Part shown: positions 1 to 64,000 of the stretch, in pieces
How the letters are laid out: each line of letters starts with the position of its first letter
Position numbering within the stretch: the stretch's first letter is position 1
DNA from: an uncultured Gammaproteobacteria bacterium
GTDB lineage: Bacteria; Patescibacteriota; Patescibacteriia; Magasanikbacterales; GWA2-37-8
DNA length: 64,000 bases
Assembly: GCA_964641245.1 (NCBI GenBank)
Contig: CAZXML010000001.1
Span: 127,959 to 191,958 of the forward strand
Reading direction: 5' to 3'
Program-made: the position numbers and the translations under genes
The notes under the pieces: model-generated
The model's input: the letters and a program-made list of their open reading frames with translations, nothing else
What the model was told of the DNA's origin: nothing
The model's database searches: none

Positions 1-3000
1 CAAAAATTGGCCGTCGATACAATTGACGGGCCTGTTTTGGTAATTGCGGGCCCCGGTTCCGGAAAAACCGAATTGTTAAGCATGCGGGTGGCGAATATTT
101 TAAAAAAAAGTGATGTGTATCCGTCGAATATTTTGTGCCTAACATTTACGGACAGCGCCGCCAAAAATATGAACGACAGACTTTCCGCTTTAATCGGAAT
201 TGACGCTCACAGAATATCTGTTCATACATTTCACAGTTTCGCCCTAAACATTAAAGATCGTTTTCAGGAAAATTTTTACGATGCCAGAAAAATGAATCCG
301 GCGGACGAGTTAATCCAAATAGAAACATTATCCGCCATCCTTTCCGCGCTCCCGTTGTCGGATGCCTTAAGTAAAAAAGGTCCGGACGGCGTTTATATTT
401 ATTTAAACAGTCTAAAAGACAGGATTGGAAAATTAAAAAAAGCCGGTATAACGCCGGATGAATATCAAAAAATTCTACAAACCAATTCTACGTGCTACAC
501 GGAAATTGAAAAAATAATTATTCCGGTATTTCAGGAAAGAATATCTAAAGGCATGCGCGATGAGCTGCCAAAAATAATAACCAAGTTGGGCGCCATTAAA
601 ACGCAGGGAACTCCGATTGAACATAGTAGTCTGTTGGATTACAAGGACTTAATAATAGAATCACTTACTTTTGCTTATGAAAAAGCCGTTGAGGAAGACG
701 GTACAAAAGCACTAACTGCCTGGAAGGATGAATGGTTAAAAAAAGACCCGGACACAAAGGAACTGCGCCTTAAAGACACGCATCAGCTGGAGCGAAACAC
801 ATCTCTGGCCGGCGTTTACGCGCTATATCAGGAAAAAATAGTAATGGCCGGATATGTGGATTTTGACGATATGATTATGGATCTTAACCGTGTATTGGGC
901 GATAAAAAGGGGATACTAAGCCAGCTTCAGGAACAATTCCAGTATATTCTGGTGGATGAATTTCAGGATACGAACGACGCGCAAATGAGAATTGTAAACC
1001 TTCTCGCGGATAATCCGGTCAATGAAGGTAAACCAAACATAATGGTTGTCGGAGATGATGATCAGGCGGTATACAAATTTCAGGGAGCGGAAATCAATAA
1101 TATTTTGCAATTTAAAAAGCAATATCCGGAAACTAAAATAATAACTCTTTCCAAAAATTACCGTTCCACAAAAGCGATTGTAGATTTTTCACAATTAATT
1201 ATTTCGCAGGGCGATGTCCGGCTCACAAATCAAATTAAGGAAATTGAAAAAAAATTAGAAGCCGCCAATCCGGACATTGCCGAGGGCGCCATTGTGGCCC
1301 ATACTTTTGACACGGCCCTGCATGAATATGCCTACATAGCGAACGAGATTAAGAATAAAATTGATAATGGCGTAAATCCGGATGATATTGCCGTTATCGC
1401 CAGAAATCACAGGCATTTGGAAATAGTGTCTAATTATCTGGAAGCGGAAAATATACCGGTTAGATATGAAAAGCAAAGAAACGTTTTGGATGAATCTCAA
1501 ATTCAACAGCTGATACTGCTGTCCCGTTTGGTAGAATCAATTTCTAATCAAAACATTAAACATCAGAATGATTTATTGCCACGGGTGTTATCGTTTCCTT
1601 TTTGGGAAATAGAGCGTGAAACAATTTGGCAATTGTCTATTGATGCTGGTAAAACAGTTAGAGATGATAAGGGGGGGCGCTGGATTGACACCATGCTTTC
1701 CGGAGATAATACTCATCTGAAGAATATTGCCGGCTGGCTTATATCAGTCGCGGGCGACGCGCAAACAAACACGCTGGATTTTCTGTTTGATAAACTAATC
1801 GGTCCGGCCGAAGATACGGAATCTTTTACGTCCCCGTTTCGGCGTTTTTATTTCAGCAAAGACAAATACGAAACAGACCCCAGAACTTATCTGCAGTTTT
1901 TATCCAGTTTAAATACATTCAAAAATACGGTTACTACGTATAGCGCTAGAACAAATTCAGCCCGTTTATCCGGTTTAGTAGAATGCGTTGCTGTCTACGA
2001 AAAAAACAACCTGGCAATTACCGATACCAGCCCTTATTTAAGCGGCGCCAACGCAGTTTCTCTTTTAACAGCGCATAAAGCGAAGGGGTCGGAATTTGAC
2101 ACCGTCTTTGTTGTAAATTGCCAAAACGATGTCTGGGCAAAATCACAAAACCGGGACACAATCGCATTCCCCAAAAACCTGCCGATTGATCCTTCCGGTG
2201 ATACTCTGGATGATTTTTTGCGTATTTTCTTTGTGGCTTTAACCAGAGCAAAAAGACATCTGTATGTCACCAGTTATATTATGGAGGAGAGCGGCAAAGA
2301 TTCTCTGCAAATTCCTTTTTTGGAGCCGTCGCTTTTTTCCTCTTTTAATCATAAGATCGATTCCGCTCATCAAAAAATGGAACTGCTGCACACAATAAAA
2401 ACTCTGGAAAAAATCATTCTGCCAAATGTCGGACCGATTGCCGTAGACGAACGCGTCATTCTTCAGCCCCTGCTCGATAATTATATAATGAGCGTCACGC
2501 ACCTGAACAATTTTCTTGATGTAAAAAAAGGCGGACCGCACCATTTCTTTGAACAGAATTTTTTACGTTTCCCCCAGGCAAAGTCGGTCAGCATGTCTTA
2601 CGGCACGGCCATGCACGAAACAGTCCAGGAAATCTATAACCAATTAAAGAGCGAGGGAAAAATTCCGTCATTATTAAAAGTACGGGAAATTTTCCATGAA
2701 AAATTAAAACACGAACCGATGGACGGACAGGAATTTGAAAAATATCTTGAGCAGGGCAATAAAACATGGAAAGTATACATGGAAAAAGCAGGGGGCCGTT
2801 TTAATAAATCTCACCGGATAGAAACTGATTTTAAAACACAACGTGTCATGGTTGAGAACGTTCAAATTACCGGTAAAATAGACAAGATAATTCCGAATGA
2901 GCAGGATAAGATATTTGAGGTTTATGATTTTAAAACCGGTAAATATCAAAGAAACTGGGAGGGTAAGGACGCAAGCAATAAAATTCAGCTTCATAATTAT

Positions 3001-3285
3001 AAAAGACAGCTTGTATTTTACAAGCTTTTGGTGGAAAGTTCGCGGGATTACAATAAATACACGGTAAATAACGGTTATCTGGAATTTTTGACACCGACCA
3101 CCGACGAGGAAATGATTATTTTACCGTACGCAATTACGACGGATGATGTAGAACGGTTAAAAAAATTAGTAGTAGCCGTTTATGGCAAAATACAAAATCT
3201 AGATTTTCCGGATATAAATAAGTATGAACAAACTCTAGACGGCATTCTGCAATTTGAGGATGATTTAATAAACGGCGCAGTTTAA
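1..3285 (+). CDS. UvrD/PcrA-family superfamily-1 helicase fused to a C-terminal PD-(D/E)XK (AddA/Cas4-like) nuclease domain. The 5' end is truncated by the window; the frame is open from nt 1.
   Basis: Walker A 'AGPGSGKTELL' lies near the N-terminus. 'LVDEFQDTN' (motif II) and 'VVGDDDQAVYKFQGA' (motif III) are present. The C-terminal 'YDFKTGKY...Y..K' block is nuclease-like. The ORF is 1092 aa and the reading frame continues upstream of nt 7. Confidence 0.75.
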   Translation, partial: QKLAVDTIDGPVLVIAGPGSGKTELLSMRVANILKKSDVYPSNILCLTFTDSAAKNMNDRLSALIGIDAHRISVHTFHSFALNIKDRFQENFYDARKMNPADELIQIETLSAILSALPLSDALSKKGPDGVYIYLNSLKDRIGKLKKAGITPDEYQKILQTNSTCYTEIEKIIIPVFQERISKGMRDELPKIITKLGAIKTQGTPIEHSSLLDYKDLIIESLTFAYEKAVEEDGTKALTAWKDEWLKKDPDTKELRLKDTHQLERNTSLAGVYALYQEKIVMAGYVDFDDMIMDLNRVLGDKKGILSQLQEQFQYILVDEFQDTNDAQMRIVNLLADNPVNEGKPNIMVVGDDDQAVYKFQGAEINNILQFKKQYPETKIITLSKNYRSTKAIVDFSQLIISQGDVRLTNQIKEIEKKLEAANPDIAEGAIVAHTFDTALHEYAYIANEIKNKIDNGVNPDDIAVIARNHRHLEIVSNYLEAENIPVRYEKQRNVLDESQIQQLILLSRLVESISNQNIKHQNDLLPRVLSFPFWEIERETIWQLSIDAGKTVRDDKGGRWIDTMLSGDNTHLKNIAGWLISVAGDAQTNTLDFLFDKLIGPAEDTESFTSPFRRFYFSKDKYETDPRTYLQFLSSLNTFKNTVTTYSARTNSARLSGLVECVAVYEKNNLAITDTSPYLSGANAVSLLTAHKAKGSEFDTVFVVNCQNDVWAKSQNRDTIAFPKNLPIDPSGDTLDDFLRIFFVALTRAKRHLYVTSYIMEESGKDSLQIPFLEPSLFSSFNHKIDSAHQKMELLHTIKTLEKIILPNVGPIAVDERVILQPLLDNYIMSVTHLNNFLDVKKGGPHHFFEQNFLRFPQAKSVSMSYGTAMHETVQEIYNQLKSEGKIPSLLKVREIFHEKLKHEPMDGQEFEKYLEQGNKTWKVYMEKAGGRFNKSHRIETDFKTQRVMVENVQITGKIDKIIPNEQDKIFEVYDFKTGKYQRNWEGKDASNKIQLHNYKRQLVFYKLLVESSRDYNKYTVNNGYLEFLTPTTDEEMIILPYAITTDDVERLKKLVVAVYGKIQNLDFPDINKYEQTLDGILQFEDDLINGAV

Positions 3286-3294
3286 TTTAAGCTT

Positions 3295-3594
3295 ATGTCA
3301 GTGCAATCTCTGGGAGAAATATTAAAAAAACAAATGAAACAGCCGGTGCAGGGCTGGAAGCATGTGGAAGCTTCCATGGTGGTGGAAAAAACAAATGAAG
3401 TTTTAAAAGAATTCTTTGGAGCGGAATCAACCAGATTCGCGCAAGCCGTATATTTTAAGGAGCGGACAATTACCATTACTTGTTTAAGTTCGGTTATGGC
3501 CCAGGAAATAAAACTGAATGAGAAAAAAATCATCTTGGCTTTAAACGATAAATTAGGCGGTCAAACAGTGGAAAAAGTACGGTATTTAGCGTAA
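3295..3594 (+). CDS. DUF721/DciA-like small protein
   Basis: The protein is 99 aa. The block 'VYFKERTITITCLSSVMAQEIKLNEKKIILALNDKLGGQTVEKVRY' resembles the DUF721 consensus. Confidence 0.45.
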   Translation: MSVQSLGEILKKQMKQPVQGWKHVEASMVVEKTNEVLKEFFGAESTRFAQAVYFKERTITITCLSSVMAQEIKLNEKKIILALNDKLGGQTVEKVRYLA

Positions 3595-3641
3595 AAATAC
3601 CTATTGCATAACCATGAAAAAAAGGCTAAGATACTAGGACT

Positions 3642-4040
3642 ATGACTTTGCGCCAATATCTTGTTTTAATGTCCATAGGGGCGGTCGTCTGCTGGTTAGC
3701 ATGGTTTTTTGTGTTAGGAAGCGTAGATCCATCCCAGTCCGGAATTTTTGGCTTCATATTTTTTTATACCAGCTTATTTCTGGCGCTGGCCGGAACTTTT
3801 TCCGTTATCGGTTTTCTGGTAAAAAAAATCGTTTTGAAAAATGATCAGATTGTTTTTCACCACGTTAAAAGCACATTCAGACAAAGCATGCTGACGGCCG
3901 GAGTAATTATTTTTGGCCTAATTTTACTCCAAATTAAACTGCTGGCGTGGTGGAACGCAATTTTACTGCTGTTGCTTTTCGCGGCCATAGAGGCTGTCGT
4001 CTTTACAAATCGAAAATTCAGTAACGGGAAGTTTATTTAA
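3642..4040 (+). CDS. hypothetical small integral membrane protein, 3-4 TM helices
   Basis: Hydrophobic segments throughout; I recognise no other motif. Confidence 0.4.
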   Translation: MTLRQYLVLMSIGAVVCWLAWFFVLGSVDPSQSGIFGFIFFYTSLFLALAGTFSVIGFLVKKIVLKNDQIVFHHVKSTFRQSMLTAGVIIFGLILLQIKLLAWWNAILLLLLFAAIEAVVFTNRKFSNGKFI

Positions 4041-4069
4041 GCGTCGCGTTTCAAAGGACGCTACGCGAC

Positions 4070-5137
4070 GTGATTTCGTTAAATCATATGTTTGAGAACC
4101 TGCTGGGAAAACTGAGAAAAGATATTGGTATAGATTTGGGTACGGCAAATACTCTTGTTTATGTTAAAGGACGCGGAATAATTATTAATGAACCAAGCGT
4201 GGTGGCCGTTAACACCAAGACCGAACAAATTCTTGCTGTCGGTAATGAGGCCAAAGAAATGCTCGGCAAAACCCCGCCTCATATTCTTACTACCCGTCCG
4301 CTCATCAGTGGTATTATTTCCGACTTCGAAGTTACGGAAAAAATGCTTAAATATTTTATTGACAAGGTTTATGAAGACAGTATGAATTTTATGACCCGCC
4401 CCAGAGTGGTGGTTGGCGCGCCGCTGGAAATTACCGAGGTAGAACTTAAAGCTATTAACGACGCGGTTATTAACGCTGGCGCCCGGGAAGTAATTGTGGT
4501 TCAGGAACCAATGGCCGCGGCTATCGGCGCCCGCATGCCAATACGCGAACCGGTCGGAAGTTTTATCGTGGAAATTGGCGGCGGGACTTCCGAAATTGCC
4601 GTTATCTCTTTAAGCGGCATAGTTACATGGCGTTCCATTCCGGTTGCCGGAGACGAACTCAACCGTAATATTATACAATATGCCCGGGACAATTTTAATC
4701 TGTTGTTGGGAGAAAAACAGGCGGAAGAAATCAAAATTAAAATTGGATCGGCCATAGAGCTACATGAACCAATGCACTTCCCAATGCGCGGCCGCGATCT
4801 TGTTTCCGGACTGCCTAAAGAAATTATGATTAATGATTCACAGGTTAGAGAAGCTATTACAAAATCACTACGGACCATCATAGAAAATATAAAAGGCACT
4901 CTGGAAATTACACCGCCAGAATTGGTCGCCGATATTCACGAAAGGGGAATAGTGCTTTCCGGCGGTGGCGCTCTTTTGCGCGGTTTCGACCAACTAATTG
5001 CCCGCGCCATCGAAATTCCGGTTCGCATTGCCGACGATCCGTTAACTTCCGTGGTTAGAGGAACAGGCCTGCTTCTGGATGACGATGAACTTCTTAAAGA
5101 AATCGCTGTTAAAACTCAAAATCAAGGATCTTCCTAG
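4070..5137 (+). CDS. mreB: rod shape-determining actin-like protein MreB
   Basis: 'IGIDLGTANTLVYVKGRGIIINEPSVVA' and 'VVVGAP', plus the full actin/Hsp70 fold motifs. Confidence 0.9.
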   Translation: MISLNHMFENLLGKLRKDIGIDLGTANTLVYVKGRGIIINEPSVVAVNTKTEQILAVGNEAKEMLGKTPPHILTTRPLISGIISDFEVTEKMLKYFIDKVYEDSMNFMTRPRVVVGAPLEITEVELKAINDAVINAGAREVIVVQEPMAAAIGARMPIREPVGSFIVEIGGGTSEIAVISLSGIVTWRSIPVAGDELNRNIIQYARDNFNLLLGEKQAEEIKIKIGSAIELHEPMHFPMRGRDLVSGLPKEIMINDSQVREAITKSLRTIIENIKGTLEITPPELVADIHERGIVLSGGGALLRGFDQLIARAIEIPVRIADDPLTSVVRGTGLLLDDDELLKEIAVKTQNQGSS

Positions 5138-5146
5138 TAAATTACT

Positions 5147-5947
5147 ATGCTTCGTTTTAAGGCAAAAAATTACTTTTTTTTAGGATTTATATTCGTGTTG
5201 CTTATTTTTTTCCATTATTTTGGGTGGCTTGGCGCGCTGGAACACGGTGTACGTTCTTTAATAATTCCTATTTCCACCAAAATAACACAATGGCGCTTGT
5301 CTTCACAGGATTCTTACAATTATTTTGCCAATCAAAAAAATCTGGTTGGTCAATACAATAAATGTCTCAGTGAAGATCAGGACTCGGATGTAGCCGACGC
5401 AAGAATAAAGGATCTGGAAAAAGAAAACAATGAAATCAGAAAACAACTGAATTTTTTTCATCGCCGAAATTTTACGGCTGTAGGCGCTGACATCGTTGGC
5501 CAAAGCTCCAACAGCGCGGAAAAAATGGTAATAATTGATGCGGGTAGTAGCGCGGGAATAAAACTTGGTCAACCGGTTGTCGCCAGAGACGGAATTCTGG
5601 TAGGCACAATTGCCAAGGTTGAAAGAGATATCGCCATGGTGCGTTTAATAAATGACAACCAGAGCAAAATAGCGGCCACAATTTTAAATAAAGACGGCAG
5701 TTTGGGTGTAGTGGAGGGTGGTTATGGTTTAAGTGTACGAATGAATTTCATACCAAGAAATGAAACAGTGCTTATCGGTGATAAAATTATTACCTCCGGT
5801 TTGGAACAGGCAATTCCGCGCGGTTTGCTGATTGGTGAAGTTGCGGTTGCCGAAAATGAGGCCTACCAGCCGTTTCAACAGGCGGTCCTCACCACCGCCA
5901 TCGACCTCTACAAACTCACTATTGTCAGCGTTCTGATTTCCAACTAA
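5147..5947 (+). CDS. mreC: rod shape-determining protein MreC
   Basis: N-terminal TM helix, a coiled coil ('IKDLEKENNEIRKQL'), then a beta-rich domain ('GQPVVARDGILVGTIAKV'). Lies immediately downstream of mreB. Confidence 0.7.
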   Translation: MLRFKAKNYFFLGFIFVLLIFFHYFGWLGALEHGVRSLIIPISTKITQWRLSSQDSYNYFANQKNLVGQYNKCLSEDQDSDVADARIKDLEKENNEIRKQLNFFHRRNFTAVGADIVGQSSNSAEKMVIIDAGSSAGIKLGQPVVARDGILVGTIAKVERDIAMVRLINDNQSKIAATILNKDGSLGVVEGGYGLSVRMNFIPRNETVLIGDKIITSGLEQAIPRGLLIGEVAVAENEAYQPFQQAVLTTAIDLYKLTIVSVLISN

Positions 5948-5958
5948 CCCTTCCGCCT

Positions 5959-6504
5959 ATGTTGCAACTATTCTGGAGAACGCTGCGCTTTATTTTCATT
6001 ATCTTCGCAATCTTAATAACGCATGTTTTTGTAATTAATTTTTTACCTTCCCCTTTTAATCATATAAATATTACTTTTTCCTTATTGCTGCTGTTTTTAA
6101 CAGCCAACTCAGATAGAAAAATAATCTGGCTCGGTTTAATTGTTTCTTATTTATCGGAGCTGTTCAGCGGCGCGCCATTTGGAATTGGCATGGCGTCCAC
6201 CATTATCAGTCTTCTGGTAATTAACTGGTTTCAGCTTAATATTCTAACAAACCGGTCCGGATATATGGTGTTTTTATCGTTGTTTTTTGGTGTCACTTTG
6301 TATAGAGCTATATTTATCCTGTTTCTGACAGTTAATAATTATTTTTCCCACCAGGAACCGCTTTCATACCGGGAAATCATAACGATTGCCGGCTGGGAAA
6401 TTCTCCTGTCATCCGTAGTCGTATTTATACTGTATTTCTTATACTCATTATTTTTAAAAAGTCTTAATCCGGCGCGTAAAAAGAGCGGAATGATATATGT
6501 CTAA
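5959..6504 (+). CDS. mreD: rod shape-determining protein MreD-like polytopic membrane protein
   Basis: 181 aa and very hydrophobic. Its position between mreC and the PBP2 gene supports the call. Confidence 0.45.
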   Translation: MLQLFWRTLRFIFIIFAILITHVFVINFLPSPFNHINITFSLLLLFLTANSDRKIIWLGLIVSYLSELFSGAPFGIGMASTIISLLVINWFQLNILTNRSGYMVFLSLFFGVTLYRAIFILFLTVNNYFSHQEPLSYREIITIAGWEILLSSVVVFILYFLYSLFLKSLNPARKKSGMIYV

Positions 6505-8464
6505 TTTATTTAATATTTCAGAGGACAAAATAAATCACGGAAGTTTGGAGGGAAAATATAACCACAACTGGGTGGAGGAGTCTTTTAATTTTGAAGGTGA
6601 ATCCGGAAAGCAAATACCGATAGCGCAGACAAAAACATATCTTGGAACCAGCATAACAAGAAAGAAGATTTTTATATTAAGTCTGATGATAATCGCCGGA
6701 CTGACGGTTATGGCCGGTAGAACTTTTTATCTGCAAACAATTAAAGGGGACTACTACCGCGGTTTGGCCGAGGGTAACCGAATTCGTCTTCGCCCAATAT
6801 TTTCCGAACGGGGAATAATTTATGATAAATTTCACACAGAACTTGTTGAAAACGTGCCTAATTTTTCCTTAACTATGATTCCGCAGGATTTACCGCGCAA
6901 CCCCGAAGAACGCAGAGTCATTATTGATAAGGTTGTAAGCTTAAGCGGAGTTCCAAAAGAAAAAATAAATTCATTGCTAAAAAAATATAACACTTACAGC
7001 TACGCATCTTTGGTTATTAAGGAAAATCTAGATTACGAATCAGCTTTAAAATTATACATCCAGAGCTCGCAATTACCCGGCATTTCCATAGAAAAGGGGA
7101 GTAAGCGAAAATATATTACCGGCAATAGCTCTGCCACCAGCTCACTTAGCGTTTCGCACCTGCTGGGGTATTTGGCAAAACTTAACGATGAAGAAACACT
7201 GAAATTAAAAGACAACGGCTATTTACCGTTTGATAATATCGGAAAAACCGGTTTAGAAAAAACATATGAAGCGGAGTTGCGCGGAAAATACGGTATCAAA
7301 AAAGTAGAGGTTAATGCCACCGGCCACGAACAGTCTGTTTTGGCCGAGGAACCTCCTCAACCAGGGAAAAATCTGGTGCTGACATTGGATCTTGAAGCGC
7401 AAAAAAAACTGGAGGATCTGATAAGAGAAATGTTGGCCAGAACTCATAAAAAAAGAGCGGCCGCTATCGCTATGGACCCGAGGGACGGATCTATTTTAGC
7501 CATAGTCAGTTTACCGGCATTTGATAATAATGAATTCTCCGGCGGAATCAGCCAGCAAAATTATGATAAATATATCAATAATCCGGATAATCCGCTGTTT
7601 AACCGGGCGATTGGCGGCGCCTATCCGTCCGGTTCAACAATTAAGCTTGTTATTTCTGCGGCCGCATTACAGGAAAAAATAATAACCTCCCGCACGACTT
7701 TTTTAAGCAAGGGTGGATTGGAAATCGGCGACCGTTTTTTTAAAGATTGGAAAGTTGGCGGACACGGAATTACCAATGTTACCAAAGCCCTGGCCTGGTC
7801 GGTTAACACCTTTTATTATTATATCGGCGGTGGATATAAAGATTTTGTCGGTTTAGGGGTAGACAGAATTGTGAAATATATGCTATATTTTGGCATTTCC
7901 CAAAAAACCGGCATAGATTTGACCGGCGAAGCCGCGGGGTTCGCGCCCAGCAAGGATTGGAAATTAAAAACAAAAGGGGAGACATGGTTTGTCGGTGATA
8001 CCTACAATCTGGCAATCGGCCAGGGAGATTTACTGGTCACGCCTCTGCAGGTGGCTGTCTGGACGGCGGCGGTGGCAAACGGCGGCAATGTGGTTCAGCC
8101 TCATCTGGCAAACAAACTGGAGGAGCCAATAACCCACAAAGAAATTTCTTTAAATTTCAGTAAACGCGCAATTCCCGTATCACCGGAAAATCTGGCAATT
8201 GTCCGCCAGGGCATGAAAGACTGCGTATCCTACGGAAGCTGCCAAATGATGAAAAACCTGCCATTTGCCAGTGGCGGAAAAACCGGTACGGCTCAATGGA
8301 GCGCTACCAAGGAAAACCACGCCTGGTTCACCTCATTTGCGCCGTTTGATAGTCCAAAAATTGTGGTGACCGTATTAATTGAAGAGGGTAAAGAAGGCAG
8401 TGTGGTGGCCGAGCCGATTGCCCGTGATTTTCTGGCATGGTGGGGGGAAAAATACGCAAACTAG
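6497..8464 (+). CDS. mrdA: penicillin-binding protein 2 (peptidoglycan transpeptidase)
   Basis: N-terminal TM helix. Carries the SxxK 'STIK', SxN 'SVN' and KTG 'KTGTA' motifs. Overlaps the mreD stop. Confidence 0.85.
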   Translation: MSNLFNISEDKINHGSLEGKYNHNWVEESFNFEGESGKQIPIAQTKTYLGTSITRKKIFILSLMIIAGLTVMAGRTFYLQTIKGDYYRGLAEGNRIRLRPIFSERGIIYDKFHTELVENVPNFSLTMIPQDLPRNPEERRVIIDKVVSLSGVPKEKINSLLKKYNTYSYASLVIKENLDYESALKLYIQSSQLPGISIEKGSKRKYITGNSSATSSLSVSHLLGYLAKLNDEETLKLKDNGYLPFDNIGKTGLEKTYEAELRGKYGIKKVEVNATGHEQSVLAEEPPQPGKNLVLTLDLEAQKKLEDLIREMLARTHKKRAAAIAMDPRDGSILAIVSLPAFDNNEFSGGISQQNYDKYINNPDNPLFNRAIGGAYPSGSTIKLVISAAALQEKIITSRTTFLSKGGLEIGDRFFKDWKVGGHGITNVTKALAWSVNTFYYYIGGGYKDFVGLGVDRIVKYMLYFGISQKTGIDLTGEAAGFAPSKDWKLKTKGETWFVGDTYNLAIGQGDLLVTPLQVAVWTAAVANGGNVVQPHLANKLEEPITHKEISLNFSKRAIPVSPENLAIVRQGMKDCVSYGSCQMMKNLPFASGGKTGTAQWSATKENHAWFTSFAPFDSPKIVVTVLIEEGKEGSVVAEPIARDFLAWWGEKYAN

Positions 8465-8481
8465 GACACAATTTCCTTGCT

Positions 8482-8510
8482 TTACTCACCACCTATAGTC
8501 GTGGTATAAT
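8482..8510 (+). promoter_or_regulatory. sigma70-like promoter with an extended -10 (TGgTATAAT) upstream of greA
   Basis: 'ttactc' is followed by 17 nt and then 'tggtataat' at 8502-8510. Confidence 0.45.
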
Positions 8511-8538
8511 TTTTTAGTCAGGAACTTAAAATATTGAT

Positions 8539-9009
8539 ATGTCTAATGATAAAATTCACTACGTTTCCGCTCAAGGATTAATAGATATGCAAAAAGAACT
8601 GGAGGAATTAAAAGATAAAAAGATCCCCCTTATCGCCAGTCTGATAGACGAGGCTAAACAACAGGGCGACTTGTCTGAAAACGCGGAATATGACCAGGCT
8701 AAAGAACAAATGGCCTGGGCGCAAGGACGTCTCCGTGAAATTCGTTACCTGCTGGATCACGCCGAGGTTGTTGAATCCGTTAAGAAAAATCAAGGGGTGG
8801 TAATCGTAGGAAGTGTGATTGTAATAAAAACCGGAAGCGCCACCAAAACCTATACTATTGTCGGCCATCACGAAGCCAATCCGCTAATCGGAAAAATATC
8901 TAACGAATCTCCCTTGGGCGAATCTTTTCTGGGGCATAAAGTTGGCGACAATGTTGAAGTAAGCACGCCTGCCGGTAAACAAACCTACGAGATTTTAGAA
9001 ATTAAATGA
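8539..9009 (+). CDS. greA: transcription elongation factor GreA
   Basis: N-terminal coiled coil 'GDLSENAEYDQAKEQMAWAQGRLREI' and a C-terminal FKBP-like domain. Confidence 0.85.
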   Translation: MSNDKIHYVSAQGLIDMQKELEELKDKKIPLIASLIDEAKQQGDLSENAEYDQAKEQMAWAQGRLREIRYLLDHAEVVESVKKNQGVVIVGSVIVIKTGSATKTYTIVGHHEANPLIGKISNESPLGESFLGHKVGDNVEVSTPAGKQTYEILEIK

Positions 9010-9013
9010 TAAT

Positions 9014-10474
9014 ATGTCAGATCAAATTCAAGAAGACAAAGTAAGGCTGGAACGCCTGGAACAAATGCGCGCTCTTGGAATGAATCCGTATCCGAGCCAT
9101 ACGGACAACAGAATTTCCTTAGAGGAGGCAAAAGCTAAACCGGAAAAAACACAGGTACAAATTGCCGGGCGTTTAATTTCCAAAAGAGAAATGGGTAAAA
9201 TTTGCTTTTCTCACTTAAAAGACGCAAGCGGTAAATTACAGCTGGCTTTTTCTGAGAAAGAACTGGGTAAAGAAAGCTACAAATTATTTACAAAATATTT
9301 TGATCTGGGAGATTTTATTCATGTAGACGGAGAAATTTTTGTAACACACAAAGGCGAATTAAGCGTACTGGTCAAAAACTATAAACTTCTGACTAAAACT
9401 CTTCTGCCGTTGCCGGAAAAATTTCACGGGCTGGCAGATATGGAAACCAGATACAGACAAAAATACTTAGACCTAATCGCCAATGAAGAATCAATGAAGA
9501 TTGCCAAAACCCGCAGTCTGGTTGTCCGTGAAATAAGAAAATATTTTGATTGCCAAGGGTTTTTTGAAGTTGAAACTCCGGTGTTGCAGTCGCTTTACGG
9601 CGGGGCTTCGGCCAAACCTTTTAAAACGCACCATAACGCCCTTAATATCCCGCTTTTTCTCCGCATAGCGCCGGAATTATACTTAAAACGCTTAATTGTG
9701 GGCGGGTTTGAAAAAGTGTATGAAATCGCAAAATGCTTTCGCAACGAAGGCATAGACAACAATCATAATCCGGAATTTACTCAAGTTGAGTTTTATTGGG
9801 CCTATGCCGATTATAACGACTTAATGAATTTAATTGAGGATTTTTTGCCAAAAATTATTCAGGCAGCCGGCTTGCCTCTCAAATTTAAATCCCAGAATCA
9901 GGATGTTGATTTTACGCCGCCATATCCGCGCAAAACCATGCGGGAATTAATTAAGGAATACGCCAAAATTGACATCAAAGAATGCCCGGATCAAAAATCA
10001 TTGTTTGCCAAAATAAAAAAATTAAATATTGAAGGAGTTGACGCAAAAACAGGGTACGGAAAAATGGTTGACGAAATTTATAAAACCTACGCGCGTCCAA
10101 AAATTATCAATCCGATTTTTATGATTGATCATCCGGTAGAACTTTCTCCGCTGGCCAAACGAAAAGCGGATAATCCTAAATATGTAGAGCGCATGCAGTT
10201 AGTCTGTGTGGGCGGTAACGAGTTGTGCAACGGCTTTTCCGAATTAAACGATCCGCTGGATCAGGAATCGAGATTTAAGGAACAGGAACATCTGCGCGCC
10301 GCCGGCGACGAAGAAAGCATGCCATACGACGACGACTATATTACCGCTCTTAAACACGGTATGCCTCCAACAGCCGGTTTAGGTATGGGCATAGACCGCC
10401 TGATAAAACTTCTGGTTGATGCGCCAAATTTGAAAGAGGTAATACTTTTTCCCATGTTAAAACCGGAAAAATAA
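9014..10474 (+). CDS. lysS: lysyl-tRNA synthetase (class II)
   Basis: 'RYRQKYLDLIANEE', 'FFEVETPVLQ' and class II motifs 2 and 3 ('GLGMGIDRL'). Confidence 0.9.
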   Translation: MSDQIQEDKVRLERLEQMRALGMNPYPSHTDNRISLEEAKAKPEKTQVQIAGRLISKREMGKICFSHLKDASGKLQLAFSEKELGKESYKLFTKYFDLGDFIHVDGEIFVTHKGELSVLVKNYKLLTKTLLPLPEKFHGLADMETRYRQKYLDLIANEESMKIAKTRSLVVREIRKYFDCQGFFEVETPVLQSLYGGASAKPFKTHHNALNIPLFLRIAPELYLKRLIVGGFEKVYEIAKCFRNEGIDNNHNPEFTQVEFYWAYADYNDLMNLIEDFLPKIIQAAGLPLKFKSQNQDVDFTPPYPRKTMRELIKEYAKIDIKECPDQKSLFAKIKKLNIEGVDAKTGYGKMVDEIYKTYARPKIINPIFMIDHPVELSPLAKRKADNPKYVERMQLVCVGGNELCNGFSELNDPLDQESRFKEQEHLRAAGDEESMPYDDDYITALKHGMPPTAGLGMGIDRLIKLLVDAPNLKEVILFPMLKPEK

Positions 10475-10488
10475 AACTCAAAAGTCCT

Positions 10489-10908
10489 ATGAAAAAGGTG
10501 TTAGCATTTGGAACATTTGACATCCTGCATCCGGGCCATACTTTTATGTTAAAAAAGGCCAAAAAATACGGCGACCACTTAACCGTAATTGTCGCCAGAG
10601 ACGCCACTGTGTGTAAAGTCAAAGGAAAAAAAACGCTGTTTAATGAAAAAACCCGTTTAAAAAATCTTGCCCAGCTAAATATAGCGGACAAGGTACGTCT
10701 CGGCTGTCTGGGAAATAAATACAGGGTCATAACAGACGAGAAGCCGGATGTAATCGCGTTGGGATATGACCAAAAGTTTTTTGTCGACGATCTGGGGAAG
10801 GTTGTTGATAAAAATGTACAAATTGTACGTTTAAAATCATACAAACCACAAATATATAAAAGTTCCAAAATTCGCATGAAGAGGGACAAAAAAATCAGCC
10901 ACGTATGA
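10489..10908 (+). CDS. ribL: archaeal-type FAD synthetase (FMN adenylyltransferase RibL-like; cytidylyltransferase superfamily)
   Basis: 'GTFDILHPGH', 'IVARDATV', 'KGKK', 'LGCLGNK' and 'PDVIALGYDQ' closely parallel Methanocaldococcus RibL. Confidence 0.65.
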   Translation: MKKVLAFGTFDILHPGHTFMLKKAKKYGDHLTVIVARDATVCKVKGKKTLFNEKTRLKNLAQLNIADKVRLGCLGNKYRVITDEKPDVIALGYDQKFFVDDLGKVVDKNVQIVRLKSYKPQIYKSSKIRMKRDKKISHV

Positions 10909-11014
10909 AAAAAATTCTTATTGCCACAAGCAATAAAAGAAAATAAAAAGATTTCATTAAAATATATTGATTAAATTTTTGGTTATTTGCTAATTGTTAA
11001 TTGTTTATTTTTAT

Positions 11015-12268
11015 ATGTTAGACATAAAATTTATCCGTGACAACGTAGATTTAGTAAAAGAAAATTGTAAAAATCGTCATGTCAAAATCGATATTGATGT
11101 TTTGCTTAAACTCGATATCGAGAGGCGCGAGTCTATAAAAGAAACAGACGATTTGCGAGCGTTGAGAAAAAGTAAATCCAAAGGTAAGCCAAGCGAGGAG
11201 GATATTCTCATGTTACGAAAAATGGGGGACAATATTTCCGTGCTGGAGAAAAAAACAGAAGATATTGAAAATAAATACAATGAACTTCTGCTGAAGGTTC
11301 CCAATCTAACACATGGGGAAACTCCCGTCGGAGGCGAAGACGATTTCAAAGTCATCTTCAACAGCCCAGCGCCTAAGCCGTTTAAATTTACACCTAAAGA
11401 CCACGAGGAGTTACTGCTCAACCTTGATTTAATAGATTTCGAAAGAGGGGCCAAGGTGGCTGCTTCAAAATTTTATTTTTCAAAAAATAATTTGGTTCGT
11501 TTAAATCAGGCCCTGTTAAATTATGGAATAGATGTGGTAACCAAACACGGATACACTTTGCTCGAAACTCCCGATATGGCCAAGAATGAAATACTGGCGG
11601 GAGTCGGGTTTAATCCGCGGGGCGAAGAAACACAGGTGTATTCCCTTGAGAATAGCGACCTAAGTCTTATTGGAACTGCTGAAATCACCGTGGGCGGATA
11701 TCACGCACAGGAGGTGTTGGATTTGAGCAAGGGACCAAAAAAGTATGTGGCCATATCTCATTGTTTTAGAACCGAAGCCGGAGCATACGGAAAAACCAAC
11801 AAAGGACTTTACCGCGTTCATCAGTTTACTAAATTGGAAATGTTTATTTATTGCAAACCGGAAGACAGCGAAAAGATGCATAAAGAACTGCTCGGTCTGG
11901 AAAAAAAGATTGTGGACGGTTTAAAATTACCATACCGGATAATTGACGTGGCCAGCGGCGATTTAGGCGGACCGGCCTACAGAAAATACGATATTGAAGC
12001 ATGGATGACAATGAAGGGGGAAAACGGCAGTCAGGGCGACTACGGGGAAATAACCAGTACCAGCAACTGCACGGATTATCAGTCACGACGTTTGAATATA
12101 AAATACCATAAAGAAGACGGAGCCACGGAATTTGTTCACACTCTGAACGGAACCGCTGTTGTTTTAAGCAGGTTTCCGCTGGCAGTGGTGGAAAACTTCC
12201 AACAAAAAGACGGTAGTGTTTTAGTGCCAAAAGTTCTACATAAATACACCGGATTTAAAAAGCTGTAG
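11015..12268 (+). CDS. serS: seryl-tRNA synthetase
   Basis: N-terminal coiled-coil arm. 'FRTEAGAYGKTNKGLYRVHQF' is motif 2 and 'GTAVVLSR' is motif 3. I chose the ATG start at 11015 rather than the TTG at 10994. Confidence 0.9.
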   Translation: MLDIKFIRDNVDLVKENCKNRHVKIDIDVLLKLDIERRESIKETDDLRALRKSKSKGKPSEEDILMLRKMGDNISVLEKKTEDIENKYNELLLKVPNLTHGETPVGGEDDFKVIFNSPAPKPFKFTPKDHEELLLNLDLIDFERGAKVAASKFYFSKNNLVRLNQALLNYGIDVVTKHGYTLLETPDMAKNEILAGVGFNPRGEETQVYSLENSDLSLIGTAEITVGGYHAQEVLDLSKGPKKYVAISHCFRTEAGAYGKTNKGLYRVHQFTKLEMFIYCKPEDSEKMHKELLGLEKKIVDGLKLPYRIIDVASGDLGGPAYRKYDIEAWMTMKGENGSQGDYGEITSTSNCTDYQSRRLNIKYHKEDGATEFVHTLNGTAVVLSRFPLAVVENFQQKDGSVLVPKVLHKYTGFKKL

Positions 12269-12286
12269 TAAAAATTAGAAATTTGT

Positions 12287-13405
12287 ATGCTCACTTGGCT
12301 CGAAATTAATTCTCGGGCTATTAAACATAATTTGCGTCAGTTTAAAAAAATGGTTGGCCGCAAAGTTATGCTTATGCCGGTAATAAAAGCTAATGCCTAT
12401 GGCCACGGCTTTTTAACGGTGGCAAAAATTTGCCAAAGTAGCTCTGAAACGGACAGAATTTGCGTAGTGAACCTAGATGAGGCTCTGGAACTGATAAAAA
12501 ATAAATTGATAAAAAAACCGATAATGATTTTAAGTTTTTTTGATAGAGATGAAAAAAAACTTTCGTTGGCCGTTAAAAATAATGTAATTTTTCCGTTGTA
12601 CACCATTGAGAATGCGCTCTTACTGAATAAAGTAGGGGAGAGGTTAAATAAAAAAATCAAAGCGCACCTTAAAATTGATACGGGCGCATCCAGACTGGGA
12701 ATTCTGCCGGCCGATGCTTTGAGTTTCGTAAATCAACTGAAGAAGCTAAAGAAACTGGATCTGGAAGGCATATGGAGTCATTTTGCATCCAGTGAAGATG
12801 ATTTTGCCTACACCAAAAACCAACACGAGATTTTTAAATCGGTTTGTGATACTTTGGAAAAAAATAATATCAATATACCAATTAGGCACATTGCCTGTTC
12901 CGCCGCCAGTATTACCTACGATTTTACCCGCGAAAATGCTTTGCGTTTAGGATTAGGCCTCTATGGCTTATACCCGTCAAATAATCAAAAGCAGGCTATA
13001 AACCTAAAACCGGCGTTGTCCTGGTACACAACTATAATTCAGGTTAAAACGCTTCCCGCAGGCGCTAAAATCGGTTATGGAGGTACTTATACGTCCAATC
13101 GGCCTATAAAAATAGCTATTTTACCTGTGGGATATTGGGACGGTTATGACCGCAGGCTTTCAAACCGCGGTTATGTGCTTATCAAAGATGAGCGTTGTCC
13201 GGTACTAGGTCGCATTTGCATGAATATTTGCATGGTTGATGTAACCGGTCTGGCGGTGAAAGCCGGGGATAAAGTAATTTTAATCGGCAAGGATAAAACA
13301 AAAAGTATTTCCGTGGATGATCTGGCAAAATGGTGCGAAACCATTAACTATGAAATAGCCGACCGGATAAATCCCTTTCTGCCAAGAATAGAAAAAACAT
13401 CCTAG
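12287..13405 (+). CDS. alr: alanine racemase
   Basis: PLP-lysine motif 'VIKANAYGHG', plus a C-terminal beta domain. Confidence 0.85.
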   Translation: MLTWLEINSRAIKHNLRQFKKMVGRKVMLMPVIKANAYGHGFLTVAKICQSSSETDRICVVNLDEALELIKNKLIKKPIMILSFFDRDEKKLSLAVKNNVIFPLYTIENALLLNKVGERLNKKIKAHLKIDTGASRLGILPADALSFVNQLKKLKKLDLEGIWSHFASSEDDFAYTKNQHEIFKSVCDTLEKNNINIPIRHIACSAASITYDFTRENALRLGLGLYGLYPSNNQKQAINLKPALSWYTTIIQVKTLPAGAKIGYGGTYTSNRPIKIAILPVGYWDGYDRRLSNRGYVLIKDERCPVLGRICMNICMVDVTGLAVKAGDKVILIGKDKTKSISVDDLAKWCETINYEIADRINPFLPRIEKTS

Positions 13406-13406
13406 T

Positions 13407-14414
13407 ATGAAGCACTTCCGTTCCGAATACGCATTTCAAAAATACAAACCCCATGTAACCTGGCGCAAAAGAATTTTGCAATTTTTTCGTAAAAAAAAAT
13501 ACACTATTTCATCCACCCAAGACACGTTTAACTATAAAACCAATCCGTATAAGGCCCACAAAAAACCAAGTAAAATCAAGGTGAAACTGATTCTGTTTAT
13601 TTTGTTTCTGCTGGCATGGACAGTGTGCCTGGCATATATACCGTACTTTAGAGTAAACAAAGTTAATTATACGGGTCTAAACAATACCACCAAAAACGAA
13701 CTGGATGAATTTATATTTCAGAATTATTTAAACAAAAAAAGTATTCTGCCTCTCAACGGCTACTTCTTTATCAATGCCGGCAAGATTTCCGGAGAACTTT
13801 ACGAAAAATTTGCCTTTGAAACCGTGGAGGTAACAAAAGTTTTCCCAAACAGTTTGGATGTAAATATAAAAGAAAAAATTTCTTCGGTTATTTATGATAA
13901 CGGAAAAAAATATTTCTTGCTGGACAGCGGGGGAACGGCTATTAAATATTTAACAGATGTTACCGTGGACGAAATAATACAAAAAATTGCCAGTAGCGCC
14001 GCGGACATGCTTAGCTCCAATACAACATCTACACCAATAACCGCATCCACAACCGAACACCTGCCTGATTATAAGAAAATAAATCAGCTATTCGGCAATT
14101 ACCCTATAATTTATGACCGGCGCGGTTTTGATGTGGAAGTTAAACAAGTTGCTGTTTTACCGCCCGAACATATCGCCGCCATTATTGCCTGGTATAAAAC
14201 CCTTACAGAACAGGGGATTGCCCGCCTAAAATTCTTCACTTTGGACAATCTTAACTCCGGTATAGCCATTGACACTGCTGATTCGTGGGATATTCTATTT
14301 CAGCCCAAGAATAATAATGACGCGCAAATTACAACCTTAAAAAAAATCCTGCCAACTACTAAACCGCAGCAATATGTTGATTTGCGTTTCAGTGAAAAAG
14401 TGTACTGGAAATGA
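13407..14414 (+). CDS. FtsQ/DivIB-like cell-division protein (cytoplasmic tail, TM helix, POTRA-like domain)
   Basis: 'KVFPNSLDVNIKEKISSVIYDNGKKYFLLDSGG' resembles the FtsQ POTRA/beta core. Has a single TM helix. Confidence 0.45.
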   Translation: MKHFRSEYAFQKYKPHVTWRKRILQFFRKKKYTISSTQDTFNYKTNPYKAHKKPSKIKVKLILFILFLLAWTVCLAYIPYFRVNKVNYTGLNNTTKNELDEFIFQNYLNKKSILPLNGYFFINAGKISGELYEKFAFETVEVTKVFPNSLDVNIKEKISSVIYDNGKKYFLLDSGGTAIKYLTDVTVDEIIQKIASSAADMLSSNTTSTPITASTTEHLPDYKKINQLFGNYPIIYDRRGFDVEVKQVAVLPPEHIAAIIAWYKTLTEQGIARLKFFTLDNLNSGIAIDTADSWDILFQPKNNNDAQITTLKKILPTTKPQQYVDLRFSEKVYWK

Positions 14415-14431
14415 AGAGGGAAGAGCGGGAT

Positions 14432-14460
14432 TTGACCAAAGCCGTATTGTTGGGTAATAT
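14432..14460 (+). promoter_or_regulatory. sigma70-like promoter, TTGACC-17-TAATAT, upstream of the recombinase gene
   Basis: -35 at 14432-14437, a 17 nt spacer, and -10 at 14455-14460. Confidence 0.45.
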
Positions 14461-14510
14461 ATACTCAACGTCGTATAACATAGATTAAGCGACGTATATA
14501 CAAGGGGAAT

Positions 14511-15473
14511 ATGAAAAAATCTAATACTCCAATCGCCCAACACATCATCACATTTCTTGAATATTGTGAGATAGAAAAAGGTTTAAGCCCTGTTTCTACC
14601 CGCAATTATGATAACTTTCTGCGAACCTTTACCAACTGGCTTAAAGAGGTTAATTTATTGTCTTTAAAGCCCCACGAGCTCACCGCGGAGCATATTTGGA
14701 GCTACCGCCTATACTTGTCCCGTAAGAAGGATTCCAAGGGTAAATATACCAAAAAAACCACCCAAAACTACTACTTAATAGCCCTTAGGAATCTTTTAAA
14801 CTATTTTGCCGAAAAGGATATCACCTCTTTACCTTCGGAAAAAATTAAATTGCCAAAATTAACCGACAAGGATAAAACCATTAAATTTTTAAAATTTGAA
14901 CAAGTGGAAAAATTAATGGAGATGCCGGACGCTGCCACGCCGGAAGGTTTACGTGATCGCGCAATTTTAGAAGTATTATTCTCTACCGGCGCCCGCGTCT
15001 CGGAACTAACGTCGCTTAATATTAAGCAGTTTAATATAGCAAATTTAATAAAAGGAAAATTTGATGACCAGGAATTAAGCATCTCCGGTAAAGGCGGATC
15101 AACCAGGACTGTTTATTTTTCCAACCGGACGCTAAAAAGCCTGGCCAATTACCTAAAAACCAGAAAAGATATGTACGCTCCCCTGTTCATTAATTATAAG
15201 AAGGATGAATCAGATAATGAGCACCGCCTCACACAAAGATCTGTTGAACGTTTAGTCAGAAAATATACTACAATGGCCGGTTTGCCTGTTGAAGCCACTC
15301 CTCACACTTTACGCCACAGTTTTGCCACCGATTTATTGCAAAAAGGAGCGGATATGCGCTCCGTTCAAGAATTGCTTGGGCACAAAAACATAGTGACCAC
15401 GCAAATTTACACTCACCTTACTAATCCCCGCCTCCGGGATATTCATAAGAAGTTTCACAGCGGGAAGGATTAA
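14511..15473 (+). CDS. tyrosine site-specific recombinase XerC/XerD family
   Basis: The catalytic RHRY set 'HTLRHSFATDLL...GHKNIVTTQIYTHL' is present, along with the N-terminal SAM-like domain. Confidence 0.8.
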   Translation: MKKSNTPIAQHIITFLEYCEIEKGLSPVSTRNYDNFLRTFTNWLKEVNLLSLKPHELTAEHIWSYRLYLSRKKDSKGKYTKKTTQNYYLIALRNLLNYFAEKDITSLPSEKIKLPKLTDKDKTIKFLKFEQVEKLMEMPDAATPEGLRDRAILEVLFSTGARVSELTSLNIKQFNIANLIKGKFDDQELSISGKGGSTRTVYFSNRTLKSLANYLKTRKDMYAPLFINYKKDESDNEHRLTQRSVERLVRKYTTMAGLPVEATPHTLRHSFATDLLQKGADMRSVQELLGHKNIVTTQIYTHLTNPRLRDIHKKFHSGKD

Positions 15474-15478
15474 AACAA

Positions 15479-16336
15479 TCAACAAAAAACTTTTAAAGAA
15501 TCATTGATGTTTCTTTTTTTTGTAGGTAAAAACGCCAGGGCAGAATCTACCGATCCGGAAACCCGGCCTTCATAGACAGGCTCATCAACCTGATAAAAAA
15601 TTCCAACCGGTATCTTCTTCTCTCCCCACTCCAACAGTTTGGTGAAGGCGGATTCTTTATCTTTAGGATTATAACTACCGTCCAATTTATATATATTATC
15701 CTGATAAAACTTGTGCGTGTATTCTTTATTAAAGGTAGTGCAGGGTTGTAATATCTGCACAAGAGAAAAACCCTTATGTTTGCTAGCCTTATGAATTATG
15801 TCGGTCAGCATGGGTAAGTCATTGGATGAAACTCTGGCCAAAAAGGTGGCGCCGGCGGCCAACGCTAACCGCAACGGATGCAGAGGTTCGTCCTGGTTTC
15901 CAAACGGAGTTGATTTTGATTTATAACCAATTGATGAGCGGGGTGATGTTTGCCCGGTTGTAAGCCCATAAACCGCATTATCGTGTAATAAAACAGTGAT
16001 ATCGTCGTTTCTTCTGGCGGCATGAACAAGGTGGTTTCCTCCCTCCGCCAGAGAATCTCCGTCCCCGGTAAATACAAAAACGTTTAACTTGTCGTTAACC
16101 ATTTTAATTCCCGCAGCCACCGGAATAGGGCGACCGTGCAAGCCTTCAAAACTTGTCAGTTTTGTAAAATTATTGATATGGCCATGACAACCGATACCGG
16201 CGACCATTACCGCATTGGTATTGTCCCAGCCGTTTTGCACCGCCACCTGCTTAAAGGCCGCCCAAATACCAAAATTGCCGCAGCCCGGGCACCACGTACA
16301 TAATTTTGGCGTTTTTAAATCTTCATGAGTAGTCAT
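15479..16336 (-). CDS. 2-oxoacid:ferredoxin oxidoreductase beta subunit (TPP-binding)
   Basis: 'CTWCPGCGNFGI' and the TPP motif 'GDGD'. Confidence 0.8.
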   Translation of the reverse strand: MTTHEDLKTPKLCTWCPGCGNFGIWAAFKQVAVQNGWDNTNAVMVAGIGCHGHINNFTKLTSFEGLHGRPIPVAAGIKMVNDKLNVFVFTGDGDSLAEGGNHLVHAARRNDDITVLLHDNAVYGLTTGQTSPRSSIGYKSKSTPFGNQDEPLHPLRLALAAGATFLARVSSNDLPMLTDIIHKASKHKGFSLVQILQPCTTFNKEYTHKFYQDNIYKLDGSYNPKDKESAFTKLLEWGEKKIPVGIFYQVDEPVYEGRVSGSVDSALAFLPTKKRNINDSLKVFC

Positions 16337-16345
16337 AGAAAAAAA

Positions 16346-18058
16346 TTATTTCTTTAAAACTTTTTTAATTTCTGCGGCAATTTCTTCCGGACAGAACGGC
16401 CGGCCGTCGTATTTTAACAGATTGTTTTTGATGTCTATTCCGGTTTTTTCTTTAATTAGTCCGCCCATTTGCGCGGTATAGTTGCATTCAACATTTAATA
16501 TACGCCGGGCTTTTTGTAACACCTTGGCCGTTTCTTGAGCAGGAAAAGGGCTCATCCATATCAGGTGAAGATAATTCACATTTTTTATTCCCTTCATAGC
16601 CTCTAAAATAGCGCCCTTATTACTTCCCCAGGAAACAATGGTAAGATCGGCATTTTTTGGGCCGAATAGTACCGGCTTGGGCATATCATTTTTGGCGCAT
16701 GTTTCCAGTTTCTGCATGCGTTTATTCATTTGTTCTATTCTATTTTGCGCTCCTTCGTTAGAATAACCATCTTCATTATGCTCATCGGAATTAGCCATAA
16801 CATAATTTCCAAAACCGGCCGGAGAACGCAACGAAATTCCGTCTGTGGATAAAGCAAACCGTTTATAACCTTCGCGCTTTTTCAGAAGCAACTTACCCAA
16901 ATCAATTTTATAATCAGCGTAATCAAACAAGCCGAGGCTCATATGACTCTCGCAAATTTGTTTGTCAACAAGCACTACCACCGGAGTCTGGTACTTATCC
17001 GCCAGATTAAATGCCTGCATAGTTAAATGAAACGCCTCTTCAATATCTCCGGCCGCCAATATTATACGGGGGAAATCACTCTGATGAGCGTGTAAAACCA
17101 TCCGCAAATCCCCTTGTTCCGTCCAAGTAGGCAAACCGGTAGCCGGTCCGCCGCGCATACCCTCTATAATAACAAGCGGTATTTCCGCTATGCCGGCCAA
17201 ACCGTACGCTTCGGCCATTAAACAAAAACCACCCCCGGATGTGGCCACCAAAGCGCGGGCTCCGGCAAAAGAGGCGCCAATGGCCATATTTATCGCGGCA
17301 ATTTCGTCCTCCGGCTGTTTACAGATAAAATCATATTTTTCCTGGAGAGCAGCCAATGTGTGTAATATTCCGCTGGTCGGCGTCATGGGATATATAGAAG
17401 CGAATTTTACTCCGGCTGCCACCGCCCCCATGGATACGGATTCATTACCGTTAATAATCATTTTTTGGTTTGTTTTAGGGGAAAGCGATTTTAGACTACT
17501 GATAATTTTATTGCCGTAATTTTGTTTTGCGTAATCATAAGCGGCCTGACAAACTAAAATATTACTCTCGGTAATTTTTGGATCCTTCGTGGAAAATTCT
17601 TGAGTAATTAGATCCTTGTAAATTTTTAAATCCCCTCCCAGCAAAGCAATAGAAGCTCCCAGCGCAGCGGTGTTTCTTAAGAGCAACGAACCGCCGATTT
17701 CTTTGGCAATCTTATTAATAGGTATTAAAAAAATATTTATTTTTTTCTTCGGTTTTATAAATAATTTATTTTCTTCATCGCATAATAAACTGGCGCCGTC
17801 TCCCAATTCTTCTATGTGCAAATCAATTGTTTCTTTGTTTAAAGCCACTAAAAAATCCGTACTTTTGTATTGCGCTCTTACAGGTTCATCGGCTATTACC
17901 ACCTGCATCAGATTATGGCCGCCCCGGATTATTGACGGATACTCGGAGTAGTCAAACGTAAAATAACCGGAACGCGCGGCTAATTTTGCAAAATTAAGAC
18001 CCGCGGACATTATGCCAAATCCGGCTTCACCTCCGATTTTAAATATGAACGGTTTCAT
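16346..18058 (-). CDS. 2-oxoacid:ferredoxin oxidoreductase alpha subunit with a fused gamma domain
   Basis: The N-terminal 'FKIGGEAGFGIMSAG' is gamma-like. Followed by the alpha pyrimidine-binding domain. Confidence 0.8.
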   Translation of the reverse strand: MKPFIFKIGGEAGFGIMSAGLNFAKLAARSGYFTFDYSEYPSIIRGGHNLMQVVIADEPVRAQYKSTDFLVALNKETIDLHIEELGDGASLLCDEENKLFIKPKKKINIFLIPINKIAKEIGGSLLLRNTAALGASIALLGGDLKIYKDLITQEFSTKDPKITESNILVCQAAYDYAKQNYGNKIISSLKSLSPKTNQKMIINGNESVSMGAVAAGVKFASIYPMTPTSGILHTLAALQEKYDFICKQPEDEIAAINMAIGASFAGARALVATSGGGFCLMAEAYGLAGIAEIPLVIIEGMRGGPATGLPTWTEQGDLRMVLHAHQSDFPRIILAAGDIEEAFHLTMQAFNLADKYQTPVVVLVDKQICESHMSLGLFDYADYKIDLGKLLLKKREGYKRFALSTDGISLRSPAGFGNYVMANSDEHNEDGYSNEGAQNRIEQMNKRMQKLETCAKNDMPKPVLFGPKNADLTIVSWGSNKGAILEAMKGIKNVNYLHLIWMSPFPAQETAKVLQKARRILNVECNYTAQMGGLIKEKTGIDIKNNLLKYDGRPFCPEEIAAEIKKVLKK

Positions 18059-18061
18059 ACA

Positions 18062-20206
18062 TTATGATATATTTTTTAAAATTATTCTTCCGTCTACCGC
18101 CCAGGCGTCTTTTTCCGTCAAAATAATAGGATTAATTTCCAGTTCTGAAAAAGCTTTAATATGTTCCGTCAACGCGCATAATTTAATGATGATCTGAACC
18201 AACTTCCGTATGTTGTATGGTTTTTTACCCCTATAACCGGCTAACAACGGATAGATCTTGGATCCGGAAATTAACTCTTCTACCCCGCTCTCGCTAATAG
18301 GAAGCAGCTTCAGATTATTATCCACTATTAATTCAGTCAACACGCCGCCAGCGCCGAACATTAATACGTTTCCAAAACTGACATCATTTTTTATACCGAC
18401 AATAACTTCCAATCCCCCTGCTATTTGTTGTTGAATCACAATAGTCGCGCGAGAATTTTTAGGTAATTTTAAAATTGCCAGATTGATTTTTTTCCAGGCT
18501 TCCTTTAATTTAAGCGGATTATTTATGTCCTTTATTACACCACCTTTTTCGGTTTTATGCAATACTTCCGAAGAGGATATTTTTAGGACTACGGGCCAGC
18601 CATTTACCCGCGCAAATCTTAAGGCATCAATCAGGTTACTTACCTCTATGGACCCAGGTGTTTTAATTCCACACAAATTTAAGACTTCATTCGCTTCCAA
18701 AATATTCAATGCTTTGCGGTCCTCTTTTTTTGCCGTTGCCACAATTTTATTTATTTTATTTTTTGCAACTGATTTAATTTCCGGAAGGCTTCTAGCTTTA
18801 GTATTTAGGTTTTGGACGTTTACCTGCCACTGCCACATTTTAGCCAGGGAATATATGGCCCGTTCCGGAAAACGATATGAGGGAATTTTGTAGGCATTTA
18901 AAATCTCTTCGCCTTTATCCACCATGTCCCCTCCTATGAATGAACAGACAACCGGTTTACCGTGTTTTTTCGCCAGTTGTCCGATAATTTCGGCGGTAGC
19001 TTCAATTTCAGTCATTACTTGTGGTGTTAAAATAACCAACAACGCATCGACGTCTTTTTCAGATAACACGTCATTTATTGCATCGCCGAAGCGATTAGCC
19101 AGGGAATCTCCCAGCACATCTACCGGGTTTAAAACGCTAGCCTCGGGTGGTAATTTTTCCTTCATTTTATTTTTAGTTTTTTCACTAAAACTTGCCATCT
19201 GCAGACCCTCATTTTCCAATGCATCAGTGCTTATTACCGCCGGCCCGCCCGCATTGGAAACAATCGCCACTTTTGGACCTTTGGGCGCATTAACCCAGGA
19301 AAAAATTTTAGCTAAATCAAACATATCCTCTAAACCATCGCAACGAATTACTCCGGCCTGTTTAAATGCCGCGTCCTGAACAGCATCATCACCGGCCATA
19401 GATCCAGTATGAGATTGTATTGCCTGCCGGGCTTTTTTTGATTTTCCCGGTTTTAAAATAAAAATCGGATCGTTAGCGGAAATCCTTGAAGCCAAATTTA
19501 AAAATTCTTTTCCTTCATCGATTGATTCTAAATACATGCCAACCGGGTGGTATTTTGACAGGCCATCTTCATTAAGATGCTTTGTTTTTTGATCCAGCCA
19601 ATAACGTAAAATATCATTTTCATTTAATATCGCCTTATTCCCCAGAGTAATAAATTCACTAAAACCTACCTGATTATGTTTGGCCCAATCAAAAATTCCG
19701 GACGCCAGCGCGCCGGATTGAGAAATAAAACGCAAGTTGCCTACGGCGCCGCTTGCCTGACTAAAGGTGGCATTAAGACTGCTTAATGTGCTGACAAAAC
19801 CCAAACAATTAGGTCCAAGAATATTTAAATTATATTTTTTTGCCTCCTGGCGTAGATTATTTTCCAGTACTTCTCCTTGAGCGCCAATTTCCTTAAATCC
19901 GGCGCTGAAGATAATTATATTTTTTGTTCCTTTTTTGGCAATTGGTTCTAAAAGTTTCATGGCGACTTCTGCGGGTACGGACAAAATTGCCAAATCGGGA
20001 ATTTCCGGTAAATCTTTGTAATCGGCATAGCAATCCATTCCTTCTATATTGATGGCGTTTGGATTAACCGGAAAAATTCTTCCTCTAAATCCGGAATTAA
20101 CAATGTTTTTTAAAACAATGTGTCCGATTTTTTTCTCATCGCGCGAAGCTCCTAAAACCGCAATGGAGTCCGGGTTAAAAAGCTTATATAAATTTTTTTT
20201 GTCCAT
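18062..20206 (-). CDS. acetate--CoA ligase (ADP-forming), fused alpha+beta (NDP-forming acyl-CoA synthetase)
   Basis: CoA-binding 'IAVLGASRDEKKIGH', a ligase-CoA domain and a C-terminal ATP-grasp. Confidence 0.8.
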   Translation of the reverse strand: MDKKNLYKLFNPDSIAVLGASRDEKKIGHIVLKNIVNSGFRGRIFPVNPNAINIEGMDCYADYKDLPEIPDLAILSVPAEVAMKLLEPIAKKGTKNIIIFSAGFKEIGAQGEVLENNLRQEAKKYNLNILGPNCLGFVSTLSSLNATFSQASGAVGNLRFISQSGALASGIFDWAKHNQVGFSEFITLGNKAILNENDILRYWLDQKTKHLNEDGLSKYHPVGMYLESIDEGKEFLNLASRISANDPIFILKPGKSKKARQAIQSHTGSMAGDDAVQDAAFKQAGVIRCDGLEDMFDLAKIFSWVNAPKGPKVAIVSNAGGPAVISTDALENEGLQMASFSEKTKNKMKEKLPPEASVLNPVDVLGDSLANRFGDAINDVLSEKDVDALLVILTPQVMTEIEATAEIIGQLAKKHGKPVVCSFIGGDMVDKGEEILNAYKIPSYRFPERAIYSLAKMWQWQVNVQNLNTKARSLPEIKSVAKNKINKIVATAKKEDRKALNILEANEVLNLCGIKTPGSIEVSNLIDALRFARVNGWPVVLKISSSEVLHKTEKGGVIKDINNPLKLKEAWKKINLAILKLPKNSRATIVIQQQIAGGLEVIVGIKNDVSFGNVLMFGAGGVLTELIVDNNLKLLPISESGVEELISGSKIYPLLAGYRGKKPYNIRKLVQIIIKLCALTEHIKAFSELEINPIILTEKDAWAVDGRIILKNIS

Positions 20207-20218
20207 ATGAAATAAATA

Positions 20219-22147
20219 CTAAAATTTCAAAACTGCCAAAGCGCCCTCAGCCATTGCCTCTGTTACCTGTTGCGGCTGCTTTGCGTCACCAACCAACACT
20301 ACTTCATTAAGAATACCCTTAAGCTCATCCGCCAAATGATTGTTGGATACAGAGCCAAGACAAATTACAACGGTATCAACAATTATTTCCCTGCCCTTTG
20401 CTTCGCCTTCCTGGATAAGAACACCGTTATCGCGAATTTCCAAAACCTTGGATCTGGTAAACATTTTTACATTTAATTTTTTTAACCGTTCTAAAAAAAG
20501 AGCTCTGTCGTCTATGGGCGCGCCCATAGCAATATCTTGCAGCACCTCCACAATAGTAACGTCATGACCATTCTCAGCTAAAAATTCCGCTGTTTGCGCG
20601 CCCGCACAACCACCACCAAGTACGACCACCGATTTACCTGCTGTAGCGTGGCCTGATAAAATCGCGCGGTTAGTTACCACATTTTTTCCGTCAATGCCGA
20701 TAATATTTGGTATTTTCTCGATAGAACCAATAGCCACTATCACCACGTCCGGTTTTTCTTTTACGACCAATTCCTTGGTGAAATTTGTTTTTAAATGAAT
20801 TGTTATATCCATTTTCTTTACGGCACATGTTAAATATTCCCGCAGCTCTTTCCATCCCTGGCGGTGTGGCGCAACCTCGGCCAAAAAAAGCTGGCCGCCT
20901 AGTTTATCTGTTTTTTCATATAAAATCACTTCATGTCCGCGTTCGGCGGCTGTTTTGGCAGCCGAGAGTCCGGCCGGCCCCCCGCCGACTACCACAATTT
21001 TTCTTCGTTTTTTGGGCGCGACAGCAAACTCTAATTCGCGCCCCGTTTGCGGATTAGTTGTGCACCAAACATCTTTTTGCGCAAATAATCGGCTAATACA
21101 ACCTTCGTTGCAACTAATACAATGATTAATTTCTTCCAGCTTATTATTTTTTACTTTATTCGGCCAATTTGGATCCGCTAAAAGCGTACGCCCAATCGCC
21201 ACAAAATCCGCTTTACCCTGCTTGATTATGTTTTCAGCCATTTCCGGAAAACGAATTTTACCTACCGCTATCACCGGAATTTTTACCACCTTTTTTACAG
21301 CTTCAGCCAAATGCAACAATGGAGCGTCCGGAACAGCCATTGGCGGAATCATGCGGCCCTGCGAATACGACGCGTAGTTTCCCACAGAAATATGCAATGC
21401 GTTTGCGCCTACCTCCTCCAAACGCTTGGCGATAATTTTTGTGTCTTCTATAGTAAGTCCGCCATCAACCATTTCTTCTCCGGAAAGACGCACGATGATA
21501 GGAAAATCTTTCCCCACCGCCAATCTTACGCTTTCATATACATCCAACATAAATTTCATTCTTTCATCCAAACTGCCGCCATATTCATCCTGCCGCTGAT
21601 TGCTAAAAGAAGAAAGAAATTGAGTTATAAGGTAACCGTGCGCGCCGTGAATTTCTACAAAATCACAACCAGCCTCTTTGGCGCGGGTCCCAGCCTCTCC
21701 GTAAGCCTTTACCAGTCTGTTTATTTCCTTATGATCAAGTTCGCGCGGTACCTCGTTTATTGTTGGATCGGCTACCGGCGATGGAGCCAACGGTTGCTTG
21801 CCGGTGGTTTTTGATGACGTTTGTCTGCCAGCATGATATAGCTGGGGACCAATAACGGCGCCATACTCATGGGCAACATCGACTAATCTTTTTAATCCCG
21901 GAATTACCTTATCGGAATGAATACCAAGTTCGTTTACAAAACCCTTGCCCTCCGGGCTAATAAAACTAGCTTCCAGAATTATGGTGCCTACTCCCCCCTT
22001 GGCAATATTTTGTATGTGCGCAACGTATCTGTCTGTGACAAAACCGTTGGTATCAGCATAGTTTCGTACCATAGGAGGCATTACCAGCCGATTTTTGACT
22101 GATAGTTTTCCAATTATGCCGGCTGAAAAAAGTTTGGGATATGCCAT
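20219..22147 (-). CDS. Old-Yellow-Enzyme-family FMN oxidoreductase fused to an FAD/NAD(P) pyridine-nucleotide domain (2,4-dienoyl-CoA reductase / NADH oxidase-like)
   Basis: OYE N-terminus 'KNRLVMPPMV'. 4Fe-4S motif 'CISCNEGCISRL...C'. C-terminal 'VVVGGGPAGLSAA'. Confidence 0.75.
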   Translation of the reverse strand: MAYPKLFSAGIIGKLSVKNRLVMPPMVRNYADTNGFVTDRYVAHIQNIAKGGVGTIILEASFISPEGKGFVNELGIHSDKVIPGLKRLVDVAHEYGAVIGPQLYHAGRQTSSKTTGKQPLAPSPVADPTINEVPRELDHKEINRLVKAYGEAGTRAKEAGCDFVEIHGAHGYLITQFLSSFSNQRQDEYGGSLDERMKFMLDVYESVRLAVGKDFPIIVRLSGEEMVDGGLTIEDTKIIAKRLEEVGANALHISVGNYASYSQGRMIPPMAVPDAPLLHLAEAVKKVVKIPVIAVGKIRFPEMAENIIKQGKADFVAIGRTLLADPNWPNKVKNNKLEEINHCISCNEGCISRLFAQKDVWCTTNPQTGRELEFAVAPKKRRKIVVVGGGPAGLSAAKTAAERGHEVILYEKTDKLGGQLFLAEVAPHRQGWKELREYLTCAVKKMDITIHLKTNFTKELVVKEKPDVVIVAIGSIEKIPNIIGIDGKNVVTNRAILSGHATAGKSVVVLGGGCAGAQTAEFLAENGHDVTIVEVLQDIAMGAPIDDRALFLERLKKLNVKMFTRSKVLEIRDNGVLIQEGEAKGREIIVDTVVICLGSVSNNHLADELKGILNEVVLVGDAKQPQQVTEAMAEGALAVLKF

Positions 22148-22304
22148 ACAAATTAAAGTTTACAAACTCTCTTTGATAATATACTCCAACATGGCGCTAA
22201 ATTCAATCCCCGCCTTTCCGGCAGCCTTTGGGAATAAACTAGTGGAAGTCATGCCAGGAACGGAAAATTTGTTAATTGCTAATTGTTTTTTGTTAATTAG
22301 TTTA

Positions 22305-23513
22305 CTACAAATATCCCATCGGATCTACCGGTATTCCGTTTAGACGCACCTCGAAATGTAAATGCGGACCGGTAACAAACGGTCCGGCGCCCACAGTACC
22401 CGGTCTGCCTCCGGAATAACCAATTATATCCCCTTTATTCACAAACTGATCGCCGGCCACATCGATTCGGCTCAAATGTCCGTACAGAGTTGATAAATTA
22501 CCGGTATGCACAATTAAAACATAAGCGTAACAGCTTGCCAAGCTACAAACCTTTGCCCGCGCCACATAACCGGCGGCTGCAGCCCGTACAGGCGTACCTT
22601 GTGAAGCGCGGATGTCTATAGCGCTATGCTCAAAAACATTTCTAAAAGGATAATCCGGATCGTGAAAGGTGGCAGTGATGGTTCTGTTTGGTAGCGGCCA
22701 GAAAAACGGCCCCACACTGTCTCCCAGTTTATTTTGTTGAGCCAGTTTTTTCCTTACCTGGTCTTCATAGGCGCGCTGTTCGTTTATTACAGCCTGGTAT
22801 TGCTGTTTTAAACTAGACAAAAGTGTTTTATATTTTAATTCGGATGATTTGGTCTGTACCAACAGATTCTCCTTTGCTTTAGACTGATCCGTTAGTTTTA
22901 GCCGCTTACCTTCCAATTCCGCTTTTAAATTTTCGTATGTTTTCTTTTTAGCCTCTACTTGTTTTTGCTTGGCTTGCAAATCCTCTTTTACCAGGCGCAA
23001 AACCTTAATTGATTTACCTAAATCCGTATAAACATTGGTTGTATATTGTAATTGATCATAAAATTCGGCAAAGTTATTGTTGGTTAGAAGCACCTCCAGA
23101 TAATTTTTTCGCTTGTCAGCGTTTATGCTTTGGATTATTTTTGTAATAATTGCTTTTTGTTTTTCCATCGCCGCTTCCTTGCCGGAAATTGTAAGTTGCA
23201 GTGCCTCTATCTCCAGTTGAGCCTGTTTAATTTTTTCCTGGGTCAGTTCTATGTCTGTTTCCGCTTTGTTAATATGATTATCCAAAATACTAAGTTGGTT
23301 TTTAAGAGAAACAGCCTCGGTTTGCTTTTGAGCAATATTTCTGTTGTATTTTGCGATGGTGTCTTCCAGTTCTTTTATCTTGTCCTTTTTTTCCGCAATT
23401 TGTTTATTCAATTGTTCAATTTCGGAAGACACGGACGCGGTTTGAGCGTACGCAAAAACCGGGCTGGACAGCAACCCCGCTATAACCAAAAAAAGTACCA
23501 GGATTTTTTTCAT
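22305..23513 (-). CDS. secreted coiled-coil M23 family peptidoglycan DD-metalloendopeptidase (EnvC-like)
   Basis: Signal peptide, a long coiled coil, and a C-terminal 'HTGNLSTLYGHL...GPHLHFEV' block. Confidence 0.8.
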   Translation of the reverse strand: MKKILVLFLVIAGLLSSPVFAYAQTASVSSEIEQLNKQIAEKKDKIKELEDTIAKYNRNIAQKQTEAVSLKNQLSILDNHINKAETDIELTQEKIKQAQLEIEALQLTISGKEAAMEKQKAIITKIIQSINADKRKNYLEVLLTNNNFAEFYDQLQYTTNVYTDLGKSIKVLRLVKEDLQAKQKQVEAKKKTYENLKAELEGKRLKLTDQSKAKENLLVQTKSSELKYKTLLSSLKQQYQAVINEQRAYEDQVRKKLAQQNKLGDSVGPFFWPLPNRTITATFHDPDYPFRNVFEHSAIDIRASQGTPVRAAAAGYVARAKVCSLASCYAYVLIVHTGNLSTLYGHLSRIDVAGDQFVNKGDIIGYSGGRPGTVGAGPFVTGPHLHFEVRLNGIPVDPMGYL

Positions 23514-23551
23514 AGATATAGTATATCACCAAAGAAGCTTTGCCCCAAATT

Positions 23552-25024
23552 TTAGGACAACTTTTTAATTGCCAAATGAAGTCTGTTTAAAGATTCGTCT
23601 TTTCCCAACACCTCCGCAATTTCAAATGGCCCGGGAGATTTATCCTGTCCGGATAAAGATGCGCGCATTGGCCAAAGGACAGAACCGGTTGAATACGCCA
23701 TCTGCGCAATCCACTCCCCTATCTTTTGTTCCAGTTTTTCCTTATTCCAGTCTTGAACACTTATTGTATTCATAAATTCCGCAAGGGTTGGCAAAATTTT
23801 CTTCACCTCTTCCGCAGAACTTTTTTTCCAAACCAGCAAATCGGCCGCGTAATCAGGCAAGTCAAAAATAAATTTAATAGCATTTGGCAATTCAGACAAT
23901 ACTGTAATTCGTTCTTTCTCCAATGCGACGGCCTTCGTCAACAATTCAATTTGCTCTTTGTTAATTGTTAATTGTTCATTAACCCACGGCATGCTAATTT
24001 CTACAAGCTGAGCATTGGATAATAACTTTATATACTGTTTATTAAACCAATCCAACTTATCGCCATTAAAGACCGCTCCGGTTTTGACTGCCTTGGATAA
24101 ATCAAAATCTTGAACAAGCTCGTCCAGACTGTACATTTCTTTTTCCGTTCCCGGGTTCCAGCCCAAAAAAGCCACAAAATTTATTAAGGCTTCAGGTAAA
24201 TAACCTTTCTTAATATAATCATCCACAGCCACATCGCCTTGGCGTTTGCTTAATTTAGATTTATCAGAATTAAGCAATAAAGACAGGTGCGCCATTTGTG
24301 GAACTTCCCAACCAAAATATTTATATATCTGTAAATGCTTAGGCAAACTACTAATCCATTCATCACCTCTAATTACGTGAGTGATTTCCATCAGATGATC
24401 GTCCACCACTACTGCAAAATGATATGTCGGGTAGCCATCAGATTTAATCAGCACCTGATCATCAATCAATTCATTTTTAAATCTTATTTCACCATGAATT
24501 AAATCCGTAAATACAGTTTCGCCGGTCTTCGGCATTTTCAACCGCACCACGCATTTTTCTCCGCCTTCCGCCCGCTTTTTTGCTTCGGTTGGGCCAAGAG
24601 ATAAACATTGACCATCGTAACCGGTAGGTAATTTTTTAGCCGTCTGCTCCTCCCGCAATTGCGTTAATCTTTCCGTTGTACAAAAACAATAATAAGCATG
24701 CCCGGCCTCTAAAAGCTTATTAACATGTTTCCTATATATAGGAAGGCGCTCCGATTGTGTATAAGGCCCATTTTCACCAACTTCACCAATCTTGCCTTCT
24801 TCACCCATCACCACCCCTTCATCCGGTGATAACCCCGCCCAATTTAAGGATTTCAAAATATTGGCCACAGCATCGGCTACATAACGCTCGCGGTCCGTGT
24901 CTTCTATGCGCAAAATAAATTTCCCGCCATGTTTTTTGGCAAATAAATATGAATACAAAGCGGTGCGGAGTCCGCCGACATGCAGATAACCAGTGGGGCT
25001 GGGAGCGAAACGAGTTTTGATCAT
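23552..25024 (-). CDS. gltX: glutamyl-tRNA synthetase
   Basis: 'RFAPSPTGYLHVGGLRTAL' is the HIGH region and 'KLSKRQG' is the KMSKS motif. Confidence 0.9.
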   Translation of the reverse strand: MIKTRFAPSPTGYLHVGGLRTALYSYLFAKKHGGKFILRIEDTDRERYVADAVANILKSLNWAGLSPDEGVVMGEEGKIGEVGENGPYTQSERLPIYRKHVNKLLEAGHAYYCFCTTERLTQLREEQTAKKLPTGYDGQCLSLGPTEAKKRAEGGEKCVVRLKMPKTGETVFTDLIHGEIRFKNELIDDQVLIKSDGYPTYHFAVVVDDHLMEITHVIRGDEWISSLPKHLQIYKYFGWEVPQMAHLSLLLNSDKSKLSKRQGDVAVDDYIKKGYLPEALINFVAFLGWNPGTEKEMYSLDELVQDFDLSKAVKTGAVFNGDKLDWFNKQYIKLLSNAQLVEISMPWVNEQLTINKEQIELLTKAVALEKERITVLSELPNAIKFIFDLPDYAADLLVWKKSSAEEVKKILPTLAEFMNTISVQDWNKEKLEQKIGEWIAQMAYSTGSVLWPMRASLSGQDKSPGPFEIAEVLGKDESLNRLHLAIKKLS

Positions 25025-25026
25025 AA

Positions 25027-25114
25027 TTGAAATGAGTGAGTGAAATATTTAGCTTGCTAAAATATTTTCGAGCGAATAAGTTTATTTGGGCATTACTTAG
25101 CCCTATAATTAAAT
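25027..25114 (-). promoter_or_regulatory. conserved ~88 nt upstream/leader module, copy 1 of 2, abutting the gltX start
   Basis: About 75% identical to 54183-54263, which lies upstream of the ferredoxin gene on the same strand. Contains the palindrome AAAATATTTT and ends 'cactcatttc..tt' immediately before the ATG. Confidence 0.4.
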
Positions 25115-25915
25115 CTATACTTTTGATTTTAATAGTTCAAGTATTTTTAAAGAACCTTCATACAATTTACTCTTCCATTGTCTGCCACCCTCCGGAATGG
25201 GCATAACCGCATTTGTATCTATTAGCCTTAGACCGTGTTCTGTAAATAATAAATTATTTAATTTAGCGCAATCATATGGGAAATATTTATTCTCGGCCCG
25301 AATGTCCGTTATTTTTTTTATAAATATAGGGAGCTCACGCTTAAGTCTATCTATTACTTCCGGTGAAAAAGCGCTTTTTATGTATACAATAAATTTATTT
25401 AGGCATTCTATTGCCACTAACTTGTCTTCCTTAACTCCCCAATGATAATACCTATATATAGGTTCCATAAATGCAGAATCCCTTGCCATGCTTGCCGTGC
25501 TGGCTTCACTAAGGCGGGGCTGAATCTCATATATAATTTTTTTATTAGTTTTCTCATCTCTGCCAATAACAAACTGTGTCGGCACAATCAGTTCCGGTAA
25601 GGAATCGGCAAAGTAATTCTTCATAATTAAATTTCGATGTTTCAATTCTTTTGCGATTCCCCCAACAGAAATTTCTTTTTTCAATTCTTTCGACCCCTCC
25701 AAAAATAATTCCCTGGCCAAATTCATAGGTTGATCTGAAGAGCGGTATTGTTTTATAACATAACCCTGCGGAACTTTTTCTCTTATACTCTCGGGCAGAT
25801 TTTCCAAATTACCAACTTCTACAAAACTCCCGCCACCATACTTATCACTCTCTAAAGGACCGACTTTAATTTCGGGATTAAGAAAATTTGGCCTAAACTT
25901 TTCTGTCATATACAA
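25115..25915 (-). CDS. hypothetical protein with a protein-kinase-like motif set (putative small-molecule or sugar kinase)
   Basis: Glycine loop 'YGGGSFVEV'. 'YVIKQY' is beta3-Lys-like. 'YDCAKLNNLL' is catalytic-loop-like. 'LIDTN' is DFG-like. I match no named family confidently. Confidence 0.35.
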   Translation of the reverse strand: MYMTEKFRPNFLNPEIKVGPLESDKYGGGSFVEVGNLENLPESIREKVPQGYVIKQYRSSDQPMNLARELFLEGSKELKKEISVGGIAKELKHRNLIMKNYFADSLPELIVPTQFVIGRDEKTNKKIIYEIQPRLSEASTASMARDSAFMEPIYRYYHWGVKEDKLVAIECLNKFIVYIKSAFSPEVIDRLKRELPIFIKKITDIRAENKYFPYDCAKLNNLLFTEHGLRLIDTNAVMPIPEGGRQWKSKLYEGSLKILELLKSKV

Positions 25916-25917
25916 AA

Positions 25918-26754
25918 TTATAGCATTCTTTCTCTAAGCGCTAAATAAGTAAATTTTGCCGTTGCGTTAAATATCCGCACAAATCGTCGAGGCTCCTGAA
26001 TCAATCGATACACCCATTCTAACCCAATTTGGCGTAAAAATAAAGGGGCGCGTTTTACTTTTCCGGAAATAAAATCAAATGACCCGCCCACGCCCATGGC
26101 TATTTTTACACACGGCATTTTTGATAGGTTTTCGTGAATCCATTTTTCTTGCTTGCCCATGCCAAAGGCGACGAAGAGGATGTCGGGGTTTGATTGGTTA
26201 ATTTGTTGAATGGTTGAATTGATGCCGGCGACGAAAACCCCCTCTTCTGTTCTCCCCCTTATAGGGGGAGAGACCGCAGCGAACAGCAACGTGTCGCTCC
26301 CTCCCCTATAAGGGGAGGGACAGTGGGTGGGGTTTTGTTCGTCAATCGCTGGACCCCTATCGAAACCAGAGATCTTTAAACTAGGAAACTTTTTCTGCAA
26401 TTCCTCTGCCGTTCTCTTCACTGTTTCGTCACTCCCCGAACCTAACAAATAAACACTCATCCCTAACTCACCGGCTACCCTACAAATCTCTAACATAAAA
26501 TCTACCCCTGGGACTCTTTTAATTCCAGTAAAAATCTGTAAACCCATCCCATCGCACAAATTCAAATCGCTGGAATTTAAAACCTTTTTAAAATATTCGT
26601 CTTTTTGCGCCTTCACTACAAATTCCGGATTGGGAGTAAAAATTGTATGTTGGCCACCATGCAAAAAATCCACGACTTTTTGTAGTGCGGTTTCTTTGGT
26701 ATCTCCGTCAATTTTTATACCCAAAAATTGCATAATATGGTAAAATTGTACCAT
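25918..26754 (-). CDS. WecG/TagA/CpsF-family glycosyltransferase (N-acetylmannosaminyltransferase-like) carrying an in-frame repeat insertion
   Basis: 'ILFVAFGMGKQEKW' and 'IAMGVGGSFDF..GKVKRAP' match the family. The start is uncertain: M14 at 26754 or M21 at 26733. The ORF-track start at 26793 would overlap the CIRCE-like site. Confidence 0.7.
   Translation of the reverse strand: MVQFYHIMQFLGIKIDGDTKETALQKVVDFLHGGQHTIFTPNPEFVVKAQKDEYFKKVLNSSDLNLCDGMGLQIFTGIKRVPGVDFMLEICRVAGELGMSVYLLGSGSDETVKRTAEELQKKFPSLKISGFDRGPAIDEQNPTHCPSPYRGGSDTLLFAAVSPPIRGRTEEGVFVAGINSTIQQINQSNPDILFVAFGMGKQEKWIHENLSKMPCVKIAMGVGGSFDFISGKVKRAPLFLRQIGLEWVYRLIQEPRRFVRIFNATAKFTYLALRERML
26225..26345. repeat. GC-rich double-hairpin element inserted in frame within the TagA-family gene
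   Basis: Perfect hairpins lie at 26251-26271 (TCTCCCCC-ttata-GGGGGAGA) and 26298-26320 (TCCCTCCCC-tataa-GGGGAGGGA). The local GC content is far above its surroundings. It encodes about 40 extra residues that are absent from the family consensus. Confidence 0.6.
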
Positions 26755-26786
26755 GCCTTGACACTTTTTAACAAGATGGTATAGTA

Positions 26787-26813
26787 TTATCACTCAACTC
26801 GTATGAGTGATAA
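26787..26813. promoter_or_regulatory. CIRCE-like inverted repeat (HrcA-operator-like) upstream of clpB
   Basis: 'TTATCACTC-aactcgtat-GAGTGATAA' compared with the CIRCE consensus TTAGCACTC-N9-GAGTGCTAA. The two arms are perfectly complementary. Confidence 0.55.
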
Positions 26814-26834
26814 TAACTAAGCCTGATAATATCT

Positions 26835-29468
26835 ATGATTCCTCAAAATTTTACCAACAAATCCCAAGAAATCATCCAAAACGCGGCCAGAATAGCCTAC
26901 GAAAACGGCCAGGGGCAAATAGAGCCTCCTCACCTGTTTTTTGCTTTGTTGGAAGACACCGACGGGGTGGTTGTTTCGGTTTTGCACAAATTTAACGCCA
27001 ATATTATCGCCTTAAAAGCGGGCGCTCAATCATTAATAGACAAACTACCCAAACAACCCGGCTCTATGCCTGCCGGCGGCGTGGGTCAAATTTTGCTAAG
27101 TCAGTCCATGCTTTATCTTTTTCAAACCGCGGTTAGCGAAGCCAAAAAAATGGGCGATGAATATATAAGCGTAGAACATTTATTTCTGGCATTTCTAGTA
27201 GGACATAATCCGATTAGTGATTTACTGGCCATAAGCGGAGTAAACTACGACCAAGCATTAAAAATTCTGGCCGGAATCCGCGGTACGCAAAAAGTAGACA
27301 GCCCGGAACCGGAAAGCAAATATAATGTTCTGGAAAAATACGGAAAAAATTTAACCGACTTGGCTTTTAAGGAAAAACTGGATCCAGTTATCGGGCGCGA
27401 TGATGAAATCCGGCGCGTTATGCAAATTCTAACCAGACGCACCAAAAATAATCCGGTTTTAATCGGCGAACCCGGCACGGGAAAAACCGCCATCGCCGAA
27501 GGTTTGGCGCAAAGAATTGTCAACGGCGATGTTCCGGAATCATTAAAAAATAAACAGGTAATAGCTCTGGACATTGGCGCCCTTTTGGCCGGCACAAAAT
27601 TCCGCGGAGAATTTGAAGACCGTTTGAAAGCGGTACTAAAAGAAATTGACGAATCAGCCGGAAAAATAATTTTATTCATGGATGAATTGCACACCATTGT
27701 TGGCGCGGGCTCTTCCGAAGGTTCCGTAGACGCATCCAACATGCTTAAACCGGCACTCGCCCGCGGAACTTTGCATGCCATTGGCGCCACCACTTTAAAA
27801 GAATATCAAAAATATATAGAAAAAGATGCCGCCCTGGAACGCCGTTTTCAACCGGTTATGGTAAATGAACCGTCCCGCGATGACGCTATCGCCATCCTGC
27901 GCGGTATCAAAGAAAAATACGAAGTGCATCACGGCGTCCGCATTACCGACTCGGCCATTTTGGCGGCGGTTGATTTATCTATGCGCTACATTTCCGACCG
28001 CTTCCTGCCGGACAAGGCTATAGATTTAATTGATGAAGCCACGTCCGCGTTGCGCATGCAAATAGACTCCATGCCGGATGAATTGGATAAAATGAAACGG
28101 GCCATGATTAAACTGGAAATAGAAAAACGGGCGTTAAAAAAGGAAAAAGAAAAGGAAGCCCAGGAACGTTTGGCCAAACTGGAAAAAGATTTGGCGGAAT
28201 TAAAAGATAAAAGTTCCGAATTGGAGGCGCGCTGGAGAAATGAAAAAGAAATCATCACCGGTATTCACAAACATAAAAAAGAAATAGAACACATCCGCCA
28301 GAACGCGGAAATAGAAGAAAGAAAAGGCGACTTGCAAAAAGTGGCCGAGATTAGATATGGAAAAATTCCCACTTTAGAAGCGCAAATTCGCCAGGAAGAA
28401 AAAAAATTGGCCGAACTGCAAAAAACCAACGGCATTCTAAAAGAAGAGGTCACCGAACAAGACATTGCCCGCGTGGTGGCTCGCTGGACCGGCATTCCGG
28501 TTTCCAAAATGCTAAAAGGCGAGGCCGACAAATTGGTACATATGGAGGACGAACTGGCCCAACGCGTGGTGGGTCAGGAAGAAGCCGTCAAAGCCGTGGC
28601 TAACGCCATCCGTCGTTCACGCGCCGGCATTTCCGAACCCAACCGCCCGATTGGTTCCTTTATCTTTTTGGGCCCGACTGGTGTAGGCAAAACCGAACTG
28701 GCCAAAGGGCTGGCGGAATTTATGTTTAACACCGAAGATTCATTGGTGCGCGTAGATATGAGCGAATATATGGAAAAACACGCGGTTTCCAAAATCATCG
28801 GCTCCCCTCCCGGTTATGTGGGCTTTGAAGAAGGCGGCCAGCTTACCGAAATTGTGCGTCGCAAACCATATTCCGTAATTTTATTTGATGAAATAGAAAA
28901 AGCGCATCCGGATGTGTTTAATATTTTGTTGCAGATTCTGGATGACGGCCATGTAACGGATGCCAAAGGACGGAAAGTAAATTTCAAAAATACCGTCGTC
29001 ATTATGACCAGCAACATTGGCAGTAATTTGATTTTAGATTGGAATAAAAAAGGCGAATTTGGTTTTGCGGGTTCTGAAGCCAAAAGAGGCGAAAAAAGCA
29101 TGCGCGACAAAATTATGGAAGGCCTACGTGAACACTTTAAACCGGAATTTTTAAACCGCGTAGACGAAATAATTATTTTCCATTCTTTAACCGAAAAAGA
29201 TATCGCCAGAATTGTGGAACTGCAATTAGAAAAAGTACAGGCCCGTCTTAATGAACAAAAAATAAATCTGACAATAGACGCCAGCGCCAAAAAATACTTG
29301 GCTAAAAAAGGCTTTGATGAAAATTACGGCGCCCGCCCACTTAAACGCTTAATTCAAAGCGAACTGCTGGACGAACTGGCCATGCAAATTATAGAAAAGA
29401 AGTTTAAAGACGGAGATAAAATACAAGTCAGCGCCAGTAAAAATAAAATTGTGCTAGAAAAATACTAG
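26835..29468 (+). CDS. clpB: ATP-dependent chaperone/disaggregase ClpB
   Basis: N-domain, two AAA+ modules ('GEPGTGKT', 'GPTGVGKT') and the middle coiled-coil. 877 aa. Confidence 0.9.
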
Positions 29469-29605
29469 GGTATTTTTCATACACGCTCGGAAATTAAAAT
29501 TAATTTTAATTTCTCTCGCTTTGTGTAAAAAATAAAAGGCTCCGCATGTTTTCACACGCCAGAGCCCGATGACTTAGAAAATCGACGACACGAATGTCGC
29601 TTGTC

Positions 29606-29971
29606 CTACGAATCGATTTTCATTTCTTCCCCGCCAACATAAGTTTTCACTCCCTTTATTTTATCAATCAGCTCATCCAGCGTTGGTCTTGGCGCGCCTT
29701 GCTGCCCCGCAAATCTTTCCTCCACATGCGGATCATCTTTCGGCCAAGCATACATGACAATCGCTTCACCACCAGCCACAAAACAAGGACCGTCCGTCAC
29801 CCAATCTTTGGGGAGGTGCTTCTCAAAGAGCCAGCTGATGCGCCTCACTTCTTCTTCCCAGCCTTTGTTTGGCCATTTTGTCGTTACCCCAAAACCACTC
29901 CAAGATTCCCACACACAAAAGCCGCGCAGATGCCAGAAAGTGAGCCAAAAAATCGACTTGTTCTCCTTCAT
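29606..29971 (-). CDS. hypothetical Trp-rich small protein (121 aa), GC-enriched
   Basis: Strong RBS 'aaaggagatagg' lies 4 nt before the ATG at 29971. Local GC is about 47%, against roughly 38% in the flanks. Confidence 0.4.
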   Translation of the reverse strand: MKENKSIFWLTFWHLRGFCVWESWSGFGVTTKWPNKGWEEEVRRISWLFEKHLPKDWVTDGPCFVAGGEAIVMYAWPKDDPHVEERFAGQQGAPRPTLDELIDKIKGVKTYVGGEEMKIDS

Positions 29972-30014
29972 TTTCCTATCTCCTTTACCGCTACCATAGC
30001 GAGATTCTTACCCT

Positions 30015-30043
30015 TTGTCAAACTCAAAACTTTATGATACTAT
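30015..30043 (+). promoter_or_regulatory. candidate promoter TTGTCA-17-TACTAT for the 30056 gene
   Basis: Hexamers and spacing were read directly from the sequence. Confidence 0.35.
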
Positions 30044-30055
30044 TGATGGGTAAAT

Positions 30056-32287
30056 ATGTACAAAAAGATGCAAAAAATCCTCACCTTTACCACGCTGGTT
30101 GGCTTGTTTTTGTATTTGCCGATAAGAGCTTTGGCGCAAGCTGAATTTAACCCCCAATTTATAATTTCGGATGAAGAAATGCAGAGCACGGCCAACTGGA
30201 CAGCATCCGATGTACATAAATTTCTACAGGACAGGGGCAGTTACCTGACAACACTAATTGCAGAAGATGCGGACGGTATTCTAAAATCAGCGGCAGAAAT
30301 TATTTATAATACGGCGGCAAAATATCAAATAAATCCAAAATTTTTACTCGTCACTTTACAAAAAGAACAAAGCCTGGTTACGGACGACACCCCAACTCAA
30401 AAACAACTGGATTGGGCCACGGGCTACGGCGTCTGCGACAGCTGTGATTTAAACGGCGATGCCCTCTTAAAATATAAAGGTTTTGGTAAACAGGTAGACA
30501 ATGCGGGCGGGCTCATCCGCTGGTATTACAACAATACCGACAAATCATTCGTCAAGAAAAAAGATCAGAATACTACTATAGACAGTCAGATTATCATGCC
30601 CCAAAGCTGGGCCACGGCTTTTTTGTATACTTATACGCCACACATCCACGGCAACAAAAATTTTTGGCGTATTTGGAACACCTGGTTCAGCCAAATTTAT
30701 CCCAACGGCACCTTGCTTCGCTCCGCTTCCAGCAGTGAAGTTTGGTTAATTCAAAACAACGTCAAACGTAAATTTAAAAACCAAGCCACTTTGCTAAGCC
30801 GCGCCGATCCAAAAATGATCGTGGCGGTGGTTGATTCCGAATTAAGCAACTACCAAACCGGGTCGGAAATATCTTTTCCAAATTATTCCGTGTTAAAAAC
30901 GGCCAATACTTTTTATCTTTTAGATTATGACACTCTGCGTCCATTTGCTTCCGCCGAAGTGGTGCGGCAGATTGGTTATAACCCCGATGAGTTTATAGAA
31001 ATCAACGACGTGGATATTGCCGGCTACCCCATCGGCTCCATAATTAACGCTTCCACCACCGCGCCTCAAGGAAAAATTTATCAGATTACCGATTTAAACA
31101 ATTCTTATTATTTATTTAAGGATAATGTTTTATATCCAATCACCGATAAAGGAATTATTGCCATCAATTACAAAGATCTGCCGGTAGAAAAACACAAAGT
31201 TAAAGACATAAAAAATTTATCGGTAGCGGATTTACCGATTAACTTCAAGGACGGGACCTTGCTCCGGATTGCCGACAGCAGTAATGTTTATGTTATAGAA
31301 AACGGCAAGAAACGCCTGATTGCGGATGTGGATACTTTTGCCGCGCTGGGTTACAATCGAACCAACGTAATCGCCGTCAGCGCTTTTACAGCCACCAATA
31401 TTTTAAATGGCGAACCTATTTTTATTAACGGCAGTCTTATTTCCTCCCGCAACAAATATTTGGGAGACAGTGAAATAAAAGTGGATGATATCTTTGGCCG
31501 CGCCCAAGGCGGGCAGGCAAGTAAAATTCCCGCATACCTGGTGGCCGAATATCCCAGTGGCCGTATTATTTCCGGAAAAAATATAGACCAGTCACGTTCT
31601 ATCGCATCACTTGTCAAATTACTGGTGGCCTACGAAGCTTTAAACCAAGATTTTAATTTGGCAAAATCATCCGTTTATTCCAAAACAAAAGACGGCGCCG
31701 CCGGAAATAATTTATCGTTGCGAAATGGAGCGAAAATAAAAAATGTAGATTTATTCAACGCCATGCTTATCGGCTCTACTAATAACACCGCCCGCCTTAT
31801 CGCCCATTCCACCAGCCTCACCGAAAAAACTTTTATAGACAGCATGAATAAAAGGCTTGATAACTGGGGCGCGGATGATACCAAAATTACCGATGTCACC
31901 GGTTTGGACGCCAAAAATAAATCTACTCCACGCAATTTGTTAAAAATATTTACGCGTATTCTGGAGAATCCAAATTTAAAATCAACATTGGCCAAAACTA
32001 AATACACTTTCAAGGAACTGGCCGGCAAGGTTTCGGCTTTAAGCCACAATATCGTAAGCCCTAGCAAATTAACCGCGCTAGCTAACGCAAAGTATAAAAT
32101 TGTAGCCGGCAAAACCGGTTCCACCGACGAGGCCGGAGTAGTTACCGTTATGCTTATAGAAGTAATTAAAACAAAAAAACAATACACGGTAATCACCATG
32201 GGAAGCAAAGACCAAAAAAATCAGGAGGCCAACAACCTCGCCAAATGGATTTCCACCGGCGATGTCAAGATATCAAATAGTAATTAG
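30056..32287 (+). CDS. secreted protein: an N-terminal ~450 aa region of repeated beta-rich modules fused to a C-terminal serine-type D-Ala-D-Ala carboxypeptidase / beta-lactamase-fold domain
   Basis: Signal peptide. Recurrent modules are 'VWLIQNNVKRKF', 'FYLLDYDTLRPF', 'YYLFKDNVLYPI' and 'VYVIENGKKRLI'. The C-terminal domain carries SxxK 'SIASLVK', SxN 'STNN' and KTG 'AGKTGST'. Confidence 0.55.
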   Translation: MYKKMQKILTFTTLVGLFLYLPIRALAQAEFNPQFIISDEEMQSTANWTASDVHKFLQDRGSYLTTLIAEDADGILKSAAEIIYNTAAKYQINPKFLLVTLQKEQSLVTDDTPTQKQLDWATGYGVCDSCDLNGDALLKYKGFGKQVDNAGGLIRWYYNNTDKSFVKKKDQNTTIDSQIIMPQSWATAFLYTYTPHIHGNKNFWRIWNTWFSQIYPNGTLLRSASSSEVWLIQNNVKRKFKNQATLLSRADPKMIVAVVDSELSNYQTGSEISFPNYSVLKTANTFYLLDYDTLRPFASAEVVRQIGYNPDEFIEINDVDIAGYPIGSIINASTTAPQGKIYQITDLNNSYYLFKDNVLYPITDKGIIAINYKDLPVEKHKVKDIKNLSVADLPINFKDGTLLRIADSSNVYVIENGKKRLIADVDTFAALGYNRTNVIAVSAFTATNILNGEPIFINGSLISSRNKYLGDSEIKVDDIFGRAQGGQASKIPAYLVAEYPSGRIISGKNIDQSRSIASLVKLLVAYEALNQDFNLAKSSVYSKTKDGAAGNNLSLRNGAKIKNVDLFNAMLIGSTNNTARLIAHSTSLTEKTFIDSMNKRLDNWGADDTKITDVTGLDAKNKSTPRNLLKIFTRILENPNLKSTLAKTKYTFKELAGKVSALSHNIVSPSKLTALANAKYKIVAGKTGSTDEAGVVTVMLIEVIKTKKQYTVITMGSKDQKNQEANNLAKWISTGDVKISNSN

Positions 32288-32323
32288 AATTTAGGATTTA
32301 GAATTTAGTATTTATTAATTTAT

Positions 32324-33121
32324 ATGTCCCTAGTTTTCGCCGCCATTACCCCGCATCCTCCCCTACTCATTCCCAGCATCGGCAAGGAATCTCTAAAAAA
32401 ATTGGAGAAAACAAAAATCGCCATGGAGCAGATGGAGAAGGATTTATATTTAACTCATCCGGAAATTATCGTGGTCATTTCTCCCCACGGCAGTTATTTT
32501 AACGATGCTTTTACTCTTAACGTCTGCACCCACTATCAAACCGACATGCGCGAATTTGGCGATTTGGCGACGAAAATAAAATTTCACGGGGAAACTCATT
32601 TGTCCACGCTAATTCGCGAGGGCACTAAAAAAAACCATATCCCCGCTACCATGGTCAGCGAACAAAATTTGGACCATGGTTCATCGGTGCCATTATCCTA
32701 TCTCACGAAACATTTAAAAAATGTAAAAATAATTCAGATTGGTTTTTGCGATCTGGATTGGAAAACCCACGTTGCTTTTGGCGCCATGATTGCGGATAAA
32801 ATTGCGGAAACAAATAAACGGGTGGCGGTCATTGCATCCGGAGATTTATCTCACGCTTTAATTTCCGACGCTCCTGCCGGCTATAATCCCGCCGGTCCGG
32901 AATTTGACCGAAAAATCCAGGATCTGCTGTCCGCTAACAACCTGTCCGGCATGTTACAGCTGGACAAGCAGTTTGTTACAGACGCGTCCGAATGCGGATT
33001 CCGGTCATTTTTAATTTTAATGGGCATTTTGCAAGGCGTTCATCATACCTATAAATCATACTCATACGAAGGGCCGTTTGGCGTTGGTTATCTTACCGCC
33101 AACTTCGCCTTGTCCATATAA
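32324..33121 (+). CDS. class III extradiol dioxygenase-fold protein (LigB/Memo-like)
   Basis: 'AAITPHPPLLIP' and 'VVISPHGS' match the family. Confidence 0.45.
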   Translation: MSLVFAAITPHPPLLIPSIGKESLKKLEKTKIAMEQMEKDLYLTHPEIIVVISPHGSYFNDAFTLNVCTHYQTDMREFGDLATKIKFHGETHLSTLIREGTKKNHIPATMVSEQNLDHGSSVPLSYLTKHLKNVKIIQIGFCDLDWKTHVAFGAMIADKIAETNKRVAVIASGDLSHALISDAPAGYNPAGPEFDRKIQDLLSANNLSGMLQLDKQFVTDASECGFRSFLILMGILQGVHHTYKSYSYEGPFGVGYLTANFALSI

Positions 33122-33126
33122 CCTAA

Positions 33127-33233
33127 CTGTCATCCCGAATGAGCCGTAGCGACGAGGGATCTAAACCGATAAAAGAAAATTTTTTTTAATTTGAATAGAT
33201 CCCTCGTCGGCTAAGGCCTCGCTCGGGATGACA
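33127..33233. repeat. inverted pair of GTCATCC-family hairpin repeats. Left unit 33127-33161, right unit 33197-33233.
   Basis: 'tgtcatcccgaatgagccgtagcgacgagggatct' ... 'agatccctcgtcggctaaggcctcgctcgggatgaca'. The right unit is identical over 37 nt to 52521-52557. Confidence 0.7.
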
Positions 33234-33248
33234 GGTTGTGACTTGAAT

Positions 33249-35126
33249 ATGATAATACAAATAATTCCGGCCAAAAGAATGCCTCTGTCATTGCCTTTTT
33301 TAGATTATTCCGTTCCGGTTGATTTGGAAAATAAAATAAAAATCGGGCAACTGGTAAAAATTCCTTTTCGCAACAAGGAAGAGTTCGGCGTTGTTTTAGA
33401 AATCAAATCATCCGACAAGGCAAATATAAAGACCAAGCCGATTATCGGAGTCGTTTTTTTAGAACCCATTTTATCCAAGGAACAACTGGGTTTTTTGATG
33501 GATATTTCCGAATTTTATCATGTTTCATTGGGATTTTTACTGAAGGGAAATTTATTGCCATTGCAAAAAACAAAATTGAAAAAAGTTGCCTCCTCAAGTA
33601 AAGTTGCCACCACGAACTTACGCAAACCAACCAAGCCCGAAGTTTTTATTCATAAAAACGAGGAAGAAAAGGCGGAAATTATTATTAAAAAAATATCCGC
33701 GGGACAGAATTTGATTCTGGTTCCGGAATTAACCGCGATTAAAAAAATTACCGACATTCTACCGCAAAATATTTTAAATCGCGCCATAACCATCACCAGC
33801 GAATTATCCGTCAAGGAACTTTTCGTCAAATGGCTGCAAATCTGGTCCGGGGAAAAAGATATTGTTATCGGCACCAGAACGGCTCTATTTTTTCCATGGT
33901 TCAACTTAACCAATATTATTTTAACGGACGAAGGAAATTCAAATTACAAAAGCTGGGATATGGCGCCCCGCCTGCACACGCGCGACGCGGCCTTATTTTT
34001 ATCCAAGCACCACGGCGCTAAACTAACCCTGCTTTCTCATACCCTTTCCGTGGAAAGTTACTATTTTGCCAAAAATAAAGTCTATAACACTACTCACGAC
34101 CTGAAAATTGAACCCTTAAACAAAACTACGGAAATTGTGGATATAAAATCGGAACGGCGCGGCGGCAATTACAGCCTGGTGAGCGTGGATGTTTTAAATG
34201 AATTCAAGAAAAATAAAACCGGCGATGTTGTATTCTTTCTTAACCGGCGAGGAACTGCCGGCTATGTCGGCTGTAGAGACTGTGGCAATGTTTTAAAATG
34301 CCCACATTGCAAACTCTCCTTAACTTATCATCAGAATAAAAATATTTTATCATGCCACTACTGCCAATTTTCCGAACCGATGCCGGTTGTTTGTAAAAAA
34401 TGCGACGGCGTTAATGTGGCAACTCTTGGCGCCGGCACTCAATTAGCCGAGGAATTGGTAAAAAAAATTACGGAAAAAACCAATGACACGCGTCCGGTTA
34501 TCAGATTAGACAGCGACGAAAACGAATTGGAAAAACTTAAGGCGGACGAAGATCAGATCGTAATTTGCACGCAACTGGCCTGGCCGCATCTGGCATGGAA
34601 CAAAATAAAATTATTTGTTTTTCTGGACGCTGACGCGCCGCTTTTTATTCCCGAATATAAAGTAATTGAAAATCTTTGGCAACAAATCCGCGACGTCCAA
34701 TATAAACTAACTGAAGGGTCTGCCTTCCTTATTCAGACTGGCTATCCGGAACATCTGGTTTTTAAATCATTATACGATCCGGATTTGTTTTATTCCGAAC
34801 AATTGGCCGAACGCCGTGTTTTAGGCTACCCGCCATACAAATATATGCTTAAACTGTTTGCAGGCGACCCAAAATCAGCTATAATTGAGGGCGAAGCGGA
34901 GAAAATTACGGCTAAACTCACCAGCTTGACTAAAGGGCTTTCCGGGGTTAAGATACTTGGTCCGCTGGAATCGTCGCCTTATTACCACGGCGGACAATAT
35001 TGGCAAGTAATCTTAGCCAAAATAGGCTACGAAAACTACAAGCAAACTACCAAACTACTTCTGTCCAATATACCAGAAAACTGGAAAGTAGACCCAAATC
35101 CGGGTTCATTAATATACTTTTATTAG
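33249..35126 (+). CDS. priA: primosomal protein N' (PriA) homolog with degenerate helicase motifs
   Basis: N-terminal 3'-DNA-binding-like domain. Cys-rich zinc region 'CRDCGNVLKCPHCKLSLTYH..CHYCQF..CKKCDG'. Walker A is absent, motif II is 'TDEGNS' rather than DEEHD, and motif III is 'LSHTLS'. I chose the start at 33249 because the ATG at 33228 lies inside the repeat. Confidence 0.7.
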   Translation: MIIQIIPAKRMPLSLPFLDYSVPVDLENKIKIGQLVKIPFRNKEEFGVVLEIKSSDKANIKTKPIIGVVFLEPILSKEQLGFLMDISEFYHVSLGFLLKGNLLPLQKTKLKKVASSSKVATTNLRKPTKPEVFIHKNEEEKAEIIIKKISAGQNLILVPELTAIKKITDILPQNILNRAITITSELSVKELFVKWLQIWSGEKDIVIGTRTALFFPWFNLTNIILTDEGNSNYKSWDMAPRLHTRDAALFLSKHHGAKLTLLSHTLSVESYYFAKNKVYNTTHDLKIEPLNKTTEIVDIKSERRGGNYSLVSVDVLNEFKKNKTGDVVFFLNRRGTAGYVGCRDCGNVLKCPHCKLSLTYHQNKNILSCHYCQFSEPMPVVCKKCDGVNVATLGAGTQLAEELVKKITEKTNDTRPVIRLDSDENELEKLKADEDQIVICTQLAWPHLAWNKIKLFVFLDADAPLFIPEYKVIENLWQQIRDVQYKLTEGSAFLIQTGYPEHLVFKSLYDPDLFYSEQLAERRVLGYPPYKYMLKLFAGDPKSAIIEGEAEKITAKLTSLTKGLSGVKILGPLESSPYYHGGQYWQVILAKIGYENYKQTTKLLLSNIPENWKVDPNPGSLIYFY

Positions 35127-35127
35127 C

Positions 35128-35619
35128 ATGCTACTACCCATCACAATGGAACCTGACCCTCTTTTACATAAGGTTTCCAAAAATTTAACCGCCGAACAAA
35201 TAAACTCCAAAGAAACAAAGGAGTTTGTTGTCAATCTGATAGAAACTATGTATGCCAAAGACGGCGTGGGCATTGCTTCGGTTCAGGTTGGCAACCCGAT
35301 TCAGCTGTGTGTCATTGCGGCCGCATTTACTCCGGAAAAATTAAACGATTTGGTTCTGATCAATCCTACATTTACAAAAGTTTCCGTTCTTCGTTCCTGG
35401 GATGAAGAAGGGTGTCTTTCCGTTCCTAATATTTACGGTTCGGTAAGACGGTTTAAAAAAATAAAAGTATCGGCCTTGGATAGCGACGGTAAAAAAATTG
35501 AGTTTGTGGCCACAGATTTTTTTGCCAGAATTATTCAACATGAAATCGACCACTTGAACGGAATTTTGTTTATTGAGAAAGCAAAAAAATTACATACGTT
35601 TGATAAAGAAAAGTTGTAA
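35128..35619 (+). CDS. def: peptide deformylase
   Basis: 'GVGIASVQVG', 'EGCLSVP' and 'QHEIDHLNG'. Confidence 0.85.
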   Translation: MLLPITMEPDPLLHKVSKNLTAEQINSKETKEFVVNLIETMYAKDGVGIASVQVGNPIQLCVIAAAFTPEKLNDLVLINPTFTKVSVLRSWDEEGCLSVPNIYGSVRRFKKIKVSALDSDGKKIEFVATDFFARIIQHEIDHLNGILFIEKAKKLHTFDKEKL

Positions 35620-35638
35620 ACTAGGGCGCGGGGTTTAG

Positions 35639-35708
35639 TTGTCATCCTGAACTTGTTTCAGGATCTATCACGACTAACCAAGATGCTGAAACAAGTTCAG
35701 CATGACAA
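35639..35708. repeat. inverted pair of GTCATCC-family hairpin repeats between def and fmt
   Basis: Left unit 'ttgtcatcctgaacttgtttcaggatct' at 35639-35666. Right unit 'tgaaacaagttcagcatgacaa' at 35687-35708. The left unit is identical over 28 nt to the reverse complement of 58202-58229. Confidence 0.7.
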
Positions 35709-35714
35709 AAAAAT

Positions 35715-36674
35715 ATGCAAAAAACAAAAATTATTTTCTTCGGCACACAAGATTTTGCCGCCACTATTTTACAGGGATTGCTGGACAGCGATATTGTTTC
35801 GGTTGAAATGGTATTTACCCAGCCGGATAGAAAAACCGGACGTAAACAAATTATAGAAGAATCCCCGGTTAAAAAACTGGCAAAAAAATATAATATTTCC
35901 GTTGAGCAACCCGAGTCGCTAAAAAATTTACAATTTCTCCCGACTGCTAATCGGGATTCTCGATTCACAAACGGTACAATTTCCAATATTCCACTCGGCA
36001 TCGTTGCCCAGTACGGTCTTATTATCCCAAAAACCATCATCGATTCATTTTCCAAGGGAATGATTAATGTTCACGGCTCGCTTTTGCCAAAATATCGTGG
36101 CGCCTCCCCTATCCAGGCCGCGCTGGCAAACGGAGCCAAAGAGACCGGTATCACTATTATTTCCATGGACGAAAAAATGGATCATGGGCCGATTTTATCG
36201 CAGGCTACAACAGTAATTGACAAGAATGACACCTACACCACCCTAGCCTCAAAACTGGCCGCGGAAGGCCTTATTTTGCTGTTAAACACCCTTCCGGAAT
36301 GGTTAAATGGCACCCTAAAAGCCGAGTCGCAAGACGAGAGCCAGGCCACTTTCACCAAGCTTCTGACCAAAGAAGATGGGCTGGTTGATTTTAGCAAGGC
36401 TAACGAAGAAATATATAATCAATGGCGTGGTCTTACCCCTTGGCCGGGAATCTGGACAATGTGGAACGGTAAACGGCTTAAACTTTTAAAAATAAAAAAA
36501 TCAGATAAATCATTAACCGCCAGACAAGTAAGCGTGGAAGAACAGAGGATGTTTATCGGTTGTGGAGAAAAATCGATAGAAGTGCTGGAACTGCAAATGG
36601 AAGGAAAAAATCCCATGGACGCAAAAATTTTCTTAAGCGGTTACTCAAGTATTAACGGCGCGAAACTAAATTAG
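35715..36674 (+). CDS. fmt: methionyl-tRNA formyltransferase
   Basis: 'IIFFGTQDFA' and 'INVHGSLLPKYRGASPIQ', plus the C-terminal domain. Confidence 0.85.
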   Translation: MQKTKIIFFGTQDFAATILQGLLDSDIVSVEMVFTQPDRKTGRKQIIEESPVKKLAKKYNISVEQPESLKNLQFLPTANRDSRFTNGTISNIPLGIVAQYGLIIPKTIIDSFSKGMINVHGSLLPKYRGASPIQAALANGAKETGITIISMDEKMDHGPILSQATTVIDKNDTYTTLASKLAAEGLILLLNTLPEWLNGTLKAESQDESQATFTKLLTKEDGLVDFSKANEEIYNQWRGLTPWPGIWTMWNGKRLKLLKIKKSDKSLTARQVSVEEQRMFIGCGEKSIEVLELQMEGKNPMDAKIFLSGYSSINGAKLN

Positions 36675-36686
36675 TTTCGCGTTTTT
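36659..36686 (+). terminator. rho-independent terminator overlapping the fmt stop codon
   Basis: 'cgcgaaac-taaatta-gtttcgcg' followed by 'ttttt'. Confidence 0.5.
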
Positions 36687-37638
36687 AAATAGGTAAGAGA
36701 GAAATCCAAAACGGCAATGAGACCACCGAAAGAATAGTGCTAAGCACGATTGAACGGGAGATAAAATCTTTATTTAAATTATATCTGTCTGCCAGCGCAA
36801 ACGGCGTAATGGCGAGTGGCATGGCCGCTTCTATAATTGAAGCGGAAAATTGAGCGGGTAGAAATCCAAAAAGTTGAGCTCCTAAATAAAACATTGACGG
36901 CAATCCAACCAAAGTAACCAGCGAAAACAAAAACACCGGAACCCATTCGGATAATTTTCCAATTTTCGATTTGCCGATAAAAAGTCCGATAACCACCAAA
37001 ACCGTTGGGGTTACGGAGGCGCTAATCATATCTAAAGATTTTAATATAACATCCGGCAAAGTAATCCCGACGGCGCTTACCGCAATGCCGAAAAAAACCG
37101 CCAGCAGTAATGGGCTTTTCACAAGTCCCTTTAAAAAATCCTTAATGATATTTTTTTTCTTTTTATCAAAACAATACTCCAGATACCCGGTACCAACCGT
37201 AAACTGCCAAAGCAGATAAACCGCCACTATTAAACTGGCTACCGGAATTATTTTAACGCCCGCGATTTGGGTTAACACGGGAATTCCCAGATAAGCAATA
37301 TTACTGAACCCAAAACAAATAAACAAAGTCATAGCCATTTGTTTATTTAAGCGTAAAATTTTGGCAATTATAATTGCCAGCGCAAAACTGACAAGAAGAA
37401 ATAATGAATTGGAAAGTATCAGTAATATTTCCCCCTGCTTAAAGGAAAAACTGGTTTTGGCTAAGGCTGAAAAAATTAATGCGGGCAAACCTATTTTTAA
37501 AGCAAACTCATTAAGAACTCTCGACCAGTCATCGCCTATATTCTTGAATTTCTGCAATAAAGCAGTGGCAAAAATGATTAAAAATAACGGGGCAATGACG
37601 GATAATATCTGAAGCATATAGCTTGGATTATTAAGCAA
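36685..37638 (-). CDS. auxin-efflux-carrier (AEC) family permease
   Basis: 10-TM topology with 'LPALIFSALAK'-type segments. Confidence 0.55.
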   Translation of the reverse strand: MLNNPSYMLQILSVIAPLFLIIFATALLQKFKNIGDDWSRVLNEFALKIGLPALIFSALAKTSFSFKQGEILLILSNSLFLLVSFALAIIIAKILRLNKQMAMTLFICFGFSNIAYLGIPVLTQIAGVKIIPVASLIVAVYLLWQFTVGTGYLEYCFDKKKKNIIKDFLKGLVKSPLLLAVFFGIAVSAVGITLPDVILKSLDMISASVTPTVLVVIGLFIGKSKIGKLSEWVPVFLFSLVTLVGLPSMFYLGAQLFGFLPAQFSASIIEAAMPLAITPFALADRYNLNKDFISRSIVLSTILSVVSLPFWISLLPI

Positions 37639-37695
37639 GTGATGTTATAATTTTAACATATCTGATACTAATAAGCTAACTGGCTACAAGCTAAC

Positions 37696-39129
37696 ATGAA
37701 CGCTTCTACCCTTACAAAAAGACCAATCCCCTTATTCCTTGCCCTATACTTTGGCTTGCGAATTTTTTCCTATTTCTTCAGCCCAGGAACCCCATTATAC
37801 TTGGGCAACCCTATAAATTGGATTGTTTCCGTTGGAATCCTACTACTTACTACCTACTACTTACTACTTCGCAATGACGAGCGTGGCTGGCTGATTATTG
37901 CCGGAGAGTTAATTTTGGGTGGGGCGGGCGGCTTTTTGGAGATAAGAGGTGTTTCTTTGCGAACTTTGTTGCTAATATCCGCAATGGCAATTTTTGTATA
38001 TCATGTTTTAAAAAATAAACAATTTGACGTAATTGGGAGCAAAAGAACTCTATTGCTTATATTCAAAGCCTTGTTCGTGATAATTGGCCTGTCCGCCATG
38101 CGCGGTTACTATTTTGGTCACAATCTTAAACTGGTCTTGGCCGATACCATTCCATATCTTTTCCTCTTATACTACTTCCCGCTCAAACAACTTCTTCAAT
38201 CCGAAACATTTCGTCGCACATCGTTTAACATGTTAATTGCGGCAATAATCGGCAATTTTATTTTTATATATCTGACCCTGGCCGGATTTTCTTCCGGAGT
38301 TTTTGCTCTGCAGGATTCCTACTACCATTGGTTCAGAGATGTAGCCGGCGGCAAGATTACCGACTACGGCACCGGATTTTTTAGAATACTGACAAATGAA
38401 CAATTATTGATTGTGCCGTTGTTGATATTTTTCATCGGAAATATTATTCGCCAACCCACCCCTACCCCGCCCAAGCGGGGAATTACAAGTTTTGGCCTCG
38501 CAATGACAGGCGCGCTATTGGCGCTACTAACAATAAATATAACCCGCATTTACCTGGTCGCGCTGGCCGTTGGTATTTTATTTTTATTCTCCGCAAAAAA
38601 TTGGAAACGCTGGCTTACCTACTCTGCCGGAGCGTTCATTTTTTTTATTTTGGCTTTTTCCCTCACTCACCTAGCCGCCACCAAGGGAAAAAGTTTGGGC
38701 TGGGAATATTTAGGATTGCGCCTGCAAAGTATTGCCATGCCGCAAATTGAAGACAGCTCGCTTAGCCGGATGATGCTTCTGCCGAAAATTCTGGAAAAAA
38801 TCAAACTTCATCCGATATTGGGCAATGGATTGGGTGATGCGGTTACAGTGTTTAGTCCAGTATTCGATGCAAACATAACAACCCCGCATTTTGACTGGGG
38901 CTATTTGGAAATAATAGACGAACTTGGTCTCGTCGGTCTCGCAACTTGGATATTAATTATTGGATATTTGATATTGAAAATTAAACAAAACAAGACCGCT
39001 CTCGCAGGTCTTGTTGGGTTGTTGGTTATAAACATCACTTCCCCGGCGCTATTTCATGTGTTGGGAGTGGTTTTTTTAATTTACTTACTAAGTAGCTATG
39101 GCGAAGTTGAACTCACCGAGTTCCACTAG
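37696..39129 (+). CDS. O-antigen ligase/polymerase (Wzy_C) family polytopic membrane protein, carrying an in-frame repeat and a 14-nt tandem duplication
   Basis: 'HFDWGYLEIIDELGLVGLATWILII' resembles the Wzy_C signature. Many TM helices. Confidence 0.5.
   Translation: MNASTLTKRPIPLFLALYFGLRIFSYFFSPGTPLYLGNPINWIVSVGILLLTTYYLLLRNDERGWLIIAGELILGGAGGFLEIRGVSLRTLLLISAMAIFVYHVLKNKQFDVIGSKRTLLLIFKALFVIIGLSAMRGYYFGHNLKLVLADTIPYLFLLYYFPLKQLLQSETFRRTSFNMLIAAIIGNFIFIYLTLAGFSSGVFALQDSYYHWFRDVAGGKITDYGTGFFRILTNEQLLIVPLLIFFIGNIIRQPTPTPPKRGITSFGLAMTGALLALLTINITRIYLVALAVGILFLFSAKNWKRWLTYSAGAFIFFILAFSLTHLAATKGKSLGWEYLGLRLQSIAMPQIEDSSLSRMMLLPKILEKIKLHPILGNGLGDAVTVFSPVFDANITTPHFDWGYLEIIDELGLVGLATWILIIGYLILKIKQNKTALAGLVGLLVINITSPALFHVLGVVFLIYLLSSYGEVELTEFH
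37840..37867. repeat. perfect tandem duplication of a 14-nt unit (ctactacttactac x2) inside the CDS
   Basis: 37840-37853 is identical to 37854-37867. The unit length is not a multiple of 3. Confidence 0.7.
38450..38484. repeat. 35-nt G/C-hairpin repeat, copy 1, in frame inside the O-antigen-ligase-like gene
   Basis: 'gccaacccacccctaccccgcccaagcggggaatt' is identical to 60448-60482. Contains the hairpin CCCCGC-ccaa-GCGGGG. It encodes 'QPTPTPPKRGI'. Confidence 0.75.
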
Positions 39130-39147
39130 TGTAAACCAAAAAACAGT

Positions 39148-39534
39148 TCACTTAAACAAAAACTTGAATAATTTTATTATCCATACTTCATCGTTTTTCT
39201 TCTCAGCTACAACTTTGCTATCAAGTTTTTTTACTACTGGTATGGTCTCAACTTTTGGTTTTATGCCTGTATTTGTTTTTGGAACGGCTGGTTGTTTATA
39301 TTCTGGAGCCGGAGTGGTATATCCTCCTGTCTCTGAAAAATGGCTCTTAACAGGCGCTTTGGGCTGTGGCATGGCCTTTGCCCTGTGACAATGGTATTCG
39401 CCGGTGCTAAGACCCCATTTAGCGCAATTTGTACGGCAGGTGTGACAACCTGACGAATCGGTCCGGCCAGGATGGGCTAGAACTAGCGAGGGAAGCATTA
39501 AAGCTAAAACTGTTAACAGAAGTGTATATCTCAT
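39148..39534 (-). CDS. secreted YHYH-domain-like Cys/His-rich protein
   Basis: Signal peptide and 'HPGRTDSSGCHTC...GEYHCH'. Confidence 0.5.
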   Translation of the reverse strand: MRYTLLLTVLALMLPSLVLAHPGRTDSSGCHTCRTNCAKWGLSTGEYHCHRAKAMPQPKAPVKSHFSETGGYTTPAPEYKQPAVPKTNTGIKPKVETIPVVKKLDSKVVAEKKNDEVWIIKLFKFLFK

Positions 39535-39537
39535 AGC

Positions 39538-40563
39538 TTAAAATCTCCAAAGAATAACCAACAAAGCGATGAGGCCGGAGGTTTGGAAAATTACATGTGG
39601 ATGTTGCTTGCGAATTTCAATAAATATTTTTAACAGCAAGGCCAAAGCAAAGAAAATAATTGCGCCCAAGTAAATATTTTTTGATACTTCAAAAATATTG
39701 GTCACGGGAGATAAAACGCTTTTGGCCTGGATATATTTATCTATCGGAGTTGGCGCTTTTAGATTCATTACCGGACCAGCCACTGGCGTAATATTTTCTA
39801 TTTTAGCGGCCAATACCGATGAGGTGGTGCTGGTAGAGTTAACTACTTCTACCTCTTCGGCAATCACTTCTCTTATTTCCGGTTTTGTCTCCGTCTTTAT
39901 TTCAATAGGGTTGTTAACTATTTTTTCAACTTTTGGTTTTATAGCCACTTTTATCGGTTTTTTTATGGTTGCAACGATGGAAAGCGGTGAAGCAAAATGT
40001 TGCGCAATAAAAACAGTTGGTTGACCATTGAATACACCACCGGATAAACCAACGCCAAAATTTATAAAATCAGAGTCTATAAGGTTGGCATAATGGGTTG
40101 GGCTGTTTTTCCAAGCGTTTACTATATCTTGTGCGGTGCTATACCCTACCGCCAAATTTTCACCGGCTGTTTCGTATTCATAGCCGACTGATCTTAACCA
40201 AGTGGCCACGGTTTTATTATTTTCGGCATGGGCAAAATACTCTTTGCTAGACATGTCATCGGCTTTATATTGCGCCGAGGTGTTTAACTTGGCAACCACT
40301 GTTAAAGCGGGCAAGCCTTTGTCGGCGCGCGCTTCATTAGTTAAGACCACTATTTGTCTTTGTTCTTCAGCTAAAACATCAGGCAAAACAAACACTTCGG
40401 TGGGTAATAAAATAACAAAAACCACCACTACAACTTTGGTCAATAAAAAAACTAAACTATAAAATACCGCTCTTTTGGTGTGCAAAATATGCGGGTGATA
40501 GTTATTCTCCGCATGAGGGATAAAATATTTTTTTAGAGTCTTGCGCATACAGATATTATACAC
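39538..40563 (-). CDS. CAP/SCP (cysteine-rich secretory protein) domain protein with a C-terminal membrane anchor
   Basis: 'LTNEARADKGLPAL' ... 'AHAENN' ... 'GENLAVGY' ... 'WKNSPTHYANL'. N- and C-terminal hydrophobic segments. Confidence 0.6.
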   Translation of the reverse strand: MYNICMRKTLKKYFIPHAENNYHPHILHTKRAVFYSLVFLLTKVVVVVFVILLPTEVFVLPDVLAEEQRQIVVLTNEARADKGLPALTVVAKLNTSAQYKADDMSSKEYFAHAENNKTVATWLRSVGYEYETAGENLAVGYSTAQDIVNAWKNSPTHYANLIDSDFINFGVGLSGGVFNGQPTVFIAQHFASPLSIVATIKKPIKVAIKPKVEKIVNNPIEIKTETKPEIREVIAEEVEVVNSTSTTSSVLAAKIENITPVAGPVMNLKAPTPIDKYIQAKSVLSPVTNIFEVSKNIYLGAIIFFALALLLKIFIEIRKQHPHVIFQTSGLIALLVILWRF

Positions 40564-40575
40564 TTACCTTTTTAA

Positions 40576-40607
40576 AAAATCCACCCAAAATTAATCAAGG
40601 TGGATCT
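40576..40607 (-). terminator. rho-independent terminator downstream of the peptidoglycan-binding-protein gene
   Basis: On the minus strand, ATCCACC-ttgattaattttg-GGTGGAT is followed by TTTTTT. Confidence 0.45.
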
Positions 40608-40631
40608 TTTATTTGCTAGTTATTTTACTAA

Positions 40632-41270
40632 TTATTTGGAAGCCAAGTATTTTGCAACGGCAGTGCGGGTTATTGACCCGTAGAAACCGGTTACAGCTTG
40701 TTTGGATGGGAAGAAACCTGCTTGTTTGAGTAATGTTTGTAATTCACTTACTTCGGCGCCTCTGCCACCAAACTTGGTGATAGCAATCAAATCGTCTGCG
40801 CGTGTAATTTTTACACCCAATACCTGGCCGGTTTTAGAAGCGAGATACTTTCCAACAGCGGCTTTGGTTATTGAACCATAGAAACCAGTGGAAGATATAT
40901 TTTTTGGAAAAAATCCAAGTCTTTTTAATTCATCTTGCAATAATTTTACATCATTGCTTCTAGTACCAAATTTGGTACTAGCAACCAATTCGTCCACAAG
41001 TTCAATTTTTACACCCAATACCTGACCGGCAGGAAGGGTAACAACTGGAGTGGTCGGAATTACGACAGGGACATTAGGAGTTACTAGAACACCCCCTTGA
41101 GAAGCAGTGTTTACTGGGACACCAGAACCACCACCGCCGCCACCGTAGCCGAAAGCACTTTTTATACCAAAAAACGCACCTTTACCAAGCTGACCTGTTC
41201 CGAAGAATGCCACCATCAAAACAATAGCAACAAATACTACTTTCTTGAGTTTTTTCGCTAATTTCTGCAT
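40632..41270 (-). CDS. membrane-anchored protein with two putative peptidoglycan-binding (PG_binding_1-like) domains
   Basis: N-terminal TM helix, a Gly-rich linker, and two repeats of 'LLQ.ELKRLGFFP...TGFYGSIT.AAV.KYLASK'. Confidence 0.55.
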   Translation of the reverse strand: MQKLAKKLKKVVFVAIVLMVAFFGTGQLGKGAFFGIKSAFGYGGGGGGSGVPVNTASQGGVLVTPNVPVVIPTTPVVTLPAGQVLGVKIELVDELVASTKFGTRSNDVKLLQDELKRLGFFPKNISSTGFYGSITKAAVGKYLASKTGQVLGVKITRADDLIAITKFGGRGAEVSELQTLLKQAGFFPSKQAVTGFYGSITRTAVAKYLASK

Positions 41271-41301
41271 ATATTTTGTTAAATTAATGACTTACCAAGC
41301 A

Positions 41302-42972
41302 TTATAGCACAATCTCAAAAATTGTCAAGTGCCTAAAGGAAATCTCTCTTAATTTGTCTGAACCTAAAAATTGATACTTTAAGTAATCATTCTTTGCTAA
41401 ATTGTTATCCAGCATGATATATTTGACCCCTTTGGCCTTTAAGCCTTGTAAAATAGTCTCTGCGGAGCTGATTTGGTCCAACACAAGCGCTTCCACCTCT
41501 TTATTGTTCTTCTCTCCTGCCTGACTAAAGACACCGCCAATTTCCATGTTCTCTCCTTGGATCACCGGCTTGTCAAAAAATGCTTTGGCCGGATTAGCAG
41601 TAATCAAATAATTGTTAAAATCCAAAGAAAGATACTGATGCCAAGGCAAAAATACTACTTTAAATTCCGAATTATCTTTATTTAAAAATTCATTTGCCTG
41701 ATACCAAGATGTCGGATACCAAACCGGCTGTAGCTGGCGCGCAAAACCACCCACCATGGTATAAGTATAAAATACCGGCACTAAAAATAAAGCCCATAAT
41801 ACTGGCTGGTAATATTTTGGTAATTTCTTTGCCACATACTCAGAAATAGCCCAAACGCCAAACCCTCCAAAATAGGCGTAAGAGAAAGCCAGAATACCGC
41901 TAAATTTCTGCGTATCCCTAAATCCTCGCCAGAACCCTACATTATCAAACAACCATGCATTAAAGCCCTTAAAAGGGCTCTCACCGAGCCCACAGGCCAA
42001 TATGACAGCCGCCACACCAATAATAAGGAAAAACAACGCCTCATTTTTCCTATTTTTCAGAGCATGATAACCGCCGGTAATAACTACTATAGCAAGCAAC
42101 CCAAGAATAACTGACCAAAAAATTATATTATCTTTTGGCCAAAGAAAATAACCGGCCCACGGCTCTCGCTCACCCCAAAAACCATACAGAGTTAAAACAT
42201 TAAAAATTGTTTCTGTACTATTACTCCCCGCCGTTTTAAAAGCCAGCTGATTACCACTATCAAAAGTATTAAGCAAAGAGCTGTTTCTGTTTATAAAATA
42301 TGGCGCCAACCAATAGGAACTGAAGATGAGAAACAAGCTACCAAATACTAAAGCATACTTACCAATTCTCAACCACTCCCCATTTGCTGTTTTGGTTTTT
42401 AATTGCTTAACCGCCAACCCGATTAATTTAAATATAAAACAGCCACTAACAATCAATACTGCCATTACCAAGAAGTGCAAAGAAAACATGCCGATTAATA
42501 ATGTCCACAATAAAACCCCGCGCAGTTGTTTGAAAGAGTACTCTTTAAAAAACTCTATCAGATAATAAAAAAATGGCGGCAAAAAAGCATAAGCAAAAAG
42601 ATGCATCCAGTGGCCGGCCAATAGCCTTTCATAAACGAATGGGTTTAAAGAAAATAACAATGCTGCCCAATAATTGGCATAGTGTTTTTTGGGGATCGGC
42701 AAGAATTTAACCGCCAAATAGAACAAGCAAAAAAACAAAGCTACCAACACTATTTTTTGTACAACCCAACCGGATAGAAATTGATTCAAAAAACTAAACA
42801 AATAATCGACGGGTAAAGCGTTGTAAAAAGATCCCACGGAAAATAGCACCCTGTGCTTTGGTGTAAATATCATGTCCAGAGTCAAAATATAACCCGGCAA
42901 CAACATTTGCCACAAAACAATCAAACAATAAGCGCCGGAAAATAGTAAATTGTCTTTTGTGCTTTTTTGCAT
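41302..42972 (-). CDS. large polytopic membrane protein, paralogous to the N-terminal domain of the 43434-47168 protein (putative GT-C-fold glycosyltransferase)
   Basis: Shared blocks 'NRKN' and 'PF..W.LF...PGF.AFR...KF' with the neighbouring giant protein. Confidence 0.35.
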   Translation of the reverse strand: MQKSTKDNLLFSGAYCLIVLWQMLLPGYILTLDMIFTPKHRVLFSVGSFYNALPVDYLFSFLNQFLSGWVVQKIVLVALFFCLFYLAVKFLPIPKKHYANYWAALLFSLNPFVYERLLAGHWMHLFAYAFLPPFFYYLIEFFKEYSFKQLRGVLLWTLLIGMFSLHFLVMAVLIVSGCFIFKLIGLAVKQLKTKTANGEWLRIGKYALVFGSLFLIFSSYWLAPYFINRNSSLLNTFDSGNQLAFKTAGSNSTETIFNVLTLYGFWGEREPWAGYFLWPKDNIIFWSVILGLLAIVVITGGYHALKNRKNEALFFLIIGVAAVILACGLGESPFKGFNAWLFDNVGFWRGFRDTQKFSGILAFSYAYFGGFGVWAISEYVAKKLPKYYQPVLWALFLVPVFYTYTMVGGFARQLQPVWYPTSWYQANEFLNKDNSEFKVVFLPWHQYLSLDFNNYLITANPAKAFFDKPVIQGENMEIGGVFSQAGEKNNKEVEALVLDQISSAETILQGLKAKGVKYIMLDNNLAKNDYLKYQFLGSDKLREISFRHLTIFEIVL

Positions 42973-42974
42973 AT

Positions 42975-43430
42975 TTATTTTTTATCCTCGCTTTCTTCTT
43001 CCGGAAATCTATCCGGATGTCTTTTGTATTCAACAATTTGTAAAACTACGGTCATTACTAAAAAGAAATAAGCGTAAACCGCCATTGTTTCAGCTAACGC
43101 TTCCTTTTTTAAAGACAATAAGAAAGGACATGTCGCCAAGGATATAAGAGCAAAAACACCAATAATCCTATTATCCCATTTATACACCAAGAACAAGAGA
43201 AATAACAACCATAATAAAGAACTGGATAAGCCCCAAACAAAATAAGCACCAATAGCAAGCGCCAAAGCGATTAAGCCCCGCCATTTTTTACTTCTTACAT
43301 CATCAAGCACTATTTTAATCGCTTGTTTAATATACGAGAAAGACCAAGAAAATAATTTATTAAATTTATGTTTAATAAAAATAACAATCTCTTTAAAGCT
43401 GGGGATTTTAATTTTTATTTCTTTGGCCAT
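42975..43430 (-). CDS. hypothetical small membrane protein
   Basis: Two or three hydrophobic helices and an acidic C-terminus. Confidence 0.3.
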   Translation of the reverse strand: MAKEIKIKIPSFKEIVIFIKHKFNKLFSWSFSYIKQAIKIVLDDVRSKKWRGLIALALAIGAYFVWGLSSSLLWLLFLLFLVYKWDNRIIGVFALISLATCPFLLSLKKEALAETMAVYAYFFLVMTVVLQIVEYKRHPDRFPEEESEDKK

Positions 43431-43433
43431 ATT

Positions 43434-46400
43434 TTATATTATACTCTCCTTTTTCTTTTTCCTTTTTAATCTTAGACTGTTGATGCCCGCATACCCCAAA
43501 TATCCTAAACAGCCCACTAAGGTAGTACCGCTGATAAGTAGCCCTAAATAAAACCATCGCTGTGGGAAAAATTCTAGCACCATTTCAATATCGTATGTGC
43601 CGTCGGCATTTTTAGTACACATACTATTCTTTACGCAATACTCATCTACATCCACATACCAACCATTTAAAAAGTCATTTAACTTATAATGATACTCATC
43701 AGCAATTTTATCCGGTTTTACAAACGGCACCCACGATCCAAAGAATCCGTTAACTTTATCATTATTAAATTGCAATTGCCACTGCTCATGATAGCTCTCG
43801 CTCATCGCTAAATAGAACGGTGTTGTAGCACCTTTAATATGTACCAACTTTTTCGTTGGATTTATTAAATCAAAAGTAATTGATTTCGGTTCCTCAAGTT
43901 CAATACCCGGATCACTTACCAGATAATAAGCATCACTCAAATCAGGAACTTCAATTAACTTGAAATTGTCATATCTATTTATTATATTAGTCTTTTCATC
44001 TGTTGAATCAGCATAAACATACAAGGAAACAGAAGTCGCCCCCTCTGGAACTTTAATAAGTTTTGAAAAAGTATTCCAATTTTTGTCTTTAATAGCAAGA
44101 TCCTCTGAAATAATAGTTTTTTCTTTATCGTTAAAACTAAAATAGTATAAAGCATGATCCGCATTTGGGCTCTGATAGTCAAAACTAAATAAATACGAAC
44201 CGCCGGTAGTTACGTTCAAACCAATTGCGGTACAGGCGTTATGCCTTGTCGCTTCAAGTTGTAATGATTGCTCACCATCTGACTTTACTTCTTTATTCAC
44301 ATCCATACCCAAAATAGGATTTTTATCAAAATTATGACAATCACCCACTTTGTCCTGCCAAGGACCGCTCTCAAAAGATGGGTTAGGAATTATGTTTTGA
44401 TAATTATAGTTTTTATCTTGATATGTAAAGACAAAATTCACAGCGTTAGATTTTGGTAAAATATTTTTCGAATACTCGCTTGTAATGTTGGTGGGTACTT
44501 CTACGGCGCTAATATATTTTAATTTACTAAAATTAAAATTATCATACCGATTTATAACTTTTTCTACATTATCTGATGCTTTGGCATATATATAAAGAGT
44601 GGCTGAGGTGGCGTCCTGGGGAACGACAATCAATCTTCGGTATGTATTCCAATTTGCATCCACAATATTTATAACATCCTTTACTTCAGTTTTTTCTTTA
44701 TCATTAAAGACAAGATAAAAACTTGCCTGCTTAGCGTTTGGACTTTGAAAGTCAAAAGTTAATACGTACTTTCCAATATCTTGAATTGATATCTTTGTAT
44801 TAACACAAGCGGTGTGTTTCGTAGCATAAAGCTCTAATGACTGTGCCCCACTACTCATATTCTGTTGGGTCAAATTCATGCCTATGACAGGATTGCTATC
44901 ATAATTATTACAATCTCCGACTTTGTCTTGCCAAGAACCGCTCTCAAAAGAAGGATTATTGATCAGATTATTTGAACTTGCAAAAATACTGATTTGTGAA
45001 TCAGCCAAAGAATTGCCTAAATTTATAGTATTACCTTTGGTAAAGGCGGTAAAGTTACTTCCTTGTTCTAAATAATACTCTGTGTTTAAATTTTTAGAAA
45101 TATTTAAAATATTTTGTGAATCATTCTGACTTATAATTTGATTACCTATTTTTAACATCTCGCCATAATTTATGTTTATTTGTATTTTGCTATCGGTATC
45201 AACACCGTATACTCCAAAAACTTTCTTATTTGCATAGACAGTATTATCTTTATTGCTAACAAAAAAACTAGAAGTAGATACTAGTGTTTTACTATCCGAA
45301 AGAATACTACTAAACGATAAATCCTCAAACGGATTAGTTATTTTTATTAGAGGATTTGTATTTGTTTTTTTATCATTCACGCTAAAGTAAAAATCTGTAT
45401 TAAGTTTTTTGTTTATAAAATTAAATTTTGAATCAAGGTTATTTGCAGAATCAAAATCATATAATTTAGAAAATGGAAAAATTAGTTCTTTATAATTTTT
45501 ATTTTCATATATAACAAGATTTGTTGCACCTACATCCACCTTTTTTAACCAATTAACTTTATCAAGTTGATCAATATACCATTGCCGAATATTTGGGTTT
45601 TTATCTCCTCCGTAGTACTGAAAGAAATCGTCGTCGTTTGAAATATCTTGAATAGGAATAACAACATATTTTATTGAAGAGATACCAAATAATGTTTTAG
45701 AGAAAGACTGTTGAAAAACGTTGATTACTTGATTTTGCGCAGCCAAACCATTATTCGCTAAAAATAAATTGGCCCAAGTGGTATCTACTCCACTTACTTC
45801 GGGATGCAGGTTTGTGTTAATTCCCCATCGAGAATTTCTAGGCACCCAATATGTTCTAGAATAATCCGACTGTGACTCTACAAAATTTTTAAGCATTAGA
45901 TAGTCGGATGAGATACGGCGAGGCGTGAACATTGCGCCTATCTCCCCAGTAACAATAGGTTTGGTATTCCAAAGAAAGAGCGTAACAATAGCAACTATAG
46001 AGCAGTTTCTAACAAATACTCTGAATTTGTTCTTATTACTGTTTTTTAATATCCAAGCGACCAGAGAACCCAGCAATGCTGAATACCCAAGCGCGATCAA
46101 AAAATAAAACTTACTTGCTTCCCGAAACGCATTAAAGCCAGGGAAATGAGCAAAGAGCCAAGGATAGACTTGTGAAAAAGGTTGATCTACTTGTTTAGTT
46201 AAGAAAATACCAACCAAAGAAATAATCGTAAAAAACGTTATATATTTATTTTTTCGATTTAAAAGAAAACCAATAAAAGCAAAGATGGGTATAAGCCAAG
46301 AATAAAAAGAAATGGGCTGCACAATAAACCATTTAACCGCCGAGCCGGTCCAAAAAGGATGAAGGAGTGTAAAACTAGATTGTAAACTCCAGAAATTGTT

Positions 46401-47168
46401 CCCAAATAAGGATCTGTTTAGAACAGCATTATCTAGTAAAGAGCCACTCTCAATTTGTGGAAGAAACCAATAAAAATTTAAAAGAATAAAACAAAAAAAG
46501 GCAGCGAATATTTTTCCTAATAGAGAAAAAACTTTCATCTCACTGGATCGACCCATGAAGACTAAAAAGTATAAGAGATATAAAACCATAACGAACAGGA
46601 CTATATAAGACATTCGTATATCGTAAAAGGTTGAAACAAAGAGTAGTAAAGAAGATGCCAAAAGGTATCGAGAATTATTGTTTTTGGCATCTAGTCCAAC
46701 CATAAAAACAAAAAGTGCGCTCACGCAAAAAGCTGAAGCGGCAGTAATCATTTCATGGCCCTGTGTCGATATGGCCAAAAAATAGGTATTGAAAGACAAG
46801 ACCACCGAACCCATAAGTGCACCCCCGTTGCTTGATGTGATTTTCCTAACCAGGAAAAAGGAACTTAACGGCAATAAAAAGATAATCGGTATGAAAACTA
46901 CAAAGAAATCTGCAATATTCGAATTAAAATTTAGGTAACCAAAAAAACTGTATAGTAAGTACACTGGCGCTTTCCAAAAGGTCAAATCTATGGAGCCAAA
47001 ACCTGTACTAGCGAGCCGAACCGAGAGCACCGAAAGTTCCTTGAGTTTACTAGCATAAAGGAACCCCCAATCAGCATGTTGAAAAATAGAGAAGGTAAAC
47101 CAAATATGATATGTCACTAGACCAAAAACAGTCAAAAAAACAGTGTAAATTATAGACTTATTTTTCAT
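43434..47168 (-). CDS. giant (1244 aa) polytopic membrane protein with two tandem C-terminal CBM4/9-like carbohydrate-binding domains
   Basis: About 12 N-terminal TM helices. Duplicated ~140 aa modules begin 'NPSFESG.WQDKVGDC.N.D.NP..GM' and end 'INRYDNF'. A C-terminal TM anchor and a K-rich tail follow. Confidence 0.5.
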   Translation of the reverse strand: MKNKSIIYTVFLTVFGLVTYHIWFTFSIFQHADWGFLYASKLKELSVLSVRLASTGFGSIDLTFWKAPVYLLYSFFGYLNFNSNIADFFVVFIPIIFLLPLSSFFLVRKITSSNGGALMGSVVLSFNTYFLAISTQGHEMITAASAFCVSALFVFMVGLDAKNNNSRYLLASSLLLFVSTFYDIRMSYIVLFVMVLYLLYFLVFMGRSSEMKVFSLLGKIFAAFFCFILLNFYWFLPQIESGSLLDNAVLNRSLFGNNFWSLQSSFTLLHPFWTGSAVKWFIVQPISFYSWLIPIFAFIGFLLNRKNKYITFFTIISLVGIFLTKQVDQPFSQVYPWLFAHFPGFNAFREASKFYFLIALGYSALLGSLVAWILKNSNKNKFRVFVRNCSIVAIVTLFLWNTKPIVTGEIGAMFTPRRISSDYLMLKNFVESQSDYSRTYWVPRNSRWGINTNLHPEVSGVDTTWANLFLANNGLAAQNQVINVFQQSFSKTLFGISSIKYVVIPIQDISNDDDFFQYYGGDKNPNIRQWYIDQLDKVNWLKKVDVGATNLVIYENKNYKELIFPFSKLYDFDSANNLDSKFNFINKKLNTDFYFSVNDKKTNTNPLIKITNPFEDLSFSSILSDSKTLVSTSSFFVSNKDNTVYANKKVFGVYGVDTDSKIQININYGEMLKIGNQIISQNDSQNILNISKNLNTEYYLEQGSNFTAFTKGNTINLGNSLADSQISIFASSNNLINNPSFESGSWQDKVGDCNNYDSNPVIGMNLTQQNMSSGAQSLELYATKHTACVNTKISIQDIGKYVLTFDFQSPNAKQASFYLVFNDKEKTEVKDVINIVDANWNTYRRLIVVPQDATSATLYIYAKASDNVEKVINRYDNFNFSKLKYISAVEVPTNITSEYSKNILPKSNAVNFVFTYQDKNYNYQNIIPNPSFESGPWQDKVGDCHNFDKNPILGMDVNKEVKSDGEQSLQLEATRHNACTAIGLNVTTGGSYLFSFDYQSPNADHALYYFSFNDKEKTIISEDLAIKDKNWNTFSKLIKVPEGATSVSLYVYADSTDEKTNIINRYDNFKLIEVPDLSDAYYLVSDPGIELEEPKSITFDLINPTKKLVHIKGATTPFYLAMSESYHEQWQLQFNNDKVNGFFGSWVPFVKPDKIADEYHYKLNDFLNGWYVDVDEYCVKNSMCTKNADGTYDIEMVLEFFPQRWFYLGLLISGTTLVGCLGYLGYAGINSLRLKRKKKKESII

Positions 47169-48124
47169 ATTTTACTTCTAAGCCAGACCTTAAACCATGA
47201 TGGCGTTAGATGAAAATAAATATAATACACAATTTTGATTGGAACTTTCTTAAGAATGAACTTCGGCTGGTCTTCTTTAAAACAAGTTTGATTTAAGTAC
47301 AAAAAATACCGAGCTTTAAAGGGCCCCGTGCTTTCATATAGCCACGGTTTTGTAAACGGACTTGCGTAGTGTATTATTTTTGGATTTATCTTTGCGTAGG
47401 TCAATTCCTTCTTTGAGTAGGTGGTATGATTATCGCCAGAGTAGAAGCTAAGACTGGCTAAAAAGTTCCACTCAAGGGGCAGCTGTCTCCAGCTATTCCA
47501 AAGAACGGCATTAAGCGCGGACTGATCTAAGCTATGATTTAGACTATTAATACTTTCAAGTGAAGTCATTAGACGTTTGGGTATACAATTTTCTCTGAAT
47601 GCCTTCATGTCTATGAGCATTACCCCAGAATTGAAGTAACCGTTTGTGGCTGGGATTCCTAGTGAATCCTTATATTCAATTTCCATTAAAACATTAGGAT
47701 CTCTGACAGCATACAAAAGCGCTCCTGCGAAAGGAAGAAAGAAAATTTCCGCAATATCACCCTCGACAACTATGTCGGAATCAAGATAAAGAATCCGATC
47801 AGTATTTGGAAGTAAAAATGGCAGATTAAGTCGGGCATAGGCCGCCCGCGATATATTCTTGGTTTCTTTGAGATGCAGAAACTGATTCAAGTCAATTCGA
47901 ATAAAGCTAATCTTTGAGTGATCTTCGAACTGAGTGAGTGACTTAATGATTTTTGACTTACGGGACTCACTAATACCGCAATCGAGGATGTACACGTTGA
48001 ACATAAAATCCTTAGAGGAATTCTGCAACAATGAAAAGAGCGTCACGCACAAATGTTGTGCAAATTTATCATCTGCCGAGCATGCAATATTTATTACTCT
48101 CTGATTATTAGATATGGATTTCAT
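47165..48124 (-). CDS. glycosyltransferase family 8 (LPS alpha-1,3-galactosyl/glucosyltransferase-like)
   Basis: 'INIACSADDKFAQHL', 'LYLDSDIVV' and 'FNSGVMLIDMK'. Confidence 0.7.
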   Translation of the reverse strand: MKSISNNQRVINIACSADDKFAQHLCVTLFSLLQNSSKDFMFNVYILDCGISESRKSKIIKSLTQFEDHSKISFIRIDLNQFLHLKETKNISRAAYARLNLPFLLPNTDRILYLDSDIVVEGDIAEIFFLPFAGALLYAVRDPNVLMEIEYKDSLGIPATNGYFNSGVMLIDMKAFRENCIPKRLMTSLESINSLNHSLDQSALNAVLWNSWRQLPLEWNFLASLSFYSGDNHTTYSKKELTYAKINPKIIHYASPFTKPWLYESTGPFKARYFLYLNQTCFKEDQPKFILKKVPIKIVYYIYFHLTPSWFKVWLRSKI

Positions 48125-48930
48125 AGGTAATACGCAACTCCACCCGCAACAAACTCGCTGGTTTTCATAAATAACATCCCTATCCCAATCACAGGGTTCT
48201 TAAATAATTTATTTGGCTGAGAAAAAAATAATTTATACCTTTGAATTACTCCTGTTTGATTCTTTACCTTGTTCTCATTTTTATTTTTATCAATGTAAGA
48301 TTTAAAGTACTTGGCATAATAATATTTCTTCTTAACAATTTTTAAAAGACTTATTTCCCCCTCATTGTGATAAATAAAATCATCAATTCTACTAATTTTT
48401 CCAACACTTTCAACTCTCTGTGACAAATCCCAATCTTCTCCGCTAACCATGCTTTCGTTATAACCACCGGTATCTTTATATATATTTTTATCAAAAAACC
48501 TAGCTGCTTCCATCCACTCCACACCTACATAAAAACTCCTCTCTAATTTTTTACATTGCGCCCAAAATCCTTTTCCAAAAGATTCTTCGGGGATAATAAT
48601 ACCTTTTATTTGTTGATCTACTTTTATTTTATTTACACAACTTTCAATAACTTTTTTTGAAAGTTCCATATCACTATCGATAATAACCACATACACTCCT
48701 TGAGAGCTATTTACTCCAAAATTTCGTTGGGCACTTCTCTCTGGACCTTGGTTAAAAACTTTATCCGTATATTTTTGCGCAATTTCCTTAGTATTATCAG
48801 TACTACTATTATCAACCACGATGATTTCTACATTCTTATAGCTCTGCTCTTTTATAGATTTCAAACAAGCCTCGAGTGTTTTTGAGGAATTTTTTGTTGG
48901 TATAATTACTGACACTAAAGGATTATTCAT
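48121..48930 (-). CDS. glycosyltransferase family 2
   Basis: 'VSVIIPTKNSSKTLEACLKSIKEQSY..EIIVVDNSSTDNT'. Confidence 0.75.
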   Translation of the reverse strand: MNNPLVSVIIPTKNSSKTLEACLKSIKEQSYKNVEIIVVDNSSTDNTKEIAQKYTDKVFNQGPERSAQRNFGVNSSQGVYVVIIDSDMELSKKVIESCVNKIKVDQQIKGIIIPEESFGKGFWAQCKKLERSFYVGVEWMEAARFFDKNIYKDTGGYNESMVSGEDWDLSQRVESVGKISRIDDFIYHNEGEISLLKIVKKKYYYAKYFKSYIDKNKNENKVKNQTGVIQRYKLFFSQPNKLFKNPVIGIGMLFMKTSEFVAGGVAYYL

Positions 48931-50023
48931 TTATTTTTAGCATAAACTGCTTATAACTATTTTCAAAATTTATTTCTTTACTCCATTCCCACCCATTTTT
49001 CTGTAATGTTTCATACAACTCTGAATCATTCAAAATTTGAATTACTTTTTTGGCCAAAATATTCGGCGTGTTAATCTCGCATACTAGTCCTGTTTGATTA
49101 TTTTTAACCGCATCTCGTAAACCATCTACATCATACACCACCGACGGTGTTCCTTGGCTATTTGCTTCGGTAACTATCAATCCCCACCCCTCTTTAACAG
49201 ATGTAACGGCAATCAAATGGGCTTTCTGCATTAATTCTACCTTTTTTTCTTTAGTCACTTTTCCAAGATATTCTATTGAATCTTTATATTTACTATTTTT
49301 TATTATATTCAAAACTTTTTTACCATATTCTCCCTCAACCGCGCCAGCAATAACAAGACGCAGATTAGGTAATTTTTCTTTAGCAATTTCAAAAGATTTA
49401 ATTGTGTGGTGTGTCCTTTTCATTGCCCGGACCGTTCCCAAAGACAAAATGGTCGGCTGATCAAATTTTTTAATACTTAACAAGTCGGAAACCGGCTCAA
49501 TTTCTATTCCTTCGCTGATTATTTGAATGTTCGCGGCTTTAAAACCAAACCGCATTAAATCCTTTTTTGTACTTTCAGAAACAGTTATTACTTTTCTATC
49601 TCGCAAAAGCCATAAATATATCGGCTCAAGTATATATCCGATTATATTCAGCGGAAAAAACATTTCGTAAAACCAAATTTCTCGACATAGCTGATGGACA
49701 AAAAGGATGTTTCTTTCTTTTACGTAAAACTTGGCAAAAAATGGAACCGTATTTATTTCGTCAATTACTAAATCTGCCCAATTTCTTAAATTATTTTGAT
49801 AATATTTAAAAACGTGCCAATAAACACTAAAACGCCCACCCAATCGAACAACTTTATAACCATTTATAAACTCTTCTTTTAAAGCGCCTTTAAAATCACC
49901 GACCAAAAATATTACTTCGTGTCCGTCTTTAACTAATCTTTTGGCCAGCTCTTCATTCACAACTTCTGCGCCTCCTGCCAAGGGATTTTTTCTATCTTTC
50001 CATGTCAACCACAAAATTCTCAT
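48923..50023 (-). CDS. glycosyltransferase family 4 (GT-B, RfaB-like)
   Basis: 'EGWGLIVTEANSQGTPSVVYDVDGLRDAV' is the EX7E region. Confidence 0.75.
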   Translation of the reverse strand: MRILWLTWKDRKNPLAGGAEVVNEELAKRLVKDGHEVIFLVGDFKGALKEEFINGYKVVRLGGRFSVYWHVFKYYQNNLRNWADLVIDEINTVPFFAKFYVKERNILFVHQLCREIWFYEMFFPLNIIGYILEPIYLWLLRDRKVITVSESTKKDLMRFGFKAANIQIISEGIEIEPVSDLLSIKKFDQPTILSLGTVRAMKRTHHTIKSFEIAKEKLPNLRLVIAGAVEGEYGKKVLNIIKNSKYKDSIEYLGKVTKEKKVELMQKAHLIAVTSVKEGWGLIVTEANSQGTPSVVYDVDGLRDAVKNNQTGLVCEINTPNILAKKVIQILNDSELYETLQKNGWEWSKEINFENSYKQFMLKINE

Positions 50024-50028
50024 ACAGA

Positions 50029-50973
50029 TTATTTAAAATTGCTTTTTCGTATAACATAATTCGGGCGATTAGCGACTTCGGTCTTAATAGTAGCAATATA
50101 CATTGCCACCAACCCTACACTGGCCATAATCAAACCAACTAAAAAAAGAATGAGAATGGCCAACTGAGCCGGACCCGTAAAGCTTGAAGCGTAACTATTT
50201 TCAAAAATATATTTGCCAATAAATATATACAAACCAAAGGAACCAAAAATGACGGTTATAAACAAACCAAGATATCCGACAACTTTTAACGGAAACAAAC
50301 TATGTGCAATAAAAGAGCTTAGAGCCAATTTAACCAGCTTAAGTCTACCGTAACTAGCCTCTCCGTTAGCGCGTTCATCGGCATCAAAATTTATATAATC
50401 ACGCTTAAAACCAAGCCAATCAATCAAGCCCCTGGTCATTCTATTATGTTCAGAGAATCGACGAAAAGCCACGACCACCTTTTTATCAAGTAAACGGAAA
50501 TCTGTGGCCTGGGGAGTGATTTTTGTCTCCCCAATTAAGTTCATGATTTTATAAAACACAGCCGAACCGAGCTTCTTTATTAAAGAATCACTTTTGCTTT
50601 TATTCCGAACACCTACCACTACTTCCGCGCCTTGTTGCCAGCGCTCAATAAATTCCGGAATTATCCTTACTGGATGTTGAAGATCGGCATCAATCATAAT
50701 TATTGCGTCACCATCGGCCATATCTAACCCGGCAGATGTCGCTGACTCTTTGCCGAAGTTTTTAGAAAATTGAATATATTTAACCCTCTTATTATCTTTT
50801 GCTAATTCTTCTAAAATACTACCAGAATTATCTGTACTGCCATCATCTATAAAAATAGTCTCCCAATTATATTTAGGTAAAGTCGCCATAACATCACTGA
50901 TATGGGCGTATATTAGTGGTATGTTAGACTCTTCGTTAAAAACTGGAACGAGTATTGAGATTTTTTTTGACAT
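50029..50973 (-). CDS. polyprenyl-phosphate glycosyltransferase (GT2; DPM1/ArnC/GtrB-like) with C-terminal TM helices
   Basis: 'ISILVPVFNEE', 'IDDGSTDNS' and 'IMIDADLQHP', plus two C-terminal TM helices. Confidence 0.75.
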   Translation of the reverse strand: MSKKISILVPVFNEESNIPLIYAHISDVMATLPKYNWETIFIDDGSTDNSGSILEELAKDNKRVKYIQFSKNFGKESATSAGLDMADGDAIIMIDADLQHPVRIIPEFIERWQQGAEVVVGVRNKSKSDSLIKKLGSAVFYKIMNLIGETKITPQATDFRLLDKKVVVAFRRFSEHNRMTRGLIDWLGFKRDYINFDADERANGEASYGRLKLVKLALSSFIAHSLFPLKVVGYLGLFITVIFGSFGLYIFIGKYIFENSYASSFTGPAQLAILILFLVGLIMASVGLVAMYIATIKTEVANRPNYVIRKSNFK

Positions 50974-52195
50974 ATACGATAAATAAAAATATCACTATTA
51001 ACACACTACCAAACAAGAAATTATTGATTATTGATCCAATACTGTCGTGGTTAAAGTATGAAAGGACCAAGACTGCCACTGAGCTGACAATAGAAATTGG
51101 CGCTAAAAAGTAACTGCGGAGCGCTTGGAAGTATGAGAAAAATAAATTAAGCACTGATACAACAAACAGCAAAAGGCTTAATTTAGGCAAATATGGTGCC
51201 AGGGCTAGGTACTTTGTTCCAATTAAAGAACGGACTATAATAGCAGGAAATGCCCAAAAAGTCAATAGTACTAGGCTACCAAGACAAAACACCAAAATAA
51301 AGGCTTTCTTTAGGATTTTTTTATTATTACTCTCCTCCCCCAATTTAATTGACGGCAGCAACACCCCGGCAACCGAAGCAGTAACAAAAAAGACTATGCG
51401 CGCTATCGTGGCGATACCACTATAAACACCGGCAATATCCGGTGGGAAATAGTGTTTTATAATTATTACATCCGCAGAATAGAAAAAGGTAATACAGAGG
51501 GTGGATATAAATATAAGAAGCCCGTATTTGAGCTCCTTTTTAATTCTACTGCTTATTTTAACTTTGCGACTATCAAACATTCCCCAATGATGCTTGGTTT
51601 TATAAAGCGCATACCCCAAAGCAACTATTTGGGCCAAAATCAAACCGGAAACAGCGCCAAAAGCCGAAAAACCAAGATACACCAAAGCGGTGGCAAACAT
51701 GACCCTACCGCCAGACATTATAATATTGGAAATAGACAAAGATTTGAAATCTTTCAATCCTTGCAGAATAGCCTGGCGAAAAGACAAAGAAAGGGTAAAA
51801 ATAAACAAAACCGCCAAGGCGATAAACGGATAAATAGAAGTAAAATTAAAAAATGTTTTTAATTGCGGACTAAAAATAACCACCAAAAAAGAAATAGACA
51901 AAATGATATAAAAACTAAACTTCTCAAGCATTAAGATTGCTTCCTTGTCTTTCTCCATCTCCGAAGCATTGGAAGCGATATTAATGACTATATTTCTAAA
52001 TACGCCGGTAAATATTGCAAGGATGAGCGAAAGAGATAATATCGCTTGCACCTCACCAAAGCTTTCTACGTCCATCATTCTCCCTAATACCGGATGAAAA
52101 AGGTAATTTAAAAAAGCTACCAGCATGGAGCCGATAAAAAAAATAAAGTTATGTTTGATAAATTGATCGGAGGAGATTCTCTTGATTATATTCAT
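50936..52195 (-). CDS. oligosaccharide/polysaccharide flippase (Wzx/MOP-superfamily-like)
   Basis: About 12 TM helices and 419 aa. Lies in the glycan locus. Confidence 0.5.
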   Translation of the reverse strand: MNIIKRISSDQFIKHNFIFFIGSMLVAFLNYLFHPVLGRMMDVESFGEVQAILSLSLILAIFTGVFRNIVINIASNASEMEKDKEAILMLEKFSFYIILSISFLVVIFSPQLKTFFNFTSIYPFIALAVLFIFTLSLSFRQAILQGLKDFKSLSISNIIMSGGRVMFATALVYLGFSAFGAVSGLILAQIVALGYALYKTKHHWGMFDSRKVKISSRIKKELKYGLLIFISTLCITFFYSADVIIIKHYFPPDIAGVYSGIATIARIVFFVTASVAGVLLPSIKLGEESNNKKILKKAFILVFCLGSLVLLTFWAFPAIIVRSLIGTKYLALAPYLPKLSLLLFVVSVLNLFFSYFQALRSYFLAPISIVSSVAVLVLSYFNHDSIGSIINNFLFGSVLIVIFLFIVYVKKNLNTRSSF

Positions 52196-52274
52196 ACTTG
52201 ACTAGGTACTTTTGTTGTCATTATAGCAATAATTTATCGTAATGTATAGTAAATTACAGAAAAAATTATTTTCG

Positions 52275-53948
52275 TCAATTCCCGTCCAACCCCCTCGCCT
52301 CTTCTCTGCTCTCCACCAATCCCAACCGCACCAAACGCGCTTCTATTCCGCTTTTTTTACGGCCCAGGGTTTCGGCTATTATAGAAAGGAGTGTTTTTTT
52401 GGAAAAAAGTATTTTTAGAATTTCGTCTTGTTCTTCGGTCCACGAACGAAAAGCGTTAGGGTGTTTTTCGCGAATTTTGTCAAAACTGCGATCTTTGCCT
52501 TTATTTTTTTTCATGGGTATAGATCCCTCGTCGGCTAAGGCCTCGCTCGGGATGACAGCGGTGGGAGGGATGACAGATGGTGGGATAACAACAGTGCCAC
52601 TGCATGCTTTTACAAAATTGTTGTGCATTTTTTGTAATTCAGCGGGTGGAATTTCGGCAAAGGCGGTTAAGGCGGCTTCGGAGCTGGCGCGGAATACACC
52701 GTCTTCTTTTAAAACATCCGGATGAACCTGAAACGCGCGTTCGTTCCAGCCGAGCAGATGCAGGCCTTTTAGGCGACGAACGCGGGAAAGCGCCACATAA
52801 CCCTGGCCAAACTCAAAAACTCCGCTCAAGTCCACGACCGCTTCATCCAAACTCATCCCCTGGCTTTTGTGAACCGTAATTGCCCAGGCTAAACGCAGAG
52901 GCAATTGTGAAATTTTGGCGCGCGATTTTCCATTTTCGTCTATACTCCAATCCATTTTTTCTACGGTAATTTTCCGGCCGTCGTTGGTTTTTACAATCGG
53001 CATGCCGATATACTTATCAAAACTTTCCACCGTGCCCAGCGTGCCGTTTACATAACCCTCTTTAGGATTATTTTTGGTAAACATTATTTTTGCGCCTTCT
53101 TTTAAAACTAAATTATACGGAGAAAGACATCCTCTCTGCAATGTTTCCACCAACCCGGGAGCGCCCTTAGATGTCATGATGTATGTTACGGGGTGTCCGG
53201 AAAAAGTTTCCAACATGGCGTCATTGGTGCGGTCAACATTTATGTTATGCGTATAAAGTTTCACCGCTTTGTCCGGCGCGTCATCAGCCAAAATTTTTCG
53301 GCTTTCTAGTTGCGCTAAATGGTTTTCATTAAAATTATTGGAGCGGATTGCCGAAAGTAAATTTAAAAACTTACTGTCATCCTGACGATGCTGTTCGGTA
53401 AGATAACAAACCATTGGATTCGCTCTTTTCCAGGCCGGAGAATCATAGGCAAACCGCGCTATTGGAGTATTAAACATTTCAGTTTGATCATCCCGACTTG
53501 CTACGCTTTTCGTTATTGGTGGTAACTGAAAAAAATCCCCTACCAAAATAACCTGTAACCCGCCAAAGGCATCGTTGTTTTGTCTGATACTCCGGCACAC
53601 GGCCTCTACCATAGAAAAAGTATCGGGGCCGAGCATTGATACTTCGTCTATCACCAAAACTTTTGCGCGGCGAACGCGTTTAACCAAATATTCGGTAGAA
53701 GAAATTTTATCTAACTCATACCTATCCAAATACGGTTTGATTCCAATCCCACTCCACGAATGAATTGTCATCCCGCCAATATGAGTAGCCGCGATGCCCG
53801 TGGAAGCCGTAATGGAAGGCTCTATCCCCCGCGCGCGCAAATAATCCGCGTACTGATTTATAGTATGCGTCTTGCCCGCTCCCGGTTCTCCGGTTAAAAA
53901 AACATTGGCGCCGGTTTTAAGTATGTCCAGCGCTTCCTTCTGATTCAT
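52275..53948 (-). CDS. PIF1/RecD-family (AAA_30) DNA helicase with a C-terminal HTH-like domain and an in-frame repeat insertion in the linker
   Basis: 'LTGEPGAGKTHTI', 'VLVIDEVSM', 'VGDFFQLPP' and 'TVHKSQGMSLD'. The linker 'VVIPPSVIPPTAVIPSEALADEGSIP' is encoded by the repeat. Confidence 0.75.
   Translation of the reverse strand: MNQKEALDILKTGANVFLTGEPGAGKTHTINQYADYLRARGIEPSITASTGIAATHIGGMTIHSWSGIGIKPYLDRYELDKISSTEYLVKRVRRAKVLVIDEVSMLGPDTFSMVEAVCRSIRQNNDAFGGLQVILVGDFFQLPPITKSVASRDDQTEMFNTPIARFAYDSPAWKRANPMVCYLTEQHRQDDSKFLNLLSAIRSNNFNENHLAQLESRKILADDAPDKAVKLYTHNINVDRTNDAMLETFSGHPVTYIMTSKGAPGLVETLQRGCLSPYNLVLKEGAKIMFTKNNPKEGYVNGTLGTVESFDKYIGMPIVKTNDGRKITVEKMDWSIDENGKSRAKISQLPLRLAWAITVHKSQGMSLDEAVVDLSGVFEFGQGYVALSRVRRLKGLHLLGWNERAFQVHPDVLKEDGVFRASSEAALTAFAEIPPAELQKMHNNFVKACSGTVVIPPSVIPPTAVIPSEALADEGSIPMKKNKGKDRSFDKIREKHPNAFRSWTEEQDEILKILFSKKTLLSIIAETLGRKKSGIEARLVRLGLVESREEARGLDGN
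52521..52590. repeat. GTCATCC-family repeat unit plus degenerate tandem partial copies, in frame within the helicase gene
   Basis: 52521-52557 is identical to 33197-33233. It is followed by 'gcggtgggagggatgacagatggtgggataaca', a reiteration of the gggatgaca terminus. Confidence 0.75.
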
Positions 53949-53988
53949 AAATATATAAATCTGAACTTATTTATAAGTTGCCGCTTTA

Positions 53989-54180
53989 TTATTCTCCCCA
54001 CGAAATTGCCTGGGTCGGGCAAGAATTAATTGCTGTTTCAATTGTGGCCTCATCGTCGCCAACCTCGTCTAAAACCAACGCTTTTGTGCTATCGTCGGTC
54101 ATTTTAAATGTTTTGGCGGCAATGGACGGACAAAGACTGCAACCGATGCACTTATCCGCGTCTACTTTTGGTATTTTCAT
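53989..54180 (-). CDS. small 4Fe-4S ferredoxin
   Basis: 63 aa, with 'CIGCSLCPSIA' and a distal 'CP'. Confidence 0.7.
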   Translation of the reverse strand: MKIPKVDADKCIGCSLCPSIAAKTFKMTDDSTKALVLDEVGDDEATIETAINSCPTQAISWGE

Positions 54181-54182
54181 AA

Positions 54183-54263
54183 GCGAAATGAGTGAATAAA
54201 ATAGTTAGTTTACTAAAATATTTTTGAGCGAATGAGTTTATATGCGGCAAAGCCCCTATAAAA
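54183..54263 (-). promoter_or_regulatory. conserved upstream/leader module, copy 2, abutting the ferredoxin start
   Basis: See 25027-25114. The two copies are collinear at about 75% identity and sit at the same distance from their start codons. Confidence 0.4.
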
Positions 54264-54593
54264 TTATATTAAATGACTCAAAATATCCTCTTTTAATGTT
54301 TTGTCCAGATTGGCTTTTTTTTCTTCCGTTGTCGGAGGTGTATTACCGGCGGCCTCGGAAATTTTTTCCATTACCGTTCGTTTCTCTGCGCCCAAAATAA
54401 GATTATTGTTCACCAATAAGTTGGGCCCAAAATCACAACAGCCGAGACACCCGCAAAAATCTAAATCGTATTCGGCGTTTTTGTTGCCGACTTTGAGACC
54501 GGTCGATTGTTCTATTTCCTGCATAATACTTGCCGAACCTTTTTTAGCGCAGGAAGTATTAGAGCAAACACGTACTATTATTTGTTCATTCAT
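54264..54593 (-). CDS. thioredoxin-like [2Fe-2S] ferredoxin (NuoE-like fold)
   Basis: 'CSNTSC' and 'CGCLGCC' cysteine pairs. Confidence 0.5.
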   Translation of the reverse strand: MNEQIIVRVCSNTSCAKKGSASIMQEIEQSTGLKVGNKNAEYDLDFCGCLGCCDFGPNLLVNNNLILGAEKRTVMEKISEAAGNTPPTTEEKKANLDKTLKEDILSHLI

Positions 54594-54598
54594 ATATA

Positions 54599-55795
54599 TT
54601 ATCTGGAAATTGAGCGTTGTTGAGCTACGATTAAAGGTAAATACTTCATTAAATAATCAATATCTTGTTTGGTATTGCAATGACCTAGAGTAAAACGTAA
54701 ACTACCGCGCGCTTGGTCCGTTGGCAGTCCCAATGCTTTTAAAACATGGGACGGCTCTAATGATTGAGCGGCGCAGGCCGAACCGGTGGAACACATAATT
54801 CCGTATTCATCCAAATACAACAACAAGGCCTCCCCTTCCGTTCCGGAAAAACTCACATTTAAATTATTGGCCAGTCTTTGTGAACCGATTTCCGGACCGT
54901 TTAATTTAACTTGAGGAACTTCTTTTTTAATTTTATCCCAAAGATATTTCACCAGACCAGCCAGTCGCTTTGATTCTTTTTCTTTGTTTAATTGAACCAA
55001 TTCCAGCGCTTTGGCCAGACCAACTATACCCGGAATATTTTCCGTGCCAGCGCGAAGTTTTCGTTCCTGATCGCCACCCAAAATTAACGGCTTGAGTGTC
55101 ACACCCCGTCGCGCGTAAAGCGCGCCCACGCCTTTTGGCCCGTAAATTTTACCGCCGTTTATGGTCATTAAATCCACATGAAGTTTTTCTACGTCTAAAT
55201 CCAGATAACCGGCCGCTTGGCACGCATCGGTATGAAAAAAAGGATAGACTGTTTTGTGTTCTTTGCGATATTGTAAAATCGCGCGCCCAATTTCCGCTAT
55301 TGGTTCAATGACGCCAATTTCGTTATTGGCATACATTATGGAAATTAAAACCGTGTCCGGACGGATAGCCTTAATTACATCTTCAACATTTACCACACCT
55401 TCACCATTCACCCGCACGTAAGTTATTTCCCAGCCCTGTTTTTTTAAATCTTCCAGAGGGTTAAGTACGGCGCTGTGTTCTATGGCAATGGAAATAATAT
55501 GCTTGCCGCGCTGTTTATGAGCGTTGGCAATTCCGAATAGCGCCATATTATCCGACTCGGTCCCGCTACCGGTAAAAATAATATTTTCAGGCAAGGCGCC
55601 AATTTGTTTGGCCACAATACGCCGACTTTCATTTAGCGCGTTATTGGCCTTTACACCTTCCTTATATAAAGAAGAAGGATTACCGTAAATTTTTGTAAAA
55701 TACGGTTGCATTGCCGAAAGAATCCGCGGATCCATATAAGTGGTAGCCGCGTGGTCTAAATAAACACTCTTAATTTTTTTTGGTTTTGGGAGCAC
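54599..55795 (-). CDS. cysteine desulfurase (class V aminotransferase, NifS/IscS-like)
   Basis: 'IYLDHAATT', PLP-Lys region 'INGGKIYGPKG' and active-site 'SGSACA'. Confidence 0.85.
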   Translation of the reverse strand: MLPKPKKIKSVYLDHAATTYMDPRILSAMQPYFTKIYGNPSSLYKEGVKANNALNESRRIVAKQIGALPENIIFTGSGTESDNMALFGIANAHKQRGKHIISIAIEHSAVLNPLEDLKKQGWEITYVRVNGEGVVNVEDVIKAIRPDTVLISIMYANNEIGVIEPIAEIGRAILQYRKEHKTVYPFFHTDACQAAGYLDLDVEKLHVDLMTINGGKIYGPKGVGALYARRGVTLKPLILGGDQERKLRAGTENIPGIVGLAKALELVQLNKEKESKRLAGLVKYLWDKIKKEVPQVKLNGPEIGSQRLANNLNVSFSGTEGEALLLYLDEYGIMCSTGSACAAQSLEPSHVLKALGLPTDQARGSLRFTLGHCNTKQDIDYLMKYLPLIVAQQRSISR

Positions 55796-55797
55796 AC

Positions 55798-56187
55798 TTA
55801 AATTTTTACTTTCTGCATCATCTTAATCATTTCTTTGTTCAGTTTTGTGGTAATTTTTTGGACATTACAATTTTTATTTGCATTATTGCAGGCGCATTCA
55901 GTCTTACTCAAGCATGGAGTAATAACTAATTCACCTTCCATGATCTCAAAAACTTTATAAAGATTAAGTTTCTTTGCCGGCTTGATTAGACGGTAGCCGC
56001 CGTTTACCCCCTGTTCGGCTTCTATAATACCGGCCAGATTTAATTTACGGGCTATTTTTTGCAAAAACCAAAACGAAATTCCGGATTTTTTGGAAAAATC
56101 CCGAAGACTGACAAAGTTTGTATTCTTTGAATTTAGCGATTGCAGTAATTGGACCGCATAATCCGTTTCTCTTTTTAATGCGAACAT
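55798..56187 (-). CDS. Rrf2-family (IscR-like) transcriptional regulator
   Basis: wHTH N-terminus 'ALKRETDYAVQLLQSL'. C-terminal Cys cluster 'CLSKTECACNNANKNC'. Confidence 0.7.
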   Translation of the reverse strand: MFALKRETDYAVQLLQSLNSKNTNFVSLRDFSKKSGISFWFLQKIARKLNLAGIIEAEQGVNGGYRLIKPAKKLNLYKVFEIMEGELVITPCLSKTECACNNANKNCNVQKITTKLNKEMIKMMQKVKI

Positions 56188-56189
56188 AG

Positions 56190-56260
56190 ATGTGAATTAG
56201 CAATTAACAACGAACAATGAGCAATCGATTGTTTCTTGTTAATTGTTAGTTGTTAATTAA
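56190..56260. promoter_or_regulatory. long imperfect palindrome in the rrf2-nifS upstream region (candidate operator)
   Basis: 'caattaacaacgaacaat' ... 'attgtttcttgttaattg' match at 16 of 18 positions as an inverted repeat, flanked by TTAATTG reiterations. Confidence 0.4.
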
Positions 56261-56261
56261 A

Positions 56262-56852
56262 CTAGAACGGAAGGGTCAAGTTTATATTCTTTTTTGCGGT
56301 AGAATTTTTGTTATCAGATTCGGGGTCAAAGTTGACGGCGAACGGAACAATTTCTCCGACTAAATTCTGATAAAATAACTGTTTGTTGTTCTTGCCGAAT
56401 TCGTAAATTTCTTTGGTTACTTTTACATCCTGTTCGCAATATTTTTTTATCTCGTCTATTTTTCCTTCCTTCCACCAGCGGATGGCCTGCAAACCGTCCG
56501 CGCTTTTTTCCATATCCAAAGTGGCCATGGCGATGGAATTTAATTTTAGGCGGATGCCAACACTTTCTTTTACCTTCTTCATGATATCCAAATGGCTGAT
56601 GACAGATAAATCTCCCAAATAATAATTATGTAAAATCGGTAGGTCAAAATGTTCGCTGTTGTAACCGATTATGCGGTCGGCTTTTTCCAGAATTGGCCAC
56701 AATTTATTTAATTCATTTTCTTCAAAACTGGTATATGTGTCGGTGACGTACTGATAAATGGAAACGCACGAAATTTTGAATTTCTTAAAATCATTATCCA
56801 CATCCGCAAATGTGTTTTGTGTTTCAATATCAAAAACTATTTCATTGAGCAT
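56262..56852 (-). CDS. DEDDy-type 3'-5' exonuclease domain protein
   Basis: 'VFDIETQ' is Exo I, 'GYNSEHFDLPIL' is Exo II and 'YCEQDVKVT' is Exo III with Tyr. Confidence 0.5.
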   Translation of the reverse strand: MLNEIVFDIETQNTFADVDNDFKKFKISCVSIYQYVTDTYTSFEENELNKLWPILEKADRIIGYNSEHFDLPILHNYYLGDLSVISHLDIMKKVKESVGIRLKLNSIAMATLDMEKSADGLQAIRWWKEGKIDEIKKYCEQDVKVTKEIYEFGKNNKQLFYQNLVGEIVPFAVNFDPESDNKNSTAKKNINLTLPF

Positions 56853-56891
56853 AAAAATAGATTACACGGATTTTTAACGGATTTCGCGGAT

Positions 56892-56971
56892 TTGTCATCC
56901 TGAATGAAATGAAGGATCTCTGTCTCAATCGCGAAATGGACAGAGATTCTTCGTTTTGCTCAGAATGACAA
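56892..56971. repeat. inverted pair of GTCATCC-family repeats with a central 8-bp-stem hairpin, between thiI and the exonuclease gene
   Basis: Left unit 'ttgtcatcctgaatgaaatgaaggatct'. Centre TCTCTGTC...GACAGAGA. Right unit 'attcttcgttttgctcagaatgacaa'. Confidence 0.6.
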
Positions 56972-58150
56972 CTAACACGGACTTACAGAACCACCGCTTA
57001 CATTATAAGAAATAACTTCGGTTTTATCGATTATGGATTCGTCAATCAGCCCTTCGTATTTTAAAACATCTTTTAGTCTGGCCTTTGTTTCCGGGTGCTT
57101 AGCCACAAATAAACTGCAACAATCTTCGTAAGGGCGGGCGGAAATATCCAGGGTGCCGATTTTACGGGCAAGATCTATTATATCTTTTTTATTTGTTCCT
57201 ATCAACGGTGACAGTTTTAACAATTCCGTGGCATTGGCAATAACGGCCATGTTCTCCAGAGTTTGCGAAGCCACCTGGCCTAAGCTATCGCCGTTTACTA
57301 ACGCCAGACAATGATTTTGGCGGGCAACTTTTTCGGCGATTTTATTAAATATCCGGCGCGTCACTATCATGCGGTATGGCGCCGGAACCTTCATAATAAT
57401 TTGTTTTTGAACTTCAGCAAACGAAACCATAAATAATTTTATCTCGGGCTGGTAGTTGGATAAAACTTTCGCCAAATCAAATATTTTTTCGCTTACCGCT
57501 TCGGTAACTTGAGTTTGATTTTGAAAATGAATCAGGCTTGCTTCCCCGCCCCGGCACATTATTTTGTATGCCGCCACCGGGCTGTCTATGCCGCCGGATA
57601 ACAAAGCCAGCACTTTGCCGGATGAACCTGCAGGCAATCCGCCGGCGGCGTTTTGCGTATTACCATAAATACAAGTTTCGGTTTTGCCGACGGAAATATG
57701 AATATTCAAATCCGGATTATTTAAAGAAACCTGCCAGTTATATTTTACGCGCGCGTATTCCCCGATTTCTTTGGCTATTTCGCCGGATGAAAGTGGGAAG
57801 TTTTTAAATGAACGTTCGGCGGAGATGCGGAAGGACAGCGCCTCGGCAACTCCCTCTCGCTCCCTCTTGGTAAGAGGGAGATTGTGACCGAACAATTCGT
57901 CTACTCCTTTTTTTATATCCTCAATCGTGGATTTTGTTTTTATAGCTTCGGAGTAATTGGCAAAACCTGGAATTAGGGATAATTGCGACATTTGCTCCGC
58001 CTGAATATTTTCCAGCCATAAGCCCCCCTCTACTCTGACAACCCGAACACCCGATAACAGATTTTCGAAATTATTCTTAAGATGACGATAAAAAAGGGGC
58101 TGATTAGAGCCCTTCAAGAATATCTCGTCTATGTGGATAATTACATTCAT
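56972..58150 (-). CDS. thiI: tRNA 4-thiouridine synthase ThiI (THUMP + PP-loop)
   Basis: PP-loop 'ALLSGGIDSPVAAY' with an N-terminal THUMP-like region. Confidence 0.8.
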   Translation of the reverse strand: MNVIIHIDEIFLKGSNQPLFYRHLKNNFENLLSGVRVVRVEGGLWLENIQAEQMSQLSLIPGFANYSEAIKTKSTIEDIKKGVDELFGHNLPLTKREREGVAEALSFRISAERSFKNFPLSSGEIAKEIGEYARVKYNWQVSLNNPDLNIHISVGKTETCIYGNTQNAAGGLPAGSSGKVLALLSGGIDSPVAAYKIMCRGGEASLIHFQNQTQVTEAVSEKIFDLAKVLSNYQPEIKLFMVSFAEVQKQIIMKVPAPYRMIVTRRIFNKIAEKVARQNHCLALVNGDSLGQVASQTLENMAVIANATELLKLSPLIGTNKKDIIDLARKIGTLDISARPYEDCCSLFVAKHPETKARLKDVLKYEGLIDESIIDKTEVISYNVSGGSVSPC

Positions 58151-58201
58151 AGCGTCTCAAATGTCAAGCTGAATTTATTTCAGCATCTATAATGTCCGCG
58201 C

Positions 58202-58229
58202 AGATCCTGAAACAAGTTCAGGATGACAA
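58202..58229. repeat. solo GTCATCC-family repeat unit, reverse orientation
   Basis: 'agatcctgaaacaagttcaggatgacaa' is the reverse complement of 35639-35666, a 28/28 match. Confidence 0.7.
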
Positions 58230-58295
58230 TCATACCTATTTAGTCTTATTTTATTTGTATTCTACAGTATTTTTGAAATTTGTAAAGCGCGGGTA

Positions 58296-58324
58296 TTGAC
58301 TTTTAAACCAAATCCGAGTAGCAT
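58296..58324 (+). promoter_or_regulatory. candidate promoter TTGACT-17-TAGCAT, followed by a strong SD (aaaggagg) for the 58348 gene
   Basis: Hexamers at 58296-58301 and 58319-58324. The SD lies at 58335-58342. Confidence 0.4.
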
Positions 58325-58347
58325 AAATTTAACAAAGGAGGTGGCGC

Positions 58348-58572
58348 ATGTGGCACAAAAGGGGATCTGCCTTAGAGAAGCGAATCAAGGCGCTAATGCC
58401 AAAAAAGGGATCATTCGCGTACGTTCTACTCAAAATCGGACAGGCTGCGGGCGTCCTCGTTCTTATCAAGATCGATGAGATTTGGTGTAATGTCATTCCG
58501 CCAGATCGCCGCCCAAACGAATCGGATAATCAAAACCAAGGAAGGAGGGTAAAATGTCAAAAAAGCCTTTGA
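58348..58572 (+). CDS. hypothetical small protein (74 aa), GC-enriched
   Basis: Strong SD lies 5 nt upstream of the ATG. Overlaps the next gene by 19 nt. Confidence 0.4.
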   Translation: MWHKRGSALEKRIKALMPKKGSFAYVLLKIGQAAGVLVLIKIDEIWCNVIPPDRRPNESDNQNQGRRVKCQKSL

Positions 58573-58898
58573 CTCAAATCTTGCCCCCGCCTTCAATCTG
58601 TGTTGAATGCCGCGGGCGATTGCCTTTTGCGTACTACATTTGCAAAAGCTGCGGGAAAGCGCTCTGCGCCAAGTGCCGAGAAATCCATGTAAAAAATAAA
58701 CACGGCACGCAATACCCAACTTTAACCGCAATGGGCTGTATCATATGCGGAGGACCGCTGGATGGGGGGACTTGTTCATACCAATCCCCTCCCTGCATGG
58801 CTCCGCTATGTCAGAACTGGGAGTGTCGTGAAAAGCACGAAGATAGACACTACGGTTCGCGAAGTGATGAAGAAAAAAATAAAAATCCGTCAAAATGA
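58554..58898 (+). CDS. hypothetical Cys-rich small protein (114 aa, about 14 Cys in CxxC pairs), zinc-ribbon-like
   Basis: 'CVECRG', 'CKSCGKALCAKC', 'CIICGG' and further Cys residues. Strong SD 'ggaaggaggg'. Confidence 0.45.
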   Translation: MSKKPLTQILPPPSICVECRGRLPFAYYICKSCGKALCAKCREIHVKNKHGTQYPTLTAMGCIICGGPLDGGTCSYQSPPCMAPLCQNWECREKHEDRHYGSRSDEEKNKNPSK

Positions 58899-58941
58899 CT
58901 TCGTCCGGGGACATCTAAAAAAACATAGCTCTGTCCCCTTT

Positions 58942-60072
58942 TTATTTTGCTAAAAACTGTTTTATCTTCTCCGCATTTCGCAGCTGTCCGCAAGCGGCGG
59001 CGATGTCTTGGCCTTGAGAGTAGCGGATGGTAGAAACAAAACCGGCTTTCATTAATTCCTCGTGCCAGTGTTTAATTACGGTTTTGTCCGAACCAATAAA
59101 ACCCGGAGAAAATTCCGGTGTAGAAATACTGTTATAAGGAATCAAATTTATTTTAATTTTTCCTAATTTTCCTGCCAGCGTCATCAGCGCTTTTAAATCT
59201 TTGGGACCGTCGTTTACTCCGCCTAACATAATATATTCCAAACCGATAAAATGAGAACGGCTTGGGTGCATTTGGTGATATTTTTTTGCCCAGCCCACTA
59301 AATAATCCAAAAATCCGGGTTGGTGTGAAGGCATGATAGCGGAGCGGGTTTGTTCTATAGCGCTGTGCAAAGACAGGGCAAAGCGTACAGGCGGAAAATC
59401 TTTGTCTTCCACCAACCTGTCCATGGCCGTGGGAATTCCGCAGGTGGACATGGTAATTTTACTCGGCCCGATGTTTGTATATTTTAAAATAATATTTAAA
59501 GCGGTTTTGCAATTTTCATAGTTCAGCAATGGTTCTCCCTGGCCCATCACCACCATATTATCTATTTCCCCGCCATTTTGTTCCGCTAATGTCTTCTGTG
59601 CCGACTTTCCAGCGGGAAAGTCGAGCATCCTCGATTCCACGGTGAGGCGGAATCGGGACCAAAAACGATACTGGTCCACAATTTCTTCAGCGGTTAAATT
59701 TCTGGAAAATCCGGCTTTACCGGTGGCGCAAAAAGAACATTTCATGCCACAGCCAACTTGAGATGAAATACAAATTGTGTAACGGTCCGGTCCCCCATCG
59801 GTTTTGAGTGACTTTCGACCCATTAAAACCGCCTCAATAAGTTGGCCGTCTTCCAATTTTAATAAAGCCTTTTGAGTGTCATCGGTTTTACTTTTGTGGA
59901 GAACGTGTAATTTTACCGACAGCCAAGGCTTGTCTTTTAACTTCTCCCGTAAATTTGCCGGCAAGGTTGTAATATCAGCGTAGCTATTTAACTTTGCGTC
60001 AAACCAGGCCCGGAACACTTGGTCCTGCCTGAATTTCTTTTCGGTTGCTAAAATTTGGAATAAATCTATCAT
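58942..60072 (-). CDS. rlmN: radical SAM 23S rRNA (adenine2503-C2)-methyltransferase RlmN/Cfr family
   Basis: 'GCGMKCSFCATG' is the CxxxCxxC motif. 'MGQGEPLLN' is also present. Confidence 0.85.
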   Translation of the reverse strand: MIDLFQILATEKKFRQDQVFRAWFDAKLNSYADITTLPANLREKLKDKPWLSVKLHVLHKSKTDDTQKALLKLEDGQLIEAVLMGRKSLKTDGGPDRYTICISSQVGCGMKCSFCATGKAGFSRNLTAEEIVDQYRFWSRFRLTVESRMLDFPAGKSAQKTLAEQNGGEIDNMVVMGQGEPLLNYENCKTALNIILKYTNIGPSKITMSTCGIPTAMDRLVEDKDFPPVRFALSLHSAIEQTRSAIMPSHQPGFLDYLVGWAKKYHQMHPSRSHFIGLEYIMLGGVNDGPKDLKALMTLAGKLGKIKINLIPYNSISTPEFSPGFIGSDKTVIKHWHEELMKAGFVSTIRYSQGQDIAAACGQLRNAEKIKQFLAK

Positions 60073-62285
60073 TTTATCGCATTCAAAATCTTTTCTTTAA
60101 TATCGTTTGGAGTCATTTTGGCGACCTCATAAACCTCGGCTACATTGCCGGATTTTAAATAGTGAGTTATGCCGATGGATTTTTTGGCGTAATTTGGTTG
60201 GAGCATGAACGGATACAGAAACCCGGGCCAGCCGTTGTGGAGGGTGATGACAAGCGGGCGTTCTTCATCCGGCAGAATTAATTGGGCGCTGGCGGGATTG
60301 GAGTGACGGAGTTCTTCAAATAGTTCCGGGGAGGTGACGGAAATGATTTTTATATCAAAACCTTTGGCTTCAAGTTCGGGTATAATTTCTAGGGTGTTTA
60401 ATAGGACTTGCATGCCGCAGATGGCGAGGACGAGCTTCCGACCGTCGGCCAACCCACCCCTACCCCGCCCAAGCGGGGAATTCGAAAATTGTTTGTAGAC
60501 GTAGGCGCCGTTGGTGGCTGAAATCGCCGGTGGGACAATAGCGCGGTTGATTACGGGTTGTTCCGGTCTGTAGACGGACAGAACGATTGGTTCGCCGCGT
60601 TCCAGCGCGTAAAATAACATTTCTATAGTTTCGTTAGCATCGGTAGGTTTGTAAACTTTTATGCCGGGCAAGGCGTTGTAAAGAGACATCCAATACATTC
60701 CCTGATGTGTTGGGCCGTCCTCGCCAGTTTCCGGGCCATCATGCGCGGCTAAGGCAATAAAAAATCCTTTGGTTTCCGGGTTGAGCTGATTGCCGATAAC
60801 AGCCAGGCGAATAGCGTTGGCCATCATATTTGTAAAGACGGCAAAAGTGCCAAAAACAGAAACGGGTTTGTATCCGCCGGGTAAAATATCTTGAGTTAAG
60901 CCGGCGCCCATCATGGCCATATTTTGTTCGGCAATTCCATAACGAATACCGCGCCCTAACGGATTTTTCCGGCTGATGAGACCATAAACTTCTTCGGCGG
61001 TATTTGTGAAAACAGATTTTGATAAATCCCCCGCTCCGGCGTAAAAAAATGCGGTTTGTTTCATGTACCAGGCCATCCACGCTTGCGCGGCTGTGCGGGT
61101 AGAAACTTTTTTTCCTTCGGCAAAAACCAGTTCGGGCGGTAAAACTTTTGGACGTTTTATGGCCAGTGGGTTAACCATCGGCCGGCCATTTAGCGTCTTC
61201 ACCATTTGTTTTACCAATTCCGATTCATGCGGAATTTTTTTAGCTCCAACTTCTAATCTTTCTAAAATATATTTTTCATCATCAGTTGTAATTTCTTTTA
61301 AGACGGTTTGAATATCAGCCATTACTTCCCCCGCTTTTCCAGGAATATCAAATCCCAGTTTTTTCATTATAGACACATACTCGTCATGTTTTACGGGCGA
61401 GCCGTGCGATGCGGCGGTGTTTTCTTTGGAGCCATAGCCTTTTCCTTTTAAGGTATGGCAAATAATTACCGTTGGCGAGCCGTTGGCAAAACCCTGCGCG
61501 GCCAAACGATAAGCGTAAACCATTTCCAAAACATTGTGCCCGTTTGTTTCTATCACATTCCATCCCAGCCCCAGCCAATGATTTATGTACGGCGAAGCCA
61601 CCACTTCCTCAATTTCCGCATCAATGCCAAAATGATTGTAATCCAAACTGACAATCATGTTTTTTAATCCGTTGGTGGCGATAATATTTCGCGCCTCATA
61701 AGTCATCCCTTCTTCGCTTTCCGCGTCGCCCATAAAAACAAAAGTTTTGGTATCCAATCCGCAGGATTGATGAACCATAGCCATTCCACCCGCCGCCGAA
61801 AATCCGTGCCCGGACGGCCCGGTAGTAAAATCGGAATAAGGATATTGAGCTTCCGCGTGACCCTGCGGGCCATCGGCGTGTCTAAAGCGTAATAAATCCT
61901 CCGGAAAAACTGCCTTCACCACCGCCCCGGAAAATTGCCTCCCTGCGCGCCGTAACATTTCATAATATAAAGCCTGCCCGCCAAAAAGCAAAGGAGTGCA
62001 ATGACCGGAACTCCAAACCACTCTGTCTCGGCCAGGATTTTTTGGATTCACCGGATCAAAAGCCATTACCCCACCCAAGGTCATTGCTAAAAATTGTTCT
62101 ACTTTTCCACTGCTGCCCGGATGGCCGGATTGTCCGGCTTCTACGGCGGCGAAAATAAGGCCACGGATAACTTTGGCCAGTTTGTCTAATCTTTGTATAT
62201 CAATTCCGTCTATGGCAGATATTTTTTTGTTTTGAATGTTTATGTATTCGGGAGCTAGAGGGTTTGCTTTTAATTTTTTAAACAT
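60069..62285 (-). CDS. tkt: transketolase (single-chain, 738 aa) with an in-frame repeat insertion
   Basis: N-terminal TPP motif 'SGHPGSS' ... 'GHCTPLLF', and 'GDAESEEG'. The insertion encodes 'NSPLGRGRGGLADG'. Confidence 0.85.
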   Translation of the reverse strand: MFKKLKANPLAPEYINIQNKKISAIDGIDIQRLDKLAKVIRGLIFAAVEAGQSGHPGSSGKVEQFLAMTLGGVMAFDPVNPKNPGRDRVVWSSGHCTPLLFGGQALYYEMLRRAGRQFSGAVVKAVFPEDLLRFRHADGPQGHAEAQYPYSDFTTGPSGHGFSAAGGMAMVHQSCGLDTKTFVFMGDAESEEGMTYEARNIIATNGLKNMIVSLDYNHFGIDAEIEEVVASPYINHWLGLGWNVIETNGHNVLEMVYAYRLAAQGFANGSPTVIICHTLKGKGYGSKENTAASHGSPVKHDEYVSIMKKLGFDIPGKAGEVMADIQTVLKEITTDDEKYILERLEVGAKKIPHESELVKQMVKTLNGRPMVNPLAIKRPKVLPPELVFAEGKKVSTRTAAQAWMAWYMKQTAFFYAGAGDLSKSVFTNTAEEVYGLISRKNPLGRGIRYGIAEQNMAMMGAGLTQDILPGGYKPVSVFGTFAVFTNMMANAIRLAVIGNQLNPETKGFFIALAAHDGPETGEDGPTHQGMYWMSLYNALPGIKVYKPTDANETIEMLFYALERGEPIVLSVYRPEQPVINRAIVPPAISATNGAYVYKQFSNSPLGRGRGGLADGRKLVLAICGMQVLLNTLEIIPELEAKGFDIKIISVTSPELFEELRHSNPASAQLILPDEERPLVITLHNGWPGFLYPFMLQPNYAKKSIGITHYLKSGNVAEVYEVAKMTPNDIKEKILNAIK
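60448..60482. repeat. 35-nt G/C-hairpin repeat, copy 2, in frame inside the transketolase gene
   Basis: Identical to 38450-38484. Confidence 0.75.
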
Positions 62286-62359
62286 AACAATTAAAATACT
62301 TAGTCATTCCTGTCTATTGTACCGATTTTAGAGTTTTACCACAAGGCTTTTACACACCG

Positions 62360-62389
62360 TTGACGAAAGCGACTGTTTAGTAGTACTAT
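62360..62389 (+). promoter_or_regulatory. candidate promoter TTGACG-18-TACTAT, with SD 'gaggagg', for the 62434 gene
   Basis: Read directly from the sequence. Confidence 0.4.
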
Positions 62390-62433
62390 TATTTAGCGTT
62401 GTGTGTTGTTCCCAAACACAGAGGAGGATCGTA

Positions 62434-62742
62434 ATGAAAAACATGACGAGAGAGATCGAGCAGGCTGTGCAACTGGCCTTTCGAGGGTCACGTAAGGTTA
62501 GGGTTACCTTTAGGCAAGATGTGCGCGATCATTTCCGGTTGTTGGAGCTGGAGCGTGACGGATTCATTTCGCTGTCATCCTCCGATAGTGAAGCGCTTAG
62601 CACAGGTGATATCTCTGGCGACTGGAATAACAAGCGTAATCGTACCGCTGTGGTTACCCTAACCAAAAAACTGAGAGCGAGTAAGTACTTGTTCGTGATC
62701 GCGATGGAACACGTCCTCGAAAATATCAAGGTGGTTAAGTAG
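62434..62742 (+). CDS. hypothetical small protein (~102 aa), GC-enriched
   Basis: ATG at 62434 has the SD 'cagaggagg' 7 nt upstream. The ORF track's upstream start at 62401 is less likely. Confidence 0.4.
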   Translation: MKNMTREIEQAVQLAFRGSRKVRVTFRQDVRDHFRLLELERDGFISLSSSDSEALSTGDISGDWNNKRNRTAVVTLTKKLRASKYLFVIAMEHVLENIKVVK

Positions 62743-62760
62743 AACGCTCATTAAGCAAAA

Positions 62761-62795
62761 GAGTCCAAGGACATTGTTCTGGGCTCGTTTTTTTT
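62761..62795 (+). terminator. rho-independent terminator
   Basis: 'gagtccaagga-cattgtt-ctgggctc' followed by g + T8. Confidence 0.55.
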
Positions 62796-62838
62796 ACTTT
62801 GTCTTTTCCACTGGACTAAAACCTTCAAAAGGTGTTTT

Positions 62839-63054
62839 TTATTTCTCAAAATCGCTCCATTGCAATTTGGCCTGGCGTAAAATAGACTTAAATGTTCCAT
62901 ACTGTATCTCTTTGCCGTGAATTGGAACGATAACCGTCAGCGCGGGATTTCCTTCTTTGTGATACTTTGCATGGGAGCCATTTTGGGAAACAAAAAAGAA
63001 GCCCTTACTTTCAAGGACCTTAAGCACGAGCCGTAATAAATAGGGTTTAGGCAT
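62839..63054 (-). CDS. hicA: type II toxin-antitoxin system HicA-family toxin
   Basis: 'NGSHAKYHKEGNPALTVIVPIHGKEIQYGTFKSILRQAKL'. Confidence 0.75.
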   Translation of the reverse strand: MPKPYLLRLVLKVLESKGFFFVSQNGSHAKYHKEGNPALTVIVPIHGKEIQYGTFKSILRQAKLQWSDFEK

Positions 63055-63268
63055 GTTGAAGTGTTATAGAAGCAATAAGGGGGTTTTTAATTTGTTCTTT
63101 TTTTGTCGGAAGCGGAGCGTCTTCAAAATATAATTCCAACGCTTCTTGCAACATATTCAAGGCTTCCTTTCTGGTTTTTCCAAAACTAGAAACATCCACA
63201 TCTAAACATTGAGAAACATAATATTTCCCTTCTTTCCACACTACGGATTTTAAGTCTATTTTACGCAT
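63047..63268 (-). CDS. hicB: HicB-family antitoxin (UPF0150-like)
   Basis: 'EGKYYVSQCLDVDVSSFGKTRKEALNMLQEALELYFED'. Overlaps the hicA start by 8 nt. Confidence 0.65.
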   Translation of the reverse strand: MRKIDLKSVVWKEGKYYVSQCLDVDVSSFGKTRKEALNMLQEALELYFEDAPLPTKKEQIKNPLIASITLQHA

Positions 63269-63305
63269 ACATTTTGCAGTTAACTTACAATTTTATTGTA
63301 CTATG

Positions 63306-63767
63306 TTATTTAATTGTTTGCAATATCGCCTGCTCCAACTTCCCCGGCTCATCCGTCCCAACTCTAAATTTTTTACCATCTTTCATTGTAACTTCCACCG
63401 CGTCAAAACCGGAAACATTAAAAAGCCAGGCCGGCGACCAGATTGTCATTCTTATTCCCCAACCGCAATACCACGGATTTTTTACGGCTTTGGCCGAAAC
63501 TATTTCACGTAGCGGCCAGCTTTTTTTGAATATCCCCCAGCCAAACTTTATGCGCAGATATTTTTCATCAACCGATACTGCCAGCGTGGCAAACGACGCA
63601 AGAATAAACAGAATTAATACCATTATGGCAGTAACGGCAAAATTTGTGCCGGAGTCAACCGAAGGCGGCTCGGCTCGGGCCGTAATTTGAGCCCGTGCGA
63701 AGAGCGCCAGCACGGCCAACGTAGCAACTAGCATTATGTATCCGATTTGAGTATGTTTGTATAACAT
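63306..63767 (-). CDS. hypothetical membrane protein (two TM helices plus a small beta-rich, PH-like C-terminal domain)
   Basis: Hydrophobic N-terminus. -10 'tataat' lies 10 nt upstream of the ATG. Confidence 0.4.
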   Translation of the reverse strand: MLYKHTQIGYIMLVATLAVLALFARAQITARAEPPSVDSGTNFAVTAIMVLILFILASFATLAVSVDEKYLRIKFGWGIFKKSWPLREIVSAKAVKNPWYCGWGIRMTIWSPAWLFNVSGFDAVEVTMKDGKKFRVGTDEPGKLEQAILQTIK

Positions 63768-63830
63768 AGTAATTTCATTATACGTAGTTTGCCGTTATAA
63801 AACAAGGCTTTTTACAGTTGTTACGATACA

Positions 63831-63859
63831 TTGACAGAACGCGCGGTTTGTGATATTTT
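63831..63859 (+). promoter_or_regulatory. candidate promoter TTGACA-17-TATTTT, with a 5'-UTR hairpin GCGATA-gtgt-TATCGC at 63870-63885
   Basis: Perfect -35 hexamer. SD 'aaggagg' lies before the ATG at 63920. Confidence 0.4.
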
Positions 63860-63919
63860 GCTAATTAAGGCGATAGTGTTATCGCGCTATTGGGTGAACC
63901 TTACAACCAAGGAGGACAG

Positions 63920-64000
63920 AATGAACAAGGTCGTCATCAACGGTGTCACTATTATTGGCGGTAGGAGTATCGTCGTCCGCAATGGACGCATCATGGTGGA
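63920..64000 (+). CDS. 5' end of an unidentified CDS, truncated by the window
   Basis: Good SD. Only 27 codons are visible. Confidence 0.35.

Follow-up and report, generated by a model that had tools for sequence, protein, structure and literature searches.

Intrastrand-triplex-motif repeat units inserted in frame, as an inverted pair, in a TagA/WecG-family glycosyltransferase gene of Patescibacteria

The intrastrand-triplex repeats known as BoxC, PIT (potential intrastrand triplex) or TM_ECO (Bergler 1992; Hoyne and Maher 2000; Holder et al. 2015, PMC4666352) are the nearest described relatives of the element reported here. Triplex folding of the E. coli TM_ECO sequence was shown by CD, NMR or UV melting, in vitro and with single strands only, not in vivo, and polymerase-stop assays have also been made on TM_ECO; RNA is said not to form triplexes of the purine-motif type, and PIT/TM_ECO repeats had no promoter or terminator activity and gave no in vivo triplex footprint in E. 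coli (PMC4666352). BoxC/TM_ECO repeats were not found associated with transposons, and the E. coli motif was described as 'always located intergenically' (PMC4666352). Three further systems bear on the comparison: (i) the Rickettsia palindromic elements (RPE; Ogata et al. 2000; see also PMC1779305 and PMC10969869); (ii) REPINs, as defined in PMC3116915 (Bertels and Rainey 2011) and PMC3337134; and (iii) the intragenic enterobacterial and Neisseria MITEs (RU/ERIC and Correia elements) treated by Delihas (PMC2759123 and PMC2229807).

The element lies in a minus-strand gene for a TagA/WecG-family cell-wall glycosyltransferase (positions 25918–26733; Pfam PF03808, E=1e-48) in a window of 64 kb, the whole stretch of DNA described here. 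The ORF most likely starts with the ATG at 26733, giving 271 aa in agreement with protein P0001, which is 100% identical to the gene product; the upstream GTG at 26793 is a less likely, alternative start that would yield 291 aa. The protein is homologous to more than 5000 WecG proteins, with lengths in the family spreading from 238 to 335 aa, and matches the PDB structure of TagA (7MPK) at E=9e-44. Judged by the names of the protein matches, the source organism, a small-genome groundwater bacterium, belongs to a Patescibacteria lineage.

The initial annotation had proposed a cassette inserted in frame and read through by the ORF, and this was borne out. The minus-strand ORF is open throughout the element and yields exactly the peptide quoted there. 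The insertion was confirmed in three ways: (i) orthologues of 238–250 aa are without the segment; (ii) in the phmmer alignment to 7MPK, TagA residues 142 and 143 adjoin across a gap in which query residues 134–170 are unmatched; and (iii) empty-site DNA was recovered from the loci L156 and L158. The segment without counterpart in the solved TagA comprises the 37 codons N134–G170 (26224–26334, minus strand). In the AlphaFold2 model (mean pLDDT 84, pTM 0.81) the pLDDT was below 50 at residues 134–167 and above 90 in the flanks; the insert is thus predicted to be disordered, and most likely forms a disordered 37-residue loop on an otherwise intact TagA fold. The doublet has exactly one open frame per orientation, and the surviving TagA copy uses the open one. 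Tryptic peptides of the translated insert would include GGSDTLLFAAVSPPIR.

The whole element is a 103-nt compound palindrome (26234–26336, from AAAACCCC to GGGGTTTT), as delineated from inverted-repeat arms and fold z-scores. Two perfect hairpins had been annotated at 26251–26271 and 26298–26320; their positions were correct, and the stems are 9 and 10 bp long instead of 8–9 bp. What had been missed is that the cassette is an inverted pair of one unit and not two unrelated hairpins. Each unit, with boundaries set by regular-expression matches and the orthologue alignment, is about 39 nt long and consists of a C-rich leader and a perfect hairpin of 9–10 bp; a variable central spacer of 26 nt (26272–26297) separates the two. 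Unit alpha (26298–26336, minus strand) reads in the mRNA sense AAAA, leader CCCCACCC, linker ACTGT, arm CCCTCCCC, loop TTATA, arm GGGGAGGG and a final A, and encodes the peptide NPTHCPSPYRGG. Unit beta-prime (26234–26271) has its C-rich leader on the plus strand and reads AAAA, leader CCCCCTCT, linker TCTGT, arm TCTCCCCC, loop TTATA and arm GGGGGAGA; the peptide encoded on the mRNA strand is SPPIRGRTEEGV. The perfect hairpin of unit beta-prime (26251–26271) is TCTCCCCCT/tat/AGGGGGAGA and that of unit alpha (26298–26320) is TCCCTCCCCT/ata/AGGGGAGGGA, each with a 3-nt loop. The two hairpins are not independent, since both lie within one 39-nt imperfect inverted repeat (26229–26267 and 26303–26341, 77% complementary). 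Only four perfect GC-rich hairpins occur in the 64 kb, the other two being those of two 35-mers discussed below.

The GC content over 26220–26340 was 0.58–0.60, compared with 0.40 in the whole window, so that the annotated GC island of ~120 nt is clear and 'very high' applies only in relative terms. Compared with shuffled sequences the element had fold z-scores of −5.3 as RNA and −5.7 as DNA, with equally good folds in 0 of 200 shuffles, and a strong fold was predicted on both strands. A search of the whole window against Rfam at gathering thresholds gave zero matches, and a permissive E-value added only sub-threshold chance matches, among them miRNA models and whalefall-1, which scored 17 bits where 37 are required. 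A consensus scan for intrinsic terminators found none at the element.

On one strand each unit is laid out as C-rich leader, short linker, C-rich arm, loop and G-rich arm, in which the leader is the mirror of the arm. The units were compared with the triplex motif pattern defined in PMC4666352 (ITxF classes II and IV: a Y stem, a loop of 1–6 nt, an R stem, a loop of 1–6 nt and a reverse-Hoogsteen stem on one strand), using stems of at least 8 nt, at most one mismatch, and the triads G.G-C, A.A-T and T.A-T in antiparallel register. The triplex finder script returned unit alpha as a class II (purine-motif) intrastrand triplex motif, TCCCTCCCCT-ATA-AGGGGAGGGA-CAG-TGGGTGGGGT, on the plus strand at 26298–26333, with 10 of 10 canonical triads and loops of 3 and 3 nt. 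Unit beta-prime was returned as the class II motif TCTCCCCCT-ATA-AGGGGGAGA-ACAGA-AGAGGGGGT on the minus strand at 26237–26271 (9 of 9 canonical triads; loops of 3 and 5 nt). The number of such motifs in 20 shuffles of the window was 0.

The mirror rule holds across the variants of the family, the third segment covarying with the hairpin arm and not being a direct repeat. Among the classifiable leaders, to which these counts are restricted, leader type agreed with hairpin type in 75 of 75 cases for alpha, 64 of 65 for beta and 6 of 6 for beta-prime; about as many further hairpin detections were leaderless, palindromic hairpins being found on the leaderless strand as well. A perfect antiparallel third segment accompanied 201 of 279 asymmetric hairpins; the parallel control gave 66, and shuffled arms would be expected to give 40. 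Covariation in the parallel register was seen between columns 13 and 39 (31/31) and between columns 15 and 41 (30/31). Two other constraints were considered and rejected. An outer stem is not the primary one: each leader mirrors its own hairpin and not the leader of its partner, and the two leaders agree at 5 of 8 positions. A G-quadruplex does not unify the family either; GGGGAGGGACAGTGGGTGGGG in unit alpha fits the G-quadruplex consensus and the alpha G strand is a canonical G4 motif, but beta and beta-prime are not, whereas the triad rule fits all.

Because each unit obeys the intrastrand-triplex rule, the element can be assigned to the known BoxC/PIT/TM_ECO class, of which it represents an inverted pair; the earlier description lacked this class assignment. 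A single strand could in principle fold as a hairpin with a third strand in its groove, and a triplex or hairpin may form in vivo. The stems, CCCTCCCC/GGGGAGGG/GGGTGGGG and TCTCCCCC/GGGGGAGA/AGAGGGGG, have the architecture of TM_ECO and represent another sequence subfamily; the consensus of TM_ECO sensu stricto, 5'-CCCTCNCCC N3-6 GGGNGAGGG N3 GGGNGAGGG-3', is not matched.

Copies of the units were traced by DNA search to 27 metagenome loci and L030, where they occur as singlets and as both kinds of doublet. Contigs of related groundwater Patescibacteria have the same unit types at ~20 further sites, and the 64-kb window itself has three related units; these copies supply the related hairpins on whose existence the initial annotation had staked its proposal. 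Both orientations occur, and the spacers of copies at other loci are unrelated. Around 12 of the sites are intergenic, and ~40% of the sites are in frame within protein-coding genes; hosts of in-frame copies confirmed with Pfam are PIF1 helicase, TruB, a class II aaRS-like gene and RluA, and a ThiI gene hosts one as well. Where a different gene reads it in a different frame, the DNA encodes a different peptide, for example KTPPTVPPLVG or PLQGEGQGEGF.

Every copy in the window is intragenic and in frame. This includes the 35-mers, which share the architecture of the cassette: behind a hairpin comes a G-rich trailer, which mirrors the arm of the hairpin and is a C-rich leader when read on the opposite strand. 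The cassette had been suggested to be a diverged member of the 35-mer family. The kinship is real as far as architecture goes, but with different hairpin sequences (CCCCGC versus CCCTCCCC) the two are separate subfamilies of one class and not diverged copies. No copy of the exact subfamily was found elsewhere in the 64-kb window. Searches at the peptide level were less informative. A HMMER profile of the 40-residue insert, run against 1.84 billion representative proteins, revealed no strong host family beyond the WecG cluster, and its weak matches look like proteins made of other short repeats; a word-indexed search with the same profile gave no matches, the query being too short and of too low complexity for the index. 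Peptide searching is a poor tracer of the element, and DNA patterns succeeded.

We put the probability at roughly 0.8 that the cassette belongs to a dispersed, non-coding, REP-like family of triplex-motif repeats, one copy of which was inserted in frame in TagA. Two inverted units around a spacer form the 103-nt palindrome, and an ancestor of a Magasanikbacteria-like (Patescibacteria) clade would have acquired this doublet in the TagA loop that leads from a beta-strand into the following helix, a loop that tolerates insertions. The surviving copy, lying in an open frame, would be translated as a disordered surface loop of ~37 residues that leaves the enzyme fold intact. Afterwards the three stem segments of each unit would have remained near-constant in DNA and the spacer and linkers would have drifted. 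The constancy of the stems could reflect selection acting on the structure of the nucleic acid or on how it is recognised; alternatively, it could come from homogenisation with other copies in the genome.

The same insert with alignable spacers is present in six orthologues (L001, L003, L005, L006, L007 and L008) and in seven independent assemblies (NCBI, ENA, Logan and JGI); most TagA orthologues are without the insert or have other palindromes in that loop. Among the six orthologues unit beta-prime is 99% identical and unit alpha 91%, with changes mostly in the 5-nt linker. The mean pairwise identity of the spacer is 57%, and in three orthologues it measures 29 nt owing to a 3-nt indel. The identity at third codon positions is 0.84 inside the element versus 0.58 outside. 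With stems 91–99% identical while the spacer and the third positions of the gene are at ~57–58%, the constraint is on the nucleic acid and not on the peptide; conservation of the protein but not of the nucleotides, which would have spoken against the annotated cassette, is the reverse of what was observed. Compensatory changes were found in 3 of 9 hairpin pairs, and the observed covariation score was reached by 0 of 500 shuffles. In L006 one stem pair has changed from T-A to C-G, and a nested insertion of 78 nt in a hairpin loop keeps the frame. In a neighbour-joining tree (230 columns) the carriers are not cleanly monophyletic: P0010 falls outside the carrier clade and P0009 falls inside it without the insert. 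This tree is not decisive for a single clean gain; the pattern of carriers fits one gain followed by losses, recombination, or repeated gain alike.

These conservation data also bear on a rival that overlaps with the preferred explanation and adds a function to the same object. The element may be a cis-acting nucleic-acid structure kept for a function in the host, with the peptide as a tolerated by-product; candidate roles are a pause in transcription or replication, a REP/BIME-like gyrase or IHF site, an mRNA stabiliser, or a translational pause aiding the folding of TagA. We regard this as unlikely. Stem identity far above the 58% of synonymous sites, the drift of spacer and linkers, the predicted fold on both strands, and compensatory changes (among them T-A to C-G in L006) that preserve both the hairpin and the third-strand register are what such a function would predict, but gene conversion among copies could equally explain the conservation. 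The units occur at many unrelated positions, in genes and between them and in both orientations, which argues against a function specific to TagA, and close relatives do without the element. The locus has neither a terminator-like signature nor an Rfam match, and the inactivity of PIT/TM_ECO in E. coli points in the same direction. A broader proposition, which we hold to be unlikely, is that the triplex-motif repeats of Patescibacteria are selected DNA/RNA structures placed in essential genes as pause, recombination or recognition sites, for instance for a DUF559-type nuclease or a novel single-strand transposase, and that their spread is a major source of the lineage-specific disordered loops found throughout the proteins of the phylum. 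It is compatible with the conservation of stems beyond the synonymous rate, the covariation in both registers and the intragenic position of all copies in the window.

How the repeat moves was approached from the surrounding DNA. The 64-kb window has 53 ORFs that reach 90 aa; compared with Pfam, they include no transposase, no RAYT (REP-associated tyrosine transposase of the Y1/HUH type, PF01797, in REPIN systems typically flanked by the repeats) and no other candidate mobilising gene. Inspection of the flanks at TagA and at other loci showed no target-site duplication. The element is presumably mobile, as its distribution suggests. A 9-nt direct repeat, GGCGACGAA (at 26167 and 26227), was discarded as a target-site duplication since it does not flank the element. 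The empty site of L156 (GAAAATCCC...GGTTTGAT) loosely resembles collapsed element ends and that of L158 does not, and a deletion footprint is not established. Under a REPIN-type mechanism, two inverted REPs would be replicated by a single-copy RAYT elsewhere in the genome that acts on single-stranded hairpins. The inverted doublet with accompanying singlets, the lack of target-site duplications and stems conserved as in a recognition substrate all suit this mechanism, but 0 of the 53 ORFs matches Y1 or another transposase family, a conserved 5' GTAG-type tetranucleotide is not established, the nearest described relatives BoxC/TM_ECO were not found associated with transposons, and REPINs are extragenic by definition. 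We therefore consider it distinctly improbable.

The peptide was also considered in its own right. It is in frame in all seven assemblies, in which the blocks NP.PSP.RGG and SPPIRGRTEEGV are invariant, as might be expected if the 37 residues were an adaptive addition to the protein (an interaction or membrane-contact loop) and the palindrome incidental. However, the identity at first and second codon positions inside the element is 0.83–0.87, and the 0.84 at third positions shows that synonymous conservation is as strong; the invariant residues coincide exactly with the nucleic-acid stems, and other frames give other peptides in other genes. The segment is predicted to be disordered, and unrelated palindromes occupy the same loop of other orthologues. 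An adaptive loop is accordingly very improbable. The sharp boundaries of the element and the introns in rRNA and tRNA genes for which Patescibacteria are known (PMC13011429) might suggest an assembly artefact, or a small intron or intein-like segment that is taken out of the transcript or the protein, but neither is credible: the length changes are stop-free multiples of three (the 3-nt indel and the 78-nt nested insertion), as is expected only under translation, no Rfam intron matches, 37 aa is far too short for an intein, and seven independent assemblies agree. The insert is thus probably translated rather than removed.

The preferred reading, a dispersed triplex-motif repeat inserted in frame, joins two known phenomena, intrastrand-triplex repeats, which are described as strictly intergenic in E. 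coli, and RPE-type in-frame colonisation of genes, and does so in a third, very different reduced-genome lineage. In a search that covered little of the subscription literature we found no paper with an earlier description of this. The repeats offer a concrete explanation for part of the unusual GC-rich stretches and additional loops that inflate and confuse protein annotation in metagenome assemblies of Patescibacteria. A natural experiment is also at hand: by comparing stems with spacer, and orthologues that have the insert with those that do not, selection on DNA structure can be set against concerted evolution.

In comparison with the described systems, the element resembles the RU/ERIC and Correia MITEs as a small non-autonomous repeat of a kind that sometimes has open frames in genes and adds peptide segments. 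Those MITEs, in contrast, are transposase-driven and have terminal inverted repeats and target-site duplications; in the element the outer inverted repeats are the leaders of the units, and no direct repeat flanks it at TagA or at other loci. With REP/BIME and REPIN-RAYT systems it shares more. In both, a short, GC-rich, imperfect palindrome is found either singly or in inverted pairs, and the two members of a pair, parted by a spacer, can form a long hairpin. Stems are conserved, loops or spacers vary and target-site duplications are absent, so that the architecture of the element is that of a REPIN. REPs and REPINs differ in being extragenic and defined by their association with a RAYT, and a mirror (third-strand) segment is not a REP feature.

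The likeness to BoxC/PIT/TM_ECO extends to the order of segments (C-rich stem, loop, G-rich stem, short loop and a second, antiparallel G-rich stem), to the class II purine motif with class IV on the complement, to a G/C-rich composition in an AT-richer genome, to multiple, extraordinarily conserved copies, and to the occurrence as singles or palindromic inverted pairs with no associated transposase. The differences are in the stems (CCCTCCCC and TCTCCCCC versus CCCTCNCCC in TM_ECO), in the hosts (Patescibacteria versus Proteobacteria or Cyanobacteria) and in location, the element being often in frame within genes, as in the TagA ORF, unlike the intergenic TM_ECO/BoxC and REP/REPIN repeats.

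In-frame palindromic repeats at fold-compatible positions, as in TagA and the other genes, are characteristic of RPEs. RPEs sit on protein surfaces. Like the element, they are short palindromic repeats that interrupt, without loss of frame, many genes of a reduced genome; these genes are unrelated and often essential, the open frame is used, and the site is a fold-compatible surface loop. RPEs are, however, ~100–150 bp long, AT-rich and restricted to Rickettsia, and no triplex-type mirror rule has been described for them, whereas the unit here is a G/C-rich triplex motif of 39 nt, which is also found singly and probably has no sequence relationship to RPEs. Membership in the RPE family (RPE-1 through RPE-8) is very unlikely, given a host among the Patescibacteria and the opposite base composition, and the resemblance is functional only. 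Overall, our verdict is one of Rickettsia-RPE-like, in-frame colonisation of genes by triplex-motif repeats.

The GC content across 26220-26340 is 0.58-0.60, versus 0.40 for the whole window. Two perfect hairpins, at 26251-26271 (TCTCCCCCT / tat / AGGGGGAGA) and 26298-26320 (TCCCTCCCCT / ata / AGGGGAGGGA), lie here inside a larger inverted repeat, itself imperfect, whose 39-nt arms show 77% complementarity. The 64 kb contain no perfect GC-rich hairpins beyond this pair and the pair in the two 35-mer repeats, four in all. Folding of the 141-nt region gave −69.4 kcal/mol (z = −5.3) as RNA and z = −5.7 as DNA relative to dinucleotide shuffles, and none of 200 shuffles folded as well; in the predicted structure an outer stem would close a junction carrying both hairpins. 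In the element, a ~39-nt unit occurs twice in inverted orientation around a spacer, each copy written here with its C-rich leader first: unit alpha on the mRNA-sense (minus) strand at 26298-26336 (AAAA CCCCACCC ACTGT CCCTCCCC TTATA GGGGAGGG A) and unit beta-prime on the plus strand at 26234-26271 (AAAA CCCCCTCT TCTGT TCTCCCCC TTATA GGGGGAGA). Rfam gave no match for the element and, over all 64 kb, no family at gathering score; tRNA, rRNA and riboswitches were likewise undetected, and a consensus scan showed no terminator-like signature at the element.

The ORF at 25918-26733 (minus strand) encodes a TagA/WecG glycosyltransferase (PF03808, E = 1e-48), whose nearest relatives come from records that name Patescibacteria or Magasanikbacteria. 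The protein has 271 residues, versus 238-250 in most homologues. In an alignment of 31 sequences, the segment DEQNPTHCPSPYRGGSDTLLFAAVSPPIRGRTEEGVFVAG was present in the window protein and in P0002, P0003, P0004, P0006, P0007 and P0010, and absent from the remainder. Residues 3-133 align with residues 6-142 of the solved TagA (7MPK) and residues 171-264 with 143-234; since the adjacent TagA residues 142 and 143 flank the gap, the 37 residues N134-G170 (window 26224-26334) constitute a clean insertion. AlphaFold2, run with that alignment, yielded a mean pLDDT of 84 and a pTM of 0.81, with pLDDT below 50 in residues 134-167 only and the ends of the insert drawn together by short strands (129-131 and 167-169). 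By this model the insert is a looped-out, probably disordered surface segment. Between gltX and TagA lies an ORF of 266 aa without a Pfam match (25115-25912, minus strand); it is missing from the otherwise syntenic locus L001, where TagA adjoins gltX, and a 264-aa counterpart was found in L003 and L005.

The DNA of the insert was compared among six carrier genes (L001, L003, L005, L006, L007 and L008). In the codon alignment, third-position identity was 0.84 within the element versus 0.58 elsewhere in the gene, and amino-acid identity was alike (0.72 and 0.74, respectively). Mean pairwise identity was 99% for the 3' unit (beta-prime) and 91% for the 5' unit (alpha), with mismatches mostly in the 5-nt linker; it was 57% for the 26-29 nt spacer, which also has a 3-nt indel, and 58% for the third codon positions of the gene. 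The stem identity, exceeding that of spacer and third positions, indicates that what is constrained is the stems as nucleic acid, not the peptide. Two explanations fit this constancy: selection for a DNA or RNA structure, or for recognition of that structure, and homogenisation among copies. In L006 the second hairpin has a compensatory change (T-A to C-G), and a 78-nt in-frame insertion is nested in the loop of the first (alpha) hairpin, at about 660-740. All length differences come in multiples of three, the pattern that translation of the segment would produce. The nested 78 nt hold an A/T-rich homopurine/homopyrimidine hairpin of their own (GAAAAGAAAA-caagc-TTTTCTTTTC).

Spacers are mutually alignable among the TagA copies and unrelated to those at other loci, which points to descent from a single ancestral insertion. 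In a neighbour-joining tree P0010 falls outside the carrier clade and the insert-free P0009 inside it; losses, recombination or re-insertion may have contributed to this history. Four insert-free relatives were fetched (L156, L157, L158 and L159). Empty sites read E-NPACRF-D in L156 and E-RSVCKF-D in L158; at the homologous loop L157 has an AT-rich palindrome and L159 an inverted pair, GTCATTCCCGC...GCGGGAATCC, which folds at −48 kcal/mol and encodes CHSRQSGNP...DSHLHGND. Such differing palindromes in one loop across orthologues identify it as a permissive hot spot. The range of TagA/WecG lengths in Patescibacteria (238-335 aa) is accounted for by at least three loops with lineage-specific in-frame inserts resembling translated repeats, as surveyed in WecG orthologues P0002-P0112 (alignment A1), L159 (2001-2765) and L157 (115-936). 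Some inserts lie close to the N-terminus (GLPGEALAKTG or SVIPAQAGIQ) and others follow GxGLxI (SFRPKQSGVEKSL...DPSTA..GMT or PPPTPPPKRGA).

In every variant of the unit, the leader mirrors the C-rich arm of the hairpin, being neither a direct repeat nor a reverse complement (CCCTCCCC with CCCC[A/T]CCC; CCTCCCCC with CCCCCTCC; TCTCCCCC with CCCCCTCT; TTCTCCCCC with CCCCCTCTT; CTCCCCCC with CCCCCCTC; TCCTTCCCC with CCCCTTCCT; CCTCCTC with CTCCTCC). Among classifiable leaders, leader type matched hairpin type in 75 of 75 alpha, 64 of 65 beta and 6 of 6 beta-prime units; about as many further detections lacked a leader, since each palindromic hairpin is picked up on its leaderless strand too. With the triads G.G-C, A.A-T and T.A-T allowed, a perfect antiparallel third segment was present in 201 of 279 distinct asymmetric hairpins with a G-rich trailer, against 66 in the parallel control and 40 expected from position-shuffled arms. 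Covariation was determined from 31 distinct Patescibacteria units. The hairpin was 96% paired, with compensatory changes in three of nine pairs and a covariation score reached by none of 500 shuffles. Leader and purine arm covaried in parallel register (31/31 and 30/31 at informative columns); the third variable column showed C-G, T-A or A opposite A, the last being a canonical T.A-T triad when read on the complementary strand. Mirror rule and covariation together are the hallmark of an intrastrand triplex motif. The covariation suggests that a triplex could form in vivo, something the literature has yet to establish even in E. coli.

A small motif finder of our own, built to the definition of Holder et al. 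2015, returned just three motifs for the window, compared with zero across 20 shuffles: 26298-26333 (plus strand, 10 triads), 26237-26271 (minus, 9 triads) and 57848-57880 (minus, 9 triads; CTCCCTCTT-acc-AAGAGGGAG-cga-GAGGGAGTT). The third is in frame in ThiI (56972-58147), encodes NLPLTKREREGVAEA and belongs to another subfamily ('CTCGGCAA CTCCCTC TCG CTCCCTC TTGGTAA GAGGGAG'), with relatives that have covarying leaders in L008, L131, L146 and L155. The two 35-mers (CCAACCCACCCCTACCCCGCCCAAGCGGGGAATT) have the layout of the TagA units, a leader AACCCACCCCTA followed by the hairpin CCCCGC-ccaa-GCGGGG; their G-strand trailer GGGGTGGG mirrors GCGGGG, with T opposite the C interruption. The initial annotation had taken a resemblance between agtgggtggggtt and gtaggggtgggtt to mean that the TagA cassette might be a diverged member of the 35-mer family. 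The resemblance stands, as the third-strand segment of both, and the common layout of leader, hairpin and mirror indicates that the 35-mers are a sister subfamily within the same class. Both 35-mers are in frame, one (about 38450-38484, plus strand) in a 477-aa membrane protein (37696-39129, plus strand; peptide QPTPTPPKRGI) and one (about 60448-60482) in transketolase (60069-62285, minus strand; peptide SPLGRGRGGL). The membrane-protein orthologue in L146 has a different insert of ~190 nt at the 35-mer site. Near the C-terminus of a PIF1-like helicase (ORF 52275-53945, minus strand), a GC-rich in-frame segment (52509-52600) encodes VVIPPSVIPPTAVIPSEALADEGSIP; in the orthologues of L134, L136 and L146 the equivalent position is occupied by a triplex-motif singlet of alpha type (PLQGEGQGEGF), making this another insertion hot spot.

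A unit-specific pattern scan of metagenome contigs gave 27 loci, the majority in Hainich groundwater and a small number in JGI samples. Singlets are seen among the units, as are tail-to-tail doublets (the arrangement in the window TagA) and head-to-head doublets. About twelve sites are intergenic or at gene ends, and about eight distinct sites are in frame within long ORFs, with as hosts a PIF1-like helicase, TruB (the doublet splitting the TruB_N domain), a class II aaRS-like protein, an RluA-type pseudouridine synthase, a membrane protein with two doublets and a 670-aa protein. In each orientation one of three frames is open for a doublet, and the in-frame copies use exactly that one, as expected of the residue of a purifying filter on random insertions. 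Near-identical units lie between a DUF559 gene and prfB in L030, a locus of a GTDB Patescibacteria MAG. Its doublet at 4663-4778, the closest copy outside TagA, overlaps the 3' end of the DUF559 ORF (4729-5199, minus strand; Vsr-like endonuclease fold) upstream of prfB, and a further, partial unit lies at ~5166, at the opposite end of the gene.

A looser two-hairpin pattern matched at least 120 stretches in the GTDB genome collection. Among the matches listed were Rhodocyclales, Burkholderiales, Geobacter, Desulfobacteraceae, Oscillibacter, Synergistaceae (including the complete genome of Fretibacterium fastidiosum), Bacteroidales, Planctomycetota, Marinimicrobia and several Patescibacteria, typically with one alpha-type and one beta-type unit. 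In several genomes of Firmicutes and Synergistota (Synergistaceae L017, L038, L048, L069, L072 and L112; Oscillibacter L035, L065 and L114; Fretibacterium L053, L101 and L124), an additional small hairpin takes the place of the 3-5 nt linker between the leader (e.g. CCCCTCC) and its hairpin (CCTCCCC...), a more elaborate version of the mirror design. No target-site duplication was seen, and none of the 53 window ORFs matched a transposase or RAYT family. Coding density in the window is very high, these ORFs (at least 90 aa each) being non-overlapping.

Overall, we consider it likely (probability about 0.8) that a dispersed, REP-like triplex-motif repeat landed in the permissive loop of TagA. 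The inserted copy would sit in its single open frame, be translated as a disordered loop and have been inherited largely vertically thereafter.

New here are the combination of triplex-motif repeats with in-frame gene insertion, the phylum Patescibacteria as host and stem conservation above the synonymous rate across orthologues; no prior description of in-frame triplex-motif repeats was found in the searchable literature, which omits most subscription journals. Already known are in-frame palindromic repeats in Rickettsia (RPE) and the triplex-motif class itself, described as E. coli BoxC repeats, 'PIT' elements (Hoyne and Maher 2000) and 'TM_ECO' (PMC4666352). Holder et al. 2015 (PMC4666352) examined the TM_ECO pattern, 5'-CCCTCNCCC N3-6 GGGNGAGGG N3 GGGNGAGGG: by CD and NMR, its single strand adopts a stable triplex in vitro, no triplex formed in the duplex and no footprint was observed in vivo, and an earlier study cited there found no promoter or terminator activity. 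TM_ECO occurs as palindromic inverted pairs, without transposon association and with raised variability in the flanks (PMC4666352). In E. coli it is 'always located intergenically' (PMC4666352), whereas the unit in the window TagA lies in frame within a gene.

Follow-up and report, generated by a model that had tools for sequence, protein, structure and literature searches.

TGTC-tagged hairpin doublets in a Parcubacteria genome as probable Ssn-related motifs of a small GIY-YIG nuclease

Two similar hairpin sequences face each other between a LigB-like gene and priA in a Parcubacteria (CPR) genome, which raises the question of what kind of repeat they belong to and what recognizes it. The preliminary description of the window, i.e. 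the whole stretch of 64,000 nucleotides analyzed here, had proposed a hairpin-repeat family with inverted pairs at five or more loci. A strict scan for tagged hairpins, based on a TGTCA tag, at least 5 complementary bases from the A onward and a TCT end, revealed 8 units in the window. The covariance model, which was built on 46 units and run on the window without filters, returned the same 8 units plus one further, degenerate unit at 58162-58188; elsewhere in the window nothing rose above noise. The 9 hairpin units were located at 5 loci, all within 33-58 kb, and comprised four inverted doublets (33128-33233, 35640-35707, 56893-56970 and 58162-58228) and one single unit (52521-52557). When up to one mismatch was allowed, the 12-mer TTGTCATCCYGA was matched 10 times in the window compared with 0.39 expected, and none of 100 shuffles reached 10, so that the proposed family stood far above chance. 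Two of these matches, at 53374 and 53765 in the helicase gene, showed neither a hairpin nor a covariance-model score and were probably due to chance.

The inverted pair at 33127-33233 had the sequence that was claimed, with the common termini CTGTCATCCCGA...GAGGGATCT. For the 35.6 kb pair, the arrangement and the distance of 7 nt between the end of unit 4 and the fmt ATG were confirmed, and the right unit was relocated from 35687-35708 to 35681-35707. The copy at 58202-58229 had been regarded as a solo unit; a degenerate partner, TGTCAAGCTGAATTTATTTCAGCATCT, was detected 13 nt away, which makes this locus a doublet. Its identity with the left unit of the 35.6 kb pair was verified (35640-35666 and 58202-58228), and the doublet 58162-58228 was the reverse complement of the whole 35.6 kb doublet with a diverged spacer. 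At 56.9 kb both the pair and the central hairpin were found, and the latter was not an extra element as described: it is formed by the 3' tails of units 6 and 7, CTCTGTC and GACAGAG. The 3' tail of these units also follows units in the related Parcubacteria contig L123. The intragenic copy at 52521-52557 was recovered by both the scan and the covariance model. It was 37/37 identical to unit 2 (33197-33233), with the match extending to 56 nt at 93%, and terminal fragments of the unit were repeated nearby at 52567-52576 and 52582-52592. The coordinates of the units and their neighboring genes are listed in the table.

Table. Hairpin units and neighboring genes in the window
Feature	Position	Strand	Description	Placement	Model score and DNA fold
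LigB-like gene	32324-33121	+	Pfam; stop at 33121		
Unit 1	33128-33162	+	GA-type, 35 nt, TGTCATCCCGA-ATGAGCCGTAGCGAC-GAGGGATCT	left half of doublet 1	27.6 bits, E=2.4e-4
Unit 2	33197-33233	-	GA-type, 37 nt, TGTCATCCCGAGCGAGGCCTTAGCCGACGAGGGATCT	right half of doublet 1	32.4 bits
PriA gene	ORF from 33228	+	Pfam		
def	35128-35619	+	Pfam		
Unit 3	35640-35666	+	type B, fully Watson-Crick, 27 nt, TGTCATCCTGAACTTGTTTCAGGATCT	left half of doublet 2	39.7 bits; -6.1 kcal/mol, z=-4.1
Unit 4	35681-35707	-	type B, compensatory stem ATGC/GCAT for ATCC/GGAT	right half of doublet 2	36.3 bits; z=-4.6
fmt	35715-36674	+	Pfam		
Pif1-like helicase	52275-53948	-	Pfam		
Unit 5	52521-52557	-	in frame in Pif1-like helicase ORF	single, intragenic	
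3'-5' exonuclease	56262-56852	-	Pfam		
Unit 6	56893-56919	+	GA-type, 27 nt, TGTCATCCTGAATGAAATGAAGGATCT	left half of doublet 3	43.2 bits
Unit 7	56944-56970	-	GA-type, ATTCT/AGAAT stem, TGTCATTCTGAGCAAAACGAAGAATCT	right half of doublet 3	38.3 bits
ThiI	56972-58150	-	Pfam		
Unit 8	58162-58188	+	degenerate type B, TGTCAAGCTGAATTTATTTCAGCATCT	left half of doublet 4	32.6 bits; z=-3.0
Unit 9	58202-58228	-	type B	right half of doublet 4	39.7 bits

All four doublets were located between genes of the same strand and none between convergent genes: doublet 1 is flanked by the LigB-like gene and priA, doublet 2 by def and fmt, and doublet 3 by the exonuclease gene and thiI, and doublet 4 lies upstream of thiI. 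Homologues of the helicase and of PriA assign the organism to the Parcubacteria/Patescibacteria, and a JGI metagenome contig carries the same DNA. The units approach the genes closely; a single base (56971) separates unit 7 from the thiI stop codon (56972-56974), and unit 8 lies 11 nt upstream of the thiI start. The start codon of priA had been placed inside the right unit of doublet 1. The ATG at 33228 does lie within unit 2 (sequence GGATGACA), but the N-terminus of PriA in 24 of the 29 closest orthologues was MIIQ(V/I)IPA(K/R)R or a variant differing by 1-2 residues, which corresponds to the window ATG at 33249, 15 nt beyond unit 2. The other orthologues of this set started at an in-frame downstream Met (MPLSLPFLDY, window 33279) or nearby, and the unit-derived extension MTxCDLN was found in one close relative only (89% identity). 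Based on the orthologue starts, 33249 is the true start and the overlap of priA with unit 2 is an artefact of ORF calling.

On the minus strand, unit 5 is read in frame as part of the linker of the Pif1-like helicase, to which it contributes ...VIPSEALADEGSI.... The same linker in orthologues carried a decayed unit of the 37-nt type (L121 and L122), a unit of the 27-nt type (L123), a doublet (P0015) or no unit. The intact state of unit 5, together with its full identity with unit 2, suggests that it was re-inserted at this tolerant site or that the copies were homogenised. The outward-facing ATGACA ends of the units resemble -35 hexamers.

The units share the general form TGTC-AT(C/G/T)CY-GA…RG(G/C/A)AT-CT, in which the TGTC tag is followed by a stem opening with AT, an inner part, the complementary stem closing with AT, and CT. 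The tag was present in all 9 units of the window, with one degenerate stem base in unit 8. Two types were distinguished. Type B, at 35.6 and 58.2 kb, pairs perfectly over 8 bp around a loop of 5 nt, and its DNA fold was more stable than expected (z of -3 to -4.6). The GA-type, at 33.1, 52.5 and 56.9 kb, has 5 Watson-Crick pairs followed by opposed 5'-GA...GA-3' and then by a short inner hairpin or an insert of 15-19 nt; in the short form the 5 Watson-Crick pairs are succeeded by 2 G·A and 2 Watson-Crick pairs closing a 3-nt loop (GNA mini-hairpin). The fold of the GA-type compared with shuffled sequence gave z of about 0 under a Watson-Crick-only nearest-neighbour model, which gives no credit to G·A pairs. 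The two partners of a doublet differed by compensatory stem changes, with ATCC/GGAT opposed to ATGC/GCAT or ATTC/GAAT.

T1, G2, T3, C4, A5, C26 and T27 were invariant in the seed alignment of 46 units, 42 rows of which came from the scan pattern that itself fixed all the invariant positions but C4 (pattern position 1 aside). The 30 units recovered without the scan pattern all retained C26, and 28 of the 29 rows that were complete retained the TGTC tag; T27 was variable. In a set of 150 model hits representing 114 distinct sequences, the stem covariation score was 0.245 compared with 0.122 in shuffles, and 0 of 500 shuffles equalled it. The covarying pairs were 7/50 (CG, UA, GC), 9/48 (UA, CG) and 12/45 (GC, AU), and no one-sided changes of the G·U type were observed in the outer stem among the 114 distinct sequences. 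The G·A and A·G positions were non-Watson-Crick in more than 90% of the sequences and were kept on one strand only. Beyond the unit ends no conservation of the flanks was found. The conservation of an unpaired tag and of mismatches across phyla points to a conserved protein as the reader rather than to mere stem stability. The one-strand conservation of the G·A/A·G positions and the absence of G·U-type changes in the outer stem lend indirect support to the prediction that only ssDNA, and only one strand of it, would be recognized.

The preliminary description had proposed a genome-wide pattern search, and this search was run on reference genomes of many species instead of on this genome. With one genome per GTDB species and the pattern TGTCATCCYGA N5-30 RGGATCT, at least 119 stretches with the motif were detected in many phyla. 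According to the record titles, the matches listed included Acidobacteriota, Chloroflexota, Bacteroidota, Bacillota, Gemmatimonadota, Planctomycetota, Melainabacteria, CPR groups, Proteobacteria and others. Among these listed matches, paired units were inward-facing as in the doublets of the window, and the commonest unit was 27 nt long with the core GA-GCGNAGC-GA. The elements form a dispersed REP-like family with inverted doublets, as had been suggested, and not parts of one longer duplicated segment. An Rfam search of the window at gathering thresholds gave 0 hits, and an E-value search of doublets at five other loci returned no family, only sub-threshold hits to generic long-hairpin (miRNA) models. 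Full-text searching of the literature gave no paper that contains the exact repeat or the peptides it encodes.

The anatomy of the units was compared with two published systems. The CGTC-tagged REP superfamily comprises the families CGTC-1 to CGTC-4, including dRS3 of Neisseria and RPE-4/RPE-6 of Rickettsia (Di Nocera, De Gregorio & Rocco 2013, BMC Genomics 14:522, PMC3733652). In these repeats the tag may also be CCTC and is often TGTC, the stems of 8-9 bp nearly always open with A-T and T-A, the loops are of 4-5 nt, and a short 3' tail, mostly CCA, follows (PMC3733652). They form mainly head-to-head dimers, among them heterodimers with compensatory stem differences, lie between unidirectional or convergent genes, and include in-frame intragenic copies, notably in replication and repair genes; no linked transposase, RAYT or other enzyme was found (PMC3733652). 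The units of the window share with them the TGTC tag, the AT-opening stem, the short 3' tail, the head-to-head doublets and the unidirectional gene context, and the in-frame copy in the Pif1-like helicase parallels the published copies in replication and repair genes. Type B, with its 8-bp stem and 5-nt loop, fits the published dimensions, whereas the GA-type departs from them in its non-Watson-Crick pairs, in its loop of 3 nt or its long inserts, and in the CT tail.

The second system links such repeats to an enzyme. The oriented form of dRS3 (NTS, CGTCATTCCCGCGMAVGCGGGAATCYRG) and the Ssn-related motifs (SRM) flank the gene ssnA, which encodes a 94-aa single-domain GIY-YIG protein (cd10448) (Chenal et al. 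2025, Nat Commun 16:2388, PMC11893778). SsnA binds the motif as ssDNA only, and not as dsDNA, as RNA or on the reverse strand, and cuts a few nt upstream. Binding depends critically on the C that follows the palindrome, and cleavage on the 3 nt upstream (PMC11893778). In N. meningitidis the Ssn system lowers transformation by NTS-bearing DNA, and the arrangement NTS-ssnA-NTS was likened to an insertion sequence (PMC11893778). The units resemble SRM and NTS in being oriented hairpins with an unpaired (C/T)GTC tag 5' of an AT-opening stem and a C directly after the palindrome, and their conserved tag and C26 are the positions critical for cleavage and binding by SsnA (PMC11893778). Like SRMs, they are multi-copy, mostly intergenic, often present as inverted pairs, found in many phyla, and, at loci outside the window, bracket ssn-like genes.

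Searches that started from the repeats gave no linked gene. Clustering of 941 ORFs within 600 nt of 166 units revealed no recurrent protein near the repeats, and a GIY-YIG regex gave no match in the 119 loci listed. Random repeat copies show no gene because a single-copy master gene is invisible from them. The link emerged from a bracketed gene in L123, where a 97-aa GIY-YIG protein (PF01541, E=4e-13) is encoded at 9427-9720 between two inward-facing GA-type units, TGTCATTCTGAACGCAGTGAAGAATCT at 9386-9412 (+) and TGTCATCCTGAACGCAGTGAAGGATCT at 9726-9752 (-). An ssn-like gene was also present on the related Parcubacteria contig L124. The protein family of the L123 type is very large, and unit-derived N- or C-terminal peptides (CHSERSEES..., ...DPSLRSG*) were found in many of its members.

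A gene-first search of 80 metagenome loci encoding this nuclease family confirmed the association. Hairpins with a [CT]GTCA[TC] tag occurred at 4.06/kb in the 130 nt upstream (+ orientation) and at 5.23/kb downstream (- orientation), compared with 0.27/kb elsewhere, an enrichment of inward-facing units beside the gene of about 15-19-fold. Both sides were flanked at 33 of the 80 loci and at least one side at 52, and only 5 loci had units on both sides in the wrong orientation; with two versions of simple detectors, no tagged hairpin was found at 24-28 of the 80 loci. The flanking hairpins ranged from NTS-like (e.g. TGTCATTCCCGCGCAGGCGGGAATCC in L199) to GA-type. GA-type units adjoined 22 of the 80 loci, on both sides in 17, and SRMs of the published pattern adjoined 12, with no locus carrying both. 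The proteins grouped according to hairpin type: 37 of 39 nearest neighbours were concordant, which was matched by none of 2000 label permutations. Type-B units identical to unit 4 of the window adjoined the gene in L126. NTS-like hairpins at some of the loci, the protein size and the conserved Y/Y/E positions argue indirectly that the L123 protein family is Ssn/cd10448, an assignment predicted from sequence. A PDB sequence search for an Ssn structure returned only GIY-YIG proteins of the UPF0213/YhbQ-like kind.

The window differs from the published Ssn loci in several respects. It comes from a Parcubacteria (CPR) genome and holds no ssn-like gene; the best tblastn match to Ssn (E=0.019), a weak one at 62769-62912, fell within a HicA-like ORF and was rejected as a GIY-YIG gene. 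The published SRM regex HGTCWYN(0-2)YYVSBRHN(0-5)WNVSBRGN(0-2)RNCYNB gave 0 matches in the window and fitted none of the units, and it did fit the Neisseria NTS used as control. This pattern is a search heuristic derived from 29 genomes and not a biological definition, and the window variant is one that it misses. SRMs have a continuous stem of 8-9 bp and the tail CYRG, whereas the GA-type has 5 Watson-Crick pairs, tandem G·A/A·G and a 2-bp GNA mini-hairpin or longer insert, and the tail of the window units is CT.

Orthologous sites in relatives revealed that the doublets come and go, in agreement with the recent activity proposed in the preliminary description. The LigB-priA junction measured 4 nt in L206 (80% PriA identity) and carried a doublet in the window and in L204 (89% identity). 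Similarly, def and fmt were separated by 2-6 nt or overlapped in L205, L206 and L123, in contrast to 95 nt with a doublet in the window. At the priA-def junction the situation was reversed, with a different, NTS-like doublet in L204 and 1 nt in the window. In relatives whose PriA is 75-83% identical, LigB and priA as well as def and fmt lay only 2-6 nt apart or overlapped; this indicated a recent turnover, in which the doublets at these two junctions were gained or lost.

Taken together, the units are probably Ssn-related motifs, that is, TGTC/CGTC-tagged REPs serving as recognition hairpins of a cognate Ssn nuclease, with the doublets as likely non-autonomous derivatives. The anatomy, the stem covariation, the spread across phyla, the link between gene and hairpin, the co-variation of protein clade with hairpin type and the filled and empty sites were all observed; that binding and cleavage are confined to ssDNA, and that natural transformation is affected, is taken from the Neisseria literature (PMC11893778). 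The units would act as short oriented hairpins formed in single-stranded DNA and would be recognized by a cognate Ssn, a single-domain GIY-YIG protein of roughly 95 aa. With the Neisseria enzyme as model, this protein would bind the hairpin and the following C and cut a few nt 5' of the GTC tag; its candidate ssDNA target is TGTCATCCTGAGCGAAGCGAAGGATCT. The inverted doublets with TGTCA outermost are most likely the SRM-ssn-SRM architecture minus the gene. A cognate Ssn is presumably encoded in this Parcubacteria genome and is predicted to act on both GA-type and type-B units. The doublets could be spread by this enzyme, or by host recombination triggered by its nicks, so as to be gained and lost at gene junctions and to leave in-frame copies in tolerant protein linkers.

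Other explanations of the repeats were weighed against the Ssn reading. The doublets, their dispersed intergenic sites, the unpaired 5' tetranucleotide tag and the hairpin covariation resemble those of classical REPINs, i.e. REP doublets mobilized through ssDNA hairpins by RAYT, a Y1 HUH transposase like those of IS200/IS605. In REPIN-RAYT systems, too, a doublet of tagged hairpins is the evolving unit, a single-copy enzyme gene is bracketed by its own repeats, the hairpin is recognized in ssDNA, and enzyme and repeat co-evolve (Bertels & Rainey 2011; Nunvar 2010; Ton-Hoang 2012). However, the tag here is TGTC and not the RAYT-defining GTAG, no RAYT gene was linked to CGTC/TGTC repeats (Di Nocera 2013, PMC3733652), no protein recurred among the ORFs within 600 nt of 166 units, and the gene actually bracketed by units has a GIY-YIG instead of an HUH/Y1 fold. 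The core GTCAT(Y)C...G(R)ATC is kept over many phyla, whereas REP sequences are lineage-specific. A RAYT-driven origin is consequently very improbable. Conventional MITEs, i.e. derivatives of a DDE transposon that move as dsDNA and would have the units as their terminal inverted repeats, are if anything slightly more improbable still. Inverted termini, a short variable centre and presence/absence variation among relatives agree with such an architecture, which the preliminary description had also invoked. Target-site duplications were looked for at the 4 doublets and none was visible as flanking direct repeats; the divergence of the filled/empty alignments blurs the exact boundaries. Moreover, each supposed terminal repeat is itself a covarying hairpin, single units also occur, and the ORFs near 166 units included no recurrent transposase; what the full-length counterpart encodes is a GIY-YIG ssDNA nuclease of 95 aa and not a DDE enzyme.

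A role at the RNA level deserves somewhat more weight, though it is unlikely as the main function. The hairpins would then be terminators, attenuators or mRNA-stabilising 3' ends in operons, as proposed for E. coli REPs, and the nuclease link would be secondary. All four doublets would be co-transcribed with their same-strand genes, the 8-bp hairpins of type B are stable, and many REPs were argued to be transcribed (Di Nocera 2013, PMC3733652). The more specific proposal of bidirectional terminators was not upheld: in the stretches 32.5-36.5 kb and 52-59 kb, 16 terminator-like sites were detected and none overlapped a unit, no T-run directly followed the stems, and no doublet lay between convergent genes. 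The GA-type was no more stable than its shuffles, yet its unpaired tag and its G·A positions have been kept over many phyla, which would be needless in a purely thermodynamic element. The lack of one-sided G·U-type changes in the outer stem, the lack of an Rfam match and the failure of SsnA to bind the RNA form (PMC11893778) also speak against it. A secondary RNA effect of the doublets on flanking genes is possible beside a role as Ssn targets.

The kind of system recognized here was described in 2013 and explained in 2025, and its basic picture is unchanged; new in the window are the CPR host, the GA-type variant outside the published pattern, which goes with a nuclease clade of its own, and clear filled and empty sites. 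More tentatively, and with slightly less than an even chance in our estimate, the GA-type could represent a separate Ssn/SRM specificity class, defined by TGTC, a 5-bp stem, tandem G·A/A·G, a GNA mini-hairpin or insert and the CT tail. Such a class would have its own Ssn clade, would be missed by the SRM pattern, and would be widespread in phyla to which the original study gave little coverage, among them CPR/Patescibacteria, Acidobacteriota, Chloroflexota and Melainabacteria, with doublets still being gained at gene junctions in tiny Parcubacteria genomes and with copies at old sites kept identical to distant ones. If so, the 37/37 identity of the copy in the Pif1 linker would hint at nuclease-driven gene conversion or homing in addition to a role in 'ssDNA restriction' for the host. 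Hirao and colleagues reportedly described unusually stable DNA mini-hairpins of the d(GCGAAGC) type, and tandem sheared G·A pairs are said to occur in a Y-GA-R context. The core GA-GCGNAGC-GA, the commonest across genomes, has the same form with Y-GA-R flanks, a likeness that may be taken as a structural analogy only.

These results bear on annotation as well as on the Ssn field. The units should be recognized in genome annotation, as spurious starts, like that of priA, and unit-derived peptides in called proteins (CHSERSEES, VILSEAKDL, ...DPSLRSG) are created by them. The published SRM pattern under-samples the family, in which a large GA-type class has non-Watson-Crick pairs; this class is a potential source of new ssDNA-cutting specificities and could serve to test how a hairpin is read by a protein of 95 aa. 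The filled and empty junctions in close Parcubacteria relatives provide natural material on how such repeats move.

The linker of the Pif1-like helicase, which lies between the core and the C-terminal domain, looks like a tolerated hotspot for hairpin units. Unit-derived peptides, VIPSEALADEGS and VILSEEKNP, were found at this place in many orthologues, and the linker of one of them (protein record P0015) contained a doublet. The type of unit in the linker differed by lineage, as determined for the relatives L121, L122 and L123, and two additional terminal fragments, VIPPS and VIPPT, were detected in the linker of the window. Immediately upstream of the helicase, a second small GIY-YIG gene was found in three relatives (L121, L123 and L205). 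Judged by sequence, the gene of L121 and L123 is YhbQ/UPF0213-like (MYYLYILEC...), a type different from that of ssn, the small single-domain GIY-YIG nuclease gene, of which an ssn-like representative is bracketed by units in L123. In the window, no such GIY-YIG gene was present upstream of the helicase and a 315-nt gap was found in its place.

Positions of the second GIY-YIG genes, the helicase linker and the promoter-like unit ends
Feature	Locus	Position	Strand	Remark
Second small GIY-YIG gene	L121	9756-9995		upstream of Pif1 helicase
Second small GIY-YIG gene	L123	9760-9999		upstream of Pif1 helicase
Second small GIY-YIG gene	L205	10791-11039		upstream of Pif1 helicase
Pif1 helicase linker	window	codons ~452-476 of ORF 52275-53948	-	unit-derived peptides
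Outward ATGACA ends	window	33228, 35702, 58223	+	-35-like/-10-like hexamer scoring
Outward ATGACA end	window	56898	-	-35-like/-10-like hexamer scoring

The ATGACA end of the units, when facing outward, scored as a -35-like hexamer with a -10-like hexamer downstream, for example ATGACA-17-GATAAT directly before priA. By analogy with some IS ends, the units might supply outward promoters. In the closest relative L204 (PriA 89% identical), a doublet resembling the Neisseria NTS hairpin, TGTCATTCTCGCCTCAGCGGGAATCC...GGATTCCCATTGTGATGGGAATGACA, was located at the priA-def junction (6268-6343), and GA-type doublets were present as well, therefore two hairpin subfamilies occur side by side in one lineage.

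Other repeats were also observed in the window. A second repeat unrelated to the units, GCCAACCCACCCCTACCCCGCCCAAGCGGGGAATT, which includes the hairpin CCCCGC-CCAA-GCGGGG, was present in two copies (38450-38484 and 60448-60482; 35/35 identical) with 22 kb between them. An inverted repeat at 26229-26341 (39 nt, 77% complementarity, 35-nt spacer), centred on CCCCTTATAGGGG / CCCCTATAAGGGG with G/C-rich flanks, may represent a further hairpin-doublet family. A 68-nt direct repeat (TCATAA.CGAAATGAGTGA...TTTTCGAGCGAATAAGTTTAT) was shared with 85% identity by 25021-25088 and 54177-54244, the latter copy separating a ferredoxin-like gene from the start of the Pif1 helicase. At least four intergenic sites (10980-11011, 22269-22300, 23951-23982 and 56195-56260) carried members of an AT-rich motif family (TTGTTAATTGTTAATTGTT), one copy being a palindrome immediately upstream of the exonuclease/Rrf2 gene cluster. 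The motif may function as a promoter element or an operator.

In the ~700-nt gap upstream of thiI (58230-58940), neither a Pfam-supported gene nor an Rfam match was found, and the sole candidate was the Cys-rich ORF 58554-58898, whose 114-aa product weakly matched a B-box-like zinc finger. Within the 1244-aa ORF 43434-47168, two tandem segments (44115-44958; 573-nt period, 72-81% identity) indicated an internal domain duplication. At 62839-63268 on the minus strand, a HicA-like toxin and HicB-like antitoxin pair was suggested by the look of the sequence, which includes a GSHAKY motif.

Follow-up and report, generated by a model that had tools for sequence, protein, structure and literature searches.

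A mobile hairpin repeat in frame in the flexible linker of a PIF1-type helicase from a Patescibacteria genome

RESULTS

The helicase gene and its linker

The window analyzed here is a stretch of 64,000 nucleotides from a metagenome-assembled contig of the Patescibacteria. According to the list of open reading frames, its minus strand carries at 52275..53948 a coding sequence (CDS) of 557 codons, which an earlier note on this DNA had assigned to the PIF1/RecD-like helicases. Indeed, the product matches the Pfam PIF1 profile well above its curated cut-off (PF05970, E=1.1e-31, 110.7 bits, cut-off 25.9) and also matches Pif1_2B_dom (28.8 bits, cut-off 23.9). The GxGKT, DEVSM and QLPP motifs are invariant in an alignment of 40 orthologs, so that profiles and motifs alike place the protein in the PIF1 family of SF1B helicases. 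In the public collection, P0001 is an identical protein, and orthologs are found at 60-88% identity.

AlphaFold2 models residues 449-487 (CSGTVVIPPSVIPPTAVIPSEALADEGSIPMKKNKGKDR; 52488..52604, minus strand) as coil, with pLDDT below 50 at residues 458-486, a value that predicts disorder. Beyond this stretch lies a C-terminal domain (residues 488-557; 52278..52487, minus strand) with helices at 488-553 and pLDDT around 90. The model thus bears out the Pro-rich linker that had been described between the helicase core and a C-terminal domain. That domain had also been called HTH-like; in the model it is confidently folded and helical, and its HTH-type Pfam matches are all sub-threshold (GcrA, E=0.012, and HTH_58). 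Among the orthologs the linker is hypervariable in both length and sequence. The C-terminal domain is kept in most of the 40 aligned proteins and is absent from the closest relative (P0002/L005). A fusion of two genes at "ATG AAA AAA" was considered and rejected, since there is no stop codon and most of the aligned orthologs have the same fused domain.

A half element in the reading frame

The 37-mer AGATCCCTCGTCGGCTAAGGCCTCGCTCGGGATGACA at 52521-52557 is identical to 33197-33233, as had been noted; these are its only two occurrences, and none are expected by chance. In the sense of the helicase gene (minus strand) it reads TGTCATCCCGAGCGAGGCCTTAGCCGACGAGGGATCT and encodes VIPSEALADEGS, residues 465-476. 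The match extends beyond the 37-mer, to 56 nt at 93% identity (33179-33234 and 52503-52558). The additional 18 nt, at 52503..52520 on the minus strand, agree in register with 33179-33196 at 14 of 18 positions, a level reached by only 1.3e-4 of window positions. They encode I-P-M-K-K-N, and the parallel translations are SIQIKKN for the loop of the other copy and SIPMKKN for the helicase. The distant copy is intergenic, as the earlier note said, but it does not stand alone: a complete hairpin element of 106 nt with two arms occupies 33128-33233, and the copy forms its right arm. The 37-mer of the helicase is an arm of the TGTCAT...GATCT family, and the 18 nt beside it are element-internal sequence.

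Partial tandem reiterations of the arm head, also reported before, occupy 52549..52590 on the minus strand, where GTYATCCC occurs three times and is translated VIPPS, VIPPTA and VIPSEA. The unit GGGATGAC lies at 52549 and 52567 and GGGATAAC at 52582; GGGATGAC occurs six times in the window against 1.07 expected, and Tandem Repeats Finder returns 52549-52585 with period 18, 2.0 copies and 89% matches. The translation given earlier, VVIPPSVIPPTAVIPSEALADEGSIP, was right and corresponds to residues 453-478. We conclude that a mobile hairpin repeat sits in frame in the flexible linker of this PIF1-type helicase. Its translation is read from the open reading frame and so is presumed; a peptide spanning AVIPSEALADEGSIPMK is what read-through of the repeat would show.

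The helicase copy is a half element, consisting of one arm and 18 nt of internal sequence. A complete element in this frame would bring in a TAG stop six codons further on, so only a half element can persist there. The half element has no significant fold on either strand (z=-0.6 and +0.1), and for this reason we rejected an RNA or DNA hairpin role for it.

Complete elements are intergenic and variably present

The family consists of hairpin-forming inverted repeats (TGTCAT...GATCT), with four complete two-arm intergenic elements and the one half copy in the window. Arms are 25-37 nt and elements 67-106 nt long. The longest element (33128..33233) has arms at 33128-33162 and 33197-33233 around an A/T-rich loop and lies between a LigB/Memo-like gene and priA. 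It folds at -62.6 kcal/mol (z=-10.8), and its site is empty in L002 and L076. An element of a shorter subfamily lies between def and fmt (35640..35707, inverted repeat I5; -37.2 kcal/mol, z=-7.65, rounded -7.7), at a site empty in L002, L006 and L076. The other two are on either side of thiI. The left arm of the one downstream (56893..56970) has exactly the sequence of the arm that the ortholog L006 carries in its helicase linker, and the one upstream (58162..58228, inverted repeats I1 and I22) has one degenerate arm and folds at -23.4 kcal/mol (z=-4.2). Each of three junctions (LigB|PriA, PriA|def and def|fmt) is occupied in some genomes and empty in others. This variable occupancy of syntenic sites among relatives shows that the elements are mobile; in line with the earlier view of a selfish repeat, the family is multi-copy and demonstrably mobile.

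At their boundaries the elements have only T...A (TGTCAT...ATGACA). No target-site duplication is evident, and no direct repeat is shared by the flanks, at the four window elements or at the GIY-YIG unit of L010 described below, in comparisons of diverged genomes in which a duplication of 1-2 nt could escape. Across the whole window, Rfam gave no match at gathering level. In E-value mode its matches were generic hairpins (miRNA precursor) far below threshold, which lay at the intergenic elements, while the helicase copy had none; a known structured RNA family was rejected on these searches. Two further signals were discarded: an arm-like match in a GT2 glycosyltransferase gene (50435-50459), which is a chance one that falls on the conserved enzyme motif FSEHNRMTR, and a priA "start" at 33228 overlapping the arm, which is an artefact of the ORF caller.

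Copies in other proteins

Of 75 intact copies of one subfamily (73 in public genomes and 2 in the window), 26 lie in long ORFs; the genome scan required 27 exact bases and hence counted intact copies alone. Beyond two helicases, 15 host genes were identified by Pfam, among them those for LeuRS, IleRS, a UvrD-like protein, PriA, QueA, a Mur ligase, PurD, TsaE, Fpg and transketolase. In transketolase the repeat again lies in the linker before the C-terminal domain, in two species. As read from these copies, the helicase case is one instance of a habit that touches many housekeeping proteins of the lineage, whose members are ultra-small bacteria in which the repeat is common.

Orthologous linkers with and without the repeat

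The earlier note had proposed that the repeat was co-opted as the linker. This reading is only partly supported. The repeat-free orthologs L075 and L076 already have a linker, of 26-27 residues, and among homologs the linker ranges from 9 to 54 residues, the shortest being in distant ones. Since orthologs without the repeat have a linker, the repeat is on these alignments an addition to one that was already there, hypervariable and permissive, and nothing shows a need for it.

Nor is the repeat private to this genome. At the nucleotide level, helicase orthologs from at least five further Magasanikbacteria-type species have the same arm in the same position. It is intact in L001, L002 and L003, whereas L004 has a decayed copy and L005 a rearranged one. 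The half-element architecture (an arm with a TATACC-A-rich flank and no second arm), its orientation and its frame are common to the window, L001, L003 and L005. In L006 the site is occupied by a full element of a different kind, and other variants of the family lie in the helicase linkers of P0012, P0019, P0020, P0028 and P0029. A homologous linker in repeat-free relatives, at both the DNA and the protein level, had been named as the observation that would count against co-option. Such a linker is literally present in orthologs, but these relatives are not repeat-free; because they carry the family elsewhere, the comparison shows a shared or maintained insertion and not a linker unrelated to the repeat. 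In a neighbor-joining tree, which is unbootstrapped and has short internal branches, arm-bearing orthologs are scattered among arm-less ones, so that descent from one ancestral insertion would require numerous losses or replacements. No clean empty site for the helicase insertion was found among the orthologs: the arm-less L075 and L076 have unrelated linker sequence, and the exact insertion junctions therefore cannot be defined.

Synonymous positions are conserved much more strongly in the arm than in the remainder of the helicase gene. Across four species, the third codon base is the same in 11 of 13 arm codons of the helicase, compared with 168 of 521 outside (Fisher p=2e-4), and in the transketolase copy of L024 and L037 it is the same in 13 of 13, compared with 392 of 734 (p=3e-4). 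Moreover, the central variable 8-mer of the arm equals that of an intergenic copy in the same genome: it is GCCTTAGC in both copies of the window, GCTTTAGC in the helicase (L048) and an intergenic copy (L019) of the DATION genome, and GCCGTAGC in all copies of the CAZBWU genome. The high synonymous conservation and the genome-matched center together point to copy-to-copy homogenization. Alternatively, the synonymous conservation could reflect selection on DNA or RNA, or repeated site-specific re-insertion.

The arms flank genes for small GIY-YIG nucleases

All six complete KGWRREKK-type GIY-YIG genes at the loci that were fetched are flanked by arms: the left arm precedes the ATG by about 45 nt, and the right arm overlaps the stop codon. 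These loci were chosen for containing an arm, though for four of them the matching arm lies elsewhere in the locus. A site of this kind is filled in L010 and empty in L004. The translated right arm, a DPS... tail, ends 26 of the 120 best GIY-YIG homologs, and GTCAT-type arms adjoin the gene at three independently fetched homolog loci. Arm-flanked ORFs match PF01541, the profile of the GIY-YIG catalytic domain, above its cut-off (E=1.6e-13 and 3.7e-14) and resemble PDB entry 1zg2, the UPF0213 protein BH0048 (E=4.5e-4); no NCBIfam model matched. A tblastn search with YhbQ-like GIY-YIG proteins found no GIY-YIG gene in the 64-kb window, so the link to an enzyme rests on related genomes. Since the same arms flank these small UPF0213-type genes, a REPIN/RAYT-like system with a GIY-YIG enzyme is suggested by the architecture. 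To our knowledge, GIY-YIG nucleases are not a known class of transposase.

DISCUSSION

The explanation that we consider probable is that an old half element rides as a passenger in a permissive linker of the helicase, where it has been homogenized and locally duplicated, and that its family is REP/REPIN-like. On this view, a small mobile element with inverted repeats has left only its left half at 52503-52557, made up of a 37-nt arm and about 18 nt of internal sequence; complete copies would be two inverted arms (TGTCAT-hairpin-GATCT) around a short spacer. The element would have landed in the helicase reading frame, or been trimmed to it, at a linker before the C-terminal domain that was already disordered and variable. 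Because the arm is stop-free in three of six frames and the linker appears to tolerate almost any sequence, the insertion would be translated (VIPSEALADEGSIPMKKN) and carried along without the protein depending on it. It is probably older than the split of several Magasanikbacteria-type species, and gene conversion or copy-to-copy repair would keep it near-identical to the other copies of each genome. In this genome, slippage would have duplicated 18 nt of the arm head and lengthened the insertion into a Pro-rich tract. The enzyme that mobilizes or maintains the family is likely, judging from the gene architecture, to be a small UPF0213-type GIY-YIG nuclease.

If the linker were instead a preferred target, the intact arms seen across species would be young, independent insertions at the same nucleotide. 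Different family members do occupy this linker (in L006 a full element that belongs to another subfamily, and in P0012, P0019, P0020, P0028 and P0029 other variants), carriers are interspersed with non-carriers on the neighbor-joining tree, and intact arms match genome-specific variants, as young copies would. However, the window, L001, L003 and L005 would each have needed an identical truncation, orientation and frame; the decayed copy of L004 and the rearranged one of L005 show that the copy at this site is old; and at other loci insertions of the family lie at numerous unrelated sites, among which no target motif is obvious. We regard re-insertion at a hot spot as unlikely.

Somewhat less plausible still is that the peptide, or its DNA or RNA, has been domesticated and is under purifying selection in the helicase as an acidic or Pro-rich spacer, an interaction motif or a regulatory site. 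Such a role would account for the retention of the arm at one position in at least four species and for its conservation above the average of the gene, with a parallel in the transketolase linker of two species. Yet synonymous positions are the most strongly conserved, and the central 8-mer follows the variant of its own genome; selection on a peptide predicts neither. Moreover, close orthologs lack the repeat (L075, L076) or hold a decayed one (L004), the closest relative lacks the entire C-terminal domain, and no significant fold is obtained for the half element by itself (z=-0.6 and +0.1).

REP elements of enterobacteria serve as terminators, mRNA stabilizers and protein-binding sites, and complete elements of the present family are very stable hairpins between co-directional genes. 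The arms might be structural or regulatory repeats that serve the host and are not selfish, with the helicase copy as a by-product of their spread. This is very improbable, since occupancy of syntenic junctions varies freely among related genomes, about one-third of intact copies lie within coding sequence, where a terminator would be harmful, a nuclease gene is flanked by arms as terminal inverted repeats, and no Rfam family matches. Finally, although chimeric joins can arise at repeats in a metagenome-assembled contig, the chance that the 37-nt identity is a mis-join or coincidence, or the C-terminal fusion unreal, is negligible: the chance expectation of the 37-mer is zero, independent assemblies from other samples and species share the gene architecture with the arm in place, and most of the 40 aligned orthologs retain the C-terminal domain.

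The passenger explanation can be extended to the family as a whole, and this extension we offer tentatively, as one possibility. It would be a REPIN-like system whose ends are the TGTCAT...GATCT arms and whose enzyme, in place of a Y1 transposase, is the UPF0213-type GIY-YIG nuclease of about 95 residues. The nuclease may spread the two-arm derivatives, trigger the copy-to-copy repair that keeps intragenic copies identical and, as a side effect, seed repeat peptides in the linkers and loops of a large share of Magasanikbacteria housekeeping proteins, as well as arm-like sequences by the same nuclease family in other phyla. The literature we searched contained no description of this repeat family, nor of such a pair of autonomous and non-autonomous elements in bacteria, although coverage was incomplete and the result is weak evidence of novelty.

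Were our explanation to hold, VIPSEAxADEGS, DPSSAxASLGMT and SLVGASLARDD in Patescibacteria proteins would be repeat-derived passengers, to be masked or used as markers, and some odd insertions and length variation in the proteins of reduced genomes would be explained. The family would also amount to a natural experiment on what proteins tolerate, since proteins such as helicases, aminoacyl-tRNA synthetases, PriA and transketolase all carry the same 12-18 codons in loops or disordered linkers. The very abundant, uncharacterized UPF0213-like "GIY-YIG nuclease family proteins" would gain a candidate function in mobility or maintenance analogous to that in REPIN/RAYT systems, with a different enzyme.

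Comparison with known systems

Bacterial PIF1-like helicases with a C-terminal HTH_40, represented here by 649-residue homologs that carry PF14493, likewise have a core with a 2B domain, a variable linker and a small helical domain of DNA-binding type. In the window's protein, however, the C-terminal domain is shorter, lies below every Pfam threshold and is missing in some close relatives.

The arm-flanked nucleases resemble the GIY-YIG homing endonucleases (I-TevI, phage Seg) and UPF0213/YhbQ proteins in their PF01541 domain, in their likeness to BH0048/UPF0213 and in forming an insertable unit. Unlike homing endonucleases, they are of about 95 residues, have no separate DNA-binding domain and lie outside introns and phage genomes, and classical homing has no counterpart to the dispersed short derivatives associated with the arm-flanked genes.

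The elements share several features with MITEs such as Correia, ERIC, BOX, RUP and the cyanobacterial Nezha type: they are small, non-coding and multi-copy, with terminal inverted repeats and variable presence at orthologous sites. MITEs are known to fuse occasionally with host ORFs in frame. What sets the present family apart is that no target-site duplication was detected, that each arm is itself a hairpin and that the candidate partner is a nuclease not recognized as a transposase.

The likeness to REP/REPIN and RAYT systems of Pseudomonas and E. coli is found in the imperfect palindromes of 25-40 nt, which occur as inverted doublets and can form one long hairpin, in the many intergenic copies and in a small enzyme gene flanked by two inverted units. 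In REPIN/RAYT systems the RAYT is an IS200/IS605-like Y1 transposase and REPs are essentially extragenic. In contrast, the flanked gene here encodes a UPF0213-type GIY-YIG nuclease, and about one-third of intact copies lie in coding sequence.

Rickettsia palindromic elements (RPEs), reviewed in PMC10969869, are short mobile palindromes whose in-frame insertion into unrelated housekeeping genes adds translated peptide segments at structurally permissive places. The present family likewise has in-frame copies, by prediction translated, in unrelated hosts, namely the PIF1 helicase and the 15 other genes, LeuRS, IleRS, PriA, QueA, PurD and transketolase among them. The likeness is one of functional analogy and not of membership, the host being a Patescibacteria MAG (Magasanikbacteria): both the sequence family and the phylum differ. 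Moreover, RPEs measure about 100-150 bp, whereas the units here are much shorter, the arms spanning 25-37 nt and the elements 67-106 nt. The present family also stands apart by its half elements in coding sequence, its GIY-YIG-linked arms and its in-gene copies, apparently homogenized across species at the nucleotide level. If our explanation is correct, the family would be a parallel to the RPEs in an unrelated and likewise reduced lineage.

A half element lies in frame in the linker of a PIF1-family helicase

Exactly two copies of the 37-mer AGATCCCTCGTCGGCTAAGGCCTCGCTCGGGATGACA lie in the window (33197-33233 and 52521-52557), where 0 are expected by chance. This identity, reported in the earlier note, is confirmed and extends to 56 nt at 93% identity (33179-33234 versus 52503-52558, family D7); the additional 18-nt flank is matched equally well at only 1.3e-4 of window positions. 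The tandem partial reiterations described there are also borne out. GGGATGAC, present six times in the window versus 1.07 expected, lies at 52549 and 52567 and is followed by GGGATAAC at 52582, and Tandem Repeats Finder assigns 52549-52585 a period of 18 nt (2.0 copies, 89% matches). An 18-nt slippage duplication has lengthened the translated repeat.

The host ORF (52275..53948, minus strand, 557 aa) encodes a PIF1-family helicase (PF05970, E=1.1e-31, plus a Pif1 2B domain). Public protein data include an identical sequence, from a 304-kb NCBI contig, and the records of orthologs with 60-88% identity name Parcubacteria or Patescibacteria. The linker (residues 449-487) is translated from the minus strand as CSGTVVIPPSVIPPTAVIPSEALADEGSIPMKKNKGKDR. 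AlphaFold2, run with 40 orthologs, gave a model of mean pLDDT 77 in which the last helix of the helicase part stops at residue 448, a coil spans 449-487 (pLDDT <50 at 458-486), and helices 488-553 form a separate C-terminal domain with pLDDT ~90. The repeat (residues 453-482) lies wholly inside this linker, which is predicted to be disordered. An HTH-like nature for the C-terminal domain is plausible but unproven, because its GcrA and HTH_58 matches are sub-threshold.

The linker is the most variable region of the helicase, ranging from 9 to 54 aa among homologs. Orthologs were compared, as the earlier note had proposed. Two close orthologs, at loci L075 (NGTIVSNTAPNQATNSSSSKKPKGKG) and L076 (GGNIVSNDVTYTEVEKITKPKKQKGHG), have repeat-free linkers; the linker is therefore older than the repeat and independent of it. 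In several other species, the DNA of the linker contains the same arm of the hairpin-forming family TGTCAT...GATCT at the same position. The L001, L002, and L003 linkers read GTCATCCCGAGCGAGGC-nn-TAGCCGACGAGGGATCT and match the window copy except at the two central bases; the L004 copy is decayed, and an extra hairpin of 23 nt breaks that of the closest relative, L005. The element in L006 is a complete two-arm one from another subfamily, and its left arm is identical to the window intergenic arm at 56894-56918. Linkers from other lineages carry further variants (e.g., VILSEEKNP, VIPTGAEGSL, VIPTEAEESL, and VILSKAKNP). In a neighbor-joining tree, unbootstrapped and with short internal branches, arm carriers are interspersed with noncarriers. 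The proposal that a selfish repeat was co-opted as an interdomain linker therefore stands insofar as the repeat is translated inside such a linker; co-option itself is unsupported, and the repeat, which other species share, reads instead as a passenger tolerated by a permissive linker that was there before it.

The helicase of L005 (4545-6023, protein P0002) stops right after the linker, ending in KKNKRKNKKIWQIS, and lacks the C-terminal domain; the adjacent gene starts on the opposite strand. Similar KIWSLS/KIWSLK ends just past a poly-A/Lys tract are found among other 472-492-aa homologs (P0034, P0047, P0049, and P0060). The domain could have been lost, or a frameshift in the A-run could explain its absence. 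The upstream neighbor of the window helicase is a 63-aa ferredoxin-like ORF (53989-54180). In 5/8 related loci, a YhbQ-like small GIY-YIG gene (MYYLYILECAD...) is found there instead, immediately upstream of the orthologous helicase (L001 686-889, L003 197-436, L004 9756-9995, L006 2069-2482, and L076 692-940); it belongs to a different subfamily from the arm-flanked type described below.

Two-arm elements and other repeats in the window

The intergenic twin of the 37-mer, identical as claimed, does not stand alone but forms the right arm of a 106-nt element (33128-33233) in which inverted arms (TGTCATCC...GGGATCT) enclose an A/T-rich loop, with a predicted fold of -62.6 kcal/mol (z=-10.8). 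Shorter related elements lie at 35640-35707 (fold z=-7.7), 58162-58228 (fold z=-4.2), and 56893-56970. The helicase copy is a single arm and by itself shows no significant fold, and an Rfam search of the window and elements gave no family matching the repeat. Three syntenic junctions differ between the window and relatives. The LigB-PriA junction is filled in the window, empty in L002 and L076, and occupied by a different repeat type in L006; PriA-def is filled in L002 and L006 and empty in the window and L076; and def-fmt is filled in the window and empty in all three relatives. These differences show that the two-arm elements are mobile.

The repeat at the L006 LigB-PriA junction is of the type of a second, unrelated 35-mer, GCCAACCCACCCCTACCCCGCCCAAGCGGGGAATT, which occurs twice in the window with 100% identity (38450-38484 and 60448-60482, D15). 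The segments PLLPEEGLGVV and PPLQGEGQGEG in the P0007 and P0014 helicase linkers look like a translated repeat of this type. An A/T-rich dispersed repeat (TTGTTAATTGTTAATTG...) has four direct copies (10980-11011, 22269-22300, 23951-23982, and 56192-56260; D1, I4, I8) and, at 56195-56258, just upstream of the 56893 element, is arranged as a palindrome. A 68-nt direct repeat with 85% identity (25021-25088 and 54177-54244; TCATAA..GAAATGAGTGA...TTCGAGCGAATAAGTTTAT; D5), the latter copy just upstream of the ferredoxin-like ORF, could be a leader or promoter region common to both sites. Segments at 44115-44385 and 44688-44958 (573-nt offset, 72-81% identity, D2/D4) are consistent with a gene or domain duplicated in tandem. 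An inverted repeat at 26229-26341 (arms of 39 nt, spacer of 35 nt; CGACGAAAACCCCCTCTTC...CCCCTTATAGGGG / CCCCTATAAGGGG...; I3) is a further element of hairpin type and belongs to a different sequence family.

In-frame copies in other host genes

An exact-pattern scan for intact copies of this subfamily, with one genome per species, returned 73 copies in 68 stretches, all from Magasanikbacteria-type Patescibacteria MAGs and mostly two-arm elements with spacers of 16-58 nt. Screening of other coding sequences for translated repeats, as the earlier note had proposed, was positive across related genomes: 26 of 75 copies (73 public and 2 window) lie inside long open frames and between them use the three arm frames that lack a stop codon (VIPSEAxADEG, DPSSAxASLGM, and SLVGASLARDD). 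Besides the window and L048 (ortholog P0017) helicases, Pfam identifies as hosts LeuRS, IleRS, and transketolase (two species each), PriA (two copies in one gene), a UvrD/PD-(D/E)XK helicase-nuclease, QueA, a Mur ligase, PurD, an AIRS-family protein, a rhodanese/UPF0176 protein, TsaE, and Fpg. The window itself has one intragenic copy only, that in the helicase; an arm-like match in a GT2 gene at 50435 was rejected as a chance match to a conserved motif.

Some aminoacyl-tRNA synthetases (L045 3372-7037, L018 3080-6277, and L025 162-3767) have whole extra domains inserted within the enzyme: NUDIX plus Ser_hydrolase or alpha/beta-hydrolase in LeuRS, and His_Phos_1 (histidine phosphatase) in IleRS. 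Several contigs that bear the Patescibacteria-specific repeat and syntenic Patescibacteria genes, including L008, L015, L020, and L010/L019/L048, have the record title "uncultured Gammaproteobacteria bacterium" or "Candidatus Udaeobacter sp."; the taxonomic label of these MAGs is probably wrong.

Intragenic arms are uniform at the nucleotide level

The helicase and the complete intergenic element share their first 18 codons (VIPSEALADEGSIPMKKN). In the same frame, the complete element is translated as VIPSEALADEGSIQIKKNFLLSV, a stop, and IPRRYGSFGMT; the helicase is without the part bearing this TAG. Because of that in-frame stop, only a truncated copy could survive in the helicase frame. The same architecture is found in the linker preceding the C-terminal domain of transketolase (L024 and L037), where the arm and then a TATTCC-A-rich flank are translated as VIPSEAVADEGSIPNNKK.

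Among the four species with intact helicase arms, the third codon base is the same in all four at 11/13 codons in the arm versus 168/521 outside (Fisher p=2e-4), the opposite of the pattern expected in a protein's least constrained region. For transketolase, synonymous conservation of the arm is perfect (13/13 versus 392/734, p=3e-4). Moreover, the central 8-mer of the arm is genome-specific: GCCTTAGC is common to the helicase and intergenic copies of the window, GCTTTAGC, rare elsewhere, is shared by the helicase (L048) and intergenic (L019) copies of the DATION genome, and all copies in the CAZBWU genome have GCCGTAGC. Third-base identity, genome-specific 8-mers, and the decayed L004 copy favor an old insertion that would have been repeatedly homogenized against the other copies in its genome. 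Repeated site-specific re-insertion of the arm into the helicase linker is a live rival. Selection at the peptide level for keeping the arm in the helicase fits less well.

Several other copies have an additional arm head, partial or complete (TGTCATTCCGACC..., GTCATTT), directly in front of the full arm, 21 nt upstream of it in L041, L052, and L032 and within coding sequence in L007 and L045, resembling the VIPPS/VIPPTA reiteration of the window helicase. GTCAT occurs within 21 nt upstream of the arm in 4/75 copies, versus ~1 estimated by chance. Nested insertion or slippage at arm heads is suggested.

A candidate GIY-YIG enzyme

KGWRREKK-type GIY-YIG genes (~95 aa; PF01541; similar to UPF0213/BH0048, PDB 1zg2) have two flanking arms in 6/6 complete examples in the fetched loci, the left ~45 nt upstream of the ATG and the inverted right arm over the stop codon. 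One such unit (781-1154 in L010) separates a flippase gene from a GT4 gene; these two genes overlap by 4 nt in L004, so the site there is empty of the unit. The family comprises 5064 proteins at E<=1e-10, with generic annotation only, and 26 of the best 120 homologs have a translated right arm at the C terminus (DPS...GMT/RSG tails). GTCAT-type arms or arrays also lie beside the gene in three independently fetched homolog loci, from Parcubacteria, Syntrophales, and a gammaproteobacterial MAG. In the last of these (L088), the gene (1501-1809) is followed at ~1930-2110 by a tandem array of ~24-nt units, TGTCATCCTGCAAGAAGAGTATCT, which are arm-like and head-to-tail rather than inverted doublets. 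Since the 64-kb window contains no GIY-YIG gene and no target-site duplication is visible at the window elements or the L010 unit, we can only infer that this nuclease may move or homogenize the arms.

Comparison with known systems

The interest of this family rests mainly on in-frame insertions throughout the lineage, on evidence of concerted evolution, and on a testable GIY-YIG/REPIN-like hypothesis. We found no description of it in the searchable literature, the coverage of which is incomplete and makes this weak evidence of novelty. REP/REPIN elements are associated with a RAYT gene, encoding a Y1 transposase, that is flanked by repeat units. The arms and their flanked enzyme gene have the same architecture, with a GIY-YIG nuclease in place of the Y1 transposase. 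The Rickettsia RPEs are palindromic mobile repeats that are translated in frame, as other MITEs are sporadically (PMC10969869). The phenomenon is the same here, but the phylum is different, and the element is different and shorter. Four features stand out: several members of the family have repeatedly occupied one linker, an internal stop codon selects for half elements, intragenic copies are homogeneous in nucleotides across species, and the arms are associated with a GIY-YIG gene.
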